From Nitrospirota bacterium (lineage in GTDB: Bacteria > Nitrospirota > 9FT-COMBO-42-15 > HDB-SIOI813): DNA of 64,000 nucleotides. The stretch covers positions 31,569 to 95,568 of the forward strand of contig JADLDG010000035.1 of NCBI GenBank assembly GCA_020846775.1. Reading direction: 5' to 3'. Shown here piece after piece: positions 1 to 64,000 of the stretch. Below the pieces are notes generated by a model. The model was not told where the DNA came from, searched no databases, and saw only the letters and a list, made by a program, of their open reading frames with translations. A program made the position numbers and the translations under genes. Numbering within the stretch: position 1 is the first letter of the stretch; each line of letters opens with the position of its first letter.

Positions 1-2287
1 GCTTCTTGTCGAGATATTAAGAGATAAAGAGATTGAAATAACCCCATTTGAGGCTACACTCTTTGCCATCGCAATATATGAAGAGACCGGCTCATTCACA
101 TTCCAGTCAACGACACAGCGAGACATCCTGGCTGCTGCATTTCTACTTTCATGCGGGCTTAATCTGAGGACATTATCACGATATATGGTACACGAAATGG
201 ATGCAGAGCAGATAGCCCTGCTGGACGAACTCATTCATAACGCAAAGACTATATATATTGACGGCGTCAAGGTAGTTATTGCAAAAGGAACAACTGATAA
301 ATATGTCTCGGAACTCTCGACCATTACACACAGAGTTCAGGATATGGAAAACCTTGACGTACTCTTTGTAATCGTAAGAATGGAAGATAAGATTCAGCTT
401 GTAGCCAGAGGCAGACTTTCTGAAATTGACCTGGGTGCAATCGCAAGATATTTCGGCGGCGGAGGTCATGCCACTGCAGCCTCCGCAAGCATTAAGGATC
501 TCACAACGATACAGGTAGAGGAAAAGATTTTAGAGCTCCTCAGAGAGACGATAAAACCGTTTAAAACCGCAAGGGATATAATGACAACCCCTGTTAAGAC
601 TATCAGTAATGACCTGACTATAAAAGAGGCAGGTGATCTTATGACCCGCTACAGCGTTAATGTGCTGCCCGTCATTGAGGGAGACAGTTTGATTGGCCTG
701 ATCTATCGGGAGATTATTCATAAGGCAATATTTCACAAGTTTGGAGAGGTACCGGTAACTGACTTCATGTCGACGGAGTTTGAAAAGGTCACGGGTGACA
801 CACCGTTCAGGGAGATAGAATCAAGCATGATTGAACATAATCAGCGGTTTATGCCGGTCGTTGAGGGTGACAGGGTAATAGGAGCGATTACCCGCACTGA
901 TATATTACGGGCGCTGCATGAGGATATATCAAGACCGTGGCTTTCATCCACTTTGGGTATAAGCAGTAAGGCTCATGAAAGAAATCTGAGAGTATTGCTT
1001 AAGGAACGGCTTCCGGCGAATATAGAAAAACTTCTCATGAGCATTGGAGAGGCCGCTGATTCATCCGGAGTTCATGCCTATGCCGTGGGTGGATTTGTAA
1101 GGGACCTCCTTTTTGGTTATAAAAACTATGACATTGACATAGTAATTGAGGGAAACGGTATAGAGTTTGCAGAAAAGTTCGCAGCAGATGCAGGCGCAAG
1201 GGTAAAGTGCCACCAGAAATTCGGCACAGCAGTAATCATTTTTCCGGATGGGTTCAAAATAGATGTTGCGACTGCACGGACAGAATATTATGAATATCCG
1301 ACGGCTCTGCCAAAGGTTGAAGTATCCTCCTTAAAAAAAGACCTGTACAGAAGGGACTTTACGATCAACACACTCGCAATAAAACTGAACGGGCCGGACT
1401 TCGGATTCCTTATAGATTATTTTGGAGGACAGAGGGATATAAAGGAGAGGACCATACGGGTGTTGCACAACCTTAGCTTTATTGAAGACCCCACACGTAT
1501 ATACAGGGCTATCAGATTTGAACAAAGATTCGGGCTCAGGATAGCGCGGCACACACAAAGCCTTATAAAAAGCACTGCAAAGATAGACCTTTTCCACAGA
1601 CTCTCTGGAAAGAGGTTATTTGCAGAAATTGTCCTGCTTCTGAGCGAAGATGACCCGGCAAAATCTCTTTCACGGCTCTCAGAGTTTGACCTCCTGAGGT
1701 TCATCCATCCTTCTCTTCAATGGGATGACAGATCAGTGACTATTTTTGAATCCATTAATGATGCCCTTGCATGGTACAGACTTCTTTTTCTTGATAAGAA
1801 ATATGATTCATGGAAAGTTTGCTTTTTCGGTTTTATTGACCAGCTGTCCTGCAAAGCAACAGAAGAAACATGCCTTCGGTTGGAAATCAGGGAGAGGCTT
1901 CTTGACGAAATACTATCTGTAAAAAAAGATACTCCTGATTTAACTCAAAAGCTCCTTAATATTAATGATCCCTCAAACAGTATGATATATGAGCTTCTGA
2001 ATAATCATTCTCAGGAACAGCTATTATACTTAATGGCCAGGACTGAAAAGGACGATGTAAAGAAATTTATCTCCATCTACCTGGATCATCTGCAGGATGT
2101 AAAACTCTTTATCACTGGTAAAGATATCGTACGACTTGGAGTTAAACCCGGCCCTGTATACACAAAGGCACTGAACCAGACTTTAAGTGCTAAACTCGAT
2201 GGAATAGTTAAAACCCGAGATGAAGAACTGGAATTTCTTAAAGGCATTATAATTAAGGATACACTACAGAATAGCCCCTGTGTATAG
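1..2287 (+). CDS. DHHA1-CBS pair-poly(A) polymerase/tRNA nucleotidyltransferase (CCA-adding) family protein, 5' end outside window
   Basis: The frame of ORF 185..2287 stays open back to nt 2, so the N-terminus lies upstream of the window. A GGGGH motif matches the DHHA1 signature. Two CBS-like repeats follow (LPVIEGD, MPVVEGD). The PolyA_pol head domain carries GGFVRDLL and DIDIVIE motifs. Confidence 0.6.
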   Translation, partial: LLVEILRDKEIEITPFEATLFAIAIYEETGSFTFQSTTQRDILAAAFLLSCGLNLRTLSRYMVHEMDAEQIALLDELIHNAKTIYIDGVKVVIAKGTTDKYVSELSTITHRVQDMENLDVLFVIVRMEDKIQLVARGRLSEIDLGAIARYFGGGGHATAASASIKDLTTIQVEEKILELLRETIKPFKTARDIMTTPVKTISNDLTIKEAGDLMTRYSVNVLPVIEGDSLIGLIYREIIHKAIFHKFGEVPVTDFMSTEFEKVTGDTPFREIESSMIEHNQRFMPVVEGDRVIGAITRTDILRALHEDISRPWLSSTLGISSKAHERNLRVLLKERLPANIEKLLMSIGEAADSSGVHAYAVGGFVRDLLFGYKNYDIDIVIEGNGIEFAEKFAADAGARVKCHQKFGTAVIIFPDGFKIDVATARTEYYEYPTALPKVEVSSLKKDLYRRDFTINTLAIKLNGPDFGFLIDYFGGQRDIKERTIRVLHNLSFIEDPTRIYRAIRFEQRFGLRIARHTQSLIKSTAKIDLFHRLSGKRLFAEIVLLLSEDDPAKSLSRLSEFDLLRFIHPSLQWDDRSVTIFESINDALAWYRLLFLDKKYDSWKVCFFGFIDQLSCKATEETCLRLEIRERLLDEILSVKKDTPDLTQKLLNINDPSNSMIYELLNNHSQEQLLYLMARTEKDDVKKFISIYLDHLQDVKLFITGKDIVRLGVKPGPVYTKALNQTLSAKLDGIVKTRDEELEFLKGIIIKDTLQNSPCV

Positions 2288-3383
2288 TCTGCAGGAACAC
2301 CTCATTTTCATCATAAAAGTAAACCCAAAGCCTTCTTGCAGAATAAACGGGGAATGAATATGATATTTCAGACGAACCTTTTGGTGACAATGACCTCAAC
2401 TCCCCTTTACCGTCATAGTATACTTTAATCTTCCGCTGCCTTTTTTCATTATTCCACATCCTGATTGTAATATTTGCTTTATCTCCGGCAAAATAAATCT
2501 CATTGTCTGAAAGCACTGAAAACCCGAGGGACGGCTGCGGAATGGGCTTTGCGGCCTTTCGACTTGCTGCCGGGACATTATGCGCGGATAATTCTTCAGT
2601 CGTCAAACCTGTCCAATTGATGAGTCCGCTGAAAAGGTTAATCTCGTCCCAGGTCGCCCGCTGATGCATATACGCCCAGTCTGTAAACAATGTTGTCGCA
2701 ATAACAGTCCCCTTCCCATATTTGTATACAACCATAACCGGCTGGCCGCTGATCCGGTTTCGAAGCAGAGGTTTACTCGTACTGGGAAAGATTTCTATAG
2801 ATCCGTCAACATTAATGTTAAGTTCTGAAGAAGTAAGCCTTGATGCTATAGGATGCGTCATTGACAGGATAGATGACGATGATAATTTACTCTGGTCTTC
2901 AATCCAGCCGTAAGCGGTAAGAGGTTTACCATCAGGGACCGGAAGAATAGAATAATCACTACCGACCCTCTGTGATAATACAAGCAGTGTCCCGCCGTCT
3001 TTAACATATTTCTTCAAAACGACCCTGAATCTCTCCCGGTCTTCTATTGATGTTAAACCACCCGAAGGGATAACAAGGAGCCGGATTGCTGAATAGATGT
3101 CTGGCGCTTCATTCTCTGCAATCATCCTTACCGGCAGAAACAATCCAAAAAACATCCCTGCATTCCTGCTGTATCCATTATCAAGTATTGCAATCCCGGA
3201 TTCATTATCAGTTTTAAGTCTAATATTCTCAAGATTTGTTGGATATAAATCATCGCCAAGGAGTGCACTGTCATCAGGCTGATCAGCGCCCGGATTATCA
3301 TTCTCTCGGAGTTGGGCCAACGATGATGAAGATATTGAAAATATAATAACCGCAAAAAAAATCGGAATGATACGTCTTAACAT
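2253..3383 (-). CDS. secreted hypothetical protein, possibly class I glutamine amidotransferase-like fold
   Basis: 376-aa ORF with an N-terminal signal-like hydrophobic segment. I recognise no clear catalytic motif. It overlaps the upstream CDS tail convergently by 35 nt. Confidence 0.35.
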   Translation of the reverse strand: MLRRIIPIFFAVIIFSISSSSLAQLRENDNPGADQPDDSALLGDDLYPTNLENIRLKTDNESGIAILDNGYSRNAGMFFGLFLPVRMIAENEAPDIYSAIRLLVIPSGGLTSIEDRERFRVVLKKYVKDGGTLLVLSQRVGSDYSILPVPDGKPLTAYGWIEDQSKLSSSSILSMTHPIASRLTSSELNINVDGSIEIFPSTSKPLLRNRISGQPVMVVYKYGKGTVIATTLFTDWAYMHQRATWDEINLFSGLINWTGLTTEELSAHNVPAASRKAAKPIPQPSLGFSVLSDNEIYFAGDKANITIRMWNNEKRQRKIKVYYDGKGELRSLSPKGSSEISYSFPVYSARRLWVYFYDENEVFLQTIHRGYSVVYP

Positions 3384-3407
3384 ATTCAGCCGTCCATATT
3401 TAACTCA

Positions 3408-4358
3408 CTATTTAACACTCAGGTGGTTATATAAGTCTGCCACCAATCCCTCCCGCAATCCGGAATCACTAACCGTCATCTCATCAAATCCAAACCATTC
3501 CATAACCTTATATGTGACCAACGCACCTGCGACAATCAGGTCCTCTCGTCCTTCCTCAACTCCTGGGAGATTGATCCTCTCTTCGTTGGTCATTCCTGCG
3601 AGAAGATTCAGGATATTTTTAATTCCACCTTTGCTGATCCTATAGCCGTTAATCTTCTCTGGATCGTATACCCGCATCTTCTGCTCTATGGCAGCAAGGC
3701 TTGTCACAGTGCCGGCGGTACCTATAAACTCGATACTTGCCAGGCTCCTGCCGCTATCTTTTAAACCAATGAAACTAACCTCTTTCTCAAGATGGTCAAC
3801 AATTGCAATTTCAAGCAATTTGATTTCTTTCGTCAGAGGGGGATCGGATTTAATATACCGCTCACTGAACCTGACAACACCAATATTTGTACTCTTCCTG
3901 AACACTATATTCCCTTTTGAAACCAATATAAACTCGGTACTGCCTCCCCCGATATCCATCATCAAAACATCATGTCCTGATATTTCTATCGCAGACGAAA
4001 CACCAAGCATTGTCAGTCTTGCCTCTTCCTCTCCGGAAATGACATTAACATCAATCCCTGTCTCAACTTTAACCCTGCTGATAAATTCTCTTCCATTGTC
4101 AGCCTCACGAACAGCGCTGGTGGCAACGGCATTAATACTTTCAACGTGCAAATCACTGCATTTGCCGGCGTATCCTTTAAGTACACTGATAACCCTATCC
4201 ACTGCCTCATCTTTAAGTATTCCGGCAGATGATATACCCTCACCAAGCCTTGCTATATGGCGGTCTGATTCTATTGTCCTGTATTTGCCTTCACCATAAT
4301 ATTCAGTAATCAGCAACCGTATGGTATTTGTACCAATGTCTATGCCAGCGAGTATCAC
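3408..4358 (-). CDS. ppx: Ppx/GppA family exopolyphosphatase / pppGpp phosphohydrolase (short form)
   Basis: N-terminus MILAGIDIGTNTIRLLI followed by actin-like ATPase motifs (DIGGGSTE). Length and motifs fit the single-module Ppx/GppA proteins. Confidence 0.7.
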   Translation of the reverse strand: MILAGIDIGTNTIRLLITEYYGEGKYRTIESDRHIARLGEGISSAGILKDEAVDRVISVLKGYAGKCSDLHVESINAVATSAVREADNGREFISRVKVETGIDVNVISGEEEARLTMLGVSSAIEISGHDVLMMDIGGGSTEFILVSKGNIVFRKSTNIGVVRFSERYIKSDPPLTKEIKLLEIAIVDHLEKEVSFIGLKDSGRSLASIEFIGTAGTVTSLAAIEQKMRVYDPEKINGYRISKGGIKNILNLLAGMTNEERINLPGVEEGREDLIVAGALVTYKVMEWFGFDEMTVSDSGLREGLVADLYNHLSVK

Positions 4359-4406
4359 TTGATGGCCCCATCGCTGTATCGCAACTCATTGCTCACTGCT
4401 TTATAC

Positions 4407-4730
4407 TCATTGCTTCTTCAACTCCCTTAAGCTCTCAATTTCCTTCTTAAACTGATCTTCTTCTATCATTACACTATCAATCATTTCGATTAGATTTTTT
4501 GTGTCGTCTCTGTTATTAAAGGAGCTGTCTTTTTTTTCAACTGCCTCCACAAACCTTTCCCCAAGCTCCCTGTAAAAAGCTGAAAGACGGTTATGGGTCT
4601 TGAATATATCCAGTCTGTATTTAACCAGGTCAACTTCCGTCATTGTCTTTAAAAAAAGGGAGGTACCCTCTTTTCTGATAACGGAAAGCCCTTCCGAAAG
4701 ATCATGCTGTATCCTGCTCAATATATCCAT
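4407..4730 (-). CDS. hypothetical protein
   Basis: 107-aa ORF, charged and helical in composition, on the same strand as its neighbours. No recognisable motif. Confidence 0.3.
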   Translation of the reverse strand: MDILSRIQHDLSEGLSVIRKEGTSLFLKTMTEVDLVKYRLDIFKTHNRLSAFYRELGERFVEAVEKKDSSFNNRDDTKNLIEMIDSVMIEEDQFKKEIESLRELKKQ

Positions 4731-4750
4731 TTGCTGATACTACATCGTTG

Positions 4751-6841
4751 TCAGGACAAAATCAACTTGTCCTTCCATCTGCGCTCAATTGCATTACGAA
4801 GTACTTTATGATCCGGATGTGTAAGCATTGGATCCTTTGCTACAAGGTCAAATGCCTCCCTGCGTGCAGTTTCCAGGACTTTAGAATTCCTGAGAATATT
4901 TGCGACCTTCAGTTCCGGAAGCCCTGCCTGTCTTGTACCAAAGAAGTCACCTGGTCCGCGTATAGACAGATCCTCCTCTGCTATCTCGAACCCGTTATTC
5001 GTCCTTTCCATAACTGTAAGTCTCCGTCTCCCATCTTCAGAGATAAAACCATCCGTTAAGAGGAGGCAGCAGGATTTACCACCGCCTCTTCCTACTCTGC
5101 CCCGCAGTTGATGTAGTTGAGAAAGCCCGAATCGTTCAGCATGTTCAATAACCATTGCAGTTGCATTGGGGACATCTATACCGACCTCAACAACAGTAGT
5201 AGATACAAGGATGTGAATATTATTATTTTTAAAATCTTCCATAATCATTTCTTTCTCTGTGTTTTTCATTCTTCCGTGCAGGAGACCGGTATTATATCCC
5301 TTAAATGCCTCACGCAGTTTTTCTGCCATTTCAACAGCACCTTTGAGGTCAACCTTCTCAGACTCTTCAACAAGAGGATAGATTACATAAACCTGCCTCC
5401 CTTTTCCAAGTTCTTCCTGCATTATATAGAAGGCATCTTTCCTGTTTTTTCCATACAGCCATCTCGTCTGAACAGGAGTTCGCTCAGGCGGCAACTCATC
5501 TATTACGGAGAGGTTGAGGTCACCATAAACCGTCAGGGCAAGTGTCCGTGGTATAGGTGTTGCCGTCATAATCAGGACATCAGGACTATACCCCTTTTTT
5601 TTAAGGGCTGCCCTCTGAAGCACGCCAAATTTATGCTGCTCATCTATCACGGAGAGGCCCAATCTCTGGAACTTTACCCCCTCCTCAAGGAGGGCATGAG
5701 TACCAACGATAATTCTTGCTCTTCCATTTGCTATATCATCAAGGATAGCGCTTTTTTCTCCCGGTTTTATGCTTCCCGTAAGAAGGGCTGACGGAATACC
5801 AAGTGTATCAAGGTATTTCTTAATGTTACGATAGTGCTGTTCAGCCAATATTCCTGTAGGCGCCATTATGACAGACTGATAGTCATTTTCTACAGCCATC
5901 AGCATAGCCCAAAGCGCCACTACTGTCTTTCCGCATCCCACATCTCCCTGAAGGAGTCTGTTCATAGGATGAGGCGCAGTCATATCCTCTTTGATTTCAC
6001 TAATAACCCTCTGCTGTGCATCCGTAAGTTTGAATGGCAAAAGTGAATAGAGTTTCTCAGTCATTTGGTCATTAATTTCAAAAGAAGTACCGCTCTCTTT
6101 CAAAACAATACCCTTTTTCAAGGCAAGCCCTGCCTCGAGAAGGAAAAACTCTTCAAATACAAGTCTTTTGTAGGCCAGGGTCTCACCATTATTAAGACTA
6201 TCCAAAGCTGAACCTTCAGGCGGAAAATGAACATCATTAATGGAATTATTCAATTCCGGAAGATTATACCTGACAAGAATCTCTGGTGAAAGCATTTCCG
6301 GGATATTTGTACTGTCGAGTACACCCTTGATTATAGCTCTAATAGTCTTTTGGGATAAACCATTAGTTACATGGTATACAGGCACAATCCTTCCTGTATG
6401 AATCAGATCATTATCTTCTGATCCTATGACCTCATATTCAGGCCCCTCCATACAGATGCCAGACCCGCGATAGTCGGATTTCACGTGACCACTGACTACT
6501 ACTGTAGTCCCTTTCCTCAGGACATCTTTAAGAAATGACTGATTAAACCACTTGGCCGTTATGTAACCGGTCTCATCTCCAATGACGGCCTCAAATATTT
6601 TCTTCCGTTGCCTTGGTGTAACTACGACCATTGCAGACACTATCTTTCCCTGGACAGTTGTAAACCCAGGGTTACTCGATCTATACAATTCTTTAATTGA
6701 AGTAAGGTTCCCCCTGTCCTCATACCTGAAAGGGAAATAATAGAGAAGGTCCTCCACTGTAAACAGGCCCAATCTGTTGAAAAGTCTGACCCTTGCAGGA
6801 CCGACCCCCTTTACATACTGTATATCACTATGAAATTCCAT
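4751..6841 (-). CDS. recG: ATP-dependent DNA helicase RecG
   Basis: Wedge domain followed by DEAD/DEAH helicase motifs (GDVGCGKT Walker A, DEQH, and a TATPIPRT motif). Start set at MEFHSDIQYVKGVG (ATG at 6839-6841) because the longer ORF would overlap rpmB on the opposite strand. Confidence 0.85.
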   Translation of the reverse strand: MEFHSDIQYVKGVGPARVRLFNRLGLFTVEDLLYYFPFRYEDRGNLTSIKELYRSSNPGFTTVQGKIVSAMVVVTPRQRKKIFEAVIGDETGYITAKWFNQSFLKDVLRKGTTVVVSGHVKSDYRGSGICMEGPEYEVIGSEDNDLIHTGRIVPVYHVTNGLSQKTIRAIIKGVLDSTNIPEMLSPEILVRYNLPELNNSINDVHFPPEGSALDSLNNGETLAYKRLVFEEFFLLEAGLALKKGIVLKESGTSFEINDQMTEKLYSLLPFKLTDAQQRVISEIKEDMTAPHPMNRLLQGDVGCGKTVVALWAMLMAVENDYQSVIMAPTGILAEQHYRNIKKYLDTLGIPSALLTGSIKPGEKSAILDDIANGRARIIVGTHALLEEGVKFQRLGLSVIDEQHKFGVLQRAALKKKGYSPDVLIMTATPIPRTLALTVYGDLNLSVIDELPPERTPVQTRWLYGKNRKDAFYIMQEELGKGRQVYVIYPLVEESEKVDLKGAVEMAEKLREAFKGYNTGLLHGRMKNTEKEMIMEDFKNNNIHILVSTTVVEVGIDVPNATAMVIEHAERFGLSQLHQLRGRVGRGGGKSCCLLLTDGFISEDGRRRLTVMERTNNGFEIAEEDLSIRGPGDFFGTRQAGLPELKVANILRNSKVLETARREAFDLVAKDPMLTHPDHKVLRNAIERRWKDKLILS

Positions 6842-6938
6842 AAACAGGTCTTCCAAATAAAAAGTTGCATTATTACCGTATCTTATGATAGTATTACGAG
6901 TCTTTTTATTCAAGGTTTTATTGATCAGGAGGGATAAA

Positions 6939-7130
6939 GTGGCAAGAGAATGTAAAGTATGTGGTAAAGGCAGGCGTTCTGGGAACAATGTTAGTCACGC
7001 AAACAACAGGACAAAAAGGGTGTTTCATCCAAATCTTCAGAGGGTACGGGTAATTGTAAACAGTGCACCAAAATACATCATGGCATGTACCCGTTGTCTT
7101 AGATCAAACCGTGTGCAAAAGGCGGTATAG
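6939..7130 (+). CDS. rpmB: 50S ribosomal protein L28
   Basis: The translation [37 protein letters not shown] is a typical L28 sequence. A GTG start at 6939 sits behind the RBS AGGAGGG at 6927-6933. Confidence 0.8.
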
Positions 7131-7131
7131 T

Positions 7132-7530
7132 TTAACGGCAGGCGATGGCTTCTATCTCAATACGAGCATCTTTGGGAAGGTTTGAAACTTCGACGGTAGA
7201 TCTCGCCGGTGGATTATCCGAAAAATAACTCTTATAAATATTATTAACCCTGTCAAAATCTTCAAGCCTTTTCAGGAATAACGTGGTTTTTACTATATCT
7301 GTCAACTCCATCCCGGCAGCTTCAAGAATGACTTTAATATTGGATATGACCTGCACCACCTGATCTTCTATTGGACCATTTACTGTTTCGTTTGTAGCAG
7401 GATTGACAGGTATCTGACCGGATATGAATAGAAACTTCCCAAATTTAATTGCCTGAGAATATGGACCTATTGCAACAGGCGCCTTTTTTGCCGAAACAAC
7501 CTTCTTGACATCATCACTCATCATTTTCAC
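7132..7530 (-). CDS. ridA: RidA/YjgF family reactive enamine/imine deaminase
   Basis: 132 aa. PVAIGPYSQAI and GQIPVNP motifs typical of YjgF/RidA. C-terminal EIEAIA motif. Confidence 0.8.
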   Translation of the reverse strand: MKMMSDDVKKVVSAKKAPVAIGPYSQAIKFGKFLFISGQIPVNPATNETVNGPIEDQVVQVISNIKVILEAAGMELTDIVKTTLFLKRLEDFDRVNNIYKSYFSDNPPARSTVEVSNLPKDARIEIEAIACR

Positions 7531-8119
7531 TTAACGCCTGCATTACCTCACCCTTTTCCAATGCCCGGTCCCTTAACATATCACGCTGTCTTTTAAAGAT
7601 GTACTTGATGAGGGTCTCTCTGTCATCCTCTTTTATTGTCAGGAAATTTATGACTGTCTCAAAATAGTTTTTTTCATCAGGTATTAGATCCTCTGACATA
7701 TCTCGTCTTATTACCTCGCCTGTTACAAAGATACTTGCAGGCGGGATAAAGGGGAGAACAATACATAAAATCATTAGCTGACCTGCCGTTGCAGGTGTAT
7801 CCAGGTGAATTCTTATACCAGAGGCACTGATACAGACATCCTGTTCCTTTGGTATCTCAACTATGGTCCTGCATTCAGGCGCTACGGTCTCAATAAGAAT
7901 ATCCATCTTCCTGTGTAAATCAATAATATGATTTAGCAACTTTGTATGATTCTCTTCTAATTCCTCTGAGGGCAGCAGTTGCGGGTATTTATTCCAAATA
8001 TAAGGGAAATATCTTTCAGGTCTGTTATTTTCTGCGATATCCTCTGCTGTAACAAACCTGTAGGCAAGCGGAATCTTATCTATGATCCTTACATTCTCTC
8101 TTCTGTCTATTGGCAGCAT
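7514..8119 (-). CDS. PilZ domain protein (putative c-di-GMP receptor)
   Basis: RxxxR motif (DRRENVR) at the N-terminus and a D/NxSxxG-like motif (CISASGIR). Its start overlaps the stop of the upstream GGDEF gene by a few nt, and its 3' end overlaps ridA. Confidence 0.55.
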   Translation of the reverse strand: MLPIDRRENVRIIDKIPLAYRFVTAEDIAENNRPERYFPYIWNKYPQLLPSEELEENHTKLLNHIIDLHRKMDILIETVAPECRTIVEIPKEQDVCISASGIRIHLDTPATAGQLMILCIVLPFIPPASIFVTGEVIRRDMSEDLIPDEKNYFETVINFLTIKEDDRETLIKYIFKRQRDMLRDRALEKGEVMQALSENDE

Positions 8120-8127
8120 ATTATATG

Positions 8128-9276
8128 TTAAAACACGAATGGTCCTAAAAATGAGTTGTCATGAGTAAATAAACGTCCACTCACCTCAATCCTGTTCCTG
8201 CCAGACTTCTTTGCATCATATAGGGCCTTGTCCGCCACGGAAATCATATCATCAACTGATTTGATTCCGGGACTAGGACAGCTTACAACACCAAAGCTTG
8301 CTGTCACCCTGATATTCTGCTCCTTAAAAAATACCGGTTGTTCTTCCAGAATTCTCTTAAGTCTTTTTGCGGCAAAAAATGCCTGTTCAACAGTTGTTTC
8401 CGGAAGGATAATTGCTATCTCATCTCCACCATAACGTGCAGGAACATCAATCTCTCTCAAACTCCTTATAAGCCTGTTTGAGATTTCATGTAATACAGCA
8501 TCACCTGCCTGATGTCCATGCTGATCATTAATATGCTTGAAATTATCCACATCTATCATCAGGAGTGAAACAGGATTTTGATACCTCATGGTGCTCTTAA
8601 ATGTTCTGGTAAGGCTCTCATAAAAATATCTGTTATTGAATAACCCGGTAAGGCTGTCAGTCGTTGCAAGTTCCTTTACTTCACGATGAATCTCTGAGTT
8701 CCTAAGTGCCAGCGCAAGGGTACTCACCAGCATAGATCCAAGATTATGCTCGTATCCTGTAAATTGTTTATCCATCTTCCTAATCAGGTGCAATGCTCCT
8801 ATTCTCGTATCACCAATTTCGATTGGATAACACAACCTGCCTGACAACTTTGAATTAAAACCCAAGCTCTCAGTCTGATCAGTTTTAATGCAATTTATTT
8901 CAACCTTGTAATCATCATTATCATCGGTCTCAACAACCTTCTTTATTGTTTGCAAGACATACTTCTTTATCTCTTCAGTATCTGCTACATATAACTGCAT
9001 TGTTGAGAATACCCATAACTTTTTTTGTTTGAATAGGACGACACAGAAAACATCGTGGGGCACTATATCCTGCATAATTGCAGCAGCGGAGGAAATGATT
9101 TTGTCGGAATCCAATGTACTTACTATTGCCTTACTCAGCTCATTTAAACAGCTTAAATCATCTCCCCATTTCTTCAAAGCATTCTTCTCTTCCAGAAGCT
9201 TCTTCTTTTGAATTCTTAATGCACTGTTTACCTTCTGAAGTTTCTTATATAGTTCCTGATCTATCTTTTTTTCCAT
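8128..9276 (-). CDS. GAF domain-containing diguanylate cyclase (GGDEF)
   Basis: N-terminal coiled-coil and GAF-like region. The C-terminal GGDEF domain has RYGGDEIAIILPE, so the final F of the signature is replaced by I. Confidence 0.75.
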   Translation of the reverse strand: MEKKIDQELYKKLQKVNSALRIQKKKLLEEKNALKKWGDDLSCLNELSKAIVSTLDSDKIISSAAAIMQDIVPHDVFCVVLFKQKKLWVFSTMQLYVADTEEIKKYVLQTIKKVVETDDNDDYKVEINCIKTDQTESLGFNSKLSGRLCYPIEIGDTRIGALHLIRKMDKQFTGYEHNLGSMLVSTLALALRNSEIHREVKELATTDSLTGLFNNRYFYESLTRTFKSTMRYQNPVSLLMIDVDNFKHINDQHGHQAGDAVLHEISNRLIRSLREIDVPARYGGDEIAIILPETTVEQAFFAAKRLKRILEEQPVFFKEQNIRVTASFGVVSCPSPGIKSVDDMISVADKALYDAKKSGRNRIEVSGRLFTHDNSFLGPFVF

Positions 9277-9491
9277 ATTGGCTTACATTATATGCACTAA
9301 CTATGCCATTACCTGAAGTCATTGTTGCGGTACAGCAGATAATCATTTCTAATTGATTTTATTCAATAAAATTGAAACTACCACGAGCTGCGTCAAACAA
9401 CAAATGCCAATTCGCCACTACTGTCGTCACATAATTGACGACTATTCGGCAGATTTGTCAACTCCCGGTGCAGTTTATGCCGCACGCCAAT

Positions 9492-10130
9492 TTAATAAGA
9501 ACCATAACCGATGCCCTGCTTCTCTATAAGCTGTGCAGTAATAGTGCCCACCTTAACCTTACTCTCCATCTTAACAGGCATCTTAACCTCGTCATCGGTA
9601 AACCAGATAAATACCTCTCCTTTATTGACAAATAATCCCTCAAATTTAATTAAGGTCTTAACTTTTAAAGTATCAAATGTGCCTGCTGGCACCACTACCT
9701 TCTCTTTATCCATAACAAGGAAAACCACTGTCCAGGTTTTCTTCCCGTCATGAACCTCAATGTTTACAGACTGCCCGGTCTGTAGTGGGATCGTCCGGAG
9801 AAAATATACCACTGATAACGGGTCATGAACACCGGAAGGTATTTTAGATATCTGTCTCTTGCCTCCGGATTTGTGGTTAATAAAAGTCGCCAGATTATCA
9901 TCTCTGTTAAAAACTATCTCCTTGTCACTCCTGTATGATCCTTCCTGTTGTCTTGAACGGTATTTATAAGGCTGAAGGCTCTTGATGTCAACATATGACT
10001 CGACGACATCCTTTACGGGATAAAACAATGAAATAACTGAATTTGATTTTAACTCAGAACTTATTTTAAGAACGGATTTATTATCATAAACTGCATTACT
10101 AACTTCAAAAACTGAGGTGCCTCCATTCAC
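9492..10130 (-). CDS. hypothetical protein (DUF3108-like beta-rich protein)
   Basis: 212-aa ORF. Family assignment is from memory of the motif pattern only. Confidence 0.35.
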   Translation of the reverse strand: MNGGTSVFEVSNAVYDNKSVLKISSELKSNSVISLFYPVKDVVESYVDIKSLQPYKYRSRQQEGSYRSDKEIVFNRDDNLATFINHKSGGKRQISKIPSGVHDPLSVVYFLRTIPLQTGQSVNIEVHDGKKTWTVVFLVMDKEKVVVPAGTFDTLKVKTLIKFEGLFVNKGEVFIWFTDDEVKMPVKMESKVKVGTITAQLIEKQGIGYGSY

Positions 10131-10249
10131 ACCATACCATGATACATCAAAAACCAGGCGTTCACCGGATGAAAATGGAATAGCTGAGGAGGAGGAAGAA
10201 AACGAAAGAGTTATGAATAAAAATATAACGATATAAGTCGTTATAGATT

Positions 10250-11191
10250 TTATATTGAAACCCTCATCTTTGCTTTAAAATATTCGATTGTCTTTGTTAG
10301 TCCCTCCGTTAATTCAACTGTCGGTTTCCACCCCAGGACAGAAGTTGCCCTTGCAATATCAGGCTGTCTTACCTTGGGGTCATCTTCAGGAAGGGGTGTA
10401 TTAATTATCCTGCTTTTACTGCCTGTAAGTGAGAGTATCTCTTTTGCCATGCCAACCACCGTCATTTCGTGCGGATTACCAATGTTGACAGGCATTTTAT
10501 AATCTGACATCAATAGCCTGTATATACCATCAACCATATCATCTATGTAGCAGAAACTCCTTGTCTGCAAACCGTCTCCAAAAACTGTTACATCCTCGTC
10601 CCTGAGTGCCTGAGCTATAAAGTTGGGAATAGCCCTCCCGTCCCTTATCCTCATCCTGGGTCCATAAGTATTAAATATCCTGACAATCCTTGTATCTACC
10701 TGGTGGTATCTGTGATATGCCATTGTCATAGCCTCTGCAAACCTTTTTGCCTCGTCGTAGACCCCTCGAGGGCCCACAGGATTCACATTGCCCCAGTAGT
10801 CTTCATTTTGAGGGTGGATTAGCGGATCACCATAAGTCTCAGATGTGGAAGCCAGAAGAAACCTCGCCTTTTTCTCTTTGGCCAGACCAAGAACTTTATG
10901 AGTGCCCAGGGAACCAACTTTTAGTGTCTGAATCGGATACTCCATGTAGTCAAGGGGACTAGCCGGACTTGCGAAGTGAAGTATATAGTCAAGATCCCCC
11001 TTAATATATATATAGTTTGTTACATCATAATTTATGAAAGAAAACCTGCTGCTTTGTATGTGACTTATATTATCCGATGAACCTGTGATGAGATTATCCA
11101 TGCAGATAACCTCATCTCCTCCGGCAAGAAACCTGTCACAGAGATGAGACCCTAAAAAACCTGCGCCGCCTGTTATTAATACCTTAGCCAT
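10250..11191 (-). CDS. NAD-dependent epimerase/dehydratase, UDP-glucuronate decarboxylase (UXS)-like
   Basis: Rossmann motif [18 protein letters not shown] YxxxK catalytic signature is present. Overall similarity to the UDP-xylose synthase family. Confidence 0.75.
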
Positions 11192-11309
11192 ATCTTTTAC
11201 CTCTTTATTCTGAACTCCCTGACCTTACCCGCATCCTCTCCCTGAGAAATTGCATATTCATCATTGTATTCTTCACATTGCTAATTGCTCTCTTTGACGC
11301 GGCTGTATC

Positions 11310-12089
11310 CTACTTCTGACCTTTGACGCCTTCAGCTTGACTGCCTCCTGACGTCGGTTTACCTGATCCCTGCAGAGGGCCCTTTGTTAAATCCGGGGAA
11401 TCTCCCCTAAGCTTGCCTAAACGGGCCTTTGCCTCCTGACTCCAGGCAGATGATGAATATGTCTTTATTAAATTATCGTATTGCTCTATCGCTGAAGCTG
11501 TATCACCTGAAGCCTCATAAGCCATGGCCATCTCATAAACAGCTCTGTCTTTTATCAATGCAGTCTTTAGCGAGAGCACCTTTTTGAATGTTGATAGGGC
11601 ATCAGTGTAATCACCCTTTGCCATGTATGCTGAACCAAGATTGATATATACCAGAGGAAGTATTGTATCCTGCTCAGGAAATTTGTCAATAAAGATCTTG
11701 TATACCCTGATGGCATCATCATATTGTCCAAGGGCTGAGTAACTATTGCCAATATAATAATAAGCTATACGTGCACTCTTGCTGCCTGAATATTTGTCAG
11801 CAATTTCCTGAAACATAGATATTGACTTTGAATAGTTTTCTTCCTGGAAGTAATTGTAAGCGCTATACTCCATAGCAGAGGCTTTCTTATCCCAATGAGA
11901 TGTCAGAAGTTTATATGATATCGCACCGGCAATAATGATAACGATAGCTGATACCGCTATAATCAGCGGCATTTTGTACTTTTCAAATATTCCGGTTGAC
12001 CTGGTCTCAATCTCCTGTAAAATGGCATGCAAGTCTTCTGGTTGACTTGATCCTTCTTTTTTTCTGGGTACCCGTTTCTTTATTTTCAC
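11310..12089 (-). CDS. TPR repeat protein with N-terminal membrane anchor (YbgF/Tol-Pal-like)
   Basis: One TM helix followed by several 34-residue TPR-like repeats (AxxYYxxG patterns). Gly/Ser-rich C-terminal tail. Confidence 0.55.
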   Translation of the reverse strand: MKIKKRVPRKKEGSSQPEDLHAILQEIETRSTGIFEKYKMPLIIAVSAIVIIIAGAISYKLLTSHWDKKASAMEYSAYNYFQEENYSKSISMFQEIADKYSGSKSARIAYYYIGNSYSALGQYDDAIRVYKIFIDKFPEQDTILPLVYINLGSAYMAKGDYTDALSTFKKVLSLKTALIKDRAVYEMAMAYEASGDTASAIEQYDNLIKTYSSSAWSQEAKARLGKLRGDSPDLTKGPLQGSGKPTSGGSQAEGVKGQK

Positions 12090-12195
12090 AAAATCACCTC
12101 TTTATATAGTTTGTAAATCAAATTCCTAAACTTATAAATACTATGTAATTCAACTTTCCTTGTCAAGTGGCCAATTGTATGGTATCTATTTATAA

Positions 12196-12993
12196 GTGAA
12201 TCAAACCTTTCATAACCTTAAGTACATTGAAAAAAAAAGATGGGAACTATTAAGTCTTGAATTATTAGTCCTCTCTTTCCTCACTATTTCCATCATAGTA
12301 TTGTCTCTCCTTGAACAAAAGTATTTAACTCTCTTATTTTTGCCAATTCTTACGGTATTATTCTCTGCCTACATAATTAACAAACAGCGGGAATTAAAGA
12401 AACTTGATGAAGACCTTTCAGAGGAGCTGTTCAGGAATGTTGAAGAGAAGATGAAGGCAGCCTCAATGCAAGAGAGACTAAGAGAAGTAACCCTGCTATA
12501 CAGGGCAGGCCGCATAACGGTTTCATCTCTAACACTGCAAATGAAGCTCGACAAGATGCTGCATCTTGCTTTCAATATGGTAAATGCCAATAGAGCGTCA
12601 ATCATGTTGATAAATGAGAGAATGGGGAACTTTGTAGTTGCAAGCTCTATAGGCAATTACCCGGACATAGTAAGGGCCAATTCGCAAAGGGTGGATGAAG
12701 GCGTAGCGGGATGGGTCTGCAAACACGGGACACCTCTGATCCTTACAGGGAAAGTTAATGATGACAGGTTTCACAACTTCCAGGACAAGCCTGAAGATAT
12801 CTCTTCTTCGATTTGCCTGCCCATAAAACTGAAAGGACAGGTAATAGGAGCGCTTAATTTAAATTATCAGCATGAACAAAAAAGGGTTTTTACAGAACAC
12901 GATGTACGTTTATTGTCCATCTTTGCAAGATATATCTCGACAACAATTGAGCAAACACAGATTTCTTTAAAGAAACAATCAATCCAGGCTTAA
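12196..12993 (+). CDS. membrane-anchored GAF domain protein
   Basis: Two N-terminal hydrophobic helices followed by a GAF-like domain (ASIMLINERMGNFVVASS ... LPIKLKGQVIGALNL). Confidence 0.5.
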   Translation: MNQTFHNLKYIEKKRWELLSLELLVLSFLTISIIVLSLLEQKYLTLLFLPILTVLFSAYIINKQRELKKLDEDLSEELFRNVEEKMKAASMQERLREVTLLYRAGRITVSSLTLQMKLDKMLHLAFNMVNANRASIMLINERMGNFVVASSIGNYPDIVRANSQRVDEGVAGWVCKHGTPLILTGKVNDDRFHNFQDKPEDISSSICLPIKLKGQVIGALNLNYQHEQKRVFTEHDVRLLSIFARYISTTIEQTQISLKKQSIQA

Positions 12994-13749
12994 TGAATTC
13001 CTTGTTTTTGCATTCTTGCAAAAGATCTTCGCACCTATAATACCGAGTTCATACAATATTATAAGTGGAACAGCCATTAATAATTGATTAAATACATCAG
13101 GAGTCGGTGTTAATACGGCTGCCACTATAAAATTGACAAGAATGGCATACTTGCGGTTCTTTGTTAAAAATCCTATGGTAAGAATCCCTGTTTTAGTAAG
13201 AAAAATAATCACAATCGGAAGTTCGAAAATTAAGCCAAATGCCAGCATGAACTTCATAACAAAATCCAGATATGAACCGATTGATATCATGGGAGTCAGG
13301 TTCGACGTCTTGTATGTAAACAGAAATTCAAGAGCATATCTGAGAATAACAAAATAACAGAAAAGAACTCCAAGTACGAAGGAAACTATACCTACAATCA
13401 GAAAGGGCAGTGCATATTTTCGTTCATTTCCATAAAGCCCGGGTGATGCAAACCTCCACAACTGGTAAAGAATTACAGGCATGGCAATAAAAAACCCTGC
13501 AAGAAATGCCACCTTAAAGTTAGTCCAGAGTGCCTCGGCAGGGGATAAGAACACGAAGCTATGCTTGTGCTCACTGCTTATAAGATCTGTTAGAATTTTA
13601 AGAAGATCTTCAGAAAAATAAAAGGAAATAACGAACCCGGCAACAACCGCTACTACGGATACAATCAGACAAGTCCTTAGCTCTGCCAGGTGCCCTGTCA
13701 GAGACATCTTCTTGTCTGAGAATGTCTCATTTACATTATCATTACTCAT
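12979..13749 (-). CDS. tatC: Sec-independent protein translocase TatC
   Basis: N-terminal LTGHLAELRTCLI motif and six predicted TM segments. Length (256 aa) is typical of TatC. Confidence 0.8.
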   Translation of the reverse strand: MSNDNVNETFSDKKMSLTGHLAELRTCLIVSVVAVVAGFVISFYFSEDLLKILTDLISSEHKHSFVFLSPAEALWTNFKVAFLAGFFIAMPVILYQLWRFASPGLYGNERKYALPFLIVGIVSFVLGVLFCYFVILRYALEFLFTYKTSNLTPMISIGSYLDFVMKFMLAFGLIFELPIVIIFLTKTGILTIGFLTKNRKYAILVNFIVAAVLTPTPDVFNQLLMAVPLIILYELGIIGAKIFCKNAKTRNSLSLD

Positions 13750-13772
13750 CTATTCCGCTTCTTACATCTTTC

Positions 13773-14021
13773 TTAGACGCTCTTCTTTCCTGCCTTCTGC
13801 TTACTTTCCTCTTCCCGGAATATCTTGAGCATTATATCCTTTGCAAGAAGTTTCTCCTTCTGTAGATTCTTTCGAAGAACCTCGTCTTCAGGTGTAAGTA
13901 CGTGCTTTCTGTTCAGACTCCGTATTTCCCGTTCAAGCCTGTCATGTTTTTCCTCCATTAGCAGATACTCATCATTCTCCCTGCGCAGTTTTTCTTTCAA
14001 AGCCACACGCTTCTCTTTCAT
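13773..14021 (-). CDS. small coiled-coil protein (DUF465/YdcH-like)
   Basis: 82 aa, highly charged and helical. Pattern resembles the DUF465 family. Confidence 0.35.
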   Translation of the reverse strand: MKEKRVALKEKLRRENDEYLLMEEKHDRLEREIRSLNRKHVLTPEDEVLRKNLQKEKLLAKDIMLKIFREEESKQKAGKKSV

Positions 14022-14042
14022 AAATCCCCCTCTCCGGCCCCA

Positions 14043-14504
14043 TTAAAGCTCAAGGGCCATAACAAGTGCATCTTCCACAGGATTCTTATAGTACTTGGTT
14101 CTGCATACAATAACATTAAATCCAAATTTTCTATACAATTCCTGAGCCGCCATATTAGACCGCCTCACTTCCAATAATACGGTCTTTACACCATCTATTT
14201 TCCAGTAATCAATTGCAAATAGTAAGATGATTCGAGCGATGCCTTTTCTTCTGTAATTCTTTAGTACTGCAATGTTCATAATATGTGCTTCATCAACTAC
14301 GCGCCAGAAGCAAAAATATCCAACTAATTTCCCTGAAATCTGCCTGGCCACCCAGAGACGCGAAAATGAATTAAACAATTCTGAATGAAACATCTCAATG
14401 GCCCATGGATCAGAAAAGGCCTCTCGTTCAATCTGCATAACATCAAAGAGGTCCTCTTCTTTCATATCTTCAATTACGATGTTGTCCTCTCTGATCAATA
14501 CCAT
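14043..14504 (-). CDS. rimI: ribosomal-protein-alanine N-acetyltransferase (GNAT)
   Basis: GNAT motifs (QIEREAFSDPW ... RRKGIARIIL). Start moved to MVLIRE (14504) because the longer ORF would run into tsaB. Location next to tsaB is typical. Confidence 0.7.
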   Translation of the reverse strand: MVLIREDNIVIEDMKEEDLFDVMQIEREAFSDPWAIEMFHSELFNSFSRLWVARQISGKLVGYFCFWRVVDEAHIMNIAVLKNYRRKGIARIILLFAIDYWKIDGVKTVLLEVRRSNMAAQELYRKFGFNVIVCRTKYYKNPVEDALVMALEL

Positions 14505-14535
14505 CCCTCTGCCGGCCTCCTGCTTCCCCGTACGA

Positions 14536-15228
14536 TTATCCCTGTCTTGCCATAAACTTAATCTCTGCCTCAGACTTACGTATATAGACAGGGACCAGAC
14601 TTCCGGAACCGGCCTTGCCCTTCTGAAAGTTTTGCAGACCCAATATTGCAACAGATATCCCGGAAGGCAGTATAGTATTGGCAGGGGCAAAAAATGCCAG
14701 ATCTCCCAGATGTCTCTTTAACAGATCCCTGTAGACATGTACCCCATCCCCTGTAAACATAACTGGTTCATTGAGCCTGTCAATGAGCTTATCGGGGGAT
14801 ATTACAAAATCATCTGTCTGCCTGATAATACTACCATTGTCCGTATATTTAAAGAGGGCCGTATAAACCTCACTTTTCTTAGCGTCGAGGAGTGGACAGA
14901 CGAGATACCTGCAAAACGGGGTATTAAATGCAAGCGCCTCGAGAGTAGATACAGGAACAACACTCTTTCCAGATACCAAACTGAGCCCTTTGACCGTACC
15001 CAGACCTATCCTCAGTCCTGTAAAAGAACCAGGCCCTATTGAGATTGCCAAACACTCTATCTGATCCAGGGTAATTTGTACACTCTCAATAAGACCGGAG
15101 ACAGCCTCCATCAATCTCTCAGAATGAGTTCTCTCAATATTGAGGCTAATCTGACCAAGGGGCCTGTCATCATCAATAATACCAACACTACCCATCATGG
15201 TGGATGTATCTACACCTATTACCTTCAT
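14536..15228 (-). CDS. tsaB: tRNA threonylcarbamoyladenosine biosynthesis protein TsaB (YeaZ)
   Basis: N-terminus MKVIGVDTSTMMGSVGI and an inactive Kae1/YgjD-like fold. Conserved tsaB-rimI pairing. Confidence 0.75.
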   Translation of the reverse strand: MKVIGVDTSTMMGSVGIIDDDRPLGQISLNIERTHSERLMEAVSGLIESVQITLDQIECLAISIGPGSFTGLRIGLGTVKGLSLVSGKSVVPVSTLEALAFNTPFCRYLVCPLLDAKKSEVYTALFKYTDNGSIIRQTDDFVISPDKLIDRLNEPVMFTGDGVHVYRDLLKRHLGDLAFFAPANTILPSGISVAILGLQNFQKGKAGSGSLVPVYIRKSEAEIKFMARQG

Positions 15229-15926
15229 TTCTTAACCTCATTATATACTATCTTCTTAAACCTCACCCTACCTATCTTTCGTCCTATTCCATTGTTTATT
15301 ATAATCTCAAACGGCGTCATTATGCCATTGACAGCCCTGAAGTCTCTGTAGATCGCATCAAAAATTCTGACACCATATTTGTCAGGAAGGCTTGAGTAAA
15401 GTTCTTTTTTTACTATCACCGTTTCTGTTTTGTCAATCCACCAGCGCCGTAGCGGATTGGCAATACCGCCTGAACAGATCAGCTGAGTCACCACATAGAG
15501 ATTACCTGTCTCCTCTGTAAACCAGCTATATTCCCTGGAATTATCACTTCCGTAAAAATCAATAACCTCCTTAATGATGTTTGGAGGTAGTGTATCCTTA
15601 TCCGGGAAATTACTAACATCACCGGAAATAACTCCATCTACAAGCTTGATATCAAATAGGGTAAAACCGGCCGGCGAGAGACCGACAAGCCGGAAGATGC
15701 CCTCTTTTTCATAACTTAAATATGCATCAATGGAAGGGCTGGCAACATCAGCAGGTTTAATATTCAGTTCAGCCCTTAAACTATTTACGGCCAGTAATCT
15801 CTCCTGAAGAAATTCAAAAGAACTTGTATCACTGCTTACAGAGAGATTAAGCGGCGGCCTCACTGATGTACATGATAGAAGAAACGGAATTGATAACAGT
15901 ATAAATAAATAAAATACAATTTTCAT
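15225..15926 (-). CDS. putative lipoprotein
   Basis: Signal peptide with lipobox (FLLSC). 233 aa. No catalytic motifs. Confidence 0.4.
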   Translation of the reverse strand: MKIVFYLFILLSIPFLLSCTSVRPPLNLSVSSDTSSFEFLQERLLAVNSLRAELNIKPADVASPSIDAYLSYEKEGIFRLVGLSPAGFTLFDIKLVDGVISGDVSNFPDKDTLPPNIIKEVIDFYGSDNSREYSWFTEETGNLYVVTQLICSGGIANPLRRWWIDKTETVIVKKELYSSLPDKYGVRIFDAIYRDFRAVNGIMTPFEIIINNGIGRKIGRVRFKKIVYNEVKK

Positions 15927-17281
15927 CAGAAAAACATCGCATCAATCGCACTCTTGACCGTTGAAACTCCAATTACCTCAACATTGGTATTTATGGAAAG
16001 CTGACCTGCATTACGCTCAGGAATTATACAACGTTTAAAACCCAACTTTGCGGACTCCTTTACCCTGACGTCCGCGGAGGTCACGCCACGAACTTCACCA
16101 CCCAGACCAACTTCCCCAAAAACCACCGTTTCCGGATCAATAGGAATCTCCCTGAAACTTGATGTCAGAGCGGCTATAATGCTCAGGTCAATAGCAGGCT
16201 CACTTAACTCAAGACCTCCAACGACATTGACAAAAATGTCCTGGCCCTGAATATGGATACCGACTCTTTTGTCAAGAACCCCGACCAGAAGCAGCAACCG
16301 GTTATAGTCAACACCGATTGCCCCCCTCTTAGGTATACCAAAAGGAGATGCGCTGACCAGTGCCTGAATCTCGGTCAGTATGGGCCGGCTACCCTCTATG
16401 CTGGCTGCTACAACTGAACCTGCTGAACCTGCTGTCCTCTCTGACAAAAAAAGACTTGAAGGATTTGATACCTCCTCAAGACCGCCTTCCCTCATTTCAA
16501 ACACCCCTATTTCATGGGTAGACCCAAAACGATTTTTTACTGACCTTAATATTCTGTATGGATGTCCCCTGTCACCTTCAAAATACAAAACAGTATCAAC
16601 GATATGCTCCAGCACCCTCGGACCCGCGATTGTCCCATCCTTTGTAACATGACCGACAATAAAAACAGGTACCCCGTTCTTTTTTGCATAATTCATCAGG
16701 ATAGAGGCTGTTTCACGCACCTGACTAACACTGCCCGGGGCTGAAGAAATAGCGGCAGTATACATGGTTTGTATAGAGTCAACTATCAGGGCATTGTATG
16801 CTGACTTCTGAAGGTGTATCAGTATTTCATCTAAGGAAGTCTCAGATACGATGTAAAGGCCTTTTGAAGAAACATCAAGCCTTTCAGACCGGAGCTTAAT
16901 CTGTGCAGGTGATTCTTCACCTGATATATACAGAACTTTTTTTGTAACGTCTGTTACTTTCTCAGCAACCTGCAGGAGAAGTGTTGACTTTCCAATTCCA
17001 GGGTCTCCGCCTATCAGAACAACTGATCCCGGGACAATTCCACCGCCCAGTACTCTGTCGAACTCCCCGATTCCGGTCAGCAGTCTGTCACCCTTCTCAT
17101 ACTCTATATCATCAAGTACACAGGGGATAATTTCTGAATCAGGGCTCCTGGTGGTAAGCGGTACGGCATTGACACTCTCTTCCGCTATAGTATTCCATCC
17201 GTTGCAATCGGGACACCGTCCCATCCATTTAGCTGAACTATAACCACAGGCTTGACATATAAACAGACTCTTCAGTTTCAT
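15926..17281 (-). CDS. radA: DNA repair protein RadA/Sms
   Basis: N-terminal zinc ribbon CxxC...CxxC (CQACGY...CPDCNGW). Walker A GDPGIGKST. KNRFG motif. Lon-like C-terminal domain. Confidence 0.9.
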   Translation of the reverse strand: MKLKSLFICQACGYSSAKWMGRCPDCNGWNTIAEESVNAVPLTTRSPDSEIIPCVLDDIEYEKGDRLLTGIGEFDRVLGGGIVPGSVVLIGGDPGIGKSTLLLQVAEKVTDVTKKVLYISGEESPAQIKLRSERLDVSSKGLYIVSETSLDEILIHLQKSAYNALIVDSIQTMYTAAISSAPGSVSQVRETASILMNYAKKNGVPVFIVGHVTKDGTIAGPRVLEHIVDTVLYFEGDRGHPYRILRSVKNRFGSTHEIGVFEMREGGLEEVSNPSSLFLSERTAGSAGSVVAASIEGSRPILTEIQALVSASPFGIPKRGAIGVDYNRLLLLVGVLDKRVGIHIQGQDIFVNVVGGLELSEPAIDLSIIAALTSSFREIPIDPETVVFGEVGLGGEVRGVTSADVRVKESAKLGFKRCIIPERNAGQLSINTNVEVIGVSTVKSAIDAMFF

Positions 17282-17307
17282 ATCCTGTCTTTATTAACTT
17301 TTAGACC

Positions 17308-17667
17308 CTACTCCCCTCCATCTGCATTGCCTCCCAGTGTCCGTGTGACTAATTCACTGATTTTTTTCTTATCCTTCGACGAAATATTTACGAATTTTAT
17401 ACCCATACCGGGAACAAAGTCCCTTGCAAATTCTATTCTGCTCCATACTACCAATCCTTTCATAACAGTCTTGTCAATATCTCCCGGCAGGAACAATTCC
17501 ATTGTAATGACATCGTCTATTGAGAACGGGTGAAAAGTCTCTATAAACAGACCACCTCCCCCGATAACTGAGGTGAAACCCTCCTCTATCACTATGCTTT
17601 CAGGACTATGGTACTTTATAATCAGGGAAAGAGGAGCGCGTAAAAATCGTCGTCGTTCCTTATTCAT
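17308..17667 (-). CDS. PilZ domain protein (putative c-di-GMP receptor)
   Basis: RxxxR (RRRFLR) and DxSxGG-like (TSVIGGGG) motifs. 119 aa. Immediately downstream of purF. Confidence 0.65.
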   Translation of the reverse strand: MNKERRRFLRAPLSLIIKYHSPESIVIEEGFTSVIGGGGLFIETFHPFSIDDVITMELFLPGDIDKTVMKGLVVWSRIEFARDFVPGMGIKFVNISSKDKKKISELVTRTLGGNADGGE

Positions 17668-17681
17668 ATATCAGAATTACT

Positions 17682-19058
17682 TCATACGTCAAAAAGACCA
17701 AGCTGATTTATTTCGTCATCACTAAACGGAATAGGATAATCCCCATTAAAACAAGCAACACAGAATTTATCCGGCGGGTTGCTGACGGCCTTTAACATCC
17801 CCTCTATACTCAGATATGCGAGGGTATCTGCCGTTATTTGCCTGCCGATATCTTCAACCTCCATATTCGAGGCAATAAGCTCCCTTCTTGTAGGTGTATC
17901 TATACCATAAAAACAGGAGTATTTTACAGGCGGTGATGCTATCCGCATATGAACCTCGACTGCCCCTGCCTCCCGTATCATTGTTACTATCTTCTTGCTT
18001 GTGGTACCCCTGACGATGGAATCATCCACAACTACGACCCTTTTTCCTTTCAACACTTCTTTAACAGGGTTCAGTTTCAGTCTTACGCCAAAGTTTCTAA
18101 TGGATTGCTTTGGAACAATGAATGTCCGACCAACATAATGACTCCTGATAAGTCCGTTGTCAAACGGAATACCGCTGCCCTCGGCAAAGCCCATGGCAGC
18201 AGGGGTTCCGGAGTCAGGAACAGGGATAACAATATCAGCATCAACCGCCGATTCTTTAGCCAGTTCTACACCCATCTTCTTCCGTATACTATTGACGCTC
18301 TCACCATACACATAACTGTCAGGACGTGCAAAGTAGATATGCTCAAAAATACAAAACGCCTCATTTACTTTATCAAATGGCATATATGATGTCAGTCCAT
18401 TATTATTTATGACTACAACTTCTCCCGGCAGGATGTCCCGAATAAAACGTGCGCCTATCAACTCAAAGGAACTTGTCTCGGAAGAAAGTACAAGAGACCC
18501 GTTGATTTCACCAAGTGACAGTGGACGAAAACCATAGGAATCCCTTACACCAATCATCTCCTTATCCGTAAGTATCAGCATCGAGTATGCGCCTTTTACC
18601 TTTTTCAGTGCATCTATTATTCTATCAAGTATAGTCTTCTCTCTGGAAAGCGCTATCAGGTGGACAATGACCTCACTGTCAATAGAAGACTGAAAGATTG
18701 AGCCATGTGCCTCCAGCTCACGCCTGAGAAAGGATGCGTTGACTAAATTACCGTTATGGGCCAGTGCAAGAGAGCCCATTGCAAAGTTTACAACTACAGG
18801 CTGCACATTTTCGATGATACTATCGCCGCAAGTTGAGTATCTGTTGTGACCTATAGCGCTCCTCCCCTTCAGAAATTCGAAATTATCATCCTTGAAGATC
18901 TCGGAAACAAGTCCCATCCCTTTTTTGCTGTAAAGTTTACTGCCATCACATGATACTATTCCTGACCCTTCCTGCCCTCTGTGTTGAAGACCATGGAGCC
19001 CCAGATATGTGAGGTTTGCTGCCTCGTTATGATTAAAGATGCCAAATATTCCGCACAT
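17682..19058 (-). CDS. purF: amidophosphoribosyltransferase
   Basis: Catalytic N-terminal cysteine in MCGIFGI. PRTase motif VVVVDDSIVRGTT. Start set at MCGIFG, so the ORF-track N-terminal extension was discarded. Confidence 0.9.
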   Translation of the reverse strand: MCGIFGIFNHNEAANLTYLGLHGLQHRGQEGSGIVSCDGSKLYSKKGMGLVSEIFKDDNFEFLKGRSAIGHNRYSTCGDSIIENVQPVVVNFAMGSLALAHNGNLVNASFLRRELEAHGSIFQSSIDSEVIVHLIALSREKTILDRIIDALKKVKGAYSMLILTDKEMIGVRDSYGFRPLSLGEINGSLVLSSETSSFELIGARFIRDILPGEVVVINNNGLTSYMPFDKVNEAFCIFEHIYFARPDSYVYGESVNSIRKKMGVELAKESAVDADIVIPVPDSGTPAAMGFAEGSGIPFDNGLIRSHYVGRTFIVPKQSIRNFGVRLKLNPVKEVLKGKRVVVVDDSIVRGTTSKKIVTMIREAGAVEVHMRIASPPVKYSCFYGIDTPTRRELIASNMEVEDIGRQITADTLAYLSIEGMLKAVSNPPDKFCVACFNGDYPIPFSDDEINQLGLFDV

Positions 19059-19066
19059 ATATGACC

Positions 19067-21286
19067 CTATTCTTCCCCAAGATATCCCTGCATAGCATTT
19101 TCCCATGCGTCAGCTATGACATCCACCGGCATATCAATTAAAACAGTTGTTTTATGTCGAATCACGAGTTTGTCTCCCACAACTTTTCCAATGACGGTAA
19201 AAGGAACCCCTCTGTTCACGGCAACTCCCTCCAACTCTTTAACCCTCTCAGGGCTTACAGTAATTATAATCCTTGATTGTGTCTCCCCAAAGAGAATGGC
19301 ATCCGCTCTTATTTCATCTGAAAGCCCTATTTCTGCTCCCATATTTCTCTTATCATCAGGCCTTATGCAACACTCGGAAAGGGCCACCGCCAGTCCACCC
19401 TCTGATGTATCATGTGCTGACTTTATTATACCCTGTTTAATTCCGTAAAGACAAAGTTCCTGCACATTTTTTTCAAGGTCAAGGTCAAGAAATGGAGGAA
19501 CTCCCCTGACCTTATAATGTATTTCCCTGAGATATTCACTCATTCCAAGTTCTTCAATATTGTTCCCTAAGAGGATTATTATGTCCCCTTCTTTTTTAAA
19601 GTAGTGCGTCATGCATTTAGATATATCTTCAATTATACCAGCCATTCCAATTACTGGAGTTGGATAAATGGATATATCGTTTGTCTCATTATAAAAACTT
19701 ACATTACCGCTTATAACAGGTATGTTAAATTTCCTGCAGACTACTGATATGCCTTCTATTGCCTGCTGAAACTGCCACATAATCTCAGGCTTTTCAGGAT
19801 TTCCGAAGTTGAGACAATCTGTGAGCCCAACAGGTTCGCCTCCTGCACATACAATATTTCTCGCGGCCTCTGCAACGGCTATTGCACCTCCGGCATAAGG
19901 ATCAGAGAAACAGTAACGACTGTTACAGTCTGTTGTAATGGCTATCCCTTTATTAGTCCCCTTTATCCTGATAACAGCAGAGTCAGAGCCAGGGCCAACG
20001 ACGGTATCTGTGCGCACCATATGATCATACTGCCTGTATACGCATTCTTTGGATGCAATCGTGGGGGAAGAGAGAATCGTCAGGAGAGCTTTATTCAGAT
20101 CCTCAGGTACCGGGAGATTGTCCATGTCAAGGTCATGAAGGATATCAAGATAAGGCGGAGGGGCCAGGCTCCTGTCATAAAGCGGGGCCTCATCAGTCAA
20201 GGACTCAATCGGGATTTCTGCAACCAATTCATCCATGTTAATTACCCGGATCTTTTTGCTACCAGTAACCTCACCTATAACAACTGCATCAAGGTCCCAT
20301 TTATGAAATATCTCCATAACTTCCTTTTCTTTTGCAGGTTCAGTCACTATCAGCATCCTTTCCTGAGATTCTGACAGCATTACCTCATAAGGGGTCATAC
20401 CGGATTCCCTCATGGGGACACGGTCAATATGAATATCAATGCCAGTTCCTGCCCTTCCTGCCATCTCGCAGGATGAACTTGTAAGCCCTGCGGCCCCCAT
20501 ATCCTGTATACCGACAATGAGTCCCTTGTTCATGACCTCAAGGCAAGCCTCGAGAAGAAGCTTTTCTGTAAATGGGTCTCCAACCTGCACTGTAGGCCTC
20601 TTTGCATCGGATGTTTCATCAAACACATCAGAAGCCATTGTAGCGCCATGAATACCGTCCCTGCCTGTCTTTGATCCAACATAAATAACAGGATTACCAA
20701 CACCGCTTGCCACGCCTTTAAATATCCTGTCCTTTTTGACTATTCCAAGGGCAAATACATTTACAAGTATGTTGTTGTTGTAAATCTCATCAAAATATAT
20801 TTCTCCACCGACTGTAGGAACCCCCATACAATTACCATAGCCTGCGATTCCACTTACTACACCGGTGAAAAGATATCTGTTGCGAGGTATCTTTATATCA
20901 CCAAAACGAAGTGAATTAAGTATTGCTACCGGCCTTGCCCCCATAGTGAAAATATCCCTCAGGATACCACCCACTCCGGTAGCAGCGCCCTGATATGGCT
21001 CAATAAATGACGGGTGATTATGGCTCTCCATCTTAAAGACTGCTGCAAGTCCATCACCAAGGTCTATAATCCCGGCATTCTCGCCGGGTCCCTGCAATAC
21101 CCTGTCACCTTTGGTAGGAAACTTCTTCAGGTGTATTCTTGAGCTCTTATAACTACAGTGCTCGCTCCACATTACAGAAAAGATACCCAACTCTACAATG
21201 CGAGGTTCCCTTCCAAGGATCTTTAATATCCTCTCGTATTCATCAACAGTAAATCCATGTGATTCTATTATTTCATTAGATAACAA
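19067..21286 (-). CDS. purL: phosphoribosylformylglycinamidine synthase subunit PurL
   Basis: 739 aa with duplicated AIRS-like domains typical of PurL, sitting between purQ and purF. Confidence 0.9.
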
Positions 21287-21299
21287 GGGTATCCCTCAA

Positions 21300-22007
21300 T
21301 CATGATTTATGCTTCATCTTTTCCACATAATATACCATTGACTCAAAAAGGGTATATCCATCCGTCCCGCCAAGTATCTTTTCCCCGCATCGCTCAGGAT
21401 GCGGCATCATTCCCAGCACATTTCCCTTATCATTGCATACCCCTGCAATATTACCGATTGATCCATTAGGATTAAAATCATCATCTGTATTTCCATCATT
21501 CCCCGCATATCTGAAAACAATCTGATTATTCTTCCTAAGCTGAGAATATGACTCCTGGTCTATGTAATAATTACCTTCTGCGTGTGCAATCGGCATCTTT
21601 ACAATCTGATTTTCAAAATATTTAAGGGTAAAAGGTGTATTAATATTATCAACTCTTAGATAAACATCCTTACAGATAAACTTTAAGGATTTATTCCGTA
21701 ACATCACACCTGGAAGGAGCCCTGCCTCGAGGAGTATCTGAAAACCATTACATATGCCAAGGACAAGCCCTCCACTTTCTGCAAATTGCCTTACAGCTGT
21801 CATGATCGGGGAAAGCCGGGCTATAGATCCCGTTCGAAGGTAATCACCATAAGAAAAACCGCCGGGCAGGATGACTGCATCATATTGAGAGAGATCATTT
21901 TCCTTGTGCCATACAAAACTTGCAGGCCTGCCTAATACATGCTTTACTATATTATAGCAATCATGGTCACAATTAGAACCGGGAAATACGATTATGGCAA
22001 ATTTCAT
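21300..22007 (-). CDS. purQ: phosphoribosylformylglycinamidine synthase glutaminase subunit PurQ
   Basis: [16 protein letters not shown] start and a GICNGFQ glutaminase nucleophile motif. Start set at MKFAIIV. Confidence 0.9.
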
Positions 22008-22069
22008 TTTTAAAGAAGATTCGCTGCGAATCACACACCTTTTCGTTTATTATAACAGGAATTAAACTT

Positions 22070-22705
22070 TTACGGCAAGACCAAATTACACTGCTGGCTT
22101 TTATTGATAAAATCAACTATTGCTTCATTGAAATAATCTGGCAGAGGCGGCAGGATTACTGAAGTTCGCTGCCGATACAGTGCCCTGCCTTTTTCAATCT
22201 CTTTACTCAGGATATCATAGAATGTACCATCTGCAGCGCTCATATACGCTGTTTCATGGTTATAATGCACAATATCTGAAACAATGGCCCGTGCCAATCT
22301 CTTCATATCCTCTTTTATCTGCATATCCGAATCGCATGTGTAATACTTACAAACTGCCGCGAGGAGTTTAGTACTGACCAAATCTCTGTCAATAACATCA
22401 TCTGCATACTGATGCGCATCCTTACTGCTTTGAACATCGTACCCCGTTATCAGGACGACTCTTGTATTCCTGAAACGCTCCACACCCTTGATTATCTCGC
22501 ATGGTGAAAATCCCATTATCCTGGATAGTCCGGAGTCTGCGATTACTACAGCAGGACAGTACGATTCAATCAAACTGAAAAGCATATGCTGGTTTAATGC
22601 GGAAATAAATCTGAACCATTTAGGTTCAAGGATACGGGTAATAATTTCATTCAACCCCGGCTCAGTCGTGCATATCAAAATTACATCTGACGACGCATAA
22701 CTCAT
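22070..22705 (-). CDS. atypical/degenerate receiver (REC-like) domain protein with unknown C-terminal domain
   Basis: N-terminal roughly 120 aa follow the REC topology (DVILICTTEPGL ... PAVVIADSG ... VVLITGYD ... KLLAAV) but lack the canonical acidic DD pocket. The C-terminal roughly 90 aa are unknown. Its stop overlaps the cheW start (ATGA). Confidence 0.4.
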   Translation of the reverse strand: MSYASSDVILICTTEPGLNEIITRILEPKWFRFISALNQHMLFSLIESYCPAVVIADSGLSRIMGFSPCEIIKGVERFRNTRVVLITGYDVQSSKDAHQYADDVIDRDLVSTKLLAAVCKYYTCDSDMQIKEDMKRLARAIVSDIVHYNHETAYMSAADGTFYDILSKEIEKGRALYRQRTSVILPPLPDYFNEAIVDFINKSQQCNLVLP

Positions 22706-23202
22706 ATGTGCTCCATCCTGGTCTCAATCAATAATATTAAGTTATTATTGAATTTAAAAGCTGCCTTAAAATATTTTAAGCTCTCTTTTCCAATAAAATC
22801 AGGAACAGGCAAATATCTGCCTAAAGGTACAGACACGATCCCTTCAACTGAATCAGCAAGTATACCTATAAAGAAATCATCATAATGCACTATCAGAATA
22901 CGAGTGCTCCCGGTGACATTTGTAGCTGATCTTCCGATATATTCCATAAAATCAAGCACTGGAATTACTATCCCTCTTAAAGGCAAAACACCTTTGACAT
23001 ATGAGCACGTGTTGGGAACTGCTGTAAGCCCTGTGTAGTGAATCACTTCCTTTACCATTGAAACTCCCATGGCATATTCCTGACGGGATAGCCTGAAAAT
23101 CAGACATTTTTCTGCTGAATATTCAGAACTGATATCTGAGCTGCCTGCGATAGATGTGTCGTCTTTTCCCCGTAAATTAGGACGATATGTCATAATTGTC
23201 AT
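22702..23202 (-). CDS. cheW: chemotaxis coupling protein CheW
   Basis: 166 aa. CheW-like domain pattern (LIFRLSRQEYAMGVSMVKEV ... GVLPLRGIVIPVLDF ... RILIV). Confidence 0.75.
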   Translation of the reverse strand: MTIMTYRPNLRGKDDTSIAGSSDISSEYSAEKCLIFRLSRQEYAMGVSMVKEVIHYTGLTAVPNTCSYVKGVLPLRGIVIPVLDFMEYIGRSATNVTGSTRILIVHYDDFFIGILADSVEGIVSVPLGRYLPVPDFIGKESLKYFKAAFKFNNNLILLIETRMEHI

Positions 23203-23208
23203 AAACCT

Positions 23209-24135
23209 TCATATCCCGCTGCCATATGCAACTCGGTTTCTGCCATCACGTTTTGCCCTGTACAATGCCTGATCAGCCTTATTAATCAATGCATCACAAC
23301 CCTCCTTGGTGTCATCAGGGAATGTCGATACTCCTATGCTTGCTGTCACCGGTCTGCCACCATTCAACTCAATCAGGAGCGGGTTATCTTCTATGATTTT
23401 TCGGATTCTTTCAGCCACAATGTGAGACCCGATAACTGTATTTTGTGACAGGACGATAATAAATTCATCACCTCCATATCTAACTGCAAAATCATATCCT
23501 CTAACCATTACCTGCAGAAGTTTTGCGACTTCCTTGATAATTTCATCACCACGCTGATGTCCAAAGGTATCGTTAATGTCTTTGAAATTATCAATATCCA
23601 TGATTATCAGGGAAAGCTTAAGGTTAAAACGATCACTTCTATTATATTCTCTCCTGAGTGTATCGTATAGATATCGCTGATTATATAAACCAGTTAGTGA
23701 ATCTACTACAGTTACATGTTCCAACTCTGCTATTTTGGTTTTTAGTTCTTTCTGAAGGCTTTTCATCCTCAATAATATACTTACCCTTAAAGACAATTCA
23801 TGCGGATGAAATGGTTTAGTCATGTAATCTATGGCCCCGCTTTCGAGGCCTTTAATCCTGTCATATATTTTCCGGTTGGAAGACAACATGATAACCATGA
23901 TATCCTCAAACCTCTTTTCCTTGTTTATCATTTCCATTAACCGGAATCCATCCATTCCCGGCATCACTACATCGCAGACTATCATATCAATATTTTCTTT
24001 AGATAAGATCTTTAAAGCGCTGAAACCATCATTTGCCTCAAAATAACGTACAAACAGGTTTGCATTCCTGAGACTTTCGATTACTTTCTGTCGCAAAAGT
24101 GGGGAATCATCAATTATTAATACACTGTTATTCAT
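23209..24135 (-). CDS. response regulator-diguanylate cyclase (REC-GGDEF, WspR/PleD-like)
   Basis: REC domain (LIIDDSPLLRQ, phospho-acceptor D in IVCDVVMPGMDG, conserved K in TKPF). GGDEF domain with an intact GGDEF signature and an RxxD I-site five residues upstream (RGYD). Start set at MNNSVLIIDD. Confidence 0.8.
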   Translation of the reverse strand: MNNSVLIIDDSPLLRQKVIESLRNANLFVRYFEANDGFSALKILSKENIDMIVCDVVMPGMDGFRLMEMINKEKRFEDIMVIMLSSNRKIYDRIKGLESGAIDYMTKPFHPHELSLRVSILLRMKSLQKELKTKIAELEHVTVVDSLTGLYNQRYLYDTLRREYNRSDRFNLKLSLIIMDIDNFKDINDTFGHQRGDEIIKEVAKLLQVMVRGYDFAVRYGGDEFIIVLSQNTVIGSHIVAERIRKIIEDNPLLIELNGGRPVTASIGVSTFPDDTKEGCDALINKADQALYRAKRDGRNRVAYGSGI

Positions 24136-24288
24136 TAAACGACTTTTCGGTAACTGATTGAATATCTTAAGAAAGAGAACACGGTAAAAGCGCAAACCCG
24201 ATTAGTCGGGAAATCACTCCGGGGAATTAGTTAACTGCCTGAGAAATCGTCTGAATATTGTTCTAAAGTGGATACAGGATAGTCTATT

Positions 24289-26376
24289 TCAGGCAAAAAC
24301 TCTTTCTGCAAGTCCGATGACGTCTATAACTGGTACAACCTTTCTGGCATCTATCTCTGCAAACCCTTCAATACCCTGAATTTCTTTTAGGAACTTACCG
24401 GGAGGTTTAATAAGGATCTCTCTCTGACCATGTATTTTATCAACTATAATACCCATTCTCTTCTGTGCCAAGCCCGCTATAATTACGTATTCATTCTTGC
24501 TGTATGACTCCCAGTGACCTTCATGGTATTTCAGGACATCCTTTAATCTAACCAGAGGCAAGAAATCTCCTCTAAGGTTAATACTTTCTCTATCCCTGAT
24601 AATTTTTATTTCGCATTCCTTTAAGCTGAGATTTTCCGATATCAAATTTACAGGTATTGCAAATTCCCGTCCTGACTCTGAAACTATCAGAGCCCTGACT
24701 ATAAGCAATGTTACAGGAAGTGTAATACGGAAAGTAGTTCTCTTACCATAAACTGTTTCAACTTCTATCATACCAGACAAATCCTCTATGCTCTTTGCTA
24801 CCACATCAAGGCCTACCCCTCTGCCGGATATGTCATCTATTGTGTTTTTTGTGGTAAAGCCCGGCATAAAAAGCATCTTCAGGAGTGTCTTTTCATCCAT
24901 TTCATCATTTCTAAGCAGACCCATGATAAGCGCCCTGTTTTTAATAACATCAAAATCAATACCACATCCATCATCTTCAATGTCAATCACCACAGTCCCA
25001 TCTCTCTGCACAGACGTAATTCTTATTGTCCCTGCAGGATCCTTACCTCTTTTTCTCCGTACTTCATCATCCTCTATACCATGATCAATTGCGTTACGTA
25101 TTATATGCATTAGTGGGTCTGCAATTTCTTCTATAATTGACTTGTCCAGTTTAGTATCACCACCGGACACTTCAAACTTTATTTTCTTCGACAAGTCCTT
25201 TGAAAGCACTTCCACTATTCTATTTAGCCTTGTGTACAAATACTCTATGGGTACCAACCTTATATCTATGAGTTTATCTCTCAAGAATGCTATTTTCTTG
25301 TGCAGCTGCCTGGTAGATCTATGAATGTCAAGGAAAACCAGGTCTTTGCCGTACTTCATCTTCAGGTCATTCATCAGGTGTGTTACAGTACTATTTAATA
25401 ATAATATTTCTCCTACGGTATCAAGCAGTGTCTCCAGCCTTTCAATATCAACCCTGACTGTCTTGGCTATGCTTTTTACCGTCTGTGGAGGAGGTTCGAC
25501 CTGATCAATAATTTGTTCCTGTATTTGAGTTTCAAATGGGTCACCTTCCAAGTCTATATTCTGGATACTTATTATTTCACCAGAAAATAGAGGATCCCGC
25601 TCACTAACCCTGTCTTCCGCAACTTGTTCAAGAAACTCCTGCCCCTGCATCATTTGAGTCCCTGAGACCAGTTCATAACGACGCAAAATATCTTCATGTT
25701 GCGAGGAATAAAGAAGTTCAAAAGATGCCATGTCATCCTCGGAAAACCCGGAGACTGGCATTACTGTGATAACCTCTCCGTAGCATGTAAGATTCGCCCT
25801 GAGTTCTGTCATCGCATCATCAACAGTGTCAATATGCGTTCGTACAATAATCCTGAAAATCCTGCGCCCTTCTTTAACAGACTCCATAAGTCTGTGTTGC
25901 TCAAATTCAGGCAGCCTCCCTAACAGAGCATACGGTAATCCGGCAAATCTATTGTTCTTAAAAGTTTCATCATGTATCCCGCTATCAAGGTATAGCCCCA
26001 TTTTTTCAATTACCGGCCCTATCTCAGTATACTCTTCTCCCTGATCATTAATATTGTTAAGGAGCTCCGTAAAGACATCAGCAACTTCAAATAACGTATC
26101 TACAACTTTATAATTTAGCTGAATCCTGCCGAACCTGAGACAATCCAACAAATCTTCGAGGTTGTGACTTAATGAGCTTATCCTTGGAAACCCGGATATC
26201 TCAGAAATTCCTTTCAAGGTATGGATTTCACGAAACACAGCATTAACTACATCCGGATATTGTACCGTTGCTGTATTGCATGTTGATTTCAGTATATAGA
26301 GGTTTTTGTTGAAATTACTGACAATATCCTCTGCCTCAGCCAGGAAGTCCTTGTGATTATTATATTGTTTATTCAT
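24289..26376 (-). CDS. cheA: CheA-type histidine kinase (Hpt - atypical linker - dimerization - HATPase - CheW-like)
   Basis: Hpt motif HTLKG. H-kinase dimerization region (VRVDIERLETLLDTVGE). HATPase_c (DHGIE...DDGCGID, GRGVGLDVV). C-terminal CheW-like domain. A roughly 200-aa segment between Hpt and dimerization is not a canonical P2. No fused REC. Confidence 0.8.
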   Translation of the reverse strand: MNKQYNNHKDFLAEAEDIVSNFNKNLYILKSTCNTATVQYPDVVNAVFREIHTLKGISEISGFPRISSLSHNLEDLLDCLRFGRIQLNYKVVDTLFEVADVFTELLNNINDQGEEYTEIGPVIEKMGLYLDSGIHDETFKNNRFAGLPYALLGRLPEFEQHRLMESVKEGRRIFRIIVRTHIDTVDDAMTELRANLTCYGEVITVMPVSGFSEDDMASFELLYSSQHEDILRRYELVSGTQMMQGQEFLEQVAEDRVSERDPLFSGEIISIQNIDLEGDPFETQIQEQIIDQVEPPPQTVKSIAKTVRVDIERLETLLDTVGEILLLNSTVTHLMNDLKMKYGKDLVFLDIHRSTRQLHKKIAFLRDKLIDIRLVPIEYLYTRLNRIVEVLSKDLSKKIKFEVSGGDTKLDKSIIEEIADPLMHIIRNAIDHGIEDDEVRRKRGKDPAGTIRITSVQRDGTVVIDIEDDGCGIDFDVIKNRALIMGLLRNDEMDEKTLLKMLFMPGFTTKNTIDDISGRGVGLDVVAKSIEDLSGMIEVETVYGKRTTFRITLPVTLLIVRALIVSESGREFAIPVNLISENLSLKECEIKIIRDRESINLRGDFLPLVRLKDVLKYHEGHWESYSKNEYVIIAGLAQKRMGIIVDKIHGQREILIKPPGKFLKEIQGIEGFAEIDARKVVPVIDVIGLAERVFA

Positions 26377-26389
26377 CTTTCCAACTTTG

Positions 26390-27409
26390 TTACTTTGATG
26401 CCATTAATACAATACCTGCTACCTTGATAAAAGCCTCAAGGGTTGAAGTATCACCTATTTGCCCCCTTCCAGGCAGATTGTCTCCATATAGTATCGCTGT
26501 AACCGTTTTATCTTCTATTAAAGGAGCTACGAAGACCTCTTCAGGTAATCCTGCGCCAAGATGTTTAAAAAGGTATGAATTCCAATCAGATTCAGGCAAC
26601 TGCCCTTTGTAACTCATTCTATTAGTTATAACATCTTTAATTACAGAAGGCTTATCAAGGGGAATACAAAGCCCCTCTATCCTTATTTCAGCTGAATCCA
26701 ACGATATTCCAACTTGTCCAAACCCAACTGCCTTCTCTCCGTCAAGCTTGAATATAACCGCTCTGCTCATCATTTCTCCTGCAAACCTCAGAAGCATGAC
26801 TAACATCTCAGTACTCGCTGCAGGAACTGACAGCTCTTCAATCAATGAAATCAGGGTGTTGGGATAAGCTCCATACTCTACGGCTGAAGATCCTGAGGGC
26901 ATGTTTTCTATAGGTACTTGAACCATCTTTTTGCCCTCGTCCCTCAGTCTGGTTCCTTCGAGCAGGATATACTCAGTACTCACACTTATATTTTGAGGAA
27001 TTTTAGGCATTGGCTGTTCCGGTTCAAAGCGAAACACCCCTTCTTCCCAAGACAACATTTCATATATGATTTCTTTTATCTGCGACTGGATAAAGGATTC
27101 AAGTGCATCTTTTTCAATCAACTTGTTCTCTGTCAGTATGGCGCCCAAGGGTTCATAAATCTTCCTGTCCCGTTGAATCCTCAAGGCTGCTTCGAGGTCG
27201 CCTTCCATCAAGACACCTTCCCTGATCAGCCTTTCTCCAAGTTTTTCTTTGCCATGCATTGAGGCATACAGCATCTTCCCGTCGTGAAATACAACTCTCC
27301 CACTTCCGGCAGGGCTTTCTAATTTCAAGATTCCGCTTTTCTTGCTCAAATGGACTATCTGAAGTATATCCGGAAGGCTAAGATCTGATAAGTGTCCTTC
27401 GAGGCTCAT
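26390..27409 (-). CDS. DUF4388-like N-terminal domain plus GAF-like domain protein
   Basis: N-terminus LSDLSLPDILQIVHLSKKSGILKL matches, from memory, the DUF4388 domain seen in Che-associated proteins. The C-terminal half resembles a GAF fold. Sits between purS and cheA. Confidence 0.4.
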   Translation of the reverse strand: MSLEGHLSDLSLPDILQIVHLSKKSGILKLESPAGSGRVVFHDGKMLYASMHGKEKLGERLIREGVLMEGDLEAALRIQRDRKIYEPLGAILTENKLIEKDALESFIQSQIKEIIYEMLSWEEGVFRFEPEQPMPKIPQNISVSTEYILLEGTRLRDEGKKMVQVPIENMPSGSSAVEYGAYPNTLISLIEELSVPAASTEMLVMLLRFAGEMMSRAVIFKLDGEKAVGFGQVGISLDSAEIRIEGLCIPLDKPSVIKDVITNRMSYKGQLPESDWNSYLFKHLGAGLPEEVFVAPLIEDKTVTAILYGDNLPGRGQIGDTSTLEAFIKVAGIVLMASK

Positions 27410-27441
27410 AATTAATAAGGGTTCTATGAAAACAATAAGGT

Positions 27442-27687
27442 CTATTTTTCAATTTCATATCGGAAATCCTCTACAATAGTATTAGCGAGGAGCTTATTAC
27501 ACATCTCCTTAATCTGAGAATCCAAATTCTCCCCGGATGTATCATCGAAACTTAACTCTATATACTTTCCTATCCTGACATCAGCAACAGATGCATACCC
27601 CAGAGTCTTTAATGAATGTTTAACCGCCTTACCCTGCGGATCCAAGATACCATTTTTTAACGTAACATATACTCGTGCCTTCAACAA
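27442..27687 (-). CDS. purS: phosphoribosylformylglycinamidine synthase subunit PurS
   Basis: 81 aa. MLKARVYVTLKNGILDPQGKAV is a typical PurS sequence. Confidence 0.85.
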   Translation of the reverse strand: MLKARVYVTLKNGILDPQGKAVKHSLKTLGYASVADVRIGKYIELSFDDTSGENLDSQIKEMCNKLLANTIVEDFRYEIEK

Positions 27688-27730
27688 TCAACCTCCCTCC
27701 GGCCGATAGATTACACCTACCAACCTTTCA

Positions 27731-29020
27731 TCAGAATATCCTGTTAAAAATATAATCTACATGCTTCAAATGATAATCCATATCAAAGCATGACCTTACA
27801 TCAGCCTCACTCAACTGCGACATTACATCTGAATCATGAAGAAGCAGATTCTGAAATTCCTCGCCTTTGTTCCATGCACTCATGGCATTTTTCTGTACCA
27901 GCCTGTATGCCTTATCCCTGTCCATTCCTTTTCTTACAAGCTCGAGCAATACCCTTTGTGAATTAATAAGTCCACGGGTCAAGTTTAGATTCTTCATCAT
28001 ATTTTCAGGGTAGACGACCATATCCCTCATGATACTTATCAACCTGTTGAGCATATAGTCTATAAGAATCGTACTATCAGGCATAATAATGCGTTCCGCT
28101 GAAGAGTGGCTGATATCACGCTCATGCCACAGCGGGATGTTCTCCAGCGCCGCAACACAATTGGACCGGACAATCCTCGCCAGGCCGCAGATATTTTCAG
28201 ATCCTACCGGATTCCTCTTGTGCGGCATTGCAGAAGAACCCTTCTGTCCTTCGGTAAAAGGTTCCTCAACCTCCAGCACCTCTGTTCTTTGGAGATGCCG
28301 GATCTCAGTAGCAATTTTATCAAGTGTACCTGATATAATGCCGAGCGTACACATGAATTCGGCGTGCCGGTCTCGCTGCAAAATCTGGGTAGATACGGGC
28401 GCTGGTTTTAAGCCCAGCTTTTGACACACATATTCTTCAACAAATGGTGGTATGTTGGCAAAGGTTCCAACCGCACCTGATATCTTGCCACAGGCAATCG
28501 TATCCCTTGCCCTGACAAGGCGATCTATATTCCTCTTTGTCTCTTCGTACCATAAGGCCATTTTAAGCCCAAACGTCACCGGCTCTGCATGAATGCCGTG
28601 AGAACGTCCCATCATGACGGTATTCTTGTAGACATTTGCCTTTTCCTTTAACACATCCAGAAGCCTGTACAGATCATCAAGGATAATGTCTGACGCATCC
28701 ATTAATTGCAGGGCAAGCCCTGTATCAAGGATATCAGATGATGTCAGTCCCAGATGGAGGTATTTTGCTTCATCACCGATACACTCGGAAACTGCAGTGA
28801 GAAAGGCTATAACATCATGTTTAACATCAAGTTCAATCTCATTGATCCGTTCCGTATTTATTCTACCCTTTTCTTTAATTACTTTGACTGCACCCTCAGG
28901 TATCTCACCCTTTTGGGCCAATGCCTCACAAACCAGAACTTCAATGGCAAGCCACTTACTATATTTATTTTCCGGTTCCCATACATGCTTCATCTCAGGC
29001 AGTGCATAACGATCTATCAT
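27731..29020 (-). CDS. purB: adenylosuccinate lyase
   Basis: 429 aa. Fumarate lyase superfamily signature (GSSAMPHKRNP). Confidence 0.9.
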   Translation of the reverse strand: MIDRYALPEMKHVWEPENKYSKWLAIEVLVCEALAQKGEIPEGAVKVIKEKGRINTERINEIELDVKHDVIAFLTAVSECIGDEAKYLHLGLTSSDILDTGLALQLMDASDIILDDLYRLLDVLKEKANVYKNTVMMGRSHGIHAEPVTFGLKMALWYEETKRNIDRLVRARDTIACGKISGAVGTFANIPPFVEEYVCQKLGLKPAPVSTQILQRDRHAEFMCTLGIISGTLDKIATEIRHLQRTEVLEVEEPFTEGQKGSSAMPHKRNPVGSENICGLARIVRSNCVAALENIPLWHERDISHSSAERIIMPDSTILIDYMLNRLISIMRDMVVYPENMMKNLNLTRGLINSQRVLLELVRKGMDRDKAYRLVQKNAMSAWNKGEEFQNLLLHDSDVMSQLSEADVRSCFDMDYHLKHVDYIFNRIF

Positions 29021-29076
29021 AATATTCTTCCCTCATCCTTCCTATAACTTACGCAGCGCTGTCAGCCCCGGGCTAA

Positions 29077-29499
29077 TTATAATTTCCAATCCAGTATCTC
29101 CTGATGATCTTTAACTATCCTGTCAAGTATACCGTTTACAAATGAGCCCGACTCTTCTTCACCAAATCTCTTGGCAATCTCAATTGCCTCATTTATGGTC
29201 ACCTTAACAGGGATATCCTGGATATAGAGCAATTCAAATACAGACATCCTCAATATATTACGATCTACAACGGCCATCCTGTCAATGCTCCAGTTACTTG
29301 CAGACAGTCTGATCTTATCATCTATCTCATCAAGATTCTTAATTACTCCATCAACAAGGTTATTGGCGAATTCTACTATATTCTCCGGCGCCTCATGATC
29401 TTCCCAAAAACCGTCGGCAAGACCGGCAGACTGATGACTGACATCATATTGATACAACATCTGCAACGCGAACTCTCTTGATTTTCTGCGATATCCCAT
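29077..29499 (-). CDS. nusB: transcription antitermination factor NusB
   Basis: RRKSREFALQMLYQ N-terminus. 140 aa. Classic position after ribH. Confidence 0.85.
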   Translation of the reverse strand: MGYRRKSREFALQMLYQYDVSHQSAGLADGFWEDHEAPENIVEFANNLVDGVIKNLDEIDDKIRLSASNWSIDRMAVVDRNILRMSVFELLYIQDIPVKVTINEAIEIAKRFGEEESGSFVNGILDRIVKDHQEILDWKL

Positions 29500-29978
29500 T
29501 ATGTGAGCAATTTATAGAGGTTGGCCATCTCAATTGCCTGAAGAGCGGCATCCCATCCTCTGTTTCTGCTCTTGGTGCCTGCCCTCTCAATTGCCTGATC
29601 CACACTATCTGTGGTCAGGACACCATATATAACAGGAACGCCGGACTCAAGCGCAATATTCGCTATACCCTTCGTAACTTCTGAAGATATATATTCGAAG
29701 TGTGGTGTAGCTCCCCGGATAACCGCGCCAAGGCAGATAATTGAGTCATACTTATCAGACACAGCCATCTTCTTGGCAACCATTGGAATTTCAAATGAGC
29801 CAGGCACCCTCACAACGGTAATATTACTATCATCTACATCACATTGTTTAAGTGCATCCAAAGCGCCCGTCAGGAGCCTGCTCGTAATGAAATCATTAAA
29901 CCTGCTTACGACAATTCCAAACTTTAAACCCTTTCCAGCTATAGCACCCTCTATCGGTTCAGGCATAAATCCCTCCAA
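29499..29978 (-). CDS. ribH: 6,7-dimethyl-8-ribityllumazine synthase
   Basis: [14 protein letters not shown] motif. About 155 aa. Confidence 0.85.
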
Positions 29979-29992
29979 TATATTATTTTAAT

Positions 29993-31192
29993 TCATATTT
30001 TACTTAACATGTGCCCTAATTTTCTCTTCTTGGCTGTAAGATAATCAATATTTTCCTTATGTGGAGTAACTTCAATAGGGACACGCTCAATCACATCCAA
30101 GCCAAACCCCTCCAGACCAACAATCTTTCTTGGATTGTTGGTCATCAACCGTAAATGTTTCACATTAAGATCAACCAGTATCTGCGCCCCGACGCCATAT
30201 TCCCGCAATACAGGCTTGTCCCCACCCATCACATTGTCCTTTGCACCCTCTATCTCTTCATCCTGCAACTTGTATAATGTTATCTTTCCGATCATTGTTT
30301 CTTTCAGGTCATGATTAATATAGAGGATTATACCAACACCTTCATTCTCTATTATCTCCATAGCCTTTTGAAGCTGTTCGCCGCAGTCACACCTCCTGGA
30401 TCTGAAGATGTCCCCCGTGATACAGGCGGAATGTACACGCACGAGAACGCTCTTCAAATTGCTAATATCTCCTTTTATAAGGGCAAGATGTATATTATGG
30501 TCAAGTTCATCTTCATAAACAATTACCTTAAAATCACCGAAATCCGTGGGCAGCTTCGAATCAGCTACCCTCCTTACAAAGGATTCTTTCTGCAGCCGGT
30601 ACTCAATCAGATCCTTTACAGTAACAACCTTAAGAGCATAATCCTCGGCAAACTTAATCAGCTCCGGCAGTCTGGACATGCTGCCGTCTTCATTCATTAT
30701 TTCGCAAATGACACCGGATGGATGTAACCCTGCAAGCCTTGACAGGTCCACTGACCCTTCCGTCTGGCCGGCCCTTTTCAGGACACCACCCTTTTGCGCT
30801 TTGATAGGAAAGATATGCCCCGGCCTCGCCAAATCAAGAGGTCTGGTTTCAGGGTCTATAGTCTTCAGTATTGTTACTGCCCTGTCTTGCGCTGATATGC
30901 CTGTTGTAATCCCATGCCTGGCGTCTATGGAAACAGTAAATGCGGTCCCAAAAGGGGCTGTATTGTCGTTCGTCATGGGCTGAAGAGATAGTTCCTCTAC
31001 ACGTTCTGGCGTGAGTGTCAGACATATTAGCCCTCTGCCAAAGCGGGCCATAAAATTAATAGCCTCAGGGGTAACCTTTTCAGCAGCCATAACGAGGTCA
31101 CCTTCATTCTCTCGGTCCTCATCATCAACTAAAATAACCATCTTCCCCTGCCGAATATCTTCTATTGCCTCTTCTATAGAGTTAAGTCCCAT
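29993..31192 (-). CDS. ribBA: bifunctional 3,4-dihydroxy-2-butanone-4-phosphate synthase / GTP cyclohydrolase II
   Basis: DHBP synthase N-terminal half (DRENEGDL). GTP cyclohydrolase II half with a CxxC...C zinc motif ([10 protein letters not shown]). Confidence 0.9.
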
Positions 31193-31826
31193 GATTTCTG
31201 CTCCTTATTTGCTCCTTGATCTCTTCCAACTCCCTCTCAATCCTGTCAATCCTGTCAGATACCGGGTCAGGGAGATGAACATGATCCAACATGGTTTCTG
31301 TAAGCCTCCTCCCGCCCTGTTTAACAATACGACCTGGAACACCAACAACAGTAGAGTCAGGTGGAACAGACTCCAGCACAACTGAATTAGCTCCAATCTT
31401 TACATTGTCTCCAATTACAATATTTCCAAGGATCTTCGCGCCCACGCCGACAACTATATTATTCCCTAATGTCGGGTGACGCTTTCCTCTCTCCTTACCG
31501 GTCCCGCCTAATGTAACACCCTGAAAGATGGTAACATTGCTGCCAACCACTGTCGTCTCTCCAATTACAACGCCCATGCCATGATCTATAAAAAAGGATG
31601 AACCAATCCTTGCACCAGGATGTATTTCTATCCCTGTCAGAAATCTGCTTAAATGCGATATAATCCTTGGTAAAAGAGGGATACCCCTTCTCCATAACCC
31701 GTGTGCCATCCTGTGAAACATAACTGCGTGAAAACCCGGACATGTAAGAAAAACCTCAACTTTTCCGGAAGCAGCCGGATCCCTTTCGAAAACTGCATTT
31801 AAATCCTTCGATAAATTATCAAACAT
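31182..31826 (-). CDS. cysE: serine O-acetyltransferase
   Basis: SATase N-terminal helical domain and left-handed beta-helix hexapeptide repeats ([25 protein letters not shown]). Overlaps ribBA and ispF by a few nt. Confidence 0.8.
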
Positions 31827-32292
31827 ATGTTAGAACACAAACTGCGTATGCAGATATACCTTCACCCTTTCCAATTGCTCCAATACCTTCACTGGTCGTA
31901 GCCTTGACATTTACCTGACTCACATTAATTTCCAGGGCTTTGGCAATGTTGCCCATCATTGCATCTCTGTATGGCAGAACCCTGGGCGCCTCAGCAATTA
32001 TTACAGAATCCAAATTTGAAACACAGAACCCTTTTTGCGTTATAATGCTATTTGTCCTCTTCAATAATTCAATACTTGAGATACCCTTTAAAGATAGGTC
32101 TGTGTTAGGGAAATGTATTCCTATATCTCCCTCGCCAGCAGCGCCAAGCATAGCATCACAAAGGGCATGGAGTAATACATCTGCATCCGAGTGTCCTATA
32201 AGTTTCTTGTCAAAGGGGATACGCACATTACCAAGTATCACTGCATCACCCTCTCCAAACCTGTGGATATCAAAACCGATGCCAGTCCTCAT
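31819..32292 (-). CDS. ispF: 2-C-methyl-D-erythritol 2,4-cyclodiphosphate synthase
   Basis: [12 protein letters not shown] ... [10 protein letters not shown] metal-binding motifs. 157 aa. Confidence 0.9.
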
Positions 32293-32993
32293 TTCATGCT
32301 CTTTTTCCCACGCATCATTAATATCATGTCAGCAACCAGCAGGTCCTCTTTTGTAGTAATCTTTATATTGTCCGGGGTTCCTTCCACTATTTTAACCTTA
32401 TAACCGAGTCTCTCCACCAATGATGACTCATCTGTACCTGTAAATTTGTCATTATATGCCCTGACATACGCCTCCTCCAATATACGCCTCTTAAATACCT
32501 GCGGAGTCTGCGCATACCACATAACAGAACGGTCCGGGGTAGATATTATTATACCATCAACACCAACATTCTTAATCGTGTCCTTAACAGGGACTGCAGT
32601 AACGACCCCGTCAGTAAACATAGCCAGCTTTATTGCCTCACTTATTGTCTTCTGAGACACAAATGGTCTAACCCCGTCATGTACTACGACGATTTCCGTA
32701 TCTTCATCAAGCTCTTTAATCCCCCTGTAAACTGAATCCTGACGCCTTTCTCCTCCTATGACAATCTTTAAGACCTTCTTAAACCCATACCTCTCAACAA
32801 CTTCTTTTAGACAATAATTCTCCTCTCCTGACCTTGTAACGACAAGTATCTGATTGACATCAGGACATCTTTCAACCGCATCAAGAGTATACGCAAGTAC
32901 CGGTTTGTCTCCGAGGTGGATAAAGTGTTTGGGTGTGGAATGAAGCATCCGCGTCCCTTTACCTCCCGCCGGTATTATTGCAGTTACCTTCAC
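32289..32993 (-). CDS. ispD: 2-C-methyl-D-erythritol 4-phosphate cytidylyltransferase
   Basis: AIIPAGGKGTRM nucleotidyltransferase motif. 4-nt overlap with ispF. Confidence 0.85.
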   Translation of the reverse strand: MKVTAIIPAGGKGTRMLHSTPKHFIHLGDKPVLAYTLDAVERCPDVNQILVVTRSGEENYCLKEVVERYGFKKVLKIVIGGERRQDSVYRGIKELDEDTEIVVVHDGVRPFVSQKTISEAIKLAMFTDGVVTAVPVKDTIKNVGVDGIIISTPDRSVMWYAQTPQVFKRRILEEAYVRAYNDKFTGTDESSLVERLGYKVKIVEGTPDNIKITTKEDLLVADMILMMRGKKSMK

Positions 32994-33013
32994 TCGAAAT
33001 AGCCTTTCAAATC

Positions 33014-33093
33014 CCCCCTGCCCCCCTTTTCTAAAGTGGGGTAACTAATTCCCCCCTTTGAAAAAGGGGGATTAAGGGGGATTAAGGGGGATT
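33014..33093. repeat. G/C-tract palindrome plus tandem decamer repeat (GGGGGATTAA)x3
   Basis: Visible directly in the sequence: cccccctttgaaaaaggggg followed by gattaaggggg three times. It lies in the htrA-ispD intergenic region and stands out in an AT-rich genome. Confidence 0.6.
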
Positions 33094-33107
33094 ATTTTCA
33101 TGTACCT

Positions 33108-34622
33108 TTATGGAGACAGTGTAACGTAAATCGTCATTCCGTCACGATAAATGAGGATTAAAACACTATCCCCTGATTTTATTTCTTCTGCAATCTTATT
33201 AAAATCTTTGACCGACTTAATATCCTTCCGGTTTATTTGCAAAATTACATCACCTGCCTTAAGTCCGTAGTCTTCAGCAGGAGTATCTGCATTCACTCCT
33301 GCAACTATTATCCCTTTGATTTTTTCTGGGATATCATATCGCTGCCTTAATTCAGGAGTAAGGCTCTGTATTGTTAATCCCTGAAAAAAGCCGCCCGCAC
33401 TTCCTTCTCCGTTTTCTCCCTTAGCCATTTCTGCAGGAAGTTCTCCAATAACAACTTTGATCAGCTCTGTCCTTCCATCCCTAATTACCTTAACGTCAAT
33501 AGTCTTTCCAACTTGTGTCTGAGCAACGATATTTCTGAGATGTGAATTATTCTCAACCTCTTTACCATTGTACTGTAATATTACATCACCCCTCTGAAGC
33601 CCCGCCTTATCCGCCGGACTGCCTTCCATAACATCACTGACAAGCGCCCCCCTGTTGCTGCTGAGCTTAAACTGTTTTGCCAGCTCCGGGGTAATGTCCT
33701 GTATATAAACCCCAAGCCATCCCCGGGTAACCCTTCCCTCTTTGACCAGACTGTCCATGACAGATTTAGCCATGTTACTCGGCACAGCAAAACCTATCCC
33801 CATATAGCCGCCGCTTCTCGTAAATATGGCGGTATTTATTCCTATCAACTCACCCCTTATATTTACGAGGGCGCCGCCGGAATTACCGGGATTAATTGCA
33901 GCATCTGTCTGAATAAAATCCTCATAATCAGCAATACCTACATTTGCCCTTCCTTTAGCGCTTATGATACCACTCGTAACCGTCTGATTGAGACCGAACG
34001 GACTGCCTATTGCAAGGACAAACTCTCCAACCTCAATATTATCAGAATCTCCCCACACTATAGCCGGCAGATCGCTGGCCTTAATTTTTACTATTGCGAG
34101 ATCAGTCTTTGGGTCTGCACCAACCACCTTACCGACATATTCCTTTCTGTCAGACAGCACAACCTTTATTTCATCAGCACCCTCAACTACATGGTTATTT
34201 GTCACAATATAGCCATCATCAGTGACAATTACTCCGGAACCGAGACTCTGCTCTTTATGTTTTCGAGGCATCTCATGCTCTCTGAAAAGGTCATCGCCAA
34301 AAAAACGCCTGAAAAAAGGGTCATTAAAGAAGGGGGACAACTGTCCTTTTTCCATCCCTCTCATCGTCTTGGTAGTTGAGATGTTTACTACAGCCGGAGT
34401 TACACGCTTGGAAATTTCAACAAAGGCCTTTTCAGTTTCAGCCAATTGCTGAGTGATCCTGGGTGGAATGGGTTCAACCTTGGCCTGACCAAGGGGAATC
34501 CAGCCAAGATTAGAAGAAATAATAACGCCGGCCGTTACACCAATAGAAATAAGTATAATTGCAATTACGACATTTTTCTTTTCAAGTCTCTTTAAAAAAC
34601 CCATTATAAATCCCCTCCTCAA
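33108..34622 (-). CDS. htrA: periplasmic serine endoprotease DegP/HtrA with two PDZ domains
   Basis: Catalytic triad context (HVVEGAD ... DLAIVKI ... GNSGGAL) plus two PDZ-like segments. N-terminal TM/signal segment. Confidence 0.85.
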   Translation of the reverse strand: MRRGFIMGFLKRLEKKNVVIAIILISIGVTAGVIISSNLGWIPLGQAKVEPIPPRITQQLAETEKAFVEISKRVTPAVVNISTTKTMRGMEKGQLSPFFNDPFFRRFFGDDLFREHEMPRKHKEQSLGSGVIVTDDGYIVTNNHVVEGADEIKVVLSDRKEYVGKVVGADPKTDLAIVKIKASDLPAIVWGDSDNIEVGEFVLAIGSPFGLNQTVTSGIISAKGRANVGIADYEDFIQTDAAINPGNSGGALVNIRGELIGINTAIFTRSGGYMGIGFAVPSNMAKSVMDSLVKEGRVTRGWLGVYIQDITPELAKQFKLSSNRGALVSDVMEGSPADKAGLQRGDVILQYNGKEVENNSHLRNIVAQTQVGKTIDVKVIRDGRTELIKVVIGELPAEMAKGENGEGSAGGFFQGLTIQSLTPELRQRYDIPEKIKGIIVAGVNADTPAEDYGLKAGDVILQINRKDIKSVKDFNKIAEEIKSGDSVLILIYRDGMTIYVTLSP

Positions 34623-34721
34623 GAGTTAAGATATTAATTCACATTATATTATTATTCAGATTAAATTGTAAAGAAGACTTGAGTATTGACATTGCAGTTG
34701 TTTTTAGGATAGTTTGCAATC

Positions 34722-36098
34722 ATGAACCATAAGCCTGTCAGCCTGGAAGAAAAAGACAAGAGATACATATGGCATCCCTTTACACAGATGAAGGAGTGGC
34801 TGGCTGAAACCCCTCTTGTAATTGATAAGGGGGCCGGCTCGTACATTTTCGACACAAAAGGGAGGAAATATATAGACGGGTCATCTTCCATATGGGTTAA
34901 CATTCATGGGCACAGAAAAAAAGAGATTGACACGGCAATTCAGGGACAACTCAAAAAAATAGCCCACAGCACTCTACTCGGCCTTTCAAATACAGCCTCA
35001 ATACTGTTGGCTGAAAAACTAATCGGACTGGCACATAACTCCGGACTTCATTCCATGTCAAAGGTTTTTTACTCAGATAATGGCTCAACTGCAGTTGAAG
35101 TAGGACTAAAGATGGCATTCAGCTACTGGCAGCTTAAAGGAGGCAGATATAAGAAGAAGACTAAATTTCTTGCATTGGAAAATGCATATCATGGAGATAC
35201 GATCGGCTCTGTGAGCCTCGGAGGTATAGACCTGTTTCACAAATTATATAAACCCCTGCTGTTTGAAACCATAAGAATCCCCTCACCTGACTGCTACAGG
35301 TGTAAGGCTGGCAGCGCTTATCCTGATTGCGACCTGACATGTGCGAGAGAGACAGAAAGGATATTCAGACGACATCATAAGGAGATAGCAGCTATCATTA
35401 TTGAGCCGATAGTACAGGCTGCTGCGGGAATAATCATATCTCCACCAGGGTATCTCAGTCTGATTAGTTCAATATGTAAGCAATATGATATCTTATTCAT
35501 CGCGGATGAGGTTGCAACTGGGTTTGGACGTACCGGGAAAATGTTTGCATGTGAACATGAAGGGATCCATCCTGATATGATGGCAATTGCCAAAGGGATT
35601 ACCGGCGGGTATCTTCCGCTAGCAGCCACATTAGTCACTGACGATATATACAATGCATTCCTTGGAGAGTATAGGGAGTTTAAGACTTTTTTCCATGGTC
35701 ACAGCTACACAGGTAATCCCCTTGGATGTGCTGCTGCCATAGCAAACATTGATATTTTTGAACATGATAAAGTCCTTGAGAAGGTCAGGATGAAAGGCCG
35801 CCTGCTTGAGAAGCTGCTTGCCCCATTGAAGGATCACCCCCATATCGGAGATATCAGGCAAAAGGGGCTGATGGCAGGCATAGAGCTTGTACAAGATAAA
35901 TCAGCAAAGACACCATACCCACTGGAAGATAAAACCGGCTACCGGGTATGCACAAGAGCAAGAGATATGGGGCTTATATTAAGGCCTATCGGAAATGTTA
36001 TTGTATTAATGCCGCCTCTTAGTATATCATCAGCAGCTTTAAAAAAAATGGCCTCCATAATTGTCCATGCTATAGACTCAGTCACAGGCAGTGGATAA
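34722..36098 (+). CDS. bioA: adenosylmethionine-8-amino-7-oxononanoate aminotransferase
   Basis: YIWHPFTQM N-terminus. Class III aminotransferase with PLP lysine context (AIAKGITGGYLPL). 458 aa. Confidence 0.85.
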   Translation: MNHKPVSLEEKDKRYIWHPFTQMKEWLAETPLVIDKGAGSYIFDTKGRKYIDGSSSIWVNIHGHRKKEIDTAIQGQLKKIAHSTLLGLSNTASILLAEKLIGLAHNSGLHSMSKVFYSDNGSTAVEVGLKMAFSYWQLKGGRYKKKTKFLALENAYHGDTIGSVSLGGIDLFHKLYKPLLFETIRIPSPDCYRCKAGSAYPDCDLTCARETERIFRRHHKEIAAIIIEPIVQAAAGIIISPPGYLSLISSICKQYDILFIADEVATGFGRTGKMFACEHEGIHPDMMAIAKGITGGYLPLAATLVTDDIYNAFLGEYREFKTFFHGHSYTGNPLGCAAAIANIDIFEHDKVLEKVRMKGRLLEKLLAPLKDHPHIGDIRQKGLMAGIELVQDKSAKTPYPLEDKTGYRVCTRARDMGLILRPIGNVIVLMPPLSISSAALKKMASIIVHAIDSVTGSG

Positions 36099-36233
36099 CG
36101 GAAACCATTAAAAACAAATCAATAAATATCGTTTACACCTATACATGCGTTGGCATAACCAATAAAACTTCTTGAAATTTACATGGCTAATATGTTATCA
36201 ATACAGATTGCTAATATTTGCAGGAGGGAATAA

Positions 36234-36590
36234 TTGACACGGACAATACAGTATTACATTGACAGACATGCAAAAAAAACTCTAAAACAAATAAACAACA
36301 AACTAAGAAGATTTGTGTTATGCACCTTTAATCAAAAATATATCGAGGAGAAACAGAAGGCAAGATTTGGAGATTGCTTCCAGTGCGGAAAGTGCTGCAG
36401 CCTGATATTGAAATGTCCTTTCCTTGAGGGTACTGACGGAAACACTAAGTGTGCAATTTATAATACTGGAAGGCCAAAACAGTGCGAGGCATTTCCTATT
36501 GACCATAAAGATTTACGTGATGTAGATTTCCTCTGCGGTTATTTTTTTAGCGAAGAGTTAAAAAAACCACAATTCAGTATGACAGAATGA
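36234..36590 (+). CDS. YkgJ/UPF0153-family putative Fe/Zn-chelating protein (CxxCxxCC)
   Basis: CFQCGKCCS motif plus further Cys pairs. 118 aa. Confidence 0.45.
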   Translation: MTRTIQYYIDRHAKKTLKQINNKLRRFVLCTFNQKYIEEKQKARFGDCFQCGKCCSLILKCPFLEGTDGNTKCAIYNTGRPKQCEAFPIDHKDLRDVDFLCGYFFSEELKKPQFSMTE

Positions 36591-36673
36591 CCATAATTCA
36601 CAATCCGATATAAATCTTAATTACATTAGAACGTCAAATATTGATTTAATTGAAACGAATTGCCTTGCCTCCT

Positions 36674-38755
36674 TTAATCACTATTTATTATACCTTCAAT
36701 CTTCTTCAGGAGTTCTTCCATGTTGTAAGGTTTAATAATATAATTTCCCCCGATCTTCCTGATTAATGCATCAGCCCTCCCCCCAAGCACATCACCCGTA
36801 GAAAAAAGCATCTTGTTCTCCATATACGGCTTATTTTTGCTTACCCATTCGAATACCCCTGCTCCATCTATCCCCGGCATCTTAAAATCACATATGATCA
36901 TGTCGAAATCTTCATTATTCAATTTGCTGATTGCCTCATTACCTGAATTTGCCCCTTCAACAATATATTTGTTCCCTACTATGTGTATCATTACGTCAAG
37001 CTGGTCTTCTTCATCATCAACTATCAGAATTTTCTTCAGCTTCACATCAGGAACATTAACAACTTCTTCAATAGAGGTCAGAAGAGAGTGATACACTGCA
37101 TCTTCTGCAGAAGGTATGGGCATTCGAATAGTAAATTGCGTCCTGCCGTTTTCACTGCTGGCAGTTATGTCGCCGCCATGCTCACGTATTATACCGTAAC
37201 ACAGACTGAGTCCAAGTCCGGTGCCCCTGCCAACTTCTTTGCTTGTATAGAATGGATCAAAGATTTTGCTTATAGCCTCCTTAGGTATTTCCGGTCCATT
37301 GTTAATAAATTCAATATTGATTTCATCATCCTTTACACTCGATTTAATTTCCAGAATTCCACCGGCACCCCCTTTTTCTTCAATGGCATCACAGGCATTG
37401 TTGATAATATTTACAAAGACCTGTTCAATCTGTCTTTCATCAGCAAATGTCAACGGCATAGTATCATCAAGATCTGACTTAAGGGTTATGGCAGTTGATG
37501 ACAGCCTGTAATGAAGCAGTGATATTACACTTTGCAGTATACTATTAATATTAACAGAACTTTTGTGAGGTTTATCCTGTCTTGAAAAGCGCAACAATGA
37601 TTCAACAATACGTTTTGCGCCAATTGCCGAACGATTTACGGTCTTTATCAGCTTTAATTCATTCTCCTCAAGCGATGACTGCTGGAGAAGTTCAGAATAG
37701 ACTAATATAGGGAGGAGCCTGTTATTGAGTTCATGCGCAATGCCCGAGACAAAAGTAACAAGTGAAGCGAGTTTTTCAGTCTGCAAGAGCCTTTTCTCAA
37801 GCATCTTACGCTCAGTAATATCCTTTGCCACCCCGAGTAAACCAATTATCCCCTGACCGCTGCTCCTAAGGGGGGTAAAACTGCACAATGTCTGCCATAC
37901 GGTTTCGTCCTTGCCTTTAAGATCCATCTCAAGGGTCTTCTTCCCACCCTGTTTGAGCACCTGAACAAAGGCACGTATAGCCTCCTCACTCATTAACAGG
38001 GTATCAAACACCTGACCGACAAGTTCATCCTTAGTATATCCAAGGTCCTCCACTCTTTTATTAAGGAAGATGAATCTGCCTTCATTGTCTATGGTAAATA
38101 TTATATCACTGGCGTTCTCAAAGATATTTTTCAGATATTCGTGAGACTCCTCTATTTCTTTAGTCCTCTCAATAACCGTCAATTGCAGGTGTTTGTTTAA
38201 CAGCTCAAGGTCTTTCTGAAGACGGACAAGATTTATAAGATGGCCAATAGTTGTAGAAAGAATAGAGAAGACCTTCTCATGGTGCTTACTGAAAAACTTA
38301 TGTTTACTGTGAGAAAGGTTTAACACACCCAAACACCGCCCGCCGGCAGAAACCGGCAGACAGAGTAAAGACCCTATGTCAACGGCTGATTTTAGTTTCA
38401 CAAATCTGACATCGTTATCTACATCTGATATGAGTATAGGGGCATTGTTTTTTGCAACCATACCTGCGACCCCTTCGCCTACTCTGAATGCCCTGTCATG
38501 AACCTCCTCATTCCTATCTGCCTCCGGAGGTGAAACGCCTGCCTGATTTACTACGTAATTACCACTATCATCGAGAAGCATAATTGAACAATGTTCAAGG
38601 CCAAGCTCATCAGACAGTATTTTCACAACCTCATCACATATAGACTTCACGTCGGACTTCTTATTCAGCATCGCGACAATACGCTGGAAGGCTGATAGAC
38701 TTTGCATGACGTCGCTGTAAAACTGTTGTAGTTCTGAATTAATATCCAAACTCAC
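36674..38755 (-). CDS. hybrid sensor histidine kinase (GAF-PAS-HisKA-HATPase-REC)
   Basis: N-terminal GAF. PAS region. H-box (IAHELNNRL). HATPase N/G boxes (INNACDA ... GRGTGLGLS). C-terminal receiver (KILIVDDEEDQ ... MIICDFKMPGIDG). RBS TAAGGAGTG upstream. Confidence 0.75.
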   Translation of the reverse strand: MSLDINSELQQFYSDVMQSLSAFQRIVAMLNKKSDVKSICDEVVKILSDELGLEHCSIMLLDDSGNYVVNQAGVSPPEADRNEEVHDRAFRVGEGVAGMVAKNNAPILISDVDNDVRFVKLKSAVDIGSLLCLPVSAGGRCLGVLNLSHSKHKFFSKHHEKVFSILSTTIGHLINLVRLQKDLELLNKHLQLTVIERTKEIEESHEYLKNIFENASDIIFTIDNEGRFIFLNKRVEDLGYTKDELVGQVFDTLLMSEEAIRAFVQVLKQGGKKTLEMDLKGKDETVWQTLCSFTPLRSSGQGIIGLLGVAKDITERKMLEKRLLQTEKLASLVTFVSGIAHELNNRLLPILVYSELLQQSSLEENELKLIKTVNRSAIGAKRIVESLLRFSRQDKPHKSSVNINSILQSVISLLHYRLSSTAITLKSDLDDTMPLTFADERQIEQVFVNIINNACDAIEEKGGAGGILEIKSSVKDDEINIEFINNGPEIPKEAISKIFDPFYTSKEVGRGTGLGLSLCYGIIREHGGDITASSENGRTQFTIRMPIPSAEDAVYHSLLTSIEEVVNVPDVKLKKILIVDDEEDQLDVMIHIVGNKYIVEGANSGNEAISKLNNEDFDMIICDFKMPGIDGAGVFEWVSKNKPYMENKMLFSTGDVLGGRADALIRKIGGNYIIKPYNMEELLKKIEGIINSD

Positions 38756-39011
38756 TCCTTATTTAACCTGTTTATCACGCTGATTTTAACTTAAATTGAT
38801 CTATCTCACAAGCAAAACGAGTTCAATGCGTTTTACGGGTAATTCAATATATTCAAGAGTTACATTAGATGTTTTGAATGACATGCAGACTTGTTGGCAT
38901 TGCAGAATGGGCGATTACCACATCGCGCAGCATTTCTTAATCAGGTAAGATGATATTTTTTGGCCTTGGCTTAACGGGGCCGATAATTTTAGAGAACGGA
39001 CCCGTCTCTAT

Positions 39012-39428
39012 CTATTGTCCCACCAATTTTTCATTAAGTTCAGATAAACCATTTTTACCTTCTAAAAGAATTGGATTCAATTCATACTCTATAAGGTCCG
39101 CGAGGGTTATCCAATCCTTTCCTTCAAAGGCAGAGAGCATCTCTTTAAAGATATCAATGGATTTATTCCACGATGAAAGGGATTCTGATGAGATTTCGGA
39201 CTGTTCCAGACCATTCCTCAATTCCCTGATAAAATCCATAAGGTCGCTGAGATTGTCCATCAAGCCTGATATTTCATTAAAGACCCTCTCAGTTTGTTCA
39301 ATCCTGAGGGAATTGGCACAATCCATTAATCTGGCGCTGATCTGCCCAATACTCTCACAGGTGCTTATAATGCCATCAGTTATAGCTGTCAATAATTCCT
39401 CCCTTTTCTTAACATCTATGTTTGCCAT
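39012..39428 (-). CDS. hypothetical protein
   Basis: 138-aa acidic helical ORF. Its start overlaps the stop region of the upstream GT9-like gene (39416..39428), suggesting co-transcription with the flagellar modification island. Confidence 0.35.
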   Translation of the reverse strand: MANIDVKKREELLTAITDGIISTCESIGQISARLMDCANSLRIEQTERVFNEISGLMDNLSDLMDFIRELRNGLEQSEISSESLSSWNKSIDIFKEMLSAFEGKDWITLADLIEYELNPILLEGKNGLSELNEKLVGQ

Positions 39429-41134
39429 ACGCCTCTCCCTTCTAATGTTAAAGTGCTATTGTTGTTAAACGGTTCAATAAGCTGAATCATTGCAGAGGTC
39501 TGGATTATAAGATTCTTGTATAAGGTGCATGCTGCACTGGCTAAGACCGCTACGTCTTCGCCTTCAAGACTTTCTCTCCCGAATTTAAAGTAAATCACAA
39601 TGGGACGCAGTGCAATATTAGTAAAACCAATTATATCTATATCCTGATCAATTAGTGGTACATCTGCCCAGATATCTTTAATCTTTGCGATATCAGGATT
39701 TTCCCTCTTAGCCTCTTCCGCTATCAGGCTGACTTTTTCAAGTGCCCTCCCGGCTAATTCCTTAAGGCTCCTGAGTGCATCAATCTCATTACTAATTTCC
39801 CAACCGTTAATCCCTTCTGTCACCACTTTTGAAAAAAGGGATTTATCGGGATGATGGCGTAGCGGGGAATTCTCCGGCACAATGGAAGCAGCATTGTGAT
39901 CAAGGGTCTGCAGCCACACCAGTCTGTACAAGTGACGGAAAAAGTCTTCCCTGGTAATGGGCCTTTTGATCCTTGGTATGTACTCTAATAATCCATCATC
40001 AGAAAAGACGGCCTCATTAACCTGCATACCATCCCATAAAGGGGAGTCATCAACCTCCTTTAAACGACCATCGTTATAAAGCATCTCAATAACCCTGTAG
40101 ACACCATCCACACTGACAGTGTCATTACAGATCATGTCCTGACACTTTACATGAAAGCTGCAAGGGTGACAAGGGAGATTCGACTCTATTACTATATGTC
40201 CTTTCCCATATGGGCCGGTCTCACGGAAATAGGCCGCACCGAGGGAGATTCCTATAACCCTTGTCCCTACGGCCGTCGCAATATGCATTGTACCTGAATC
40301 GTTAGAAACAAGAAGATTACAGCACTTCAGATAGGCAGCAAGCTCCTTCAGCGATGTCTTGCCGACCATATCTATTACATCGCTTCCAACCCCCATCTTT
40401 ATTTCTTCACCCAGCGCCCTTTCGCCGCCTGAACCGAAGACTATAACCTTTGCTCCAAGCCTGCTCGTTAATTTCTTTGCAAGTTCAACATATCGTCCTG
40501 TGGCCCACATCTTATGTCTGTCACTAGCGCCCGGCTGAAATCCTATTACAAAATCACCACCGCTGACCCCCGATTTCCGTAATTGCGATTTAGCGGTATC
40601 AAAGACTTCTTCCGGGACTTCCAGAAAAAGTCCTTTTTCTTTCGGCATGGCCCCACCGGCCTTAATATATATGTCACATAGATGAAAAGGATTGTAAATC
40701 CTTCCAGGGACTATATTGAAGAAATATCTTAACCATGGATGTTTTATAAGGGAATGTCCTTTATTATCAGCAATGTATCCCCTGAACTCTTTAGAGCTGA
40801 CGAGAGACATTATGGCTGCACTCACTGTTGTATGAGTGAAGTTTATCACACAGTCATACCCGACCCTGTTTATATCCTCCAACATCTCTTCCATATACCT
40901 GTATTTGCTGACAAGACCGGGGAACTCACCACGCCCGCCCGCTATGAATCCATCCATATTGAAGCTTATGAGCCTGTCTACAAATGGGATGTAGTTACAT
41001 ATTTCGGCAAAGGCGGAGTTTATCAGCAACGTAATCCTGACATCAGTGTAGGCGTCTTTTAGACCTGCCATCACAGGGGTAGTTTGAACAAGGTCTCCCA
41101 TACGTGTAAGATTGATTATCAGGACATTTTTCAT
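39416..41134 (-). CDS. glycosyltransferase family 9 (heptosyltransferase-like) fused to a roughly 230-aa C-terminal domain of unknown function
   Basis: N-terminal NVLIINLTRMGDLVQTTPV pattern typical of GT9/RfaF-WaaC. C-terminal third has no recognisable motif. Confidence 0.5.
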   Translation of the reverse strand: MKNVLIINLTRMGDLVQTTPVMAGLKDAYTDVRITLLINSAFAEICNYIPFVDRLISFNMDGFIAGGRGEFPGLVSKYRYMEEMLEDINRVGYDCVINFTHTTVSAAIMSLVSSKEFRGYIADNKGHSLIKHPWLRYFFNIVPGRIYNPFHLCDIYIKAGGAMPKEKGLFLEVPEEVFDTAKSQLRKSGVSGGDFVIGFQPGASDRHKMWATGRYVELAKKLTSRLGAKVIVFGSGGERALGEEIKMGVGSDVIDMVGKTSLKELAAYLKCCNLLVSNDSGTMHIATAVGTRVIGISLGAAYFRETGPYGKGHIVIESNLPCHPCSFHVKCQDMICNDTVSVDGVYRVIEMLYNDGRLKEVDDSPLWDGMQVNEAVFSDDGLLEYIPRIKRPITREDFFRHLYRLVWLQTLDHNAASIVPENSPLRHHPDKSLFSKVVTEGINGWEISNEIDALRSLKELAGRALEKVSLIAEEAKRENPDIAKIKDIWADVPLIDQDIDIIGFTNIALRPIVIYFKFGRESLEGEDVAVLASAACTLYKNLIIQTSAMIQLIEPFNNNSTLTLEGRGVWQT

Positions 41135-41137
41135 TGA

Positions 41138-42952
41138 TCAATCCTTCTTCGCAGCAAACTGCTTACCGATCTCATTTATCAATACAAATATCTTATCCAC
41201 TCTCGAAAGTTCACCCACACCGGACGCCATATCATCAACGATATCAGAGATAGTAATAGCTCCTTTATTTCTGAACCGTTCCAGATACCTGCCAAGTTCA
41301 GTATGCCTGTCAGCCTCTGCGATAAGCCCCTCCACATCCTCTTTTCTTGAATCCCATGAAGGACGCTCATATCCCCTTTCAAGGATAAACTCAAACATCT
41401 TTTCCATCCTGTGCTCATAAGTATGTTCTTTTATCACCCTTTCCATTCCTCTTTGCGCTATCGCAGCCATTTCTTCATGATTTTCCAGATAATAGTTGAT
41501 CTTTCTCCTCGCATCAGTGAGATCTTTAAAGCATATAATCTCTTCATCCATATTGAACAGTTCTAACAAATTAGACCGGCAATCAACCAATTGAAAAGAC
41601 CCGCATGCTGCTATTTCAAATGTCCTTGGATTGACAAAATCACCGTGAGGGTTAACCCCTTCGTGATATGTGGAAGAATGGATGTTAATATTTATCTTCG
41701 AAGCATTAAATATCTTTACTGTCTCTTCTGTATCTATCCATTCACCGCCTCTTTGAATATGCCTCAGCAATGGCAGGCCGACATCCCACTCGCTCCCCCA
41801 TATCTTAAGATCAAAATCAAGCAATCCGCTGAAGAAAAACCTCCTGTTATGGTATCCGGCCCCAACAAACGATATATCACTTCCGTAAGTGTCTATTTCT
41901 TCTTTTGTCAGGTAAAGCCTCCGGTGAACTTCCTGAGATGCAGCCATAGGAAGATATGAGTAGTTTCTAACGCCACTCGCATCTAATTTGTCAAAAAACT
42001 GGTCCCTCTGGATGGTGAAGAAATAATCATAAAGGGGCGCTATCCTCTCCCAGTAGTTCATAAACCTGAAGTCCTCAACAAACCAGAAGGCGGTGGGTAT
42101 CCTGTTCTCTTTAAGCTTCTGCAGACTTCCTTCGGTTAAAGGGGCCTGTGCAAGGGCAAAAACGAGGTCTGGCTTAAACTCTGCGCACCGTGCTATGGCT
42201 GCCTCTGACAGAAAGGAGATAAACATGGAGCGCAGTTGATTCTGATGGGCCTTTTCACCTGTTATCCCGGGGATTGACTGAAAGACTTCGTTATACTTAC
42301 TGTTGTCTACATAATCAACCTGATGACCCAGTTTTTTCAAGGCAGAGACGCAGTATCCTGCAACAGGGAGAGAGCCGCCGTAGATCGGCCCTACGACCAT
42401 GATCTTCAAACCACTCTTCACAGTCTGACGTAATCTTAGTTTCTTATGGAGGTTCTTTAAACATGATTCACTTACCATGACAGATGGACTATGCTCTACT
42501 ATTGTAAAGCATTTTGGCAACAACGGTATTTTATCCCCTGTTAACAGTTTCACCCTTGTGAGGACATGAGTTAAATCAAAATGTTCCAGAGCTGTTTTCA
42601 GGATATCGAGCCTTGGCTCATAGACAATTATCTCCATACCTGAAATATTGCAAATATCGAGCTCGCAAAGCCCGGCAACATGGTACCCAAGTCCAAAACC
42701 GAGGACGACAACAGCAGATCCCATTTCAACCTTTTCCCGCTGATATTCAACCCACTTGCCAGCCTCCTTCTCAGGATCATACAGGCTATGCAGGGTGATA
42801 TCCCCTACCTTCAAAGAAAGTTTCCCTGACTTAGATGTATGCAGCTTCAAATCATCACTGACACATGCCTCAATAACTGAAGTTGCAAGTGCAGGGTCAT
42901 ATTTCTTCATGACCTCTAAATTTCTATCGAATATGAGGTTATTGGCAGACAT
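41138..42952 (-). CDS. Maf-like (DUF115/MptE-like N-terminal) - CgeB-like (DUF3880 + GT1) putative flagellin glycosyltransferase
   Basis: N-terminal HSLYDPEKEA and VVLGFGLGYH motifs recur in the paralog at 46778..48460. The C-terminal half resembles the CgeB/YkvP glycosyltransferase-like domain. Confidence 0.5.
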   Translation of the reverse strand: MSANNLIFDRNLEVMKKYDPALATSVIEACVSDDLKLHTSKSGKLSLKVGDITLHSLYDPEKEAGKWVEYQREKVEMGSAVVVLGFGLGYHVAGLCELDICNISGMEIIVYEPRLDILKTALEHFDLTHVLTRVKLLTGDKIPLLPKCFTIVEHSPSVMVSESCLKNLHKKLRLRQTVKSGLKIMVVGPIYGGSLPVAGYCVSALKKLGHQVDYVDNSKYNEVFQSIPGITGEKAHQNQLRSMFISFLSEAAIARCAEFKPDLVFALAQAPLTEGSLQKLKENRIPTAFWFVEDFRFMNYWERIAPLYDYFFTIQRDQFFDKLDASGVRNYSYLPMAASQEVHRRLYLTKEEIDTYGSDISFVGAGYHNRRFFFSGLLDFDLKIWGSEWDVGLPLLRHIQRGGEWIDTEETVKIFNASKININIHSSTYHEGVNPHGDFVNPRTFEIAACGSFQLVDCRSNLLELFNMDEEIICFKDLTDARRKINYYLENHEEMAAIAQRGMERVIKEHTYEHRMEKMFEFILERGYERPSWDSRKEDVEGLIAEADRHTELGRYLERFRNKGAITISDIVDDMASGVGELSRVDKIFVLINEIGKQFAAKKD

Positions 42953-42989
42953 AATTTCCTGAATTATCTTCTTCCTTTTCTCATTAAGT

Positions 42990-43991
42990 CTAAACTATTG
43001 CTTTTGACGAAGCCCTGTTTATTATGCCTTTAAGCCCAATGGCATCACTTCTTTCGGGCTCAAACAGGAGAAGTTTATCTATGCTATCAAGTGCCTTATC
43101 AAGTTGCCCGAGCTTGAAGCTCACATCTGCATGCCGATAAAGAAAATCAGTATCAGCCGGATGATGTACCAAATACTCCTCCAGGATATCAATAGCCTTA
43201 TTGAAATCCTGGGAATCGATTGCTGACATCAGGGTATTACACATCTTTTTATTTCCAGACTTTTCTGCCTTTATCAGGTATTGAATTATAAAGAGATCTT
43301 TAAGTTCTTCATGTGACAGACCTTTCAGATTAACCCTGCCAAAGGATATCTCTCCTGAAAGAGGATCATGCAAGGAACTATAAGCAGGATCAATATTGGC
43401 AGTTATCCCTGTTATCTCATATCCAGCCTCTGTAAACAGGGATTCCATATCTTTCATCGTAAAGAATCTCAGATGGGTTCTATCGAGGATACCCGAGTCC
43501 TGATACTTCCAATGCCCTTCCACCAGCATGTTTAGAACCCCGTAATACCGTACATTCGGAATGCTTGCGACAATAGAACCAGAATCAGCAAGATAGTGTT
43601 TGAATCTCCTGAGTGTTGACAATGGTTCCTTCAGGTGTTCCAGTATGTCGGCAAATATAATACAGTCAAAATAACCATCTTCATATTGAAGTTCCAGACA
43701 CGTCACATCTCCCTTTATAACCCGTGACAGATTCTCATTTGCCCTCTTACTCGCAATTGGATCAACTTCAATACCAACAACTTCTTCAGCCCCTTTTTCC
43801 AGCAGCCTTTTCCCGAGTATACCCTCTCCGCAACCCACATCAAGAATCCTCATGGCTTCCTCGGGCACAAGAGTCTCGACTTCTTTTCTTCCCTGGCGAA
43901 AGTATTCCCTGTCAACAGTCTTATCTAATCCATTTTGCGTCTGACTCCTCGTATCGTTAATCACTTTATCTCCTGCGCTACATGGATACAT
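42990..43991 (-). CDS. class I SAM-dependent methyltransferase fused to TPR repeats
   Basis: SAM-binding motif I ILDVGCGEGILG. Motif post-I/II (DCIIFADILEHL). C-terminal TPR-like repeats. Confidence 0.6.
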   Translation of the reverse strand: MYPCSAGDKVINDTRSQTQNGLDKTVDREYFRQGRKEVETLVPEEAMRILDVGCGEGILGKRLLEKGAEEVVGIEVDPIASKRANENLSRVIKGDVTCLELQYEDGYFDCIIFADILEHLKEPLSTLRRFKHYLADSGSIVASIPNVRYYGVLNMLVEGHWKYQDSGILDRTHLRFFTMKDMESLFTEAGYEITGITANIDPAYSSLHDPLSGEISFGRVNLKGLSHEELKDLFIIQYLIKAEKSGNKKMCNTLMSAIDSQDFNKAIDILEEYLVHHPADTDFLYRHADVSFKLGQLDKALDSIDKLLLFEPERSDAIGLKGIINRASSKAIV

Positions 43992-46767
43992 AGCCTTCTA
44001 TCTGTCTTTTAAGTTCCACCGCCCCTGTCATTTCTTTATTGAACAATAAAACCTTTTCCAGATTGTCCAGCGCGGTGTCATAGTCATGAAGCTTAGAACA
44101 AACCTCCGAATATTTAATGATAATTGACAAATCAAGTGGATGTAACTCTAAATATGATTCTATTAGTCCCCTGGCGTCTGCATGCCTTCCTTCTGCAATG
44201 GTGGCATCAATCTCAGCTATCAGATCCGCTGGCTCTTCAAATGCCTTTCTGAAAAACCTGAGTGGCGCGCTATTCAACATTTCCAGACCCATTTCTTTTA
44301 CAATGTTATAAAACCCTTCGTTGGTATAACGTTCCACATTCAGATGCCATCCGGCCTCACCATTGTTATTATAAAATGAAGCAAACATAATTAAATAACC
44401 ATTAGGGTTTAAGTGTTCAATCAGGTATTTGACGGTTTTCTCCGGTTCTACCAAATGTTCAACCACATCCAGCATGATCACAACATCATATCTATTTGAA
44501 CCGAGGAAATCATCCTTGTATGCATCAATCATGTTCACATCAAGGCATCTCCTTCCAAACCGCCATTTTGCATAATTGAAGGTCTTGCCGGGGATATCTG
44601 CATAATTAAGTCGTATGTCACTTATCCTGGACAGATTGATGATCTGACTCCCTATCCCGCCGCCAAAATCAAGAATGTCAAGCTTTCCACGTTCAGAGGA
44701 GACTTGCCGACAAAATCTGGTTATCTCATCAATCCCCTGCATATACATGGGATTCTCATAATTGTATTGGACCAGATCATAGAGATATGAATCCGTATTG
44801 ATGTAAAACTCGTTGACCTTTTCCTGGGTCAGAATGCATTTAGAGATGTCACCCCAATCTTTAATCTGTTGGTCATAAACACACCTTATACGACTTATAA
44901 CCTCATCAACATCTACGCCGGTATAACGTGCCAATTCCTGGACCGCTCCTCTAAAAGAGGACTGTACCAGTTCTTCAAAAAGAAGACTGAACTTCTGGGC
45001 TATCTTTTGTGAGTCAAATTCATTAATAGCCCGCTCCCTTCCTTTTATACACAACTCTTTTTTTAATGTGTCATCTTTCAGAAGATTTATAATCGCAGAA
45101 GAAAGTCCTCTCGGATCATTGGATTGAACAAGTATTCCTGCATCACCCACCACCTCCGGAATAGAGCCGGAATAAGTTGAGATAACTGGAAGACCGCAGG
45201 CCATAGCCTCTGTCAAAACCATTCCGAACTGTTCCTTCCATGTTCTTGTAGAAATACTTGGAAGAACAAATATATCGGCCATGTTAAACATTTCATGCAT
45301 TCTGTGGTAAGGGTAGCCCTCTATAAATGTAAACATTGAGCCGACTCCAAGCTCCTCAACCCTGCTTTTAATCCCAGCTGATTCAGATCCTTTTCCAATG
45401 ACTACAAACCTGAAGTGAACATCCTTAACACTATCCTCCTGGGTAACCAATTTTGCAGCGTATAGCAGGTCATAGATACCCTTTTCCCAGACTATTCTTC
45501 CTGTAAACAACACAACTCGCTCCTCTTTGCCGATACCAAATTCTTTTCTTAACCTCCATCTTGCCTCGTTATCCGGCCTGAACCTGTTTACATCAATTCC
45601 CATTGGAATGACAGTTATCTTGTCTTCCGGTACCCCTTCTATGATCAGGGCATCTTTTGCTCTTTCGGTCACGGCAACAAAGTGATCCACCATCTGCCGG
45701 TTAAACCGCTTCATCTCTCTCATCTGCTCATCTTCCTCGTAGGCGAAGGGGATATTTTCCCATTCGAGAGCAATGATCCTCTTTCCAAATTTTTGTTTCA
45801 TAACTGCTGCCTGATATGTAAATATCCAGGTAATATCAGCTGTATAAATAATATCCTTATCGAGGAGTTCTGCCTCAAGGCCTATCATATAGGCAGGGTT
45901 TTGAGGATGGGGAGGAAGTTTAACAACAGGAAGAGTAATATGGGATAGATCAAAACTTGATTGAGTTGTCGTATAAGAAGTTATGTCAAATGTTTTGTAC
46001 AGAGGTTCATAATTCTGCATCTCCCAGTGATTAAGATTAGGCCCCCTTAATATCGCAACCCTGGGACGTTCAGACATCTTTTCAGAAGTATATGGTGGAA
46101 CCCAACGGCTAACCATAGTCCTAAGCGGCCTGACCTGGACATCATATTCCCTGTAAAAAAGTTCTTCCGGATTATTGAAACCACTTTCTTCCATTTGTGA
46201 ATATTGCTCACTTTTTTTCCAATACTTTTCCTTATCCAGGAAACCATAATGTACAACGTATGCATCCCAGTGTTTGTCTAATCCATCGTAAGGTTTCGTC
46301 AATAGTTCATGTAACTGCCCCTCCCATTTGACCTCCTTGCGGTTACGCCAAATCCTCGGAATATTTTCATAATCATCAGCTCCCCTGGAATAATACTTTT
46401 CATTTCCAATGAGATTACACTGACGGATGAAATAACCGGTAGTGTCTCCCGGAGTTGATTCAAGCAGGGTTCTTATATTTTCTTCGAAGTACTGCGAAAA
46501 TGCCTCATCTGCATCAAGGCGCACCACCCAGTCACCTGTGCAATTGTCAAGAGAGATCTGCCGCTGCTTCCCAAAATGGCCTTCCCATATATGTTGAATC
46601 AACGTAACATTCCGGTAAGACCTGAGTATTTCCAGCGTGCCATCAGTACTGCCACCATCAACAACTACGATCTCGTCGGCAAATGTACATGAGCTCAACG
46701 CCCTTGCAATATTCTTTTCCTCATTCATTGTAATCATCGAAACGGAAATCTTCATAACTTCCTCCAA
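43978..46767 (-). CDS. multidomain glycosyltransferase: GT2 - GT4(GT1-fold) - SAM methyltransferase - TPR (929 aa)
   Basis: N-terminal GT-A (ISVSMITMNEEKNI ... VVDGGSTDGT ... DADE). Central GT-B/GT4 segment (VLFTGRIVWEKGI ... EQFGMVLTEAMACGLPVI). C-terminal SAM MTase motif I (ILDFGGGIGSQ ... MLDVVEHL). TPR tail. Confidence 0.6.
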   Translation of the reverse strand: MEEVMKISVSMITMNEEKNIARALSSCTFADEIVVVDGGSTDGTLEILRSYRNVTLIQHIWEGHFGKQRQISLDNCTGDWVVRLDADEAFSQYFEENIRTLLESTPGDTTGYFIRQCNLIGNEKYYSRGADDYENIPRIWRNRKEVKWEGQLHELLTKPYDGLDKHWDAYVVHYGFLDKEKYWKKSEQYSQMEESGFNNPEELFYREYDVQVRPLRTMVSRWVPPYTSEKMSERPRVAILRGPNLNHWEMQNYEPLYKTFDITSYTTTQSSFDLSHITLPVVKLPPHPQNPAYMIGLEAELLDKDIIYTADITWIFTYQAAVMKQKFGKRIIALEWENIPFAYEEDEQMREMKRFNRQMVDHFVAVTERAKDALIIEGVPEDKITVIPMGIDVNRFRPDNEARWRLRKEFGIGKEERVVLFTGRIVWEKGIYDLLYAAKLVTQEDSVKDVHFRFVVIGKGSESAGIKSRVEELGVGSMFTFIEGYPYHRMHEMFNMADIFVLPSISTRTWKEQFGMVLTEAMACGLPVISTYSGSIPEVVGDAGILVQSNDPRGLSSAIINLLKDDTLKKELCIKGRERAINEFDSQKIAQKFSLLFEELVQSSFRGAVQELARYTGVDVDEVISRIRCVYDQQIKDWGDISKCILTQEKVNEFYINTDSYLYDLVQYNYENPMYMQGIDEITRFCRQVSSERGKLDILDFGGGIGSQIINLSRISDIRLNYADIPGKTFNYAKWRFGRRCLDVNMIDAYKDDFLGSNRYDVVIMLDVVEHLVEPEKTVKYLIEHLNPNGYLIMFASFYNNNGEAGWHLNVERYTNEGFYNIVKEMGLEMLNSAPLRFFRKAFEEPADLIAEIDATIAEGRHADARGLIESYLELHPLDLSIIIKYSEVCSKLHDYDTALDNLEKVLLFNKEMTGAVELKRQIEGYVSM

Positions 46768-46777
46768 AACCAGCTGT

Positions 46778-48460
46778 TCAGGAATAGCGCTTCTTCATGC
46801 TGTCAATCAGCATCTTTATCCGGTGGACATACGTATGTTCCCTCGAGATCCTTTCTCTTCCACATTCCGATATTCGCTTTCTTTCCTGAGAATTGTTCAG
46901 ATAAAACTTTAAAAGTCCCGGTATCTCCTCCCTGTTTTTATAGGTTATAACCTCTTTCCCTATATCAAAGAGATCACCTAACGCATCCTGATCATCAGTC
47001 AATAGAAATGCACCACATGCCGGGACATCAAAGACCCGCTGATTAACGGCGCTACCCATCTGCAGATTAGTAGCGTTGAAATTTATCTTGCAGGCATTGT
47101 AAAAGCGGGGAAGTTCACTGTAATAGTTTAACGGAGGCCTGATATTGAAATCTCTGCTTAAGAGTTCATGCCAGCCTTTATCCCCGTAAACCCTCGGACT
47201 GTATTCTTTAAGTCTTTCTATGCAAGAGAGTCTGTATATAAGTGTTGATCTCCAGAGAACAGCGGCCTCAAGATCAAGCCTCTCCTGAACAGGAAGGGCT
47301 CTTACTTTTTCTTGCTCATCATTATTCAACATTCTCAATAATTCATCGAAAGACAGATGAGAGGAACCAAGGCGCTGCGATAACCTTTCAGTAATAGAGC
47401 GCAATTTCACTGGTACCTTTTTCAGCTTTTCTGCTGCCGGTTCGACCATAGAGTTGCCTACAAAACCTATGACTGTATTGAATCTGTTTTTATCCTTCTG
47501 ACTTAAATTTAAAGGTTTAAAGACATCAGTGTCCGCTGCAAGTGGCAGGTATTCAACTAACTCAAAACCCATAGCCTTCATATCGTTTATATATCCCTTA
47601 TCCCATAAATAAAGTGAGACATATGGAGATACATTTTTTTCAAAGGCCTTGACTATAAGATTCGGGCTGTCAACATACCACGATGCCACAGGCATCTCAA
47701 TTGATTTTAAAAAAGATGTCAAGACCCCGTCTTCATCAAAGCCAAGATGGTTAATGGTGAGGAGGAAATCCGGTTTGAATTCAAGGATGGTACTCAACAT
47801 GCGCGATACAATGGCCTCCCCATCTTCTCCCTTCTTTAAAGGAACTTTTACGACCTCTTGACCAAGGCGTTTAATAGCGTCTGCCACCTCGGAGGTCAGG
47901 AAATAGCCATAATCTATAAAGGCGATCTTAGTCTTTTCCTCCTTAAACCTTGGGTATCTGAGCCTTTCCCAGAGCCTGACTGATGTTGTGTTTTTTAAGG
48001 AGATAAGGATAGGATTATAGTAGTCTGGCATGGCTGAAACGACCGGAGCCAGGGGAAAGGAGGCAACAGAAGGCATTCCAGACGTTAACTGATACCTGGT
48101 AATCTCTCTTATAGCCGCATCAGAAGTGACTCCGATTATGAATCTAACCCTATCTTCGATCTCTCCCATCCTACCATATTCCTTTGCCAGTCCATACATC
48201 TCATGACTTGATTCAACCACAATAATCCTGGCCTCCGGAAACCTGCGGACAAGCTCCATCAGATGATAACCAAGCCCCAATCCTAATACCACTAATAGCC
48301 CTTTCCCATCAAAATAAAAGGCATCTGCAATTGCCCTGGCTTCTGCCTCGGGGTCATAGAGGCTGTGAAGTGTTTTTAAAGAGCCGTCTTCATACGTAAC
48401 CCTTATTGAATAACTGCCATTTTTCGTTTCTACTAAGGAATGATTATTGATAACAGACAC
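46778..48460 (-). CDS. Maf-like (DUF115) - CgeB-like putative glycosyltransferase, paralog of 41138..42952
   Basis: HSLYDPEAEA and VVLGLGLGYH N-terminal motifs. C-terminal CgeB-like region. Same architecture as the first paralog. Confidence 0.5.
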   Translation of the reverse strand: MSVINNHSLVETKNGSYSIRVTYEDGSLKTLHSLYDPEAEARAIADAFYFDGKGLLVVLGLGLGYHLMELVRRFPEARIIVVESSHEMYGLAKEYGRMGEIEDRVRFIIGVTSDAAIREITRYQLTSGMPSVASFPLAPVVSAMPDYYNPILISLKNTTSVRLWERLRYPRFKEEKTKIAFIDYGYFLTSEVADAIKRLGQEVVKVPLKKGEDGEAIVSRMLSTILEFKPDFLLTINHLGFDEDGVLTSFLKSIEMPVASWYVDSPNLIVKAFEKNVSPYVSLYLWDKGYINDMKAMGFELVEYLPLAADTDVFKPLNLSQKDKNRFNTVIGFVGNSMVEPAAEKLKKVPVKLRSITERLSQRLGSSHLSFDELLRMLNNDEQEKVRALPVQERLDLEAAVLWRSTLIYRLSCIERLKEYSPRVYGDKGWHELLSRDFNIRPPLNYYSELPRFYNACKINFNATNLQMGSAVNQRVFDVPACGAFLLTDDQDALGDLFDIGKEVITYKNREEIPGLLKFYLNNSQERKRISECGRERISREHTYVHRIKMLIDSMKKRYS

Positions 48461-49973
48461 CCTTTGCTAAAATCTCATCTATTTTATTTAATTCCGAAGT
48501 AACTCTGTTGAGGGATTCCGCCTCCAGGTAATACGCTCCTATAGCATCACCCACAGTCATAGCATATATTTTATAAATACATGCTACAAAGTCTTCCTCC
48601 CGGCCGGATAACGTATTATGTCTGGCCAAAAGATATTCGGAAAACTGATTAAGGTAGTTCATGATATTCGGGATCAATATATTCTGTTTAAAATTATACA
48701 TATTTTGGGGGGAGCGAACGGCATTTTCAAACAACATAGAATACAAAATATTCAGGCCCTCGTCTCCCTGTATTCTCATTCTTTTCAAACCTTTTTCTAT
48801 CCCGTCAGGATGCTTATTTATATTCTTCTGAATAGCACTTAGTAGTGATTTTAATGCTGTCATGGGATTGCTGTTCACGGGGTTAGACTCAGAAATTGAG
48901 AGGTTAATAAGGTTATAGGTACCAATAATCACAGCTACTAACTGGTCCCAGGTAATGTTATATCTTGAAAATAAATAGGGCAGTTCGTTTTGCAAAGTAT
49001 GAACATTGGCCTTTGAACCTATACTATGCCGTTTTAATACGTCAACCGCACCCCTTTCATGCCAATGATAAACGCCCGTTGAATTTAAGTAGCCGATAAC
49101 CTTACGTTTGTGCAGGAGTTTTACACCAAAGTCAATATCCTCTGCATTCATCATGGGGGTGAATTTGACCTCTCCAAATATATCCCTTCTCACACATGAT
49201 GAAACGTTGTCAAAGAATGTCAGCCTCCTTTTCGTAGCCCCATCAAATGCCCTCAGGCCTATTCCCCCAATGTCCATCAAGAGGGTGTACATGGAGTCCT
49301 GCTCAAACCCCAGTATTGTACCCAGCAATTCATTCTTCCATAAACTGAAGAGGTCAGCTTCAGGTTTAACAAACTGCTTTGACGAAAGGGCAGCTAATCG
49401 CGGGTATTCGATTAATGGGCATACCATGTTGTAAAGCCAATAATTATTGATAGGAAGAGCGTCTTGCACTGTAAAGACGAGGTAATCACCTGTCGCTTTT
49501 GCAGCCCCTGTATTTCGGGTCATACCATGATTGAATTCCTTCTGAGGGATATCTATAATTACCGCTCCGAACCCGGCAGCTATCTCTTTTGAATTGTCTG
49601 AAGATCCAGAATCGATCACAATAATTTCTATATCATTTACCTTTCTCTGAGACCTTATCATACCGAGTAAACCCTTTAATTTCTCTCCGCCATTATTGAC
49701 CGGTATAATAACTGAGACTTTATCCGCTATGGCAGACGGCCTTGTTCTTACATCAATTGGCGTTATCTCAAAGAGCAGACTCAATGCATTCCGCAGGGAA
49801 TCATCTTTTTCGACCAGTTTATTGCTCAAATCGGATATCGTACGTTCTGCAGCCATTACTTTCTTTAGATATCTTGTGGCTGCTTCATGTTTTTCCTTGA
49901 ATATGCGACTGGCACATTCCAGGGCCCATTCCATCTCCCGCACTTTGTCTTTTATCACCATATCATTTTGCAT
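48444..49973 (-). CDS. family 2 glycosyltransferase with N-terminal coiled coil and C-terminal unknown domain
   Basis: GT-A motifs VSVIIPVNNGGEKL ... IIVIDSGSSDNS ... DxD-like VQD. Confidence 0.55.
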   Translation of the reverse strand: MQNDMVIKDKVREMEWALECASRIFKEKHEAATRYLKKVMAAERTISDLSNKLVEKDDSLRNALSLLFEITPIDVRTRPSAIADKVSVIIPVNNGGEKLKGLLGMIRSQRKVNDIEIIVIDSGSSDNSKEIAAGFGAVIIDIPQKEFNHGMTRNTGAAKATGDYLVFTVQDALPINNYWLYNMVCPLIEYPRLAALSSKQFVKPEADLFSLWKNELLGTILGFEQDSMYTLLMDIGGIGLRAFDGATKRRLTFFDNVSSCVRRDIFGEVKFTPMMNAEDIDFGVKLLHKRKVIGYLNSTGVYHWHERGAVDVLKRHSIGSKANVHTLQNELPYLFSRYNITWDQLVAVIIGTYNLINLSISESNPVNSNPMTALKSLLSAIQKNINKHPDGIEKGLKRMRIQGDEGLNILYSMLFENAVRSPQNMYNFKQNILIPNIMNYLNQFSEYLLARHNTLSGREEDFVACIYKIYAMTVGDAIGAYYLEAESLNRVTSELNKIDEILAKGVCYQ

Positions 49974-49984
49974 TATTTCTCCCC

Positions 49985-51319
49985 TTACGCCAGAAAGGTA
50001 TCATTGATCATTATGGATTCTAAAAAGTCATAATCCACATTTCTAACCTTTGGAGCCATCGCACCTCTATCACTCAAAGACTCTGTATTGTCATCTCCAA
50101 CAATGAGGTTATTGGTTTTATAAAAGTCATATAATGCGCTTCCAGGGACCGGGGTATAAAAGGCAGGGGAAAAATGGACAGGTTTGACCCGTAAAACACC
50201 TTCAACAGTCATCAGATCATCTTCTTTGTGCCATCCGGTATCTGTTGGTATACCAAGGATATAGTTTGCCCAGACCTTTACACCATGTTTATGACAAATC
50301 TCCGCTGCCTTGAAGTTTTGATCTACCGTAACCCCTTTATTGAACCACTTCAATACCCTCGGGCTGAATGACTCAAATCCTACTATCAATAAGAGAAGAC
50401 CTGCAGCTGCCATATCCCCTATGAGTTTATCATTTTTACATATGTTATCAGCCCTGCTTGATGTGACCCATTTAAGACCATATTTCACGATTCCGCTGGA
50501 ATGAAGGGCAGTTATGAACTCTTCAACCCATTTTGGAGATACTATGAACTGATCATCATGGAACATAACGGATTTAATGCCATACCTGTCTATCAGCATC
50601 TTCAGTTCAGCTATGACATTTGACACGCTTCTCCCCCGAATATAAGTTTTTCGAGTCCCGTTTTCTCTTAATTTCGTATAGAGCTGATGCTCTCCAGGCC
50701 CACAACAGAACTTGCATGTATAAGGACATCCCCTTACGTTGATCATCTCAGCCATAGGTAAGGGAAACCTGAAACCAGTTAATCCAAATGGTTCGGAAAA
50801 CATTCTCCTTTTAAAGTCCGGCCAAATTTCCCTTTCCGGGAATGGGATCGTATCAAGATCCGGAGTTTCACCCCAAAAGCATTTAGGGAACATAGACGGA
50901 TCTTCTACCAATTCCACGAAGCTGATTTCTCCTTCACCCTGGATAACATAATCGAAATTGCCGCTATCAATGCACTCCTGCGGGAACATGGTTGGGTGAA
51001 CTCCGCCAGCGACCACAATTACCCCTGGTAAGACCTCTTTGGCTCTTTTGGCAGCTTCCAGAGCTATAGAATATTCTACAGAATGTATGGATATTCCTAT
51101 GAACTCCGGAGAGATAGCCTTTACAACCTGTTCATATTCACTCCAACCTGACAATGTCCTTAAGTCAGCAAGATGAACATCGTGCCCCCTTGCCTTTAAC
51201 GACCCTGCCAGATATGCAAGACCAAGGCGAATGAATGTTGTATCTGGTGATGGTTTGCTTATGTCCGCATTCCATGTGCTATATGCTATTGATGGATTAA
51301 CCAGTAAGACCTTTGCCAT
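49985..51319 (-). CDS. B12-binding domain radical SAM protein (class B rSAM)
   Basis: N-terminal cobalamin-binding-like Rossmann segment. CxxxCxxC cluster motif (CPYTCKFC). Confidence 0.65.
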   Translation of the reverse strand: MAKVLLVNPSIAYSTWNADISKPSPDTTFIRLGLAYLAGSLKARGHDVHLADLRTLSGWSEYEQVVKAISPEFIGISIHSVEYSIALEAAKRAKEVLPGVIVVAGGVHPTMFPQECIDSGNFDYVIQGEGEISFVELVEDPSMFPKCFWGETPDLDTIPFPEREIWPDFKRRMFSEPFGLTGFRFPLPMAEMINVRGCPYTCKFCCGPGEHQLYTKLRENGTRKTYIRGRSVSNVIAELKMLIDRYGIKSVMFHDDQFIVSPKWVEEFITALHSSGIVKYGLKWVTSSRADNICKNDKLIGDMAAAGLLLLIVGFESFSPRVLKWFNKGVTVDQNFKAAEICHKHGVKVWANYILGIPTDTGWHKEDDLMTVEGVLRVKPVHFSPAFYTPVPGSALYDFYKTNNLIVGDDNTESLSDRGAMAPKVRNVDYDFLESIMINDTFLA

Positions 51320-51353
51320 TTGAAGCCTCCATTAAAGAAGTAATTGAATATTT

Positions 51354-52988
51354 TCATTCCAATTGACCGGAATGCTCCCTGCACTCTTTAAATGACCTTA
51401 ATCCGCTTCCCCTGATGAGTTTTATTGTCTCTATTCTTTTAGGTGTCAGCCATGCATCCCTGACAGACATCTCTGTTATATTTGCTTCTGGCTTATCCCA
51501 GGCACCGGCTTCGCATGGGCAAAGCACCACGTCACCATCCGTTGTTATCGCCATCTCATTTTCTATGAAATAGCACAGATTGAAATTTGGCACCTCTTGT
51601 GAGACTTCAGCATCCATTTCCCCTCCTCTTATCCTGTATGCCGGGAACTGAACCTTATTAATGCCCAATTTTTCAAAATAATCTGTAAATTCCTTTCTAC
51701 TTTCAGACATGGTTAGAGGGAGTTGAATCTTTGTCACCCATACATCAGTTTTTGAGTTAAGTCGTTCTCTTATGGAGAGGAAGTTTTTAATATTAGTTAA
51801 AACTACATCAAGATCCAGACCCCGTCTTATCCTTTTGTATAAATCTTTATTCAATGTATCTATAGAAAATACGACAATATCAACATTTCCATCCAATAAC
51901 TGATTTGCCTTATACGTATCCAATAAATATCCAGGCGTCGCTATCCAGTTTTCAAATCCAAGTTTTTTTGCTCTCTTCATAAACCTGTATATCCTGTCGT
52001 CATACAATGGATCATTAATCCACTCCCAGTTTATTTTACACTTCCAGTCAACTTCATCAAAGATTTTATCAACCAGCCTCTCTGGCATCAATTTGTTTTT
52101 TCGTTTTTTTAAAACCATTTTCCTGGGACACATCAAACAACTCGAGGGACATCCAATAGCTGTTTCGAGAGAAAAATATGTGGGCAGCAAAATAGATTTA
52201 TCCAGAATATCCGCACAATCCTCCGAATTAGTACACTTATTGAAAGTATCTGCCTCGTCCTGAGTTAGTCTGATCTTTGAATTATCAGTTTTGATAAAAT
52301 ATCTGTCTTCAACTTGCCTGTCATCTTTCGTCTTATATGCAATGCTTACTTCATGGATACCATCTATCAGAACCAGCGTATTTATGTAAAACCTAAATCC
52401 GCTGCAGCTTGAGTTATTTATGTCGGGATAGATCAATGCGACATCATCCCTCTGCAACCCATATTCTGCCCGCAACAAGTGCCTGCCATCAACATATACT
52501 TCGATAGATCCAATGCCTGTAATGGATATCGCCCATCCTTCAAAGCGCTTGATACCCTGAAGAGGTTGGAGCAATTCCGGCAAATCAAGATGTCTGTGAA
52601 CATTCTCCTCAATTTCAAAATCCTTGTAAATTTTCTTGCATATTTCACGGAGATTAATTGTAGCCTCCGAATATGCAGGGGCCAAATCCAGCGCCTTTGT
52701 GAACTGAAATATTGCATCTATAGACTTTCCTTTAATAAATAAACACGCCCCGTAATTATTTCTTATCTCCGGATTATCCGGATACCTCTCTGTCAAATAC
52801 CCAAATATCCTTTCTGCCTCATCAAATAATCCTGATCCATATTTCCCCATGGCTTGTTCCATCAAGGTAAAATCCTCTGAATTGATATTAAGACCTGCCC
52901 TATGACTGTTGTCTAACATGAGTAAACGACTCCAAATGGTATCTTCTTGACTCCCGCCGCAGTTTAGACGCAGAGGAGTGACTGACAT
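51354..52988 (-). CDS. TPR - radical SAM / SPASM-like domain protein
   Basis: N-terminal TPR. CxxxCxxC motif (CPSSCLMC). C-terminal Cys-rich auxiliary-cluster-like segment (CYFIENEMAITTDGDVVLCPCEAG). Confidence 0.55.
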   Translation of the reverse strand: MSVTPLRLNCGGSQEDTIWSRLLMLDNSHRAGLNINSEDFTLMEQAMGKYGSGLFDEAERIFGYLTERYPDNPEIRNNYGACLFIKGKSIDAIFQFTKALDLAPAYSEATINLREICKKIYKDFEIEENVHRHLDLPELLQPLQGIKRFEGWAISITGIGSIEVYVDGRHLLRAEYGLQRDDVALIYPDINNSSCSGFRFYINTLVLIDGIHEVSIAYKTKDDRQVEDRYFIKTDNSKIRLTQDEADTFNKCTNSEDCADILDKSILLPTYFSLETAIGCPSSCLMCPRKMVLKKRKNKLMPERLVDKIFDEVDWKCKINWEWINDPLYDDRIYRFMKRAKKLGFENWIATPGYLLDTYKANQLLDGNVDIVVFSIDTLNKDLYKRIRRGLDLDVVLTNIKNFLSIRERLNSKTDVWVTKIQLPLTMSESRKEFTDYFEKLGINKVQFPAYRIRGGEMDAEVSQEVPNFNLCYFIENEMAITTDGDVVLCPCEAGAWDKPEANITEMSVRDAWLTPKRIETIKLIRGSGLRSFKECREHSGQLE

Positions 52989-53065
52989 GGTAATAAAGCA
53001 AATACCTTGCCATGTATTATAAGAGGTAATATAAGTAGAATTAAAAGGATAAGTCTGGAAATAAA

Positions 53066-53461
53066 TCAGATGCTTATGCTTATAGTGGAGCCATTCTGAT
53101 TACATTTATTATGACGGGAAAATAATTTAAAGTTCTCAAGAACACTTATCTGGTCCAATAAAGAAGCCATTTCTAACTGAAGTGTATTCTTCATCTCATT
53201 GTTACGGGTCAGAATTTTCTCGATGTTTATAACCATCTCCCTTGAACCATTATTACGGTGATTATGGGCCTCCTCATTCAATGGGAGTAACTGTGTATTC
53301 ATTACTTCTCTGTCAATATTTTGGATGTCATCAATAATTCTCTGACGTTTTTCGAGTATTTCTAACGCCTCATCAAACCTTTCATCCCGAAGTGCATTTA
53401 ACTGATCCTCTGCCAGTCCAAGCAGTTTTTTGTACAGACTTAAGACTCTTTCACTACTCAT
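53066..53461 (-). CDS. putative flagellar export chaperone FliT-like protein
   Basis: 131-aa helical protein immediately after fliS (4-nt overlap), in the fliD-fliS-fliT position of Bacillus-type operons. No diagnostic motif. Confidence 0.3.
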   Translation of the reverse strand: MSSERVLSLYKKLLGLAEDQLNALRDERFDEALEILEKRQRIIDDIQNIDREVMNTQLLPLNEEAHNHRNNGSREMVINIEKILTRNNEMKNTLQLEMASLLDQISVLENFKLFSRHNKCNQNGSTISISI

Positions 53462-53874
53462 ACCCTCAACTCCATCCCTGCAGAAACTGCCTCTTTTGGA
53501 ATATTAACAATGTTATTCTTGCCAATATCTTTCCATGCAGATCGTAATACCTCGAGGACCTTAACAGCATCGTCAAGCGCTTTTTCGTCGTTCTTCATAT
53601 TGGCTGTTATTAATCTGTCTAAGACAAAATCATAGAGCCTGCTCAGATTTTTAGCGATCTCCCCGCCTGCCTCCATGTTGATCGAGCTTAATAGCTCCCC
53701 AACCACTGAGGAAGCCTTTCCTATATAAAGCCCCTTACCTGCGATGTCACCAAGCTCTATTCTCTTCCTTGCAACCTTGATAAAATTGATGGCCCCATCA
53801 TACATCAGGGAAATGACTTTTACACTATCGGAAGTATTCACTTCTGCCTTCCTGTAATCTGACACTTGTTGCAT
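53458..53874 (-). CDS. fliS: flagellin-specific chaperone FliS
   Basis: VISLMYDGAINFIKVA pattern. 138 aa. Position after fliD. Confidence 0.8.
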   Translation of the reverse strand: MQQVSDYRKAEVNTSDSVKVISLMYDGAINFIKVARKRIELGDIAGKGLYIGKASSVVGELLSSINMEAGGEIAKNLSRLYDFVLDRLITANMKNDEKALDDAVKVLEVLRSAWKDIGKNNIVNIPKEAVSAGMELRV

Positions 53875-53895
53875 GTTATATACCTCCCGATTATT

Positions 53896-55293
53896 TTACT
53901 GTGAATTCCATTTTGTAATCTGATTATTCAGAAATGTCCCCTGAGAAGTCAGTCCATTTAGCAGTGATTCCAATGCCGAAAATCGTCTCCGCAGATCATC
54001 TTCTACTTTCACCAATCTTGTTTCAAGAGAAGTTATATTACTTGCAATATTATTGACAACAGATTGAAGACCGCTTTTCCTTATGGTCAGAGCTCCGTCG
54101 GTTGATTTTGTGATAGTGTCAGCGTAACTCCATATCTGATTGGCTATGCCGGTAGTGGCAGTTGCAAATAGTTTGGACACATCGTCAATCCTAGCTGAAA
54201 GCTTGTCGCTCAATGTCGTGCTGTTAATCGTTAGTGTCCCATCCTTTGAGTTAGTAGTTATGCCTATCCCTGCGAGTGAATCTACATCAGATGAAGCAGC
54301 TGAAACCGTGCCTATTACCATTGCCTTCATGCTTCTAACCACATCCCTTGCCGTCGCATCACCGAGTAAGGGACCTCCAGTCTTGGTAGTGCTGTCCCAT
54401 GAAGACTTCGAAGCGGCATAATTTATAGCATTGTTATATGCCGTTACAAAGTCCTCGATCTTTTTCTTTATCGAGTCTGTATCATTTGTAACCGCAACAG
54501 TAGCAGAGCTTGTAGATTCCTTTTTAAGGGTAAGGGTTAAACCTGATATTACACCTGATACGTTATTTGAACTGCTTGTAATGTCAATGCCGTTAATCCT
54601 GAGTTTGGCATCCTGGGCGGTCTGATTAGTGGTAAAGGCGCTGCCGGTTAAATCTACTGTACTGCCTGTGCCATCCAGGGTTGTTCCGGAATCGATACTG
54701 ATAGTCTTTGTGCTGCCGCTATCATTACCGGTTAGCGCCAGCTTGTAAACAGAACCATCATATATTATTGTAGCATTAACCCCGGGATTACCAGAGTCGC
54801 TATTGATAAGGTCCCTAAGTCCCTCAAGAGTAGTTCCGTCTGCGACGGTGATGGAACTCTGGGAGCCTGCATAGGTATATTGAAATATTTTATCAGAGCC
54901 GCTGCTGTTAACGCTTGTATTGATGGCAGCAGTCCCAGCAGTATGCGATTTCTGCTCTGACTGGGCGAGCTGTATCTTACCTGCGGTGGAATGAGATGCT
55001 ATCGTATAGCTCCCGGCAGGTGCAGAGTTCGTAGCCGATGCATCAAGGATAGTGCTATCACTGACTGATGCCTTTTTTGCAAAAAAGTTGGATGTTGTCC
55101 TCAATTCATCAGCAGCAGTCTTTAATGACAAGATCTTTGATTGAAAGTCACTATAAGCCGTTATTTTATCGTTGTAGGCCGTCTGTTTGCTTTGAAGCAG
55201 GGTCACCGGACGACGCTCCAACTCCATCAGCTTGGTTATTATATCATTTGCGTTAATGCCGGAACTAAGACCGGAAACAGAAAAAGTAGACAT
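53896..55293 (-). CDS. fliD: flagellar filament capping protein FliD
   Basis: N-terminus SGLSSGINANDIITKLMELERRP is a typical FliD sequence, with a C-terminal coiled coil. 465 aa. Confidence 0.85.
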   Translation of the reverse strand: MSTFSVSGLSSGINANDIITKLMELERRPVTLLQSKQTAYNDKITAYSDFQSKILSLKTAADELRTTSNFFAKKASVSDSTILDASATNSAPAGSYTIASHSTAGKIQLAQSEQKSHTAGTAAINTSVNSSGSDKIFQYTYAGSQSSITVADGTTLEGLRDLINSDSGNPGVNATIIYDGSVYKLALTGNDSGSTKTISIDSGTTLDGTGSTVDLTGSAFTTNQTAQDAKLRINGIDITSSSNNVSGVISGLTLTLKKESTSSATVAVTNDTDSIKKKIEDFVTAYNNAINYAASKSSWDSTTKTGGPLLGDATARDVVRSMKAMVIGTVSAASSDVDSLAGIGITTNSKDGTLTINSTTLSDKLSARIDDVSKLFATATTGIANQIWSYADTITKSTDGALTIRKSGLQSVVNNIASNITSLETRLVKVEDDLRRRFSALESLLNGLTSQGTFLNNQITKWNSQ

Positions 55294-55323
55294 CCATTAC
55301 ACCCCTTCATCCTGAAAAACAAT

Positions 55324-55698
55324 CTAGGCAAATACATCTAACATATGCCATTTATGTCCCTTGATCTTCTTGGAAAGCTCAATAAGCTCCTCCGAAGGTA
55401 TCTGTCTGATGACGTCCCCGCTCTCTTTATCTACAACCTTGACTATCACGGCATCCAACTCATTATCAATCTCAAATCTAATTTCCTTGTTGAAAGAGTT
55501 TTCAAGATTGGTAATGGCATCTGACAGCTGTTCCTTTCTGTTCTTTTTGACTTCTACATCTTTCGACGGAGGCTTCCCTGAGTTCTGTTTAACCGCATCT
55601 CCACGATTGTTTTCTGTTCTTAACGGGACAGTAGTGTCATGTATTCCCACCACTGCTACATTCATGCTGCTATTATCGCTCATCATAGCTGACTCCAT
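55324..55698 (-). CDS. flaG: flagellar protein FlaG
   Basis: C-terminal FlaG pattern (VVKVVDKESGDVIRQIPSEELIEL). Start proposed at MESAMMSDN (55698) because the longer ORF would run through an apparent terminator hairpin. Confidence 0.6.
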   Translation of the reverse strand: MESAMMSDNSSMNVAVVGIHDTTVPLRTENNRGDAVKQNSGKPPSKDVEVKKNRKEQLSDAITNLENSFNKEIRFEIDNELDAVIVKVVDKESGDVIRQIPSEELIELSKKIKGHKWHMLDVFA

Positions 55699-55704
55699 GT
55701 AAAT

Positions 55705-55736
55705 ATGGGGACGGCACTGTTGGCAGGCCGCCCCCA
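55705..55736 (-). terminator. putative rho-independent terminator downstream of flagellin gene
   Basis: Minus-strand ggggcggcctgccaacagtgccgtcccc forms an imperfect GC stem followed by atattt. It is conspicuously GC-rich and lies about 30-60 nt after the fliC stop. Confidence 0.4.
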
Positions 55737-55763
55737 TATCCTTATTAATTTCAGATTAACACC

Positions 55764-56618
55764 CTACTTCAAGAGCTGAAGCGCAATCTGTGGAAGCGTA
55801 TTAGCCTGGGCTAAGACTGCCGTTGAGGCCTGCATCAATATCTGATTCTTGGTAAATACAGCTGTCTCGTAGGCAAAATCAGCATCTCTGATACGTGACT
55901 CTGCAGCCGTGAAATTCTCAGAAGCTACACTCAAATTGGAGATGGTTATCTCAAGTCTATTCTGAGAAGCACCAATATCACCTCTCTTACCAGCAACGTT
56001 TGAGATTGCACTGTCAATCATGGACAGCGCAGCTGCTGCACTTGCGACGACAGAGATAGTCGTAGCAGCGCCTGTAAGTCCAAGGGCGCTCTGGGCGTGC
56101 AGTGATGCCGCCCCGCTGAGTCCCGAAAGAACATTGACTGTATTGCCGGATCCATTCTGGAATCCAACCTGCAATGATATGCCTGTTCCGCTGAGTGAAC
56201 CATCCAGCAGTTTCGTGCCGTTAAATTCGGTAACATCGGCGATCCTGTTTATCTCAGCAGTCAGGGACTGATATTCCTGATCCAGTTTTGCCCTTTCAGT
56301 ATCGCCAAGGCTTCCATTGGCAGACTGTTGTGCGAGCTCCCTCATCCTTATCAGGATGTTGCTTACCTCTCCCATAGCGCCTTCTGCCACCTGAGTAAGA
56401 CTCATCCCATCCTGAGAGTTTCTAATGGCCTGGCCGATGCTGCGGACGTGGGCCCTTAACTTCTCAGATATTGCCAGACCTGCGGCATCATCCTTTGCTG
56501 TATTAATCCTCAATCCTGAAGACAGTCTCTGTATGGATTGGGTCAAAGCTTCGTTGTTCTTAGAAAGTGTTTTTTGAGCCGTCAGAGATGCGAAGTTGGT
56601 GTTGATTACTAATGACAT
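55764..56618 (-). CDS. fliC: flagellin (short form, D0/D1 only)
   Basis: N-terminus INTNFASLTAQKTLSKNNEALTQSIQRLSSGLRINTAKDDAAGLAISEKL. Conserved C-terminus. 284 aa. Strong SD AAGGAGGA. Confidence 0.9.
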   Translation of the reverse strand: MSLVINTNFASLTAQKTLSKNNEALTQSIQRLSSGLRINTAKDDAAGLAISEKLRAHVRSIGQAIRNSQDGMSLTQVAEGAMGEVSNILIRMRELAQQSANGSLGDTERAKLDQEYQSLTAEINRIADVTEFNGTKLLDGSLSGTGISLQVGFQNGSGNTVNVLSGLSGAASLHAQSALGLTGAATTISVVASAAAALSMIDSAISNVAGKRGDIGASQNRLEITISNLSVASENFTAAESRIRDADFAYETAVFTKNQILMQASTAVLAQANTLPQIALQLLK

Positions 56619-56623
56619 GTTAT

Positions 56624-56686
56624 AATCCTCCTTGTTATTTATTGATACCGGCAGCCATGCCGGTATTGGGCATCCTTGCCCATGTT
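56624..56686 (-). promoter_or_regulatory. flagellin 5' leader with putative CsrA binding sites (GGA-loop hairpin plus SD-overlapping site)
   Basis: Minus-strand hairpin tgggca-AGGA-tgccca (56667-56682). Adjacent 9-bp-stem hairpin (56645-56666). SD caAGGAGGA (56627-56632). This matches the known two-site CsrA binding architecture of hag leaders. Confidence 0.45.
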
Positions 56687-56753
56687 AGTCACTCTTTTTT
56701 TCACCTCCTTTTTCTCTTATTATTTATATTTGTTAAATTATCCATTGGATTCA

Positions 56754-56780
56754 TTTTCGGAATCTTCTCAGTAAACTTAA
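56754..56780 (-). promoter_or_regulatory. putative sigma-28 (FliA/SigD) promoter of flagellin gene
   Basis: Minus-strand TTAAGTTT-N11-TCCGAAAA versus the consensus TAAAGTTT-N11-GCCGATAA (7/8 and 6/8). Confidence 0.4.
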
Positions 56781-56917
56781 GAAACCATCTTTTATCCCAT
56801 ACTCACTATCAAAATAGGCCTTACAGGGATCCAAAGAGACATAGATAGACAAAATAATCACCTGTAAACTCCTTAATCAACGACGTGATATTATGAGAGT
56901 ATAATAAGCACTTTCTT

Positions 56918-57370
56918 CTATGGATTGGAGACAGGAATATCTTGTAATAATGGATAGCGAAGTGGATATTTATCATCTAAGAGGACAAACTGTTTTGCCT
57001 CTCCCGTCTTCAGATTTACAATAAGCGGTCCCTGGAGATTTGCTGTCATCATCTCTGGCATCTCATGGGGTATAGTTACAATTACAAATATGCAGCAGTC
57101 GGCGAGGCCGTTCATATTAAGTTCCCGCAAGACGTGCTCATCTATTTCACTATTATAATCAGGACATAAGAGCAACGGATCTATTACCACAAATACCAGA
57201 TCAGGTTCATTAACAGCCTGAAGCCATTTGAATGGTATATCAGGGTTATTCATATTGTCTAATAAAACGTAGTGTTTTACATCAGCAAAGCCAAGCAGAC
57301 CACTGTGAAATATGATAACCTTGTCTTCGTCTATCTCAATTTCGCCAAATCTGGATGTATAGAGTTTCAT
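56918..57370 (-). CDS. fliW: flagellar assembly factor FliW
   Basis: 150 aa. N-terminus FGEIEIDEDKVIIFHSGLLGF typical of FliW. Adjacent to csrA and flagellin. Confidence 0.85.
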   Translation of the reverse strand: MKLYTSRFGEIEIDEDKVIIFHSGLLGFADVKHYVLLDNMNNPDIPFKWLQAVNEPDLVFVVIDPLLLCPDYNSEIDEHVLRELNMNGLADCCIFVIVTIPHEMPEMMTANLQGPLIVNLKTGEAKQFVLLDDKYPLRYPLLQDIPVSNP

Positions 57371-57428
57371 TGGCCCCCTCTCTCACCATACACCCTCACT
57401 CTCAGGTGAAAGGGTTAGAAGTGAGAAG

Positions 57429-57674
57429 TTATTCATGTCCTTTTTTATCCTCTGTCCAAAGTTTGAAGAGTCTTTGCAGATTCTCAGCAGTTAAAGATGC
57501 TGCCTTTATGTTTTCTGCTTTAATCTTTTCATAAACCTCGTCGCGATGAACCTGTGTATCCTTTGGGGCCTCAATCCCAATCCTGACCTGATTCCCATGA
57601 ATCTCCAGGATTACAACCCTTATATCTTCTCCAATTCTTATCCCTTCATCTGACTTCCTTGTCAGAATTAACAT
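57429..57674 (-). CDS. csrA: carbon storage regulator CsrA (FliW-partnered type with C-terminal extension)
   Basis: [20 protein letters not shown] ... [19 protein letters not shown]. Start set at MLILTRK. Confidence 0.85.
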
Positions 57675-57765
57675 CGCAGCCCTCCGTGGCATTAGGTTTA
57701 TGCTGTATCCATCTCCCCGATTAATCAGTTCGGCAATGACATAAAAGCATCGGTATCATATCATA

Positions 57766-58659
57766 TTACCTCATAAAATCTAAAATAGATTGCTGAAGCA
57801 CCTTGGCTGCTGTTGCCCTGGATACTTCAAGCATGGATTGCTGTAAGGCAAGTTGAGATATAATATTAGTAATATCTGCATCTTCAGTATCACTTTTGTA
57901 TTTTGCCAGATCATTCAGTAATTTGTCAAAATGACTTTTTGCAATATCAAGCCTGTTTAATCTTGCGCCAATATATGATCGTGCATCATTCACCTGATCC
58001 ATACCTGCATCTATTTTAGTCATTGCTCCCTGAATCGCTGCACTATCGTTACTTTCCATGGCTGACTTCAGATCGGCCAGCGATGCAAGTATGTCTGTAC
58101 CATCTGCAGAGGAACCAAATACAGCATAACCGGGCATATTCATTGACATGGTGTTCCCGGCATCTATCTCCACATCCATATATCCATCAGGAGAAGCTGT
58201 ACCTGTATAACTGCCGGTATTATCATAAGGCGCAACATCCGTCCTGAAACCAGCAAAGATGTATCTGTTATCATACTTCGAATTTGCAATCTGCTTTACC
58301 TGTTCATATAACTGCTCAACCTCCTTAGCCATAGTCATCTTGTCAGACGCACTATTAGTCCCGTTGAGGGCTGATACTGCAAGTTCTCTTGCCCGTTGAA
58401 GGACATCCAGTGTAGATGACGCAGCAGTTTCCGTTGCATTCAAAAAGGCAGTACCATTATTAATGTTCCGCTGGTATTGATCTGCTTTCGATATTGCCGA
58501 ATTATAATTGATTATCCTGGCTGCTCCTGCAGGGTCATCGGAGGGTCTGGTTATCTTTTTACCGGACGAGGCGCTGTTTTGGAGCTCCATCAGCTTATCT
58601 AAATTCCGCTGCATGTTCCCCATAACAGTATTAAACATTAAATTATTTGAAACGCGCAT
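57766..58659 (-). CDS. flgL: flagellar hook-associated protein 3 FlgL
   Basis: Flagellin-like N-terminus (MRVSNNLMFNTVMGNMQRN ... LSSGKKITRPSDDPAGAA). 297 aa. Position after flgK. Confidence 0.8.
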   Translation of the reverse strand: MRVSNNLMFNTVMGNMQRNLDKLMELQNSASSGKKITRPSDDPAGAARIINYNSAISKADQYQRNINNGTAFLNATETAASSTLDVLQRARELAVSALNGTNSASDKMTMAKEVEQLYEQVKQIANSKYDNRYIFAGFRTDVAPYDNTGSYTGTASPDGYMDVEIDAGNTMSMNMPGYAVFGSSADGTDILASLADLKSAMESNDSAAIQGAMTKIDAGMDQVNDARSYIGARLNRLDIAKSHFDKLLNDLAKYKSDTEDADITNIISQLALQQSMLEVSRATAAKVLQQSILDFMR

Positions 58660-58680
58660 CTCTATTTCCCTTAATTAACC

Positions 58681-60363
58681 CTATCTCACTATATCCAGCA
58701 GGGTCTGCATCAACTCATCACCTATTCTCAGAAGTCTTGCAGATGCCTCATACGCATGCTGATACTTCATTAGGTTTGTCATCTCTTCATCAATTGATAC
58801 CCCTGAGACAGACTCCCTCATATTAGTCAACTGCTCTGAAGAGAACTCCTGTGCCGCATACTGATTGTTAATAGATTGAGATTTGACGCCAATAGTACTC
58901 ACTATCGAACTGTAATAACTGCTGAAGCTGGAGTTCCCGTCTATCGTCAAGGCATCCTGAAGATTTACGAGCGCAAGTGAATTCCTGTTATCACCCCTGT
59001 TGTCGTTTGCAGAAGTAGCTGCTGCTATTTTAGCAGTATCATTCATACCTAAAGCTACTTTAATATCCTTTGCCGTATTTTTGTGTGCGCTTATATCAAA
59101 TTTGTCCCCAGCGGAAAAACTTCCTGATAACGTCACAGCAAGCCCTTCAAAAGTAAAGCTTGCAGGATCAGAATAAGCTGCGGTGATTGAGGTATTAGTA
59201 CTTTTATTAATTAGTGTATAGTTTCCGCCTGAAAATGTGAGTCCATAATTATTAAATTTCAAGGCGGCTGGATCATCTATCGTGATATTCAAATTCCCTG
59301 TACCAGTATTTGTGCTCAATGCCTTTATGGACCCAACATCCTGAGACAGCACATCTCCCGCTTCAAATGCGGGAGAAAATAAATTCGTCCCTGTGGAACC
59401 ATCAAGTCCGTACCCTTCCCTGTGGACCTGATTTATCTGGGTTGCAATTGAGGAAGCAACTCTGTCCAGTTCATCCATGGCATTCTTTGTCTCTGTGTCT
59501 CTTATAGTAAGAAATCCCTTAAGCCTGCCATTGGAAATGCTGTCTGTCAGATTAAGTATATTGTTGTTATCCGGAGAAAATACAACATCATAGTAGCCAT
59601 TGTTGTCAGGATTACTTTTAATATCCAGTGCCCATGAATTTCCCTTTTCAACCAGAGTGGCCATCCCTCCGCCAATAACGGTGATCTGTCCTGAGTTATC
59701 CTCAAAATATTGAACATCTATTTTCTCAGCAAGATCATTAAGTAGTCTTCCGCGCATGTCCCTGAAATCATTTGCATTCTGACCGCTGACCTCAGCCCTG
59801 TTTATTTCAACATTAAGTGACGATATCTGCTTTGAAATATTGTTAATATCGTTGACAGCCTGTCTGACCTGCGAATTCGTATCCTTCTGCAACTGTTCCA
59901 GACTTGTGTAGACGCTATTTATTGTATCTGAAAGTGCATCAGCACTGGATAAGACTGAGCTCCTTTCTGCCGTGCCTGCAGGATTTGCTGATAAATCATG
60001 CATGGAATTAAAAAACTGGGTCAACATTTCATTAATACCGGTTCCCGAAGAGTCGTAAAACAGGTCCTCAATCTTAGAAATAGCGTTTTTTTGAACATCC
60101 AGATTTCCAAGGGTCTCACGGTTGTCTGTAAGTTGTCCTTCTAAGAAGCTATCGTATTTTCTTTGTATATTAACCGCATTTACCCCAGTCCCTGACTGCC
60201 CCGGCTGACTATTAAGAGGCATACCCTCTTCTAATATTACTTCCTGCCTTGAAAATCCCTTTGTGTTTACATTGGCAAGATTATGTGCAGTCACCTGGAT
60301 GGCCTTCTGCTGTGCCATCATCCCGTGTTTACCTATATTAAAAATGTCATAAATACTGCTCAT
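58681..60363 (-). CDS. flgK: flagellar hook-associated protein 1 FlgK
   Basis: N-terminus LNIGKHGMMAQQKAIQVTAHNLANVNTKGFSRQ typical of FlgK. 560 aa. Confidence 0.85.
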   Translation of the reverse strand: MSSIYDIFNIGKHGMMAQQKAIQVTAHNLANVNTKGFSRQEVILEEGMPLNSQPGQSGTGVNAVNIQRKYDSFLEGQLTDNRETLGNLDVQKNAISKIEDLFYDSSGTGINEMLTQFFNSMHDLSANPAGTAERSSVLSSADALSDTINSVYTSLEQLQKDTNSQVRQAVNDINNISKQISSLNVEINRAEVSGQNANDFRDMRGRLLNDLAEKIDVQYFEDNSGQITVIGGGMATLVEKGNSWALDIKSNPDNNGYYDVVFSPDNNNILNLTDSISNGRLKGFLTIRDTETKNAMDELDRVASSIATQINQVHREGYGLDGSTGTNLFSPAFEAGDVLSQDVGSIKALSTNTGTGNLNITIDDPAALKFNNYGLTFSGGNYTLINKSTNTSITAAYSDPASFTFEGLAVTLSGSFSAGDKFDISAHKNTAKDIKVALGMNDTAKIAAATSANDNRGDNRNSLALVNLQDALTIDGNSSFSSYYSSIVSTIGVKSQSINNQYAAQEFSSEQLTNMRESVSGVSIDEEMTNLMKYQHAYEASARLLRIGDELMQTLLDIVR

Positions 60364-60365
60364 AT

Positions 60366-60866
60366 CTACCCTTTCTTGCAGACCATTGTACCGACCATGC
60401 TTTCCTGATGAGCTATCCTGCCTGACTGATGATACACTGGCAATTGATTGACGAGACGATTAAGAAAGGATAAAGAGTTTCTTGTATAATTGATCGCCCT
60501 GTCTGCAAGTATCCCGTTTATCTGATTAATCTCTCGTATGCTGTCAATCAGTGATTTAAGATTAGACTGACATGATTCCATCACTTTTTTGTATCTCATA
60601 GGCGCTTTATTTATTATGATTGATAACGTCGTTGTAATGTCCGTCTCATTATGGCCCTGTATCTCAGCGATAAGTTCAACCCTTGCATCTTCCAGCACTT
60701 TTAGATTGAATATTATAGTCTCCTTCTGATTGTGACATTCATGCAGTTTTTCCAGGGATAGATCAATCATATATTGTCTTTCTTTCTGGAGAATAGTAAG
60801 GAAGTCCCTGAAAATCCCCACTTCCTTTTCCAGAATTTCCAGAAGATCTGAATATTTATCGTCCAT
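60366..60866 (-). CDS. flgN: flagellar export chaperone FlgN
   Basis: 166-aa helical protein between flgM and flgK. Its N-terminus (LLEILEKEVGIFRDFLTILQKERQ) resembles FlgN. Confidence 0.6.
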   Translation of the reverse strand: MDDKYSDLLEILEKEVGIFRDFLTILQKERQYMIDLSLEKLHECHNQKETIIFNLKVLEDARVELIAEIQGHNETDITTTLSIIINKAPMRYKKVMESCQSNLKSLIDSIREINQINGILADRAINYTRNSLSFLNRLVNQLPVYHQSGRIAHQESMVGTMVCKKG

Positions 60867-60869
60867 TGA

Positions 60870-61196
60870 TTATTCCTCTGTCATCCCTTTATACATAAGT
60901 TCACCTAATAATTTTGATGCCACATTCTCCGGATTTACTTTATATTTGCCCAGTTGCAAGTCATTTCCGATAGACTTAATTTTATCATCTCTGACTTCAG
61001 GCAAGCGATTGATGACATCCCTTATCTTGCTGAAGATTAAAGCCCGGTCCGAGATATTTACATCATTACTTGTTAATGACTTATTTATCCCTTCACTTTT
61101 TTTCGTCCTGGACAGCGTTTCTCTTATTACAGATGATCTTCCTGCCTCTATACCATTAAGGATATTGTTTTCTGTTATCTTTTCAGTAATCTTCAT
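60870..61196 (-). CDS. flgM: anti-sigma-28 factor FlgM
   Basis: C-terminal FlgM pattern (RALIFSKIRDVINRLPEVRDDKIKSIGNDLQLGKYKV). Start set at MKITEK (or at MRGPYMKIT, 61211), because the longer track ORF would contain its own promoter. Confidence 0.65.
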   Translation of the reverse strand: MKITEKITENNILNGIEAGRSSVIRETLSRTKKSEGINKSLTSNDVNISDRALIFSKIRDVINRLPEVRDDKIKSIGNDLQLGKYKVNPENVASKLLGELMYKGMTEE

Positions 61197-61232
61197 ATAA
61201 GGACCTCTCATGATAAATGTTCTTAAACATTG

Positions 61233-61259
61233 TATCGGCGAGCGTGCATGCAATGTTTA
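61233..61259 (-). promoter_or_regulatory. putative sigma-28 promoter upstream of flgM-flgN-flgK-flgL
   Basis: Minus-strand TAAACATT-N11-GCCGATAC versus the consensus TAAAGTTT-N11-GCCGATAA (6/8 and 7/8, exact spacing). It sits between the rod-binding gene stop and the flgM start. Confidence 0.5.
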
Positions 61260-61601
61260 TTATAGTTTCCCGTCCTTTTCATTTGCGCCTGATGTCCATT
61301 GTCTGATGAGGAGTTGTGAGAGCCCCAGACCTCCGCTACCTGCAATTCCCTGAGCAACGTTATCATCCATCAGAGATGTATAAACATCTCCGCCAGTGCC
61401 GGGGTCAAGGAGACCACCTTTAGGTACTGTATCCCTCATCTTCTTGAGAAGGTATGCAACAAAATATGCCTCAAATTCCTTTGCAGCCTTCTCAAACCCC
61501 TTCACATCTTTCTTTCCTTTTAAATCCGTTAACTGGTTCTGGTTGAGCTGTAACTGATCTATTTTCATTATATAATCCCACCCTTGCTTCTTCGACTCCA
61601 A
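61260..61601 (-). CDS. flagellar rod-binding protein (FlgJ N-terminal-domain-like)
   Basis: FEAYFVAYLLKKMRDT motif typical of the rod-binding domain. No muramidase domain. 113 aa. Follows flgI. Confidence 0.6.
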   Translation of the reverse strand: MESKKQGWDYIMKIDQLQLNQNQLTDLKGKKDVKGFEKAAKEFEAYFVAYLLKKMRDTVPKGGLLDPGTGGDVYTSLMDDNVAQGIAGSGGLGLSQLLIRQWTSGANEKDGKL

Positions 61602-61640
61602 TCAGTTGTGTTCAAAAATGCACCTATTAATCAACATCAG

Positions 61641-62756
61641 CTAAATAATCTCGAGATCTGCCTGCAGCGCTCCTCCAGCCTTGATAGCCTGCAAAATAGC
61701 TATTAGATCTCTGGGTGTAACCCCTACAGAATTTAATGCCCTTACTACCTCATCAACAGTAACACCGGACTGCAATACCATCAGTCTGGCCTCCTGTTCA
61801 TCCACAGAAACATCTTTCTGCGGTACAACAACAGTCTGCCCCTTTGAAAAAGCCCCTGGTTGTGATACGTCCAACTGTGTTTTAACCTGGATTGTAAGGC
61901 TTCCATGAGAAATTGCCACTGTTGAAATACGCACGTTCTCACCCATGACAACTGTACCTGTACGTTCATTCAGGATAATCCTGGCACGGGAATCTACTCT
62001 GACATCAAGATTTTCAATGTCAGCAATTAGCTCAACCGCCTTGTTCTCATATTCCGGAGGAATTGAAATGAGAACTGTACTTGCATCCTGAGGACGAGCA
62101 ACCCCCTGTCCAAGATTCTGATTGACTATATCAGCAAGTCTCACAGCAGTACTGAAGTCATGGTTTCGCAGGGTAATAGTAAGATCCTTCCTGCTGTTAA
62201 GATCCATCTCTACTTCCCGTTCTATGATAGCGCCATCTGCAATTCTCCCGACTGTTGAATGGTTTTTCTGGACACTATCACCTCCGCTGCCTCCGATATA
62301 TCCGCCGAGAGAGACTGGTCCCTGGGCAATTGCATATACCAACTGGTTTGCCCCTTTAAGAGGTGTAAACAGCAAGGTTCCACCCTGAAGACTGGTTGAA
62401 TCACCAATGGATGAAACTATCACATCTATCCTGCTCCCTTTTTTTGCAAAGGGTGGTAGTTTTGCAGTAACCATAACTGCTGCTACATTCTTAACACTTA
62501 CATCTGCCGGATCAATTGTAATACCCAACTTTGTCAACATAGACGTAACACTTCGAATTGTAAACTCCGTCCCCTTCTTATCACCTGTTCCATTAAGACC
62601 AATTATCAATCCATATCCAATTAATTGATTGTCCCGGACCCCTCCGATATTGGCGATATCTTTTATACGGGCTGCATGAAGAGGAGCTGCAACCAGAAAT
62701 AATGTTAATATTGTTATAATTGCAGTTATTTTCTTATTTGATATATTCATTCCCAT
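61641..62756 (-). CDS. flgI: flagellar P-ring protein FlgI
   Basis: Signal peptide then ARIKDIANIGGVRDNQLIGYGLIIGLNGTGDK. Start moved to MGMNISNKK to avoid a 40-nt overlap with flgH. Confidence 0.85.
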   Translation of the reverse strand: MGMNISNKKITAIITILTLFLVAAPLHAARIKDIANIGGVRDNQLIGYGLIIGLNGTGDKKGTEFTIRSVTSMLTKLGITIDPADVSVKNVAAVMVTAKLPPFAKKGSRIDVIVSSIGDSTSLQGGTLLFTPLKGANQLVYAIAQGPVSLGGYIGGSGGDSVQKNHSTVGRIADGAIIEREVEMDLNSRKDLTITLRNHDFSTAVRLADIVNQNLGQGVARPQDASTVLISIPPEYENKAVELIADIENLDVRVDSRARIILNERTGTVVMGENVRISTVAISHGSLTIQVKTQLDVSQPGAFSKGQTVVVPQKDVSVDEQEARLMVLQSGVTVDEVVRALNSVGVTPRDLIAILQAIKAGGALQADLEII

Positions 62757-62782
62757 ATCCCCAACTTCATTACAGGGTTTTA

Positions 62783-63445
62783 CTAGAACGGCCATACCGC
62801 ATCCATTATCCGTATAAACCACCCAACCTTCTGTTTATCTCCTATAACGCCTTCTCCTGTATAAATTATCTTTGCGTCTGATATATAAGTAGACAATACC
62901 ATATTACTCGGGCCTATATCCTCAGGCCTGATAATTCCACTGAGAGAGATATGCTGCGTCTCATTGTTTACTATTACCTCCCGCCTGCCGTCTATAACCA
63001 GGTTACCATTAGGAAGTCTGTCAATGACCTTTGCTGTGAGCATGGCAGTAAGGTCACTGCTCCTTGATGTCGAGCCTGAACCATCATGTTTTTCACTGGT
63101 CTCCGCGCCTACCCCACCCTGAGATAATTTATCAGGCGACATTCCGAAAAATGCCGATATTGACGTTGACAGGCTTGAGTCTTTTTCCGTTTTAGTTGAA
63201 GCGTTCTTGTTCCCCCTCGAGCTTTCAACTATCCGCACAGTAACTACATCACCGACATTATGCGCTTTCAGATCTCCAAATAGAAAGCCATCCTGCCTGT
63301 CTTCAGACCAGAGTGAACCGTCACTACCAGCCTTTGTAACCCGTTCAGCCGAGCCTTCTGAGAGAATCTGTTTTTTATCTTCTGCCGTTGTAAATACCGG
63401 AGATAAAGTAAGTACAAGTCCAATCACCATTATCAAATATTTCAT
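62783..63445 (-). CDS. flgH: flagellar L-ring lipoprotein FlgH
   Basis: Signal peptide and GDIITVxIxE-like motif (GDVVTVRIVESS). 220 aa. Confidence 0.85.
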   Translation of the reverse strand: MKYLIMVIGLVLTLSPVFTTAEDKKQILSEGSAERVTKAGSDGSLWSEDRQDGFLFGDLKAHNVGDVVTVRIVESSRGNKNASTKTEKDSSLSTSISAFFGMSPDKLSQGGVGAETSEKHDGSGSTSRSSDLTAMLTAKVIDRLPNGNLVIDGRREVIVNNETQHISLSGIIRPEDIGPSNMVLSTYISDAKIIYTGEGVIGDKQKVGWFIRIMDAVWPF

Positions 63446-63457
63446 ACTACCCCCTTA

Positions 63458-64000
63458 TCACCATTTAACACTCACTGAACCATCACCATCAACCTCGCCA
63501 ATCACCTCTTTTCGGGATTGCGTGTTGGTAATCCTTACAGGCCGGCCCCTGTACCCGTCTTCATCTGCCACGCCAACAGCAATAACCTTAAGCGACGCTG
63601 ACTCGGCAACAATAAATACCTTTTCTCCTTTTTTAAATAATGGCGGCTCCTCTAATATATTTTCAGTCAGTATTGAATTGGTCCCGACAAATCGTTTAAC
63701 CCGCTTTCCAGGAATCTGGTTGATATCACTAATGTAACCTGCCGGTAATCTTGACAGGTCCTTTCTCCCAATATAAATATCATCAGCTCCAACCATCTGT
63801 CTTTCCTTCAGAGGTTTGGATGCAAGGACAACTTCTACCAATACCTCAATCTCTGCAGTTACCCATGATGACTGAAATGAATTGTCTGAACCAGCTATGT
63901 CCAGCAGGAATGATGACCTTCCTATCATCGAAGATGACGGGGCTACTTTAATGTTATAACTCCAGCCTGCCGGTAGAGCTAATTTATTTGAAATATTGAC
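63458..64000 (-). CDS. flgA: flagellar P-ring assembly chaperone FlgA (5' end beyond window)
   Basis: SAF-domain C-terminus (IAVGVADEDGYRGRPVRITN). The reading frame stays open from the track start (63928) to the window edge, so the N-terminus is probably outside the window. Confidence 0.65.
   Translation of the reverse strand, partial: VNISNKLALPAGWSYNIKVAPSSSMIGRSSFLLDIAGSDNSFQSSWVTAEIEVLVEVVLASKPLKERQMVGADDIYIGRKDLSRLPAGYISDINQIPGKRVKRFVGTNSILTENILEEPPLFKKGEKVFIVAESASLKVIAVGVADEDGYRGRPVRITNTQSRKEVIGEVDGDGSVSVKW

What the first reader, a model, noticed from the sequence alone, without database searches (positions are those of the whole stretch)
41138..48460. Two paralogous Maf(DUF115)-CgeB fusion proteins
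Both proteins (604 and 560 aa) begin with the HSLYDPExEA and VVLGxGLGYH motifs I associate with the DUF115/MptE-like domain of motility accessory factors. Both continue into a CgeB/YkvP-like glycosyltransferase region. Duplication suggests either two distinct sugars or sites being transferred, or phase or paralog variation. The fusion of the Maf N-domain to a CgeB-type transferase differs from the canonical Campylobacter Maf layout.
Basis: partly seen in the sequence, partly recalled or inferred. Interest (0 to 1): 0.55.

Follow-up and report, generated by a model that had tools for sequence, protein, structure and literature searches.

The report
Maf-like flagellar glycosyltransferases with swapped catalytic core
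Two anciently diverged enzymes encoded beside the flagellin genes of a Nitrospirota bacterium carry the N-terminal domain of Maf flagellin glycosyltransferases fused to an unrelated CgeB-type sugar-transferring core, and a neighbouring GT9 enzyme probably carries the Maf C-terminal domain, so they look like an undescribed family of flagellum-decorating enzymes.

Summary
ORFs A (41138-42952, 604 aa) and B (46778-48460, 560 aa) exist, carry both motifs, and are distant paralogues (25-33% identity).

The domain naming needs correction. The motifs lie in the Maf N-terminal domain (PF20157), not in DUF115/MptE (PF01973), which is absent.
- The rest of each protein is a CgeB-type GT-B glycosyltransferase (PF12996 + PF13524), closest in fold to GT4 enzymes.

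A and B are two old, separately conserved clades, not recent or phase-variable copies.

New findings:
- A is followed directly by an extended GT9 gene in 74 of 80 species loci.
- That GT9 C-extension matches the Maf C-terminal domain (hhalign 95%, controls ≤4.4%).
- The same N-domain is also fused to MptE, GT4 and GT9 cores elsewhere.

The genes sit in a tightly packed island of soluble GT, methyltransferase and radical-SAM enzymes just downstream of fliC-flaG-fliD-fliS-fliT. This linkage recurs in several phyla but not in Nitrospinota.

Best reading: cytoplasmic glycosyltransferases acting on flagellin. This is inferred, not demonstrated. No publication describing the architecture was found. 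I rate it a new variant of a known kind, of moderate interest.

The parts
41138..42952 (-). Protein A, 604 aa: Maf N-terminal domain + CgeB-type GT-B + short helical tail
   Evidence: ORF. Pfam PF20157, PF12996, PF13524. AlphaFold model pLDDT 88, pTM 0.82. 100% identical to a Nitrospirota MAG protein annotated only as 'glycosyltransferase'.
42419..42952 (-). A, residues 1-178: Maf N-terminal domain (degenerate Rossmann / methyltransferase-like fold) with invariant H55 S56 Y58 P60 E63 G85 G87 G89 Y90 H91 E112
41363..42412 (-). A, residues ~181-530: GT-B glycosyltransferase core (DUF3880 + Glyco_trans_1_2), conserved W290, F362.G364, R370, N421, N423, N441.R443.F445-E446, D457, H510-T-Y, R515
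   Evidence: Pfam. Foldseek against PDB: GT4-type GT-B enzymes TreT, BshA, MshA and PimB', E about 1e-10 over about 400 columns. Conservation.
46778..48460 (-). Protein B, 560 aa: distant paralogue of A. Shorter Maf-N-like domain (motifs at res 31-41, 56-66, E83) + CgeB-type GT-B with an insertion of about 40 aa and no C-terminal tail
   Evidence: ORF. BLASTP against A. Pfam PF13524 108 bits, PF12996 41 bits, PF20157 22.1 bits (below the 23.5 cut-off). Forms its own conserved clade.
39416..41134 (-). Extended GT9 protein, 572 aa, the obligate downstream neighbour of A (3-nt gap): GT9 GT-B (res 1-346) + 226-aa C-extension
   Evidence: Pfam PF01075 96.5 bits. PDB 3tov E 1.3e-20 over res 2-318. 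Directly follows A on the same strand in 74 of 80 species loci, median distance 18 nt.
39440..39820 (-). Part of the GT9 C-extension (protein res ~439-565) that resembles the Maf C-terminal helical domain
   Evidence: hhalign A6 against true-Maf alignment A5: probability 95.0%, E 3.6e-8, 136 columns, mapping to Maf columns 471-617 of 624. Controls (reversed, shuffled, off-target) gave probability 4.4% or less. Not recovered by profile-to-sequence search of PDB.
39012..39428 (-). DUF8042-family small helical protein (138 aa), overlapping the end of the GT9 gene
   Evidence: 82% identical to the L086 gene annotated PF26154. Follows GT9ext in 35 of 80 loci. No match in the local Pfam copy and no informative PDB match.
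42990..43991 (-). SAM-dependent methyltransferase + TPR protein (333 aa) immediately upstream of A
   Evidence: Pfam Methyltransf_23 79 bits, TPR_19. An orthologue lies upstream of A in 39 of 80 loci, and it is fused to a CgeB-type GT in Nitrospina.
43978..46767 (-). Four-domain enzyme (929 aa): GT2 + GT4 + methyltransferase, with a C-terminal region that looks TPR-like by eye only (no Pfam TPR hit); lies between B and the MT-TPR gene
   Evidence: Pfam Glycos_transf_2, Glycos_transf_1, Methyltransf_12/23. The same gene follows B in L086, L088 and L089.
48444..49973 (-). GT2-family glycosyltransferase (509 aa), overlaps the start of B by 17 nt
   Evidence: Pfam PF00535 58.9 bits.
49985..52988 (-). 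Two radical-SAM enzymes (a 444-aa B12-binding one and a 544-aa one) at the head of the island
   Evidence: Pfam B12-binding + Radical_SAM, and Radical_SAM.
53066..56618 (-). Flagellar filament block directly upstream: fliC (55764-56618, 284 aa), flaG (55324-55737), fliD (53896-55293), fliS (53458-53874), fliT-like (53066-53461)
   Evidence: Pfam. The FliT-like ORF is 49% identical to the L086 gene annotated PF05400. Only 77 nt separate the fliT-like ORF from the first island gene.
36674..38755 (-). GAF-PAS-HisKA-HATPase-REC hybrid histidine kinase, recurrent downstream neighbour; a possible regulator whose membership of the system is uncertain
   Evidence: Pfam. Present downstream in 17 of 80 loci at a strict cut-off, and in L086 and L087.

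Best explanation
A and B are soluble, cytoplasmic glycosyltransferases that act on the flagellar filament, most likely on flagellin before it is exported. They belong to a large uncharacterised family. In this family the N-terminal domain of Maf flagellin glycosyltransferases is fused to a CgeB-type GT-B catalytic core, in place of the sialyltransferase-like MptE/DUF115 core of Maf. A works together with the translationally coupled GT9 enzyme downstream, whose C-terminal extension resembles the Maf C-terminal domain. The pair therefore carries both Maf accessory domains on two GT-B enzymes.

In this model the accessory domains bring the catalytic cores to the acceptor protein. A, B, GT9 and the island's GT2/GT4 enzymes then build a glycan, which the methyltransferases and radical-SAM enzymes modify. 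The glycan would not be a nonulosonic acid. B is an ancient paralogue with its own conserved residues, so it probably differs from A in donor, site or step.

Shown: domain homologies, fold, conservation, synteny, and absence of membrane segments. Inferred: flagellin as the acceptor, the docking role of the Maf N and C domains, cooperation between A and GT9, and the nature of the glycan.
For: Domain identity:
- hhalign against 32 PF01973-positive Maf proteins gives probability 100%, E 3.2e-48.
- The core is a GT-B fold (Foldseek E about 1e-10 to TreT, BshA, MshA) with PF13524 and PF12996.
- Both clades keep the same GT-B signature residues.

Modularity:
- Of 93 top hits to an N-domain profile, 37 carry MptE-like, 26 Glyco_trans_1_2, 3 GT4 and 1 GT9.
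- A homologous island (L089) holds the reciprocal MptE-like + TPR protein.
- FlmG shows experimentally that an acceptor-binding N-domain plus a GT-B core is a working design for a flagellin glycosyltransferase (PMC7591256).

Partner:
- GT9ext follows A in 74 of 80 loci, median 18 nt apart.
- Its C-extension matches the Maf C-terminal domain at probability 95-96.5%, with controls at 4.4% or less.

Context:
- In the window the island runs fliS, fliT-like, then nine genes through to DUF8042, with gaps of 77 nt or less.
- The same adjacency to fliC-flaG-fliD-fliS-fliT appears in L086 and L087, and partly in L088, L083 and L081.
- Among A-centred loci, flagellar genes lie nearby in L002, L022, L029, L034, L035, L040, L056 and L074. 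These come from Nitrospirota, Desulfobacterota and Latescibacterota and have different gene orders.
- No cluster protein has a clear transmembrane segment. There is no flippase, polymerase or priming transferase. This fits cytoplasmic protein glycosylation.
- TPR domains, which bind flagellin in FlmG, occur on the methyltransferase next to A.
Against: - No experiment links any member of this family to flagellin. No paper was found that mentions CgeB-type enzymes in flagellin glycosylation, PF20157 or DUF8042.
- The function of the Maf N and C domains is itself unknown (PMC11339370), so the docking role is an extrapolation.
- In all 29 Nitrospinota loci no flagellar gene was detected within 10 kb of the MT-A-GT9 module; in L077 the annotated neighbours are housekeeping genes. 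Those genomes are, however, reported to encode flagella (PMC5029188).
- Only 8 of the 51 non-Nitrospinota A-centred loci show flagellar genes within 10 kb. This is partly because the island is longer than the flank that was fetched.
- The near-invariance of the HS.YDP..EA and G.G.GYH...E residues looks more like a small-ligand pocket than a protein-docking surface.
- The Maf-C similarity rests on one profile-profile method at 5% identity. It is not recovered against the 5MU5 sequence by hmmsearch.
- The 284-aa flagellin lacks the exposed D2/D3 domains, so few surface sites are available.
Confidence: 0.6

Rival explanations
1. The island makes a non-flagellar glycoconjugate, such as a cell-envelope or LPS-type glycan, an EPS, or a glycan on another protein. 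Its position next to fliC would then be incidental or only regulatory.
For: GT9 is classically the LPS heptosyltransferase family. CgeB-type enzymes are known from spore-surface glycans (source names). No flagellar gene was detected within 10 kb of the core module in any of the 29 Nitrospinota loci, and in L077 its annotated neighbours are housekeeping genes. Most A-centred loci show no flagellar gene within 10 kb.
Against: Unambiguous homology of the N-domain to Maf, a family known only from flagellin glycosylation. Repeated adjacency to fliC-fliD-fliS in several phyla with different gene orders, far above the roughly 1-5% I estimate for a random 22-kb window. No membrane, export, flippase or lipid-carrier priming genes, and no transmembrane segments.
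Confidence: 0.2
2. The Maf-type N-domain is not an acceptor-docking module. It is instead a small-molecule pocket for a nucleotide, SAM or a similar ligand, with a catalytic or allosteric role. This would make A and B bifunctional or ligand-regulated enzymes. It is a rival for the mechanism of the N-domain only and is compatible with a flagellar target.
Against: The fold is truncated to four parallel strands. Published descriptions call it a degenerate Rossmann-like fold of unclear function and report no ligand (PMC11339370). The island already encodes several complete methyltransferases.
Confidence: 0.3
3. B (or A) is a catalytically dead paralogue that serves as a scaffold or specificity subunit for the other, rather than a second transferase.
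For: B replaces the invariant E446 of A with Asp. It lacks the A-type GDF segment that precedes the NPRTFE motif, carries an insertion of about 40 aa, lacks the first two N-domain helices, and scores below the Pfam cut-off for PF20157. Nitrospinota manage without B.
Against: The B clade keeps N460, N462, N473, R475, F477, D478, D489, H542-T-Y and R547 at 94-100%, the same positions as in A. That is the pattern expected of an active enzyme under purifying selection.
Confidence: 0.1
4. The pair is a recent duplication used for antigenic, phase or paralogue variation of the flagellar glycan, as the first reader suggested as one option.
For: Two similar architectures lie 3.8 kb apart in one island. 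Campylobacter maf genes are known to be phase-variable (my own knowledge, not tested here).
Against: A and B share only 23-32% identity. Each clade is conserved at 43% or more across phyla, and both occur together in many genomes. There are no homopolymer or short-repeat tracts in A or B; the only tract is a G6 in the GT2 gene at 48707.
Confidence: 0.03

Closest known systems
Maf (motility accessory factor) flagellin nonulosonic-acid glycosyltransferases, e.g. Magnetospirillum magneticum Maf (PDB 5MU5) and Campylobacter, Aeromonas and Clostridium botulinum Maf
   Different: The defining MptE-like/DUF115 catalytic domain (PF01973) is absent and replaced by a CgeB-type GT-B fold. The C-terminal domain is not in the same polypeptide. 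No nonulosonic-acid biosynthesis genes lie in the 64-kb window, so the donor sugar probably differs.
CgeB / YkvP-type glycosyltransferases (PF13524 Glyco_trans_1_2 with PF12996 DUF3880), named after Bacillus subtilis spore-maturation proteins
   Same: Same catalytic-core families at high scores. Databases label homologues 'spore maturation protein CgeB', 'CgeB family protein' or 'spore protein YkvP'.
   Different: An added Maf N-terminal domain, a flagellar rather than sporulation context, and a non-sporulating host phylum (Nitrospirota).
FlmG of Caulobacter crescentus (flagellin O-glycosyltransferase; TPR domain + GT-B domain)
   Same: The same design: a non-catalytic N-terminal module joined to a GT-B transferase that acts on flagellin in the cytoplasm. 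In FlmG the N-domain binds flagellins and both domains are required (PMC7591256).
   Different: The N-module here is the Maf N-domain, not TPR. TPR repeats occur on a neighbouring enzyme instead. FlmG transfers pseudaminic acid. No sequence relationship to FlmG was tested.
GT4-type retaining GT-B enzymes (TreT, BshA, MshA, PimB')
   Same: Best structural matches to the catalytic core (Foldseek E about 1e-10, about 400 aligned columns).
   Different: Only 10-14% identity. Family-level membership and a retaining mechanism were not established.
GT9 heptosyltransferases, including the protein-modifying BAHT/TibC group
   Same: The partner protein has a clear GT9 domain. TibC shows that GT9 enzymes can O-glycosylate proteins (PMC4358343, abstract).
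   Different: It has a 226-aa C-extension resembling the Maf C-terminal domain. No relationship to TibC specifically was tested; the best PDB matches are 3tov and the LPS enzymes WaaF and WaaC.

Membership tests
Maf (motility accessory factor) glycosyltransferases | MAF_flag10 / MptE-like (DUF115, PF01973) catalytic domain | tested here: not met
   No PF01973 hit in A or B at E up to 0.01, and none in the precomputed domains of 240 homologues. All 32 true Maf proteins give PF01973 with the same tool.
Maf (motility accessory factor) glycosyltransferases | Maf N-terminal domain (PF20157), protein A | tested here: met
Maf (motility accessory factor) glycosyltransferases | Maf N-terminal domain (PF20157), protein B | tested here: inconclusive
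   Pfam 22.1 bits, below the 23.5 cut-off. However, all N-domain motifs are invariant in the B clade, B aligns with A through this region, and B is a row of alignment A2, which matches Maf. No separate structure was predicted for B.
Maf (motility accessory factor) glycosyltransferases | C-terminal alpha-helical domain in the same polypeptide | tested here: not met
   The tail of A (res 527-604) does not match Maf (probability 0.5%) and B has no tail. A similar domain is on the adjacent GT9 protein instead (probability 95%).
Maf (motility accessory factor) glycosyltransferases | Encoded in or next to the flagellin / flagellar glycosylation locus | tested here: met
   fliC-flaG-fliD-fliS-fliT lie directly upstream in the window and in L086 and L087. 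Adjacency recurs in other phyla.
Maf (motility accessory factor) glycosyltransferases | Linked nonulosonic-acid (Pse/Leg/Neu) biosynthesis genes providing a CMP-sugar donor | tested here: not met
   Pfam scans of about 60 of the larger ORFs across the 64-kb window found no NeuB/PseI-type synthase, PseB/PseC or CMP-sugar synthetase. The rest of the genome was not available.
Maf (motility accessory factor) glycosyltransferases | Demonstrated transfer of sugar to flagellin Ser/Thr | not testable with these tools
   Requires MS of flagellin or an enzyme assay.
CgeB / YkvP-type glycosyltransferases (PF13524 + PF12996) | Glyco_trans_1_2 domain above the curated cut-off | tested here: met
   A 132.5 bits, B 108.2 bits, cut-off 25.
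CgeB / YkvP-type glycosyltransferases (PF13524 + PF12996) | DUF3880 (YkvP_N) domain preceding it; overall GT-B fold | tested here: met
   A 54.1 bits, B 41.2 bits, cut-off 25.2. GT-B fold by Foldseek.
CgeB / YkvP-type glycosyltransferases (PF13524 + PF12996) | Role in the spore surface (sporulation context), as for the founding members | tested here: not met
   No sporulation genes in the window. The host is a Nitrospirota MAG and the context is flagellar.
FlmG-class flagellin glycosyltransferases | N-terminal TPR flagellin-binding domain | tested here: not met
   No TPR hit in A or B. TPR is present on the neighbouring methyltransferase.
FlmG-class flagellin glycosyltransferases | C-terminal GT-B glycosyltransferase domain | tested here: met
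   GT-B fold. Sequence relationship to FlmG itself was not tested.
GT9 (partner protein 39416-41134) | Glyco_transf_9 domain (PF01075) | tested here: met
   96.5 bits against a cut-off of 22. 3tov E 1.3e-20. NCBIfam heptosyltransferase equivalogs all score below their cut-offs, so it is not an orthologue of WaaC, WaaF or WaaQ.

The most novel reading that the evidence does not exclude
The N- and C-terminal domains of Maf form a portable, two-part device for recognising flagellin (or the flagellin-chaperone complex). Evolution has recombined it with at least four unrelated glycosyltransferase cores: MptE-like, CgeB-type, GT4 and GT9. In this island A (Maf-N + GT-B) and the adjacent GT9 (GT-B + Maf-C) would assemble into a heteromeric 'split Maf'. 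That complex would decorate flagellin with a methylated glycan that is not a nonulosonic acid and may contain heptose. This would define a third major class of flagellin glycosyltransferases, widespread in Nitrospirota, Desulfobacterota and Nitrospinota.
Probability: 0.3. Interest if true: 0.7.

Novelty: new variant of a known kind. Interest (0 to 1): 0.55.

Why it matters
Two classes of dedicated flagellin O-glycosyltransferase came up in the papers read here, Maf and FlmG, both studied with nonulosonic acids. What the Maf N- and C-terminal domains do is an acknowledged open question (PMC11339370).

This locus shows that the Maf N-domain is a mobile module with nearly invariant residues. It is attached to at least four different catalytic folds, and 6,792 representative clusters match it at E ≤ 1e-3. 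In one very common arrangement the Maf-N-like and Maf-C-like domains sit on two adjacent GT-B enzymes.

That makes the accessory-domain question directly testable through domain swaps, binding assays, and mutants of the conserved pocket. It also predicts flagellar glycosylation with a different glycan chemistry in environmentally important and poorly studied phyla: the nitrite oxidisers of Nitrospinota, and the sulfate reducers of Thermodesulfovibrionia and Desulfobacterota. Finally, it flags the 'spore maturation protein CgeB' labels on thousands of these proteins as functionally misleading.

Tried and rejected
- NCBIfam gave no hit for A or B.
- phmmer of full-length A against PDB sequences gave nothing.
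- The N-domain profile against PDB sequences found 5MU5 only weakly (E 0.006), so fold and profile-profile methods were needed.
- The sigma-70 promoter and intrinsic terminator scan over 38.6-57 kb was no better than shuffled sequence (47 found against 44 expected; 8 against 13). It says nothing about operon structure.
- Homopolymer search for phase variation: none in A or B.
- The Kyte-Doolittle scan found no convincing transmembrane segment. Maxima of 1.65 (A) and 1.75 (B12-rSAM) are borderline and read as buried core strands.
- DUF8042 and the C-terminal tail of A against Maf: no similarity.
- DUF8042 and the GT9 C-extension profiles against PDB sequences gave only generic helical or designed-protein noise, and 5MU5 was not recovered.
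- My first hhalign run used a contaminated query alignment (four over-long ORFs). It was repeated after cleaning and gave the same result.
- The afdb50 fold library was unavailable.
- I considered an EX7E-type motif (D438-x7-E446 in A) as a GT4 hallmark. I dropped it because the first position is not alignable in B.
- Literature searches for CgeB + flagellin, PF20157/DUF8042, and Nitrospirae + flagellin glycosylation found nothing relevant.

Full report
**1. The observation**

A is 41138..42952 (604 aa) and B is 46778..48460 (560 aa). Both carry LHSLYDPE.EA followed about 25 residues later by VVLG.GLGYH.

They are homologous along their whole length. BLASTP gives 33% identity over the last 117 residues (E 2e-18) and 25% over A residues 30-364 (E 1e-10). 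Pfam assigns Glyco_trans_1_2 (PF13524; 132.5 and 108.2 bits) and DUF3880 (PF12996; 54.1 and 41.2 bits) to both. This is the CgeB/YkvP-type architecture.

The N-terminal motif region matches Maf_flag10_N (PF20157). A scores 34.8 bits, above the 23.5 cut-off, and B scores 22.1 bits, just below. There is no hit to DUF115/MptE-like PF01973. NCBIfam has no model for either protein.

**2. The N-terminal domain**

A 44-sequence alignment showed H55, S56, Y58, P60, E63, G85, G87, G89, Y90, H91 and E112 to be invariant, paralogue B included.

- The full-length AlphaFold model is confident (pLDDT 88, pTM 0.82). The isolated N-domain (res 1-178) is even more so (pLDDT 94.5).
- A profile built only from A/B-type N-domains was searched against 1.84 billion representative proteins. 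It found 6,792 proteins at E ≤ 1e-3 and 2,947 at E ≤ 1e-10.
- Of 93 top hits, 82 match PF20157, 37 carry MptE-like PF01973 (true Maf proteins), 26 carry Glyco_trans_1_2, 3 carry GT4 domains and 1 carries GT9.
- An alignment of 32 hits that all carry PF01973 matches the N-domain alignment with hhalign probability 100%, E 3.2e-48, 28% identity, over Maf columns 1-187. It shows the same LHS.YDP.KEA and GFGLGYH motifs.

They belong to the Maf N-terminal domain, though, not to the DUF115 catalytic domain, which A and B lack. Published work describes this Maf domain as a degenerate Rossmann-like fold with weak methyltransferase similarity and unknown function (PMC11339370).

**3. The catalytic core**

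Foldseek of the full model against PDB gives GT-B glycosyltransferases of the GT4 type (TreT, BshA, MshA, PimB', GlgM and others) at E about 1e-10 over about 400 columns. A is therefore Maf-N (1-178), a linker helix, a GT-B core (about 181-530), and a 75-residue helical tail. B has a shorter N-domain, an insertion of about 40 residues in the GT-B, and no tail.

**4. The relationship between A and B**

Searches with A and with B each return large sets of full-length homologues: more than 2,600 and more than 1,000 at E ≤ 1e-5 among the candidates scored. Most are from Nitrospirota and Desulfobacterota MAGs. They are annotated only as 'glycosyltransferase', 'CgeB family protein' or 'spore maturation protein CgeB'.

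In a joint alignment of 112 A-type and 106 B-type proteins, identity within a clade is at least 43-46%, and between clades it is 23-32%. Both clades keep the N-domain motifs and the same GT-B signature: W290, F.G, R370, N421, N423, N441.R.F-E/D, D457, HTY and R515. Each clade also has its own invariant residues in both Rossmann halves. Examples are WFVEDF, AQ.P, H343 and GY.NR in A, against WYVDSP, NH.G.D..G, F314 and TL.YR in B.

True B orthologues accompany A in 29 of 80 species loci and are absent from Nitrospinota. Neither gene contains homopolymer tracts. This is an ancient duplication with functional divergence, not recent or phase-variable copies.

**5. Context in the window**

All genes here are on the minus strand. 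They run in this order:
- flgH, flgI, flgN, flgK, flgL, csrA, fliW
- fliC (284 aa), flaG, fliD, fliS, and a FliT-like ORF
- a radical-SAM enzyme, a B12-binding radical-SAM enzyme, and a GT2
- B, then GT2-GT4-methyltransferase (929 aa), then methyltransferase-TPR
- A, then GT9 with a C-extension, then a DUF8042 protein
- after a 256-nt gap, a GAF-PAS hybrid histidine kinase

From fliS to DUF8042 every intergenic gap is 77 nt or less, and several genes overlap. None of the island proteins has a convincing transmembrane segment. There is no flippase, polymerase, priming transferase or transporter. No nonulosonic-acid biosynthesis gene occurs anywhere in the 64 kb; the remainder is housekeeping, chemotaxis and c-di-GMP genes. 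The promoter and terminator scans were no better than chance.

**6. Context elsewhere**

A scan of one genome per species found relatives of A in 437 species, and 80 loci were fetched. These include Nitrospirota (Thermodesulfovibrionia and Nitrospiria), Desulfobacterota, Nitrospinota and Latescibacterota.

| Gene relative to A | Loci out of 80 |
|---|---|
| Extended GT9 directly downstream, same strand (median 18 nt apart) | 74 |
| MT(-TPR) upstream | 39 |
| DUF8042 after the GT9 gene | 35 |
| True B orthologue within 10 kb | 29 |
| Histidine kinase downstream (strict cut-off) | 17 |

Flagellar genes lie within 10 kb in 8 of the 51 non-Nitrospinota loci: L002, L022, L029, L034, L035, L040, L056 and L074. 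The gene orders differ; in L029 the order is A-GT9-DUF8042-fliC-flaG-fliD-fliS, and in L035 it is A-GT9-B-fliC. In the window fliC is 12.8 kb from A, so a 10-kb flank under-counts this linkage.

I therefore anchored further look-ups on B, which lies nearer fliC. Five of seven long contexts show flagellar genes:
- L086: flgI through fliT, then a 118-aa ORF, then B, GT2-GT4-MT, A, GT9, DUF8042 and the kinase.
- L087: fliC through fliT, then the island.
- L088: fliS.
- L083: fliS and fliT.
- L081: an FlhB-like gene and fliK.

In L085 and L089 the island simply runs to the edge of the fetched region.

In the 29 Nitrospinota loci no flagellar gene was detected within 10 kb. In the one locus annotated in detail, L077, the module (a fused GT4-CgeB-MT protein, A and GT9) sits among housekeeping genes. 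The Nitrospina core genome is nevertheless reported to encode flagella (PMC5029188).

**7. The partner protein**

The GT9 protein is a clear GT9 enzyme over residues 1-320 (3tov, E 1.3e-20). Its 226-residue C-extension has no Pfam assignment. I aligned C-extensions from the window and the loci and compared them with the true-Maf alignment.

| Comparison | hhalign probability | Score |
|---|---|---|
| C-extension vs full Maf (136 columns, Maf columns 471-617 of 624), E 3.6e-8 | 95.0% | 66.3 |
| C-extension vs the last 210 Maf residues only, E 7.6e-10 | 96.5% | 68.7 |
| Reversed query | 2.7% | 25.5 |
| 30 column shuffles (maximum) | 0.9% | 21.0 |
| 30 seven-column block shuffles (maximum) | 4.4% | 26.9 |
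| vs the A/B family | 1.3% | 22.9 |
| vs DUF8042 | 1.5% | 20.0 |
| vs Maf N-terminal + central part | 0.4% | 17.3 |

The tail of A and DUF8042 do not match Maf.

The caveats are real. Identity is only 5%. A profile-to-sequence search of PDB does not recover 5MU5. I treat the Maf-C-like assignment as probable, not proven.

If it is correct, the two accessory domains of Maf are distributed over two adjacent, translationally coupled GT-B enzymes.

**8. Mechanism**

The best-supported reading is that A, B and the GT9 protein are cytoplasmic glycosyltransferases directed at the flagellar filament protein. Maf-derived accessory domains would provide targeting, and possibly ligand sensing. The other GT2/GT4 enzymes would extend the glycan, and the methyltransferases and radical-SAM enzymes would modify it.

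FlmG is an experimentally supported precedent for this design. Its TPR N-domain binds flagellins and its GT-B domain transfers the sugar (PMC7591256). The reciprocal domain swap also exists: an MptE-like catalytic domain fused to TPR, found inside a homologous island (L089).

What is shown:
- the homologies, the fold and the residue conservation
- the A-GT9 synteny
- the recurrent linkage to flagellar genes
- the solubility of the island proteins

What is inferred:
- that flagellin is the acceptor
- that the N and C domains dock on it
- that A and GT9 cooperate physically
- that the glycan is not a nonulosonic acid

The strongest internal doubt concerns the N-domain. Its invariant G.G.GYH loop and the Glu at the end of strand 2 look like a cofactor or nucleotide pocket of the methyltransferase / spermidine-synthase type. 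It may therefore bind a small ligand rather than, or as well as, the acceptor protein.

**9. Novelty**

No paper in the searchable library connects CgeB-type enzymes with flagellin, mentions PF20157 or DUF8042, or describes flagellin glycosylation in Nitrospirota. The proteins are in public databases with generic or misleading names.

Failing the PF01973 test means A and B should not be filed as Maf proteins. They are CgeB-type GT-B enzymes that share Maf's N-domain and probably work like modular flagellin glycosyltransferases. I rate this a new variant of a known kind, with interest 0.55. The most novel reading the evidence allows is a heteromeric 'split Maf' that defines a third class of flagellin glycosyltransferases. 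I give that a probability of about 0.3.

Noticed in passing
window 39012-39428 (-): A 138-aa helical protein of family DUF8042 (PF26154) overlaps the end of the GT9 gene. It follows that gene in 35 of 80 loci but is absent from Nitrospinota. It has invariant residues (L41, R42, E102, D105, W106, D111, Y115, E116) and no informative structural or family match. It could be a chaperone-like or adaptor component of the system.
   Followed up: partly
window 36674-38755 (-): A GAF-PAS-HisKA-HATPase-REC hybrid histidine kinase lies 256 nt downstream of the island. It recurs in the same position in many Thermodesulfovibrionia loci (17 of 80 at a strict cut-off, plus L086 and L087), which suggests a regulatory link.
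   Followed up: partly
L089 6922-8565 (+): A homologous island in another Thermodesulfovibrionia genome encodes a 547-aa protein that has the Maf catalytic domain (MptE-like PF01973) fused to TPR repeats rather than to the Maf N-domain. This is the reciprocal domain swap to A and B.
   Followed up: no
L077 7149-13542 (+) (Nitrospina sp. isolate): In Nitrospinota the module is reduced to a 948-aa fused GT4-CgeB-methyltransferase, A and the extended GT9. It lies among housekeeping genes (MTHFR, PGK, RNase E/G), with no B paralogue, no DUF8042 and no flagellar genes within 10 kb.
   Followed up: partly
window 49985-52988 (-): Two radical-SAM enzymes, one with a B12-binding domain, head the glycosylation island. 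Similar genes recur in related islands (L087, L088, L089, L090), sometimes fused to methyltransferases. This hints at unusual radical (C-methylation-type) chemistry on the glycan or the protein.
   Followed up: no
window 55764-56618 (-): The flagellin is only 284 aa, so it has the D0/D1 domains and only a short Ser/Thr/Gly-rich central stretch (about res 140-200). Any glycosylation must occur on this short loop region, as in the mini-flagellins studied with Clostridium botulinum Maf.
   Followed up: no
one search hit list (P0243, P0257, P0258, P0267 and others): Many N-domain profile hits are only about 230-260 aa long, with the domain at the N-terminus. They may be gene fragments from short contigs or genuine stand-alone Maf-N-domain proteins.
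   Followed up: no
one search hits P0244, P0066, P0247, P0281, P0346: In some proteins of 600-1200 aa the Maf-type N-domain lies in the middle (for example residues 610-774 of 1200, or 324-490 of 910). These are fusions of A/B-type proteins with upstream GT4, MT or GT9 enzymes of the island, which supports a functional link between them.
   Followed up: partly
window 7514-9276, 23209-27409 (-): c-di-GMP and chemotaxis genes occur elsewhere in the window: PilZ, GGDEF, REC-GGDEF, CheA and a DUF4388 protein. PilZ genes also sit next to the module in L084 and L085.
   Followed up: no
window 48707: The only homopolymer tract of six or more G/C in the island is a G6 inside the GT2 gene (48444-49973). 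It is too short to argue for phase variation.
   Followed up: yes

Follow-up and report, generated by a model that had tools for sequence, protein, structure and literature searches.

A GT2-GT4-methyltransferase-TPR fusion in a Nitrospirota flagellar island: a likely flagellin-glycan enzyme

What does a single polypeptide with two glycosyltransferase (GT) modules, a methyltransferase (MT) module and a TPR-like tail do in a flagellar gene cluster? The question is raised by a gene in a window of 64,000 nucleotides from a Nitrospirota bacterium (the whole stretch of DNA that we analyzed). Our answer is that its product most likely puts a small methylated sugar chain on the flagellar filament protein. 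The kinship of its GT2 module with the protein-directed subgroup that includes GmaR and SunS is the most informative point, and it had been overlooked in an earlier, sequence-only reading of the window.

The gene and its modules

The open reading frame runs uninterrupted on the minus strand (43978..46767). The mechanical choice of a TTG start at 46767 led the sequence-only reading to 929 residues; the likely start is the ATG at 46755, with GGAGG upstream, and the product from this start is an exact match to the public NCBI protein MCC6544055.1, so the length is corrected to 925 residues. Since the large gene is read from the minus strand, its 3' end lies at coordinate 43978, and this is the end that adjoins the neighboring methyltransferase gene, not the start as first described. 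The 14-nt overlap that had been assigned to the two genes needs the neighbor to start at ATG 43991, and the protein from that start is absent from the public collection. The annotated neighbor starts at GTG 43964 (AGGAG 5 nt upstream, within the spacer), and the 324-residue product from this start is the public protein MCC6544054.1; the two genes are therefore probably separated by a 13-nt gap. The features are as follows.

43978..46755, minus strand: the fusion gene (GT2-GT4-MT-TPR), 925 residues, stop codon 43978-43980
46081..46755, minus strand: module 1, a GmaR/SunS-like GT2 (GT-A), residues 1-225
44956..46068, minus strand: module 2, a GT4 of the retaining GT-B type, residues 230-600, EX7E motif E508...E516
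44236..44955, minus strand: module 3, a class I SAM methyltransferase of type 'MT-A', residues 601-840
43981..44232, minus strand: module 4, a five-helix minimal TPR-like tail, residues 842-925, signature E.YL..HP.D...L....K.LLF
42990..43964, minus strand: the neighboring gene, a 324-residue methyltransferase of type 'MT-B' (motif LDVGCGEG) with a TPR tail

In the GT2 module, Pfam PF00535 (GT-A, inverting) matches residues 4-131 with 71.7 bits (cut-off 23.3). The module contains D33, D38 and a DxD motif (D81/D83 in RLDADE), followed by a C-terminal signature (R134, H149-E150 and HYGFL at 169-173); among 20 homologs D33, D38 and D81 are invariant, and D83 is found in at least 90%. The best sequence match in the PDB is the GT domain of GmaR (E 5e-13; residues 3-182 against 11-189, 30.6% identity) and the second is SunS (E 9e-9; residues 3-153); generic GT2s in the PDB align to the first ~88 residues only. 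Twenty-four residues are identical across the fusion protein, GmaR and SunS, and 19 of these are invariant or nearly so in the family. An AlphaFold model of the GT2 module alone (pLDDT 89.5) matches GT-A structures; SunS/ThuS structures account for the first six Foldseek matches (E ~1e-13, TM up to 0.68, rmsd 2.7 Å), and the next, TarS (7e-10, rmsd 8.8 Å), is ~4 logs behind. The module is, therefore, related in both sequence and fold to protein-directed GTs. The score with the SunS equivalog model (NCBIfam TIGR04195) is 40.6 bits, far below its cut-off of 350, so the protein is a distant relative of SunS and not an ortholog. Similar GT2 modules adjoin flagellin genes in loci from Anaerovibrio, Eisenbacteria and Acidobacteriaceae.

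The GT4 module is matched by PF13439 (residues 276-391) and PF00534 (399-573; 130.3 bits, cut-off 26.4). In the EX7E motif, E508 is invariant and E516 is found in at least 90% of the 20 homologs, and Foldseek places the fold with BshA, MshA, HepE and PimB' (TM ~0.8). The MT module begins with a helical N-terminal extension (601-689) that is followed by the methyltransferase core, where D696, G698, G700 and G702 of motif I (LDFGGGIG) are invariant among the same 20 homologs. Three Pfam families match above cut-off, that is, PF08242 (residues 695-788; 34.4 bits, cut-off 30), PF13489 (32.8, cut-off 27) and PF08241 (26.2, cut-off 21.2).

The tail was called TPR from the start, and most of what we found agrees: five helices are modeled at 842-924, it shares 40% identity with the tail of the neighbor across 53 residues (E 1e-10), and a profile of the tail retrieves 3,687 representatives at E<=1e-10, with all 55 that were scanned being canonical TPR proteins. 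Its own Pfam TPR matches are, however, below threshold (TPR_14, 20.9 bits vs 23.5; TPR_19, 18.8 vs 25). The tail of the neighbor is above the TPR_19 cut-off (29.6 vs 25), so the description of that protein as a methyltransferase with a TPR tail holds. Paralogous island enzymes bear this tail as well, and it is placed interchangeably after MT-A, MT-B or GT4 modules; thus, it is no part of any one catalytic fold. Counting against flagellin docking, the tail is only about two repeats long, compared with ~300 residues for the TPR domain of FlmG and ~270 for that of Maf-1. The analysis shows no link between the tails and FliS or the export complex, to which, in the sequence-only reading, they may target the enzymes; also counted against that idea is Aeromonas, where flagellin is glycosylated before it is bound by its chaperone (PMC4065374).

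The fusion among homologs

The gene is genuine, and so is the fusion. Pfam places GT2, GT4 and the class I SAM methyltransferase all above cut-off (domain E-values from 1e-8 to 1e-38), homologs that are 45-86% identical keep all of the catalytic motifs, and AlphaFold predicts a compact full-length structure with good confidence (pLDDT 86.4, pTM 0.81); these results bear out the proposal that three intact catalytic modules and a TPR-like tail are joined in one polypeptide. The GT2-GT4-MT-tail plan is found in at least 46 of the 120 homologs that we retrieved, from independent assemblies (23 are GT2-GT4-MTA-tail proteins and 23 are GT2-GT4-MTB-tail proteins).

Two points favor an assembly or frameshift artefact that joined separate genes: the window is from a metagenome-assembled genome, and a 1-nt indel at the downstream junction toggles the fused and separate states among close relatives (in an 88%-identical relative, it fuses the neighbor in frame to the large gene). 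An artefact is nevertheless extremely improbable, because the same 925-929-residue architecture is found end to end in dozens of independent assemblies (NCBI, JGI, ENA and Logan; 52-88% identity, 99-100% coverage), the inter-domain segments are conserved as well, and the full-length chain is modeled with confidence. The remark that such modules are usually encoded separately overstated the rarity of the plan, since GT-MT and GT-GT-MT fusions are documented (PMC5207246; PMC11231755).

A conserved flagellar setting

The gene order in the window is flgA-H-I-M-N-K-L-csrA-fliW-flagellin-flaG-fliD-fliS, followed by the island that contains the fusion; the flagellar setting first noticed for the gene is confirmed. 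The members of the island and the genes directly upstream are as follows.

39012..39428, minus strand: helical DUF8042 protein, 138 residues
39416..41134, minus strand: GT9 heptosyltransferase-like protein with a ~230-residue C-terminal extension, 572 residues
41138..42952, minus strand: protein with Maf_flag10_N (34.8 bits), DUF3880 and Glyco_trans_1_2, 604 residues
46778..48460, minus strand: upstream neighbor of the fusion, with a weak Maf N-domain match followed by DUF3880 and Glyco_trans_1_2 (CgeB-like), 560 residues
48444..49973, minus strand: generic GT2 glycosyltransferase, 509 residues
49985-51319, minus strand: B12-binding radical-SAM enzyme
51354-52988, minus strand: TPR-rSAM-SPASM radical-SAM enzyme
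53066..56618, minus strand: flagellin, flaG, fliD, fliS and a FliT-like 131-residue ORF, directly upstream of the island
55764-56618, minus strand: flagellin, 284 residues, with 27% Ser/Thr in core residues 141-200

The island is tightly packed (intergenic distances of -17 to +77 nt) and contains, in total, six GT modules, two SAM-MT modules and two radical-SAM enzymes. No plausible transmembrane segment is found in any of its proteins, all of which look soluble. Genes for a flippase, oligosaccharyltransferase, transporter, polymerase, ligase or polyprenyl-phosphate GT are absent from the island, as are dedicated sugar-nucleotide synthesis genes, including those for Pse/Leg. In Pfam, the Maf-like proteins of the island do not have the MptE-like/DUF115 catalytic domain of true Mafs, and they have no solved sequence relative; the fusion protein itself has no match to this domain (MAF_flag10, PF01973), and the Maf N-domain is found in neighboring genes only.

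The flagellar context of the fusion is conserved. A search for homologous fusions in other flagellar loci, as had been suggested, found them (loci L086, L087 and L083-L085), and the same island is located inside the flagellar clusters of related Nitrospirota and Desulfobacterota-type loci; the arrangement from flagellin to island recurs in L086 and in L087/L083, PilZ-MotA-MotB is downstream in L083-L086, and several lineages, at identities as low as 44%, keep it between fliS and PilZ-MotAB. Maf-like genes are present in all eight loci of the tail family, and so are GT9 and DUF8042 wherever the contig extends to them (the DUF8042 gene always after the GT9 gene); the 78 loci whose only relatives are GT2/GT4 proteins of ~30% identity all lack this set. 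Some related loci also contain canonical MptE-like Maf-TPR proteins, and in one genome the fusion is ~40 kb from the flagellin gene, yet adjoins motAB.

Proposed function and alternatives

A literature search found no biochemical or mass-spectrometry data on this protein family or on Nitrospirota flagellin. With moderate confidence, we read the fusion protein as a soluble enzyme that builds a flagellin glycan in the cytoplasm by adding the first sugar, extending it and methylating the product; we infer flagellin as the acceptor, the order of the steps, the donor sugars, the sugar as the target of methylation, and the binding partner of the tail. In the proposed pathway, the GT-A module would move the first sugar from a UDP-sugar to Ser/Thr of flagellin, in its short, Ser/Thr-rich variable core, before export; the GT4 module would attach a second, α-linked sugar; the class I methyltransferase would O-methylate the glycan, possibly as a cap; and the two-repeat tail would anchor the enzyme to the protein that it modifies or to its partner enzymes. 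The two Maf-N/CgeB-like GTs, the GT2, the GT9, the second methyltransferase and the two radical-SAM enzymes could then extend or modify the glycan. The "methylated disaccharide" that had been suggested as the product cannot be read from the sequence; judging from the GT, SAM-MT and radical-SAM complement of the island, the final glycan is probably larger.

The four-module enzyme belongs to a known type of system and implies no new principle. In GmaR, the flagellin O-GlcNAc transferase and MogR antirepressor of Listeria monocytogenes, a GT domain of ~180 residues that adds GlcNAc to flagellin is followed by a TPR domain (PMC9638930); its GT2 is homologous over the full length, including the DxD and acceptor-side motifs, and it is likewise combined with TPR repeats and linked to flagellin. 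However, GmaR has one catalytic module, a long TPR, a linker and an antirepressor domain, with neither a GT4 nor a methyltransferase, whereas the fusion protein has no antirepressor domain and a short tail that is set apart from the GT2 by two enzymes. SunS and ThuS share with the proposed role the direct glycosylation of a peptide side chain, but they S-glycosylate cysteine in bacteriocin precursors, are non-flagellar and do not have GT4 or MT modules. The type B GT2 of C. difficile (CDR20291_0242), which is reported to add methylated rhamnoses, is from its published description a fusion of a PF00535 GT and a PF08241 methyltransferase in a flagellin locus, with a proposed role in both attaching sugars to the glycan of flagellin and methylating them (PMC5207246); it differs in having two modules instead of four (a GT4 and a TPR tail are not reported) and in extending a GlcNAc that is primed by the separate GT1. 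FlmG and Maf-1 also combine a GT domain with TPR, which in these proteins is necessary and sufficient for flagellin binding (PMC7591256; bioRxiv 10.1101/2023.12.03.569772), and glycosylation of this type is cytoplasmic and precedes export (PMC7591256; bioRxiv 10.1101/2023.12.03.569772; PMC4065374); they differ in that they transfer Pse or Leg, which are nonulosonic acids, from CMP-sugars and have one catalytic module and a TPR of ~270-310 residues. Finally, ORF6 of K. pneumoniae O7 (an MT-kinase terminator with two GT modules, of the WbdA/WbdD type) also carries several GTs and a methyltransferase in one polypeptide, and in such enzymes methylation is a chain-end modification (PMC11231755); unlike the fusion protein, they work at the membrane on glycans linked to undecaprenyl, depend on an ABC transporter for export and use coiled-coil molecular rulers, and no such feature is found here.

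The GT2 module could act on a sugar acceptor, since the island encodes other candidate primers (the two Maf-N proteins and the GT9); the fusion protein would then extend and methylate a flagellin glycan that one of these begins. The two Maf_flag10_N proteins are kept beside the fusion in every related locus, canonical Maf-TPR proteins are found in some of them, and in C. difficile type B it is GT1 that primes and the GT-MT fusion GT2 that extends (PMC5207246). Even so, we consider this division of labor unlikely: among the island GTs, only the GT2 of the fusion matches GmaR/SunS/ThuS over the whole domain, including the acceptor side, and the Maf-like proteins have neither the catalytic domain of true Mafs nor a solved relative. 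An acceptor other than flagellin (LPS core, exopolysaccharide, a glycolipid or another flagellar or pilus protein), with the flagellar position incidental or merely co-regulated, is very improbable. LPS and polysaccharide synthesis typically involves GT4 and GT9 enzymes, the GT4 module finds its best NCBIfam matches among enzymes of polysaccharide and thiol-sugar pathways (HpsO, stp2 and BshA, all far below cut-offs), and the genome in which the fusion is distant from flagellin would fit; however, the conserved fliS to PilZ-MotAB placement, the soluble proteins of an island that encodes no transport or polymerization machinery, the GmaR-like GT2, and the lack of association with flagellar-island genes in loci that hold only distant GT2/GT4 relatives argue against such an acceptor.

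Lysine methylation of flagellin is known in Salmonella (FliB) and Shewanella, and the homology found for the MT module does not single out one substrate class; both points favor methylation of flagellin itself, e.g., on lysines, instead of a sugar. We regard this as improbable, because the nearest solved relatives of the module are the O-methyltransferases StiD/StiE (a weak match, E 3e-4), which like UbiG (NCBIfam; E 9e-9, 34.9 bits, below the cut-off of 103) act on small molecules, the FliB family is absent from the Pfam and NCBIfam matches, and the module shares its polypeptide with two GTs, an arrangement comparable to the GT2-MT fusion of C. difficile, for which methylated rhamnose is the associated sugar (PMC5207246). 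Instead of docking a substrate, the tail might serve as a scaffold or oligomerization element that brings the enzymes of the island together in one complex, or it might structurally cap the domain before it, although we doubt it. The recurrence of the tail within a single locus, where several kinds of enzyme bear it and some proteins have two copies (as in MTB-tail-GT4-tail), its shortness, the high whole-chain pTM, which suggests that it may pack onto the rest of the protein, and the dedicated interaction elements by which multi-module O-antigen enzymes form complexes (PMC11231755) are consistent with such a role. Against it, the TPR domains of flagellin GTs that have been tested by experiment, those of FlmG and Maf-1, bind flagellin (PMC7591256; bioRxiv 10.1101/2023.12.03.569772), and the tail follows MT-A, MT-B or GT4 alike.

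A conserved multi-module enzyme

The open reading frame (ORF) at 43978..46767 on the minus strand is uninterrupted in the six-frame ORF list and has TTG as its mechanical start; an ATG four codons inside this start (46755) has GGAGG upstream and gives a 925-aa product that exactly matches a public protein (NCBI MCC6544055.1, 'MAG: glycosyltransferase [Nitrospirota bacterium]', from a 108.7-kb contig). The sequence-only reading had described a 929-aa fusion of a GT-A glycosyltransferase, a GT-B glycosyltransferase, a SAM methyltransferase and a TPR tail; these modules are correct (Pfam, the AlphaFold model and a tail profile agree), the start codon is not, and ATG 46755 with a 925-aa product is likely.

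Pfam supports three catalytic modules: a GT2 module (PF00535 at residues 4-131, 71.7 bits), a GT4 pair (PF13439 at 276-391 and PF00534 at 399-573, 130 bits) and a methyltransferase (PF08242 at 695-788, 34.4 bits against a cut-off of 30, with PF13489 and PF08241 matching too). The catalytic residues are retained when 20 full-length relatives (45-86% identity) are aligned: D33, D38 and D81 of GT2 are invariant and D83 (DxD motif) is present in at least 90%; E508 of GT4 is invariant and E516 (EX7E motif) is present in at least 90%; D696, G698, G700 and G702 of methyltransferase motif I are invariant. The GT4 module is a standard retaining GT-B, with Foldseek TM scores of ~0.8 to BshA, MshA, HepE and PimB'; all of its NCBIfam matches are far below their cut-offs. 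We assign the third module to the class I SAM methyltransferases. In the AlphaFold model its Rossmann core is preceded by a helical extension of ~90 residues; its nearest solved relatives, the O-methyltransferases StiD and StiE, are weak matches (E 3e-4), as is UbiG in NCBIfam. The protein is a member of GT2, GT4 and the class I methyltransferases, and of the TPR proteins at the level of profile and fold. Domain scans do not support a FliB-type protein lysine methylase, and they rule out Maf membership (no MptE-like domain).

A homolog search over 5.8 billion proteins recovered full-length relatives of 920-938 aa (52-88% identity, 99-100% coverage) from NCBI, JGI, ENA and Logan assemblies, mostly labelled Nitrospirae/Nitrospirota. 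When the best 120 matches were sorted into architectures by module HMMs, 23 had the GT2-GT4-MTA-tail order of the target and another 23 had GT2-GT4-MTB-tail, where MTA and MTB are the methyltransferase types of the target and of the neighboring gene; the same parts occur in more than 20 other arrangements among these 120 (e.g., GT4-MTB-tail, MTB-GT4-tail, MTB-tail-GT4-tail, GT2-GT4-tail and GT2-GT4-MTB-MTA-tail). A frameshift creating an artificial fusion, the alternative raised by the sequence-only reading, is ruled out by the retention of the architecture in dozens of independent assemblies; on these alignments, the multi-module enzyme is real and conserved. In a plasmid collection, tblastn with the target gave no match that exceeded 27% identity and none that reached 80% coverage of the protein. 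The matches listed from a genome-collection scan include two close relatives and many GT2/GT4 loci of ~30% identity; the latter were left out of the family and used as a negative control.

The neighboring ORF does encode a second methyltransferase-TPR protein, with a Pfam methyltransferase and an above-threshold TPR_19 tail. The start of the target had been thought to overlap it by 14 nt; the target is on the minus strand, so its 3' end meets the neighbor, and the overlap requires an ATG (43991) that no public gene call uses. The neighbor's public protein (MCC6544054.1) starts at GTG 43964, 5 nt downstream of AGGAG, leaving a 13-nt spacer. A protein 88% identical to the target (P0001, on five JGI and ENA contigs) is a single 1255-aa chain, GT2-GT4-MTA-tail-MTB-tail, and the DNA alignment places an insertion or deletion of one base within a short run of C at the junction; a second relative (P0002, 86% identical) ends as the window protein does. 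The indel (43960..43995 in the window, 12780..12800 in the related contig L081) separates two genes (925 and 324 aa) from one 1255-aa ORF. Split and fused states are each present in independent assemblies of relatives 88% identical, and we interpret the junction as a natural gene fusion/fission polymorphism in progress.

Flagellar genome neighborhood

The target lies in a run of soluble enzyme genes (the island) that follows a flagellin-flaG-fliD-fliS cluster; from 63.9 kb down to 39.0 kb every gene of the window lies on the minus strand.

Gene order from 63.9 kb to 39.0 kb in the window
first in order from 63.9 kb, minus strand: flgA, flgH, flgI and a rod-binding protein gene
after the rod-binding protein gene, minus strand: flgM, flgN, flgK, flgL, csrA and fliW
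after fliW, minus strand: flagellin (55764..56618, 284 aa), flaG, fliD and fliS
53066..53461, minus strand: FliT-like 131-aa ORF, overlapping the end of fliS by 4 nt; sub-threshold FliT match (19 bits against 29.5)
49985..52988, minus strand: TPR-rSAM-SPASM gene, then B12-rSAM gene
48444..49973, minus strand: 509-aa GT2, after B12-rSAM
46778..48460, minus strand: 560-aa Maf-N/DUF3880/Glyco_trans_1_2 protein, directly 5' of the target
43978..46755, minus strand: target (925 aa), between the two Maf-N/DUF3880/Glyco_trans_1_2 genes
42990..43964, minus strand: methyltransferase-TPR neighbor (324 aa), likewise between them
41138..42952, minus strand: 604-aa Maf-N/DUF3880/Glyco_trans_1_2 protein
39416..41134, minus strand: 572-aa GT9
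39012..39428, minus strand: 138-aa helical protein, counterpart of DUF8042 (PF26154) in relatives

Gaps between island genes range from -17 to +77 nt. None of the island proteins has a plausible membrane segment, and the island contains no gene for a transporter, flippase, oligosaccharyltransferase or sugar-nucleotide synthesis.

Homologous fusions are present in other flagellar loci. In L086 (a related locus; 44% identity, MT-B type), flagellin-flaG-fliD-fliS is followed by an island with the fusion, Maf-like, GT9 and DUF8042 genes and then by PilZ-MotA-MotB; the contig of another homolog (P0007) runs from flgH to flagellin and fliS, the island and MotAB, and two further loci (L084 and L085) have the same downstream half. 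As a co-occurrence control, 86 loci were searched with the island and flagellar proteins of the window: Maf-like genes occur in all eight loci of the tail family, as do GT9 and DUF8042 where the contig reaches far enough, and the island gene set occurs in none of the 78 loci with only ~30%-identical GT2/GT4 relatives. The target very probably belongs to a pathway of flagellin glycosylation that works without sialic-acid-like sugars.

Proposed priming and docking, and alternative roles

The nearest solved sequence relative of the GT2 module is the glycosyltransferase domain of the Listeria flagellin O-GlcNAc transferase GmaR (E 5e-13, 30.6% identity, residues 3-182 aligning with GmaR 11-189), followed by the peptide S-glycosyltransferase SunS (E 9e-9); alignments with other GT2 enzymes are limited to the nucleotide-binding first ~88 residues. 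Of 24 residues identical in the target, GmaR and SunS, 19 are invariant or nearly so within the family, R134 and H149-E150 of the acceptor-side half among them. In an independent test with a model of the GT2 module alone (pLDDT 89.5, pTM 0.86), the top six Foldseek matches are all SunS or ThuS (E 8e-14 to 9e-13, TM 0.60-0.68, rmsd from 2.7 A); TarS is seventh (E 7e-10, rmsd 8.8 A). To our knowledge, the characterised members of the GmaR/SunS/ThuS subgroup all attach sugar directly to a side chain of a protein or peptide (for SunS and ThuS, according to PDB entry descriptions). With 40.6 bits against a cut-off of 350 for the NCBIfam SunS equivalog, the target is related to SunS only distantly and is no ortholog of it. 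GmaR-like GT2 modules also adjoin flagellin genes in Anaerovibrio, Eisenbacteria and Acidobacteriaceae loci; the island's 509-aa GT2 matches GmaR over its generic N-terminal half only.

The tail of the target (residues 842-925) is, taken alone, below every Pfam TPR threshold (TPR_14, 20.9 bits against 23.5; TPR_19, 18.8 against 25). It is considered TPR-like because it is related to the tail of the neighbor (40% identity over 53 residues, E 1e-10), is modeled by AlphaFold as five helices (842-924; pLDDT 86.4, pTM 0.81) and yields a profile that retrieves TPR proteins: a profile of 26 tails against 1.84 billion cluster representatives gave 3,687 matches at E<=1e-10 in an exhaustive search, canonical TPR proteins among them (a word-indexed search, which gave 2 and missed the known family, was uninformative). 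All 55 of the matches scanned are Pfam TPR proteins, 38 with a GT-B domain as well. The tail follows MT-A, MT-B or GT4 modules, including in B12-rSAM-methyltransferase fusions, and is therefore a mobile module. In the window its HMM matches only the target and the neighbor, which rejects the idea of a tag that recurs on further window proteins; the rSAM protein has an unrelated TPR at its N terminus. A novel, family-specific address tag is also weakened, as long canonical TPR arrays on many GT-B proteins end in the same unit; the tail is less special than first thought.

The best-supported reading is direct O-glycosylation of flagellin in the cytoplasm before export. As the putative acceptor, the short variable core of flagellin (residues 141-200) is 27% Ser/Thr. 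In the order of steps that we propose, the GT2 module would prime Ser/Thr in this core, the GT4 module would add a second sugar, the methyltransferase module would methylate the resulting glycan, the likely methyl acceptor, and the TPR tail would provide docking, possibly on flagellin. Each element has a precedent. GmaR has a glycosyltransferase domain followed by a TPR domain that its authors propose to recognise flagellin (PMC9638930), and the TPR domains of the flagellin glycosyltransferases FlmG and Maf-1 are required for flagellin binding and suffice for it (PMC7591256; bioRxiv 10.1101/2023.12.03.569772); glycosyltransferase and methyltransferase are joined in the type B GT2 of C. difficile, which is associated with methylated rhamnoses (PMC5207246), and in K. 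pneumoniae O7 ORF6, a single polypeptide with a methyltransferase-kinase and two glycosyltransferase modules (PMC11231755).

In the chief alternative, flagellin is primed by a different enzyme of the island, a Maf-N/CgeB-like glycosyltransferase or the GT9, and the target only extends the chain; the Maf-N/CgeB-like pair flanks the fusion in every related locus, while the kinship to GmaR and SunS, with conserved acceptor-side residues, points to priming by the target itself. The tail, for its part, may scaffold the island enzymes instead of docking on flagellin; the flagellin-binding TPR domains of FlmG and Maf-1 are consistent with docking. That flagellin glycosylation precedes chaperone binding in Aeromonas (PMC4065374) speaks against the FliS export complex, which the sequence-only reading had suggested as a possible docking target. 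The assembly line for a methylated disaccharide in that reading is plausible in outline and over-specific in detail.

Cytoplasmic flagellin glycosylation leaves room for a stronger proposal, which we regard as possible though doubtful: that the target is a self-contained synthase that primes, extends and caps a flagellin glycan within a combinatorially shuffled enzyme family. If true, a single polypeptide, docked via a minimal TPR tail, would prime with a GmaR/SunS-type module, extend with GT4 and cap with the methyltransferase; the family (GT2, GT4, two methyltransferase types, radical-SAM enzymes and tail, in more than 20 arrangements) would be a combinatorial toolkit in which modules fuse, split and change order, in some cases through a single-base junction indel (as between the window and P0001), and with which Nitrospirota and Desulfobacterota-like bacteria would diversify the glycans on their flagellar surface without nonulosonic acids.

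Most work on flagellin glycosylation concerns pathogens with sialic-acid-like sugars and with Maf or FlmG transferases. The present locus suggests another chemistry, one of ordinary sugars in environmental anaerobes, with a GmaR/SunS-type protein glycosyltransferase joined directly to an extending glycosyltransferase and a methyltransferase. We found no characterised enzyme that joins these modules with a TPR tail, and no publications on how flagellin is glycosylated in Nitrospirota. Each of the elements is known already, as is the overall logic, and current concepts would be unchanged because each element has a characterised analogue. If confirmed, the enzyme would be of interest for glyco-engineering, as a compact and soluble protein that makes a defined methylated glycan on a protein substrate inside the cytoplasm, and the family would be a natural example of modular fusion and fission diversifying surface glycans.

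Other genes of the island and its surroundings

The 560- and 604-aa proteins (46778..48460 and 41138..42952) are paralogs with a Maf N-terminal domain (PF20157; 22.1 and 34.8 bits, respectively), DUF3880/YkvP_N and a CgeB-like Glyco_trans_1_2 domain; neither has an NCBIfam match, and no solved structure is related in sequence to the 604-aa protein. The pair may constitute a class of flagellin glycosyltransferase that has not been described before, one without the MptE-like catalytic domain of canonical Maf proteins. The GT9 (39416..41134), present in the island of every related locus, is LPS heptosyltransferase-like (best PDB match 3tov, E 1e-20) with a C-terminal extension of ~230 aa; an enzyme of this type in a flagellin-modification island hints that flagellin may carry heptose, or that the GT9 may be a protein heptosyltransferase of the TibC/AAH kind. 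In related loci, the DUF8042 gene always lies directly after GT9 and before the PilZ-MotAB genes. GlfM-type adaptor proteins bridge Maf-2 to flagellin; the 138-aa protein of the window resembles them in size and helical character, a likeness short of demonstrated homology, and we found no literature on DUF8042. On a related contig the glycosylation island contains a second FliS paralog (L087, 12569..12934); together with the FliT-like ORF, it may represent extra chaperones or adaptors dedicated to modified flagellin.

For the 509-aa GT2 (48444..49973), apparent PDB matches of residues 316-349 to TAL-effector repeat proteins (E 5e-12) are an artefact: one stretch of ~34 aa sums its score against a repetitive target, no stretch passes alone, and neither DNA nor protein has a tandem repeat. 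One of the two radical-SAM enzymes is of the B12-binding type, as C- or P-methylases typically are, and the other is a TPR-rSAM-SPASM protein; relatives have the B12-rSAM protein fused to an MT-B methyltransferase and TPR tail (L083, 12756..15716), and radical-SAM chemistry on flagellin or its glycan would be unusual. Signalling genes surround the flagellar region on the minus strand: a PilZ protein and a GGDEF cyclase (7514..9276), a CheW/response-regulator-GGDEF/CheA group (22070..26376) and a GAF-PAS hybrid histidine kinase whose gene immediately follows the island (36674..38755); these suggest control of motility by c-di-GMP and chemotaxis.

Follow-up and report, generated by a model that had tools for sequence, protein, structure and literature searches.

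The structurally characterised class I B12-radical SAM enzymes TsrM, MgmA (QCMT), CysS, TokK and OxsB are built from a Rossmann domain of five strands and five helices that leads into a radical SAM barrel. They act on substrates as different as tryptophan, a protein glutamine, carrier-bound intermediates and a nucleotide. The class is very large, with more than 100 groups still unexplored, and C-methyltransferase is by far the commonest activity among its characterised members, the sugar methylases GenK, GenD1, Fms7 and MoeK5 included (PMC12931638). Judged from their descriptions, GenK, GenD1/GntE, Fms7 and MoeK5 combine the common two-domain class B architecture with carbohydrate substrates and tailoring beside glycosyltransferases; however, their place is in the secondary metabolism of aminoglycosides or moenomycin, and no flagellar or protein-linked glycan is their substrate (PMC12931638). 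All B12-radical SAM structures show the base-off/His-off pattern, in which the histidine ligand of a DxHxxG motif is missing (PMC12931638). According to a 2026 review, methylating and non-methylating enzymes of the class are indistinguishable by sequence or structure (PMC12931638).

The flagellin glycosylation islands described so far, of the Maf, FlmG or GmaR type, have glycosyltransferases adjoining the flagellin, fliD and fliS genes, Maf_flag10_N domains, and fusions of TPR segments to enzymes. The enzymes known to tailor flagellin glycans are conventional ones, namely O- and N-methyltransferases, acyl transferases and amidotransferases. The preliminary description of the present locus had remarked that a radical C-methylation would be unusual for a flagellin glycan, and this agrees with what we found: no radical SAM enzyme appeared in the flagellin glycosylation literature searched. 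Searches on flagellin glycosylation, glycans and O-antigen in combination with radical SAM or B12 enzymes, as well as broader searches on B12-binding/flagellar/Nitrospirae and flagellin/Maf/Nitrospirae, returned nothing relevant.

The locus described here lies in a window of 64,000 nucleotides (the whole stretch of DNA that was analysed) from an uncultured Nitrospirota bacterium (GenBank assembly GCA_020846775.1, contig JADLDG010000035.1, positions 31,569 to 95,568). The features considered are collected in Table 1.

Table 1. Positions, in the window, of the B12-radical SAM gene, its parts and its neighbours. L numbers denote comparative loci.
Feature	Position	Strand	Length	Description and basis
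Flagellar filament genes	53066..56618	(-)		Pfam
Flagellin	55764-56618	(-)	284 aa	Pfam
FlaG	55324-55737	(-)		Pfam
FliD	53896-55293	(-)		Pfam
FliS	53458-53874	(-)		Pfam
FliT-like ORF	53066-53461	(-)		32% identical to FliT gene of L093
TPR + radical SAM/SPASM protein	51354..52988	(-)	544 aa	Island gene 1; Pfam Radical_SAM, SPASM, TPR
B12-binding-domain radical SAM enzyme	49985..51319	(-)	444 aa	Island gene 2 of nine; Pfam PF02310 + PF04055; AF2 model; class B fold matches
Cobalamin-binding-type Rossmann domain	50909..51232	(-)	aa 30-137	Pfam PF02310
Radical SAM core	50228..50734	(-)	aa 196-364	Pfam PF04055
[4Fe-4S] motif C198-PYT-C202-KF-C205, then C206	50705..50728	(-)		39-homologue alignment
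Partner GT2 (GT-A fold)	48444..49973	(-)	509 aa	Pfam
CgeB/Maf-like glycosyltransferase	46778..48460	(-)	560 aa	Pfam Glyco_trans_1_2, DUF3880, weak Maf_flag10_N
GT2 + GT4 + class I methyltransferase	43978..46767	(-)	929 aa	Three-domain protein; Pfam
Class I SAM methyltransferase with C-terminal TPR	42990..43991	(-)	333 aa	Pfam
Maf-like glycosyltransferase	41138..42952	(-)	604 aa	Pfam Glyco_trans_1_2, DUF3880, Maf_flag10_N (34.8 bits vs 23.5)
GT9 (heptosyltransferase-type) glycosyltransferase	39416..41134	(-)		C-terminal extension of ~230 aa; Pfam, NCBIfam
DUF8042-like small protein	39012..39428	(-)	138 aa	Last island gene; tblastn

The ORF of the B12-radical SAM protein is preceded by a GGAGG ribosome-binding site 8 nt upstream of its ATG. 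The preliminary description had recognised a B12-binding-like Rossmann segment followed by CPYTCKFC and had placed the protein in class B; the profile searches bear this out. The B12-binding profile PF02310 matches with an E value of 7e-21 and 74.7 bits against a Pfam gathering score of 32.1, and the Radical_SAM profile PF04055 with an E value of 9e-18 and 65.4 bits against a cut-off of 29.5. CPYTCKFC corresponds to aa 198-205, and in an alignment of 39 homologues with 30-79% identity the cysteines C198, C202 and C205 are invariant and form a CX3CX2C motif, while C206 is kept in close relatives only. A 100% identical protein already carries the NCBI name 'B12-binding domain-containing radical SAM protein [Nitrospirae bacterium]', so the domain assignment by itself is no novelty.

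An AF2 model computed from the 39-sequence alignment (mean pLDDT 93.3, pTM 0.90) shows an N-terminal Rossmann domain (aa 3-139) of five strands and five helices, a linker and a radical SAM barrel. The Rossmann domain carries GGVHPT at aa 105-110 and GEGE at aa 128-131. In the register of the PF02310 alignment the place of DxHxxG is taken by T27-F-I-R-L-G32, so that the sequence lacks the histidine ligand, as expected for a base-off/His-off protein; cobalamin binding is predicted. We conclude that the product has a genuine class B architecture in which the cobalamin-type domain is intact, and that its subfamily is uncharacterised.

Next we considered where the protein stands among the described families. 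It reached no curated NCBIfam model; all 20 matches were far under their cut-offs. The best score was that of BchE (119 bits vs a cut-off of 481), followed by HpnJ (101 vs 578) and HpnR (86 vs 650), while MgmA gave 53.9 bits vs 360 and NF033070, the AprD4 family, 43.8 bits vs 500. The equivalog cut-offs of BchE, HpnJ, HpnR, MgmA, PhpK and others were not reached, and no NCBIfam model for GenK, GenD1, Fms7 or MoeK5 was matched. The top scores of BchE, HpnJ and HpnR assign the protein to the large BchE-like part of the B12-radical SAM superfamily; however, they lie 4- to 7-fold under the equivalog cut-offs, and the tetrapyrrole or hopanoid context of these enzymes is absent here.

Among solved structures the best sequence-profile matches were AprD4 (6FD2, E 7e-32) and MgmA (9CCB, 3e-31), followed by OxsB (2e-25), TsrM (2e-19) and TokK (2e-15). 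A Foldseek search with the model also ranked AprD4 first (TM 0.70), then TsrM, MgmA, OxsB, TokK and CysS, and the structural lead of AprD4 over the cobalamin enzymes TsrM and MgmA is narrow. TsrM, MgmA, CysS, TokK and OxsB share the Rossmann-to-barrel arrangement with the present protein and align with it in the GGxHxT and GEGE regions, but their identity to it is only 14-20% and they carry extra C- or N-terminal domains that it does not have. The cobalamin domains of OxsB, TsrM and TokK align with its whole N-terminal domain, including GGxHPT and GEGE, whereas AprD4 aligns from profile position 130 onward only and has GDHT where GEGE stands.

AprD4 is a radical SAM sugar 1,2-diol dehydratase of apramycin biosynthesis that binds no cobalamin. 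It requires the reductase AprD3. Its N-terminal domain does not align with the family of the present protein, its cluster motif is CX3CX3C and not CX3CX2C, and Pfam detected no gene for an NAD(P)-dependent or AprD3-like reductase in the island. Together with the NF033070 score, the motif and the missing reductase place the protein outside the AprD4 family.

The neighbourhood of the gene is flagellar. Upstream on the minus strand the genes for FlgK, FlgL, CsrA, FliW, flagellin, FlaG, FliD, FliS and the FliT-like ORF follow each other in this order, and after a gap of 77 bp the island begins. Its genes are closely packed: the gaps among the eight large ones, from 51354-52988 to the GT9 gene, range from -17 to +37 bp, and the last gene, of 138 aa, shares 13 bp with the GT9 gene. 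No terminator-like site was found in any intergenic gap of the island, and scanning for promoters and terminators brought up nothing beyond what shuffled sequence gives, which neither supports nor breaks an operon reading. Downstream of the B12-radical SAM gene lie seven glycosyltransferase/methyltransferase genes. The product of the last island gene is 52%, 33% and 37% identical to the terminal DUF8042 genes of the islands in L093, L092 and L089, respectively (tblastn); a plus-strand ORF at 38950-39468 was dismissed as spurious, this conserved minus-strand gene being preferred.

Several other island genes recur elsewhere. The CgeB/Maf-like glycosyltransferase has orthologues in L004, L005 and L089 (tblastn). 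The GT9 protein has one in L089 (43% over 572 aa, tblastn), and at the same position L089, L092 and L093 each have a PF01075 Glyco_transf_9 gene (569-579 aa). The methyltransferase domain of 42990..43991 resembles the N-terminal methyltransferase that is attached to the partner GT2 in L004, L006 and L091.

Co-oriented glycosyltransferases, including the Maf type, stand beside flagellin, fliD and fliS, and the arrangement is conserved in independent genomes; the flagellar glycosylation context given in the preliminary description is upheld. The island differs from the described ones in having two radical SAM genes and a GT9 gene, and no nonulosonic-acid genes occur in the window. Nucleotide-sugar pathway and cobalamin genes were likewise not found in the window, the rest of which is housekeeping (purine, riboflavin, isoprenoid and chemotaxis genes and a hybrid histidine kinase). 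Pfam detected no flippase, polymerase, ligase or initiating phosphoglycosyltransferase in the island; because a flippase, a polymerase and an initiating transferase are missing there, cytoplasmic protein glycosylation fits better than polysaccharide export. The island products are predicted to glycosylate the flagellin of this uncultured organism. The ORF, its domains and its flagellar context are far beyond chance.

The most constant neighbour is the GT2 gene. A full-length orthologous GT2 lies directly downstream of the B12-radical SAM gene in seven of seven loci examined by tblastn (L004, L005, L006, L089, L090, L091 and L092), with identities of 57, 51, 49, 40, 34 and 28% over ~430-518 residues in the first six of these, and a class I methyltransferase is fused to it in four of the orthologous loci. 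In two protein searches, sixteen pairs of B12-radical SAM and GT2 homologues have the same 'longest contig' length and so presumably lie on the same contigs. In the AF2 model of the partner GT2 (pLDDT 90) a 65-residue N-terminal helix precedes a GT-A core, and the C-terminal domain is helical. The fold resembles those of TarP, TarS and RmlT, and the sequence profile of the GT2 matches chondroitin synthase and GmaR, the GlcNAc transferase of Listeria flagellin (E 2.5e-10 for GmaR). Distant homologues of the GT2 domain bear the automatic names 'rhamnosyltransferase/rfbN', which is only a weak hint to the sugar. The TPR-radical SAM/SPASM neighbour was also considered as a conserved partner and was rejected, as tblastn found no homologue of it beside the orthologues. 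In L090 a split TPR and radical SAM-SPASM pair upstream of the B12-radical SAM gene is analogous to 51354..52988, with no homology detected by tblastn.

Most of the relatives that were compared sit in flagellar islands. The closest (L004, 79% identity) follows flagellin-FliD-FliS and encodes an enzyme with an N-terminal sulfotransferase domain. In L089 and L092 (both 73%) FliS/FliT are followed by an island that is the same as that of the window. In L090 (71-72%) the order is TPR, radical SAM-SPASM, B12-radical SAM and methyltransferase-GT2, then FlbD, MotAB, FlaF and FlbT; genes for cobalamin salvage occur 4-10 kb away. L091 (60%) is located between FlhA/MotB and FlgO/MotA/FlhF, and L010 (34%, Nitrospiraceae) among FlgL, CsrA, FliW, a Maf-like glycosyltransferase, GT9 and flagellin. 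L005 (71%) and L006 (67%) have glycosyltransferases, the latter with rhamnose-pathway genes, and no flagellar genes within 10 kb. The more distant relatives stand between GT2 genes in polysaccharide clusters: L007 and L008 (41-44%) in clusters of the Wzx type, and L094 (39%) in a Wzm/Wzt cluster with a second B12-radical SAM gene and an O-antigen ligase. L093 has FliS-FliT followed by GT2, CgeB-like and Maf-like glycosyltransferases, GT9 and DUF8042, with a sulfotransferase-TPR gene and no B12-radical SAM gene. Fusions of the enzyme occur with sulfotransferase (P0002, P0006) and with GT2 (P0101). A wider search with a second alignment yielded 80 loci; all but L009 and L010 contained generic B12-radical SAM paralogues of 24-31% identity, which lack the partner GT2 and flagellar genes and are therefore uninformative for orthology.

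The gene is thus an optional part of otherwise similar islands. Because of its presence or absence in the same island, its fusions and the sister clade in O-antigen-like clusters, we interpret it as a module for optional tailoring of a glycan. The comparative findings point to a probable carbohydrate substrate, a functional link with the GT2 and an accessory tailoring role.

The reaction type is not readable from the protein sequence; we infer both methyl transfer and the identity of the substrate. C-methylation of a sugar of the flagellin glycan is in our opinion the most likely reading, held tentatively and at a probability somewhat short of one half. In this case a flagellin O-glycosylation island would use the protein as an optional tailoring module, which would act with the GT2 encoded directly downstream. 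A reduced [4Fe-4S] cluster on C198, C202 and C205 would cleave SAM to a 5'-deoxyadenosyl radical, which would abstract a hydrogen from an unactivated carbon of the sugar, be it that on which the partner GT2 works or one in the flagellin-linked glycan. Methylcobalamin, bound base-off/His-off in the N-terminal Rossmann domain, would then give its methyl group to the sugar radical, and a second SAM would re-methylate the cobalamin. The flagellar filament would then be expected to bear a C-methylated (branched) sugar.

This reading draws on the prior from the characterised members, sugar methylases among them, and on the ordinary methyltransferases of the island; since class I O- and N-methyltransferases are already there, a radical enzyme would be needed only at chemically hard positions. 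The active-site residues speak less clearly. Radical C-methyltransferases are described as having a hydrophobic lower-axial residue and an aromatic residue between cobalamin and cluster (PMC12931638). Alignments to TsrM and OxsB place H79 at the lower-axial position, opposite the polar TsrM R69 and OxsB N186, and neither of these two enzymes carries out radical methylation (PMC12931638). The TokK alignment instead gives the hydrophobic V81, which aligns with TokK W76, so that the lower-axial residue is ambiguous. At the position of TokK W215 the protein has G207-P208 and no aromatic residue. This ambiguity and the missing aromatic weigh somewhat against C-methylation, as do the failure to reach any curated family, the rank of the cobalamin-independent AprD4 as top structural neighbour, the inseparability of non-methylating enzymes by sequence and the lack of nucleotide-sugar genes in the window. 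The preliminary description had called the architecture typical of class B radical SAM methyltransferases and had suggested that the protein could C-methylate. The step to a C-methyltransferase does not follow: the best NCBIfam score is 119 of 481 bits, the closest structure is AprD4, and the two types of enzyme are inseparable by sequence (PMC12931638).

The same module could act on the flagellin glycan by other radical chemistry, such as an AprD4-like dehydration or deoxygenation, an oxidation, an epimerisation, or a ring rearrangement like those of OxsB or HpnJ, with cobalamin absent or serving as an electron sink. We consider this rather unlikely, though a serious competitor. Several points speak against it: the AprD4 family model scores a small fraction of its cut-off, the N-terminal domain of AprD4 fails to align whereas those of true cobalamin binders do, the invariant cysteine motif is of the other spacing, and the island has no AprD3-like reductase gene. 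Methylases, moreover, predominate among the characterised members of the class (PMC12931638).

Two further proposals change the substrate instead of the chemistry. In the first, the enzyme would modify the flagellin polypeptide, for example by C-methylation of a side chain. Such activities exist in the class: MgmA and Mmp10 act on methyl-coenzyme M reductase, and PoyC acts on peptides. MgmA is among the three closest solved structures, the gene adjoins the flagellin genes, and the TPR proteins of the island are possible protein-binding modules. However, the MgmA model falls far under its cut-off, the constant neighbour is the GT2 and not flagellin, and the homologue clusters L005, L006, L007 and L094 have no flagellin within 10 kb. 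The enzyme is fused to sulfotransferase and GT2 domains in its relatives and itself carries no TPR. A polypeptide substrate seems improbable to us. The preliminary description had named a flagellin sugar or amino acid as possible substrates; the sugar stands as the most likely reading, and the amino acid fits poorly with relatives flanked by or fused to glycan enzymes. In the second proposal the island would build a cell-surface polysaccharide or lipid-linked glycan and its flagellar position would be incidental, as might be suspected from the 39-44% relatives in O-antigen-like clusters of the Wzx or ABC-transporter type, from the heptosyltransferase-type GT9 gene, and from L005 and L006 with their lack of nearby flagellar genes. 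We give this little credence, given an island without flippase, polymerase, ligase or initiating phosphoglycosyltransferase. The same island also follows fliS/fliT in four independent genomes, including one that lacks the radical SAM gene, Maf-type domains are present, and the profile of the partner GT2 matches GmaR.

The protein is accordingly an uncharacterised member of a known enzyme class in a context that is unreported in the literature searched. The novelty lies in the conserved setting in flagellar islands, the GT2 as a fixed partner, the fusions to sulfotransferase and the natural variation in presence or absence. The fixed partner, together with islands that contain or lack the gene, provides a defined biological context for one uncharacterised B12-radical SAM group, and this makes the substrate experimentally approachable. 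Should it prove not to methylate, the enzyme would count among the rare non-methylating members, with a glycan as its substrate.

A broader reading, possible but doubtful at present, is that this is the first case of cobalamin-dependent radical SAM tailoring of a protein-linked glycan, in which a sugar of the flagellin O-glycan undergoes a C-C bond-forming or other radical change. On this view the enzyme would belong to a mix-and-match toolkit of flagellar islands of the Nitrospirota type, comprising the B12-radical SAM protein with or without a fused sulfotransferase, the TPR-radical SAM/SPASM protein, the methyltransferase-TPR protein and the sulfotransferase-TPR protein. If this is true, a C-branched, possibly sulfated and as yet undescribed flagellar sugar is predicted. 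A conserved module of this kind would add C-H functionalisation to the chemistry of protein glycosylation and would predict new flagellar sugars in widespread anaerobes (Nitrospirota, Thermodesulfobacteriota).

Some homologues of the island's B12-binding-domain radical SAM enzyme (B12-rSAM) carry an additional domain. In P0002 (from locus L004), P0006, P0009 and P0011, all close homologues that are 75-79% identical to the window protein, a PAPS-type sulfotransferase domain is fused to the N-terminal side of B12-rSAM. In locus L093, which has the same island without B12-rSAM, a sulfotransferase-TPR gene occupies the same position. Together, these arrangements suggest that the flagellar glycans are sulfated and that tailoring modules can replace one another.

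The island also encodes a second radical SAM enzyme. Its radical SAM/SPASM domain is joined to a TPR region at the N terminus and to roughly 150 residues that match no Pfam family; next to flagellin genes such a TPR-SPASM fusion is unusual. No homologue of this protein was found beside the B12-rSAM orthologues in the compared loci, the sole counterpart being an analogous split pair in L090.

Features of the window and of the compared loci
Feature	Locus	Position	Strand	Length
TPR + radical SAM/SPASM protein	window	51354-52988	-	544 aa by ORF list (521 aa in another call)
GT2 + GT4 + class I methyltransferase protein	window	43978-46767	-	929 aa
GT9 (LPS heptosyltransferase-type), C-terminal extension of ~230 aa	window	39416-41134	-	
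Small DUF8042-like gene, last of island, after GT9	window	39012-39428	-	
ORF, probably not a gene	window	38950-39468	+	172 aa
Flagellin region	window	55764-58659	-	
P0002, sulfotransferase-B12-rSAM fusion	L004	10001-12064		
Cobalamin lower-ligand/salvage genes	L090	1-3900		
Feature in the sister-clade cluster with two B12-rSAM genes	L094	13309-14808		

The GT9 and DUF8042-like genes are kept as a pair in L089, L092 and L093. That a flagellar island encodes a GT9 enzyme is a hint that a protein may be heptosylated. The plus-strand ORF in this region matches no family and overlaps the conserved DUF8042-like gene. The L089 counterpart of the three-domain GT2-GT4-methyltransferase protein is shorter (789 aa). 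The flagellin itself, whose gene comes after FlgL and a CsrA-FliW pair, is short (284 aa), a length consistent with a D0/D1-only type; any glycosylation would thus have to sit on the conserved core domains.

Between 2001 and 64000 there are 54 ORFs of 150 aa or longer. The plus strand carries 9 of these, several of them overlapping minus-strand genes, and the minus strand carries the rest. Of the 31 two-kb bins that start at 2001, 30 show a negative GC skew; the exception, 34001-36000, has a value close to zero (-0.002). Both features are consistent with a single replichore in which the genes are oriented along the leading strand.

Genes related to B12 occur around some orthologues elsewhere. 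In L090, the opposite strand carries genes for CobU, CobT, CobS, and CobC-like and CbiA/CobQ-like proteins at a distance of 4-10 kb upstream from the orthologue; their proximity may be a coincidence, and such genes were not seen near B12-rSAM in the other compared loci. In the complete Nitrospiraceae genome CP070644.1 (L005; features at 9256-9975 and 3278-6510), the DNA directly upstream of the orthologue encodes a free-standing B12-binding-domain protein of 137 aa and a TPR fragment of 68 aa, with two more B12-rSAM genes and one aminotransferase gene close by on the other strand. In the more distant sister-clade locus L094 (39% identity), two distinct B12-rSAM genes are interspersed with GT2 genes in an ABC-transporter-type O-antigen-like cluster, and B12-radical SAM tailoring in bacterial polysaccharide synthesis may therefore be wider than has been documented.
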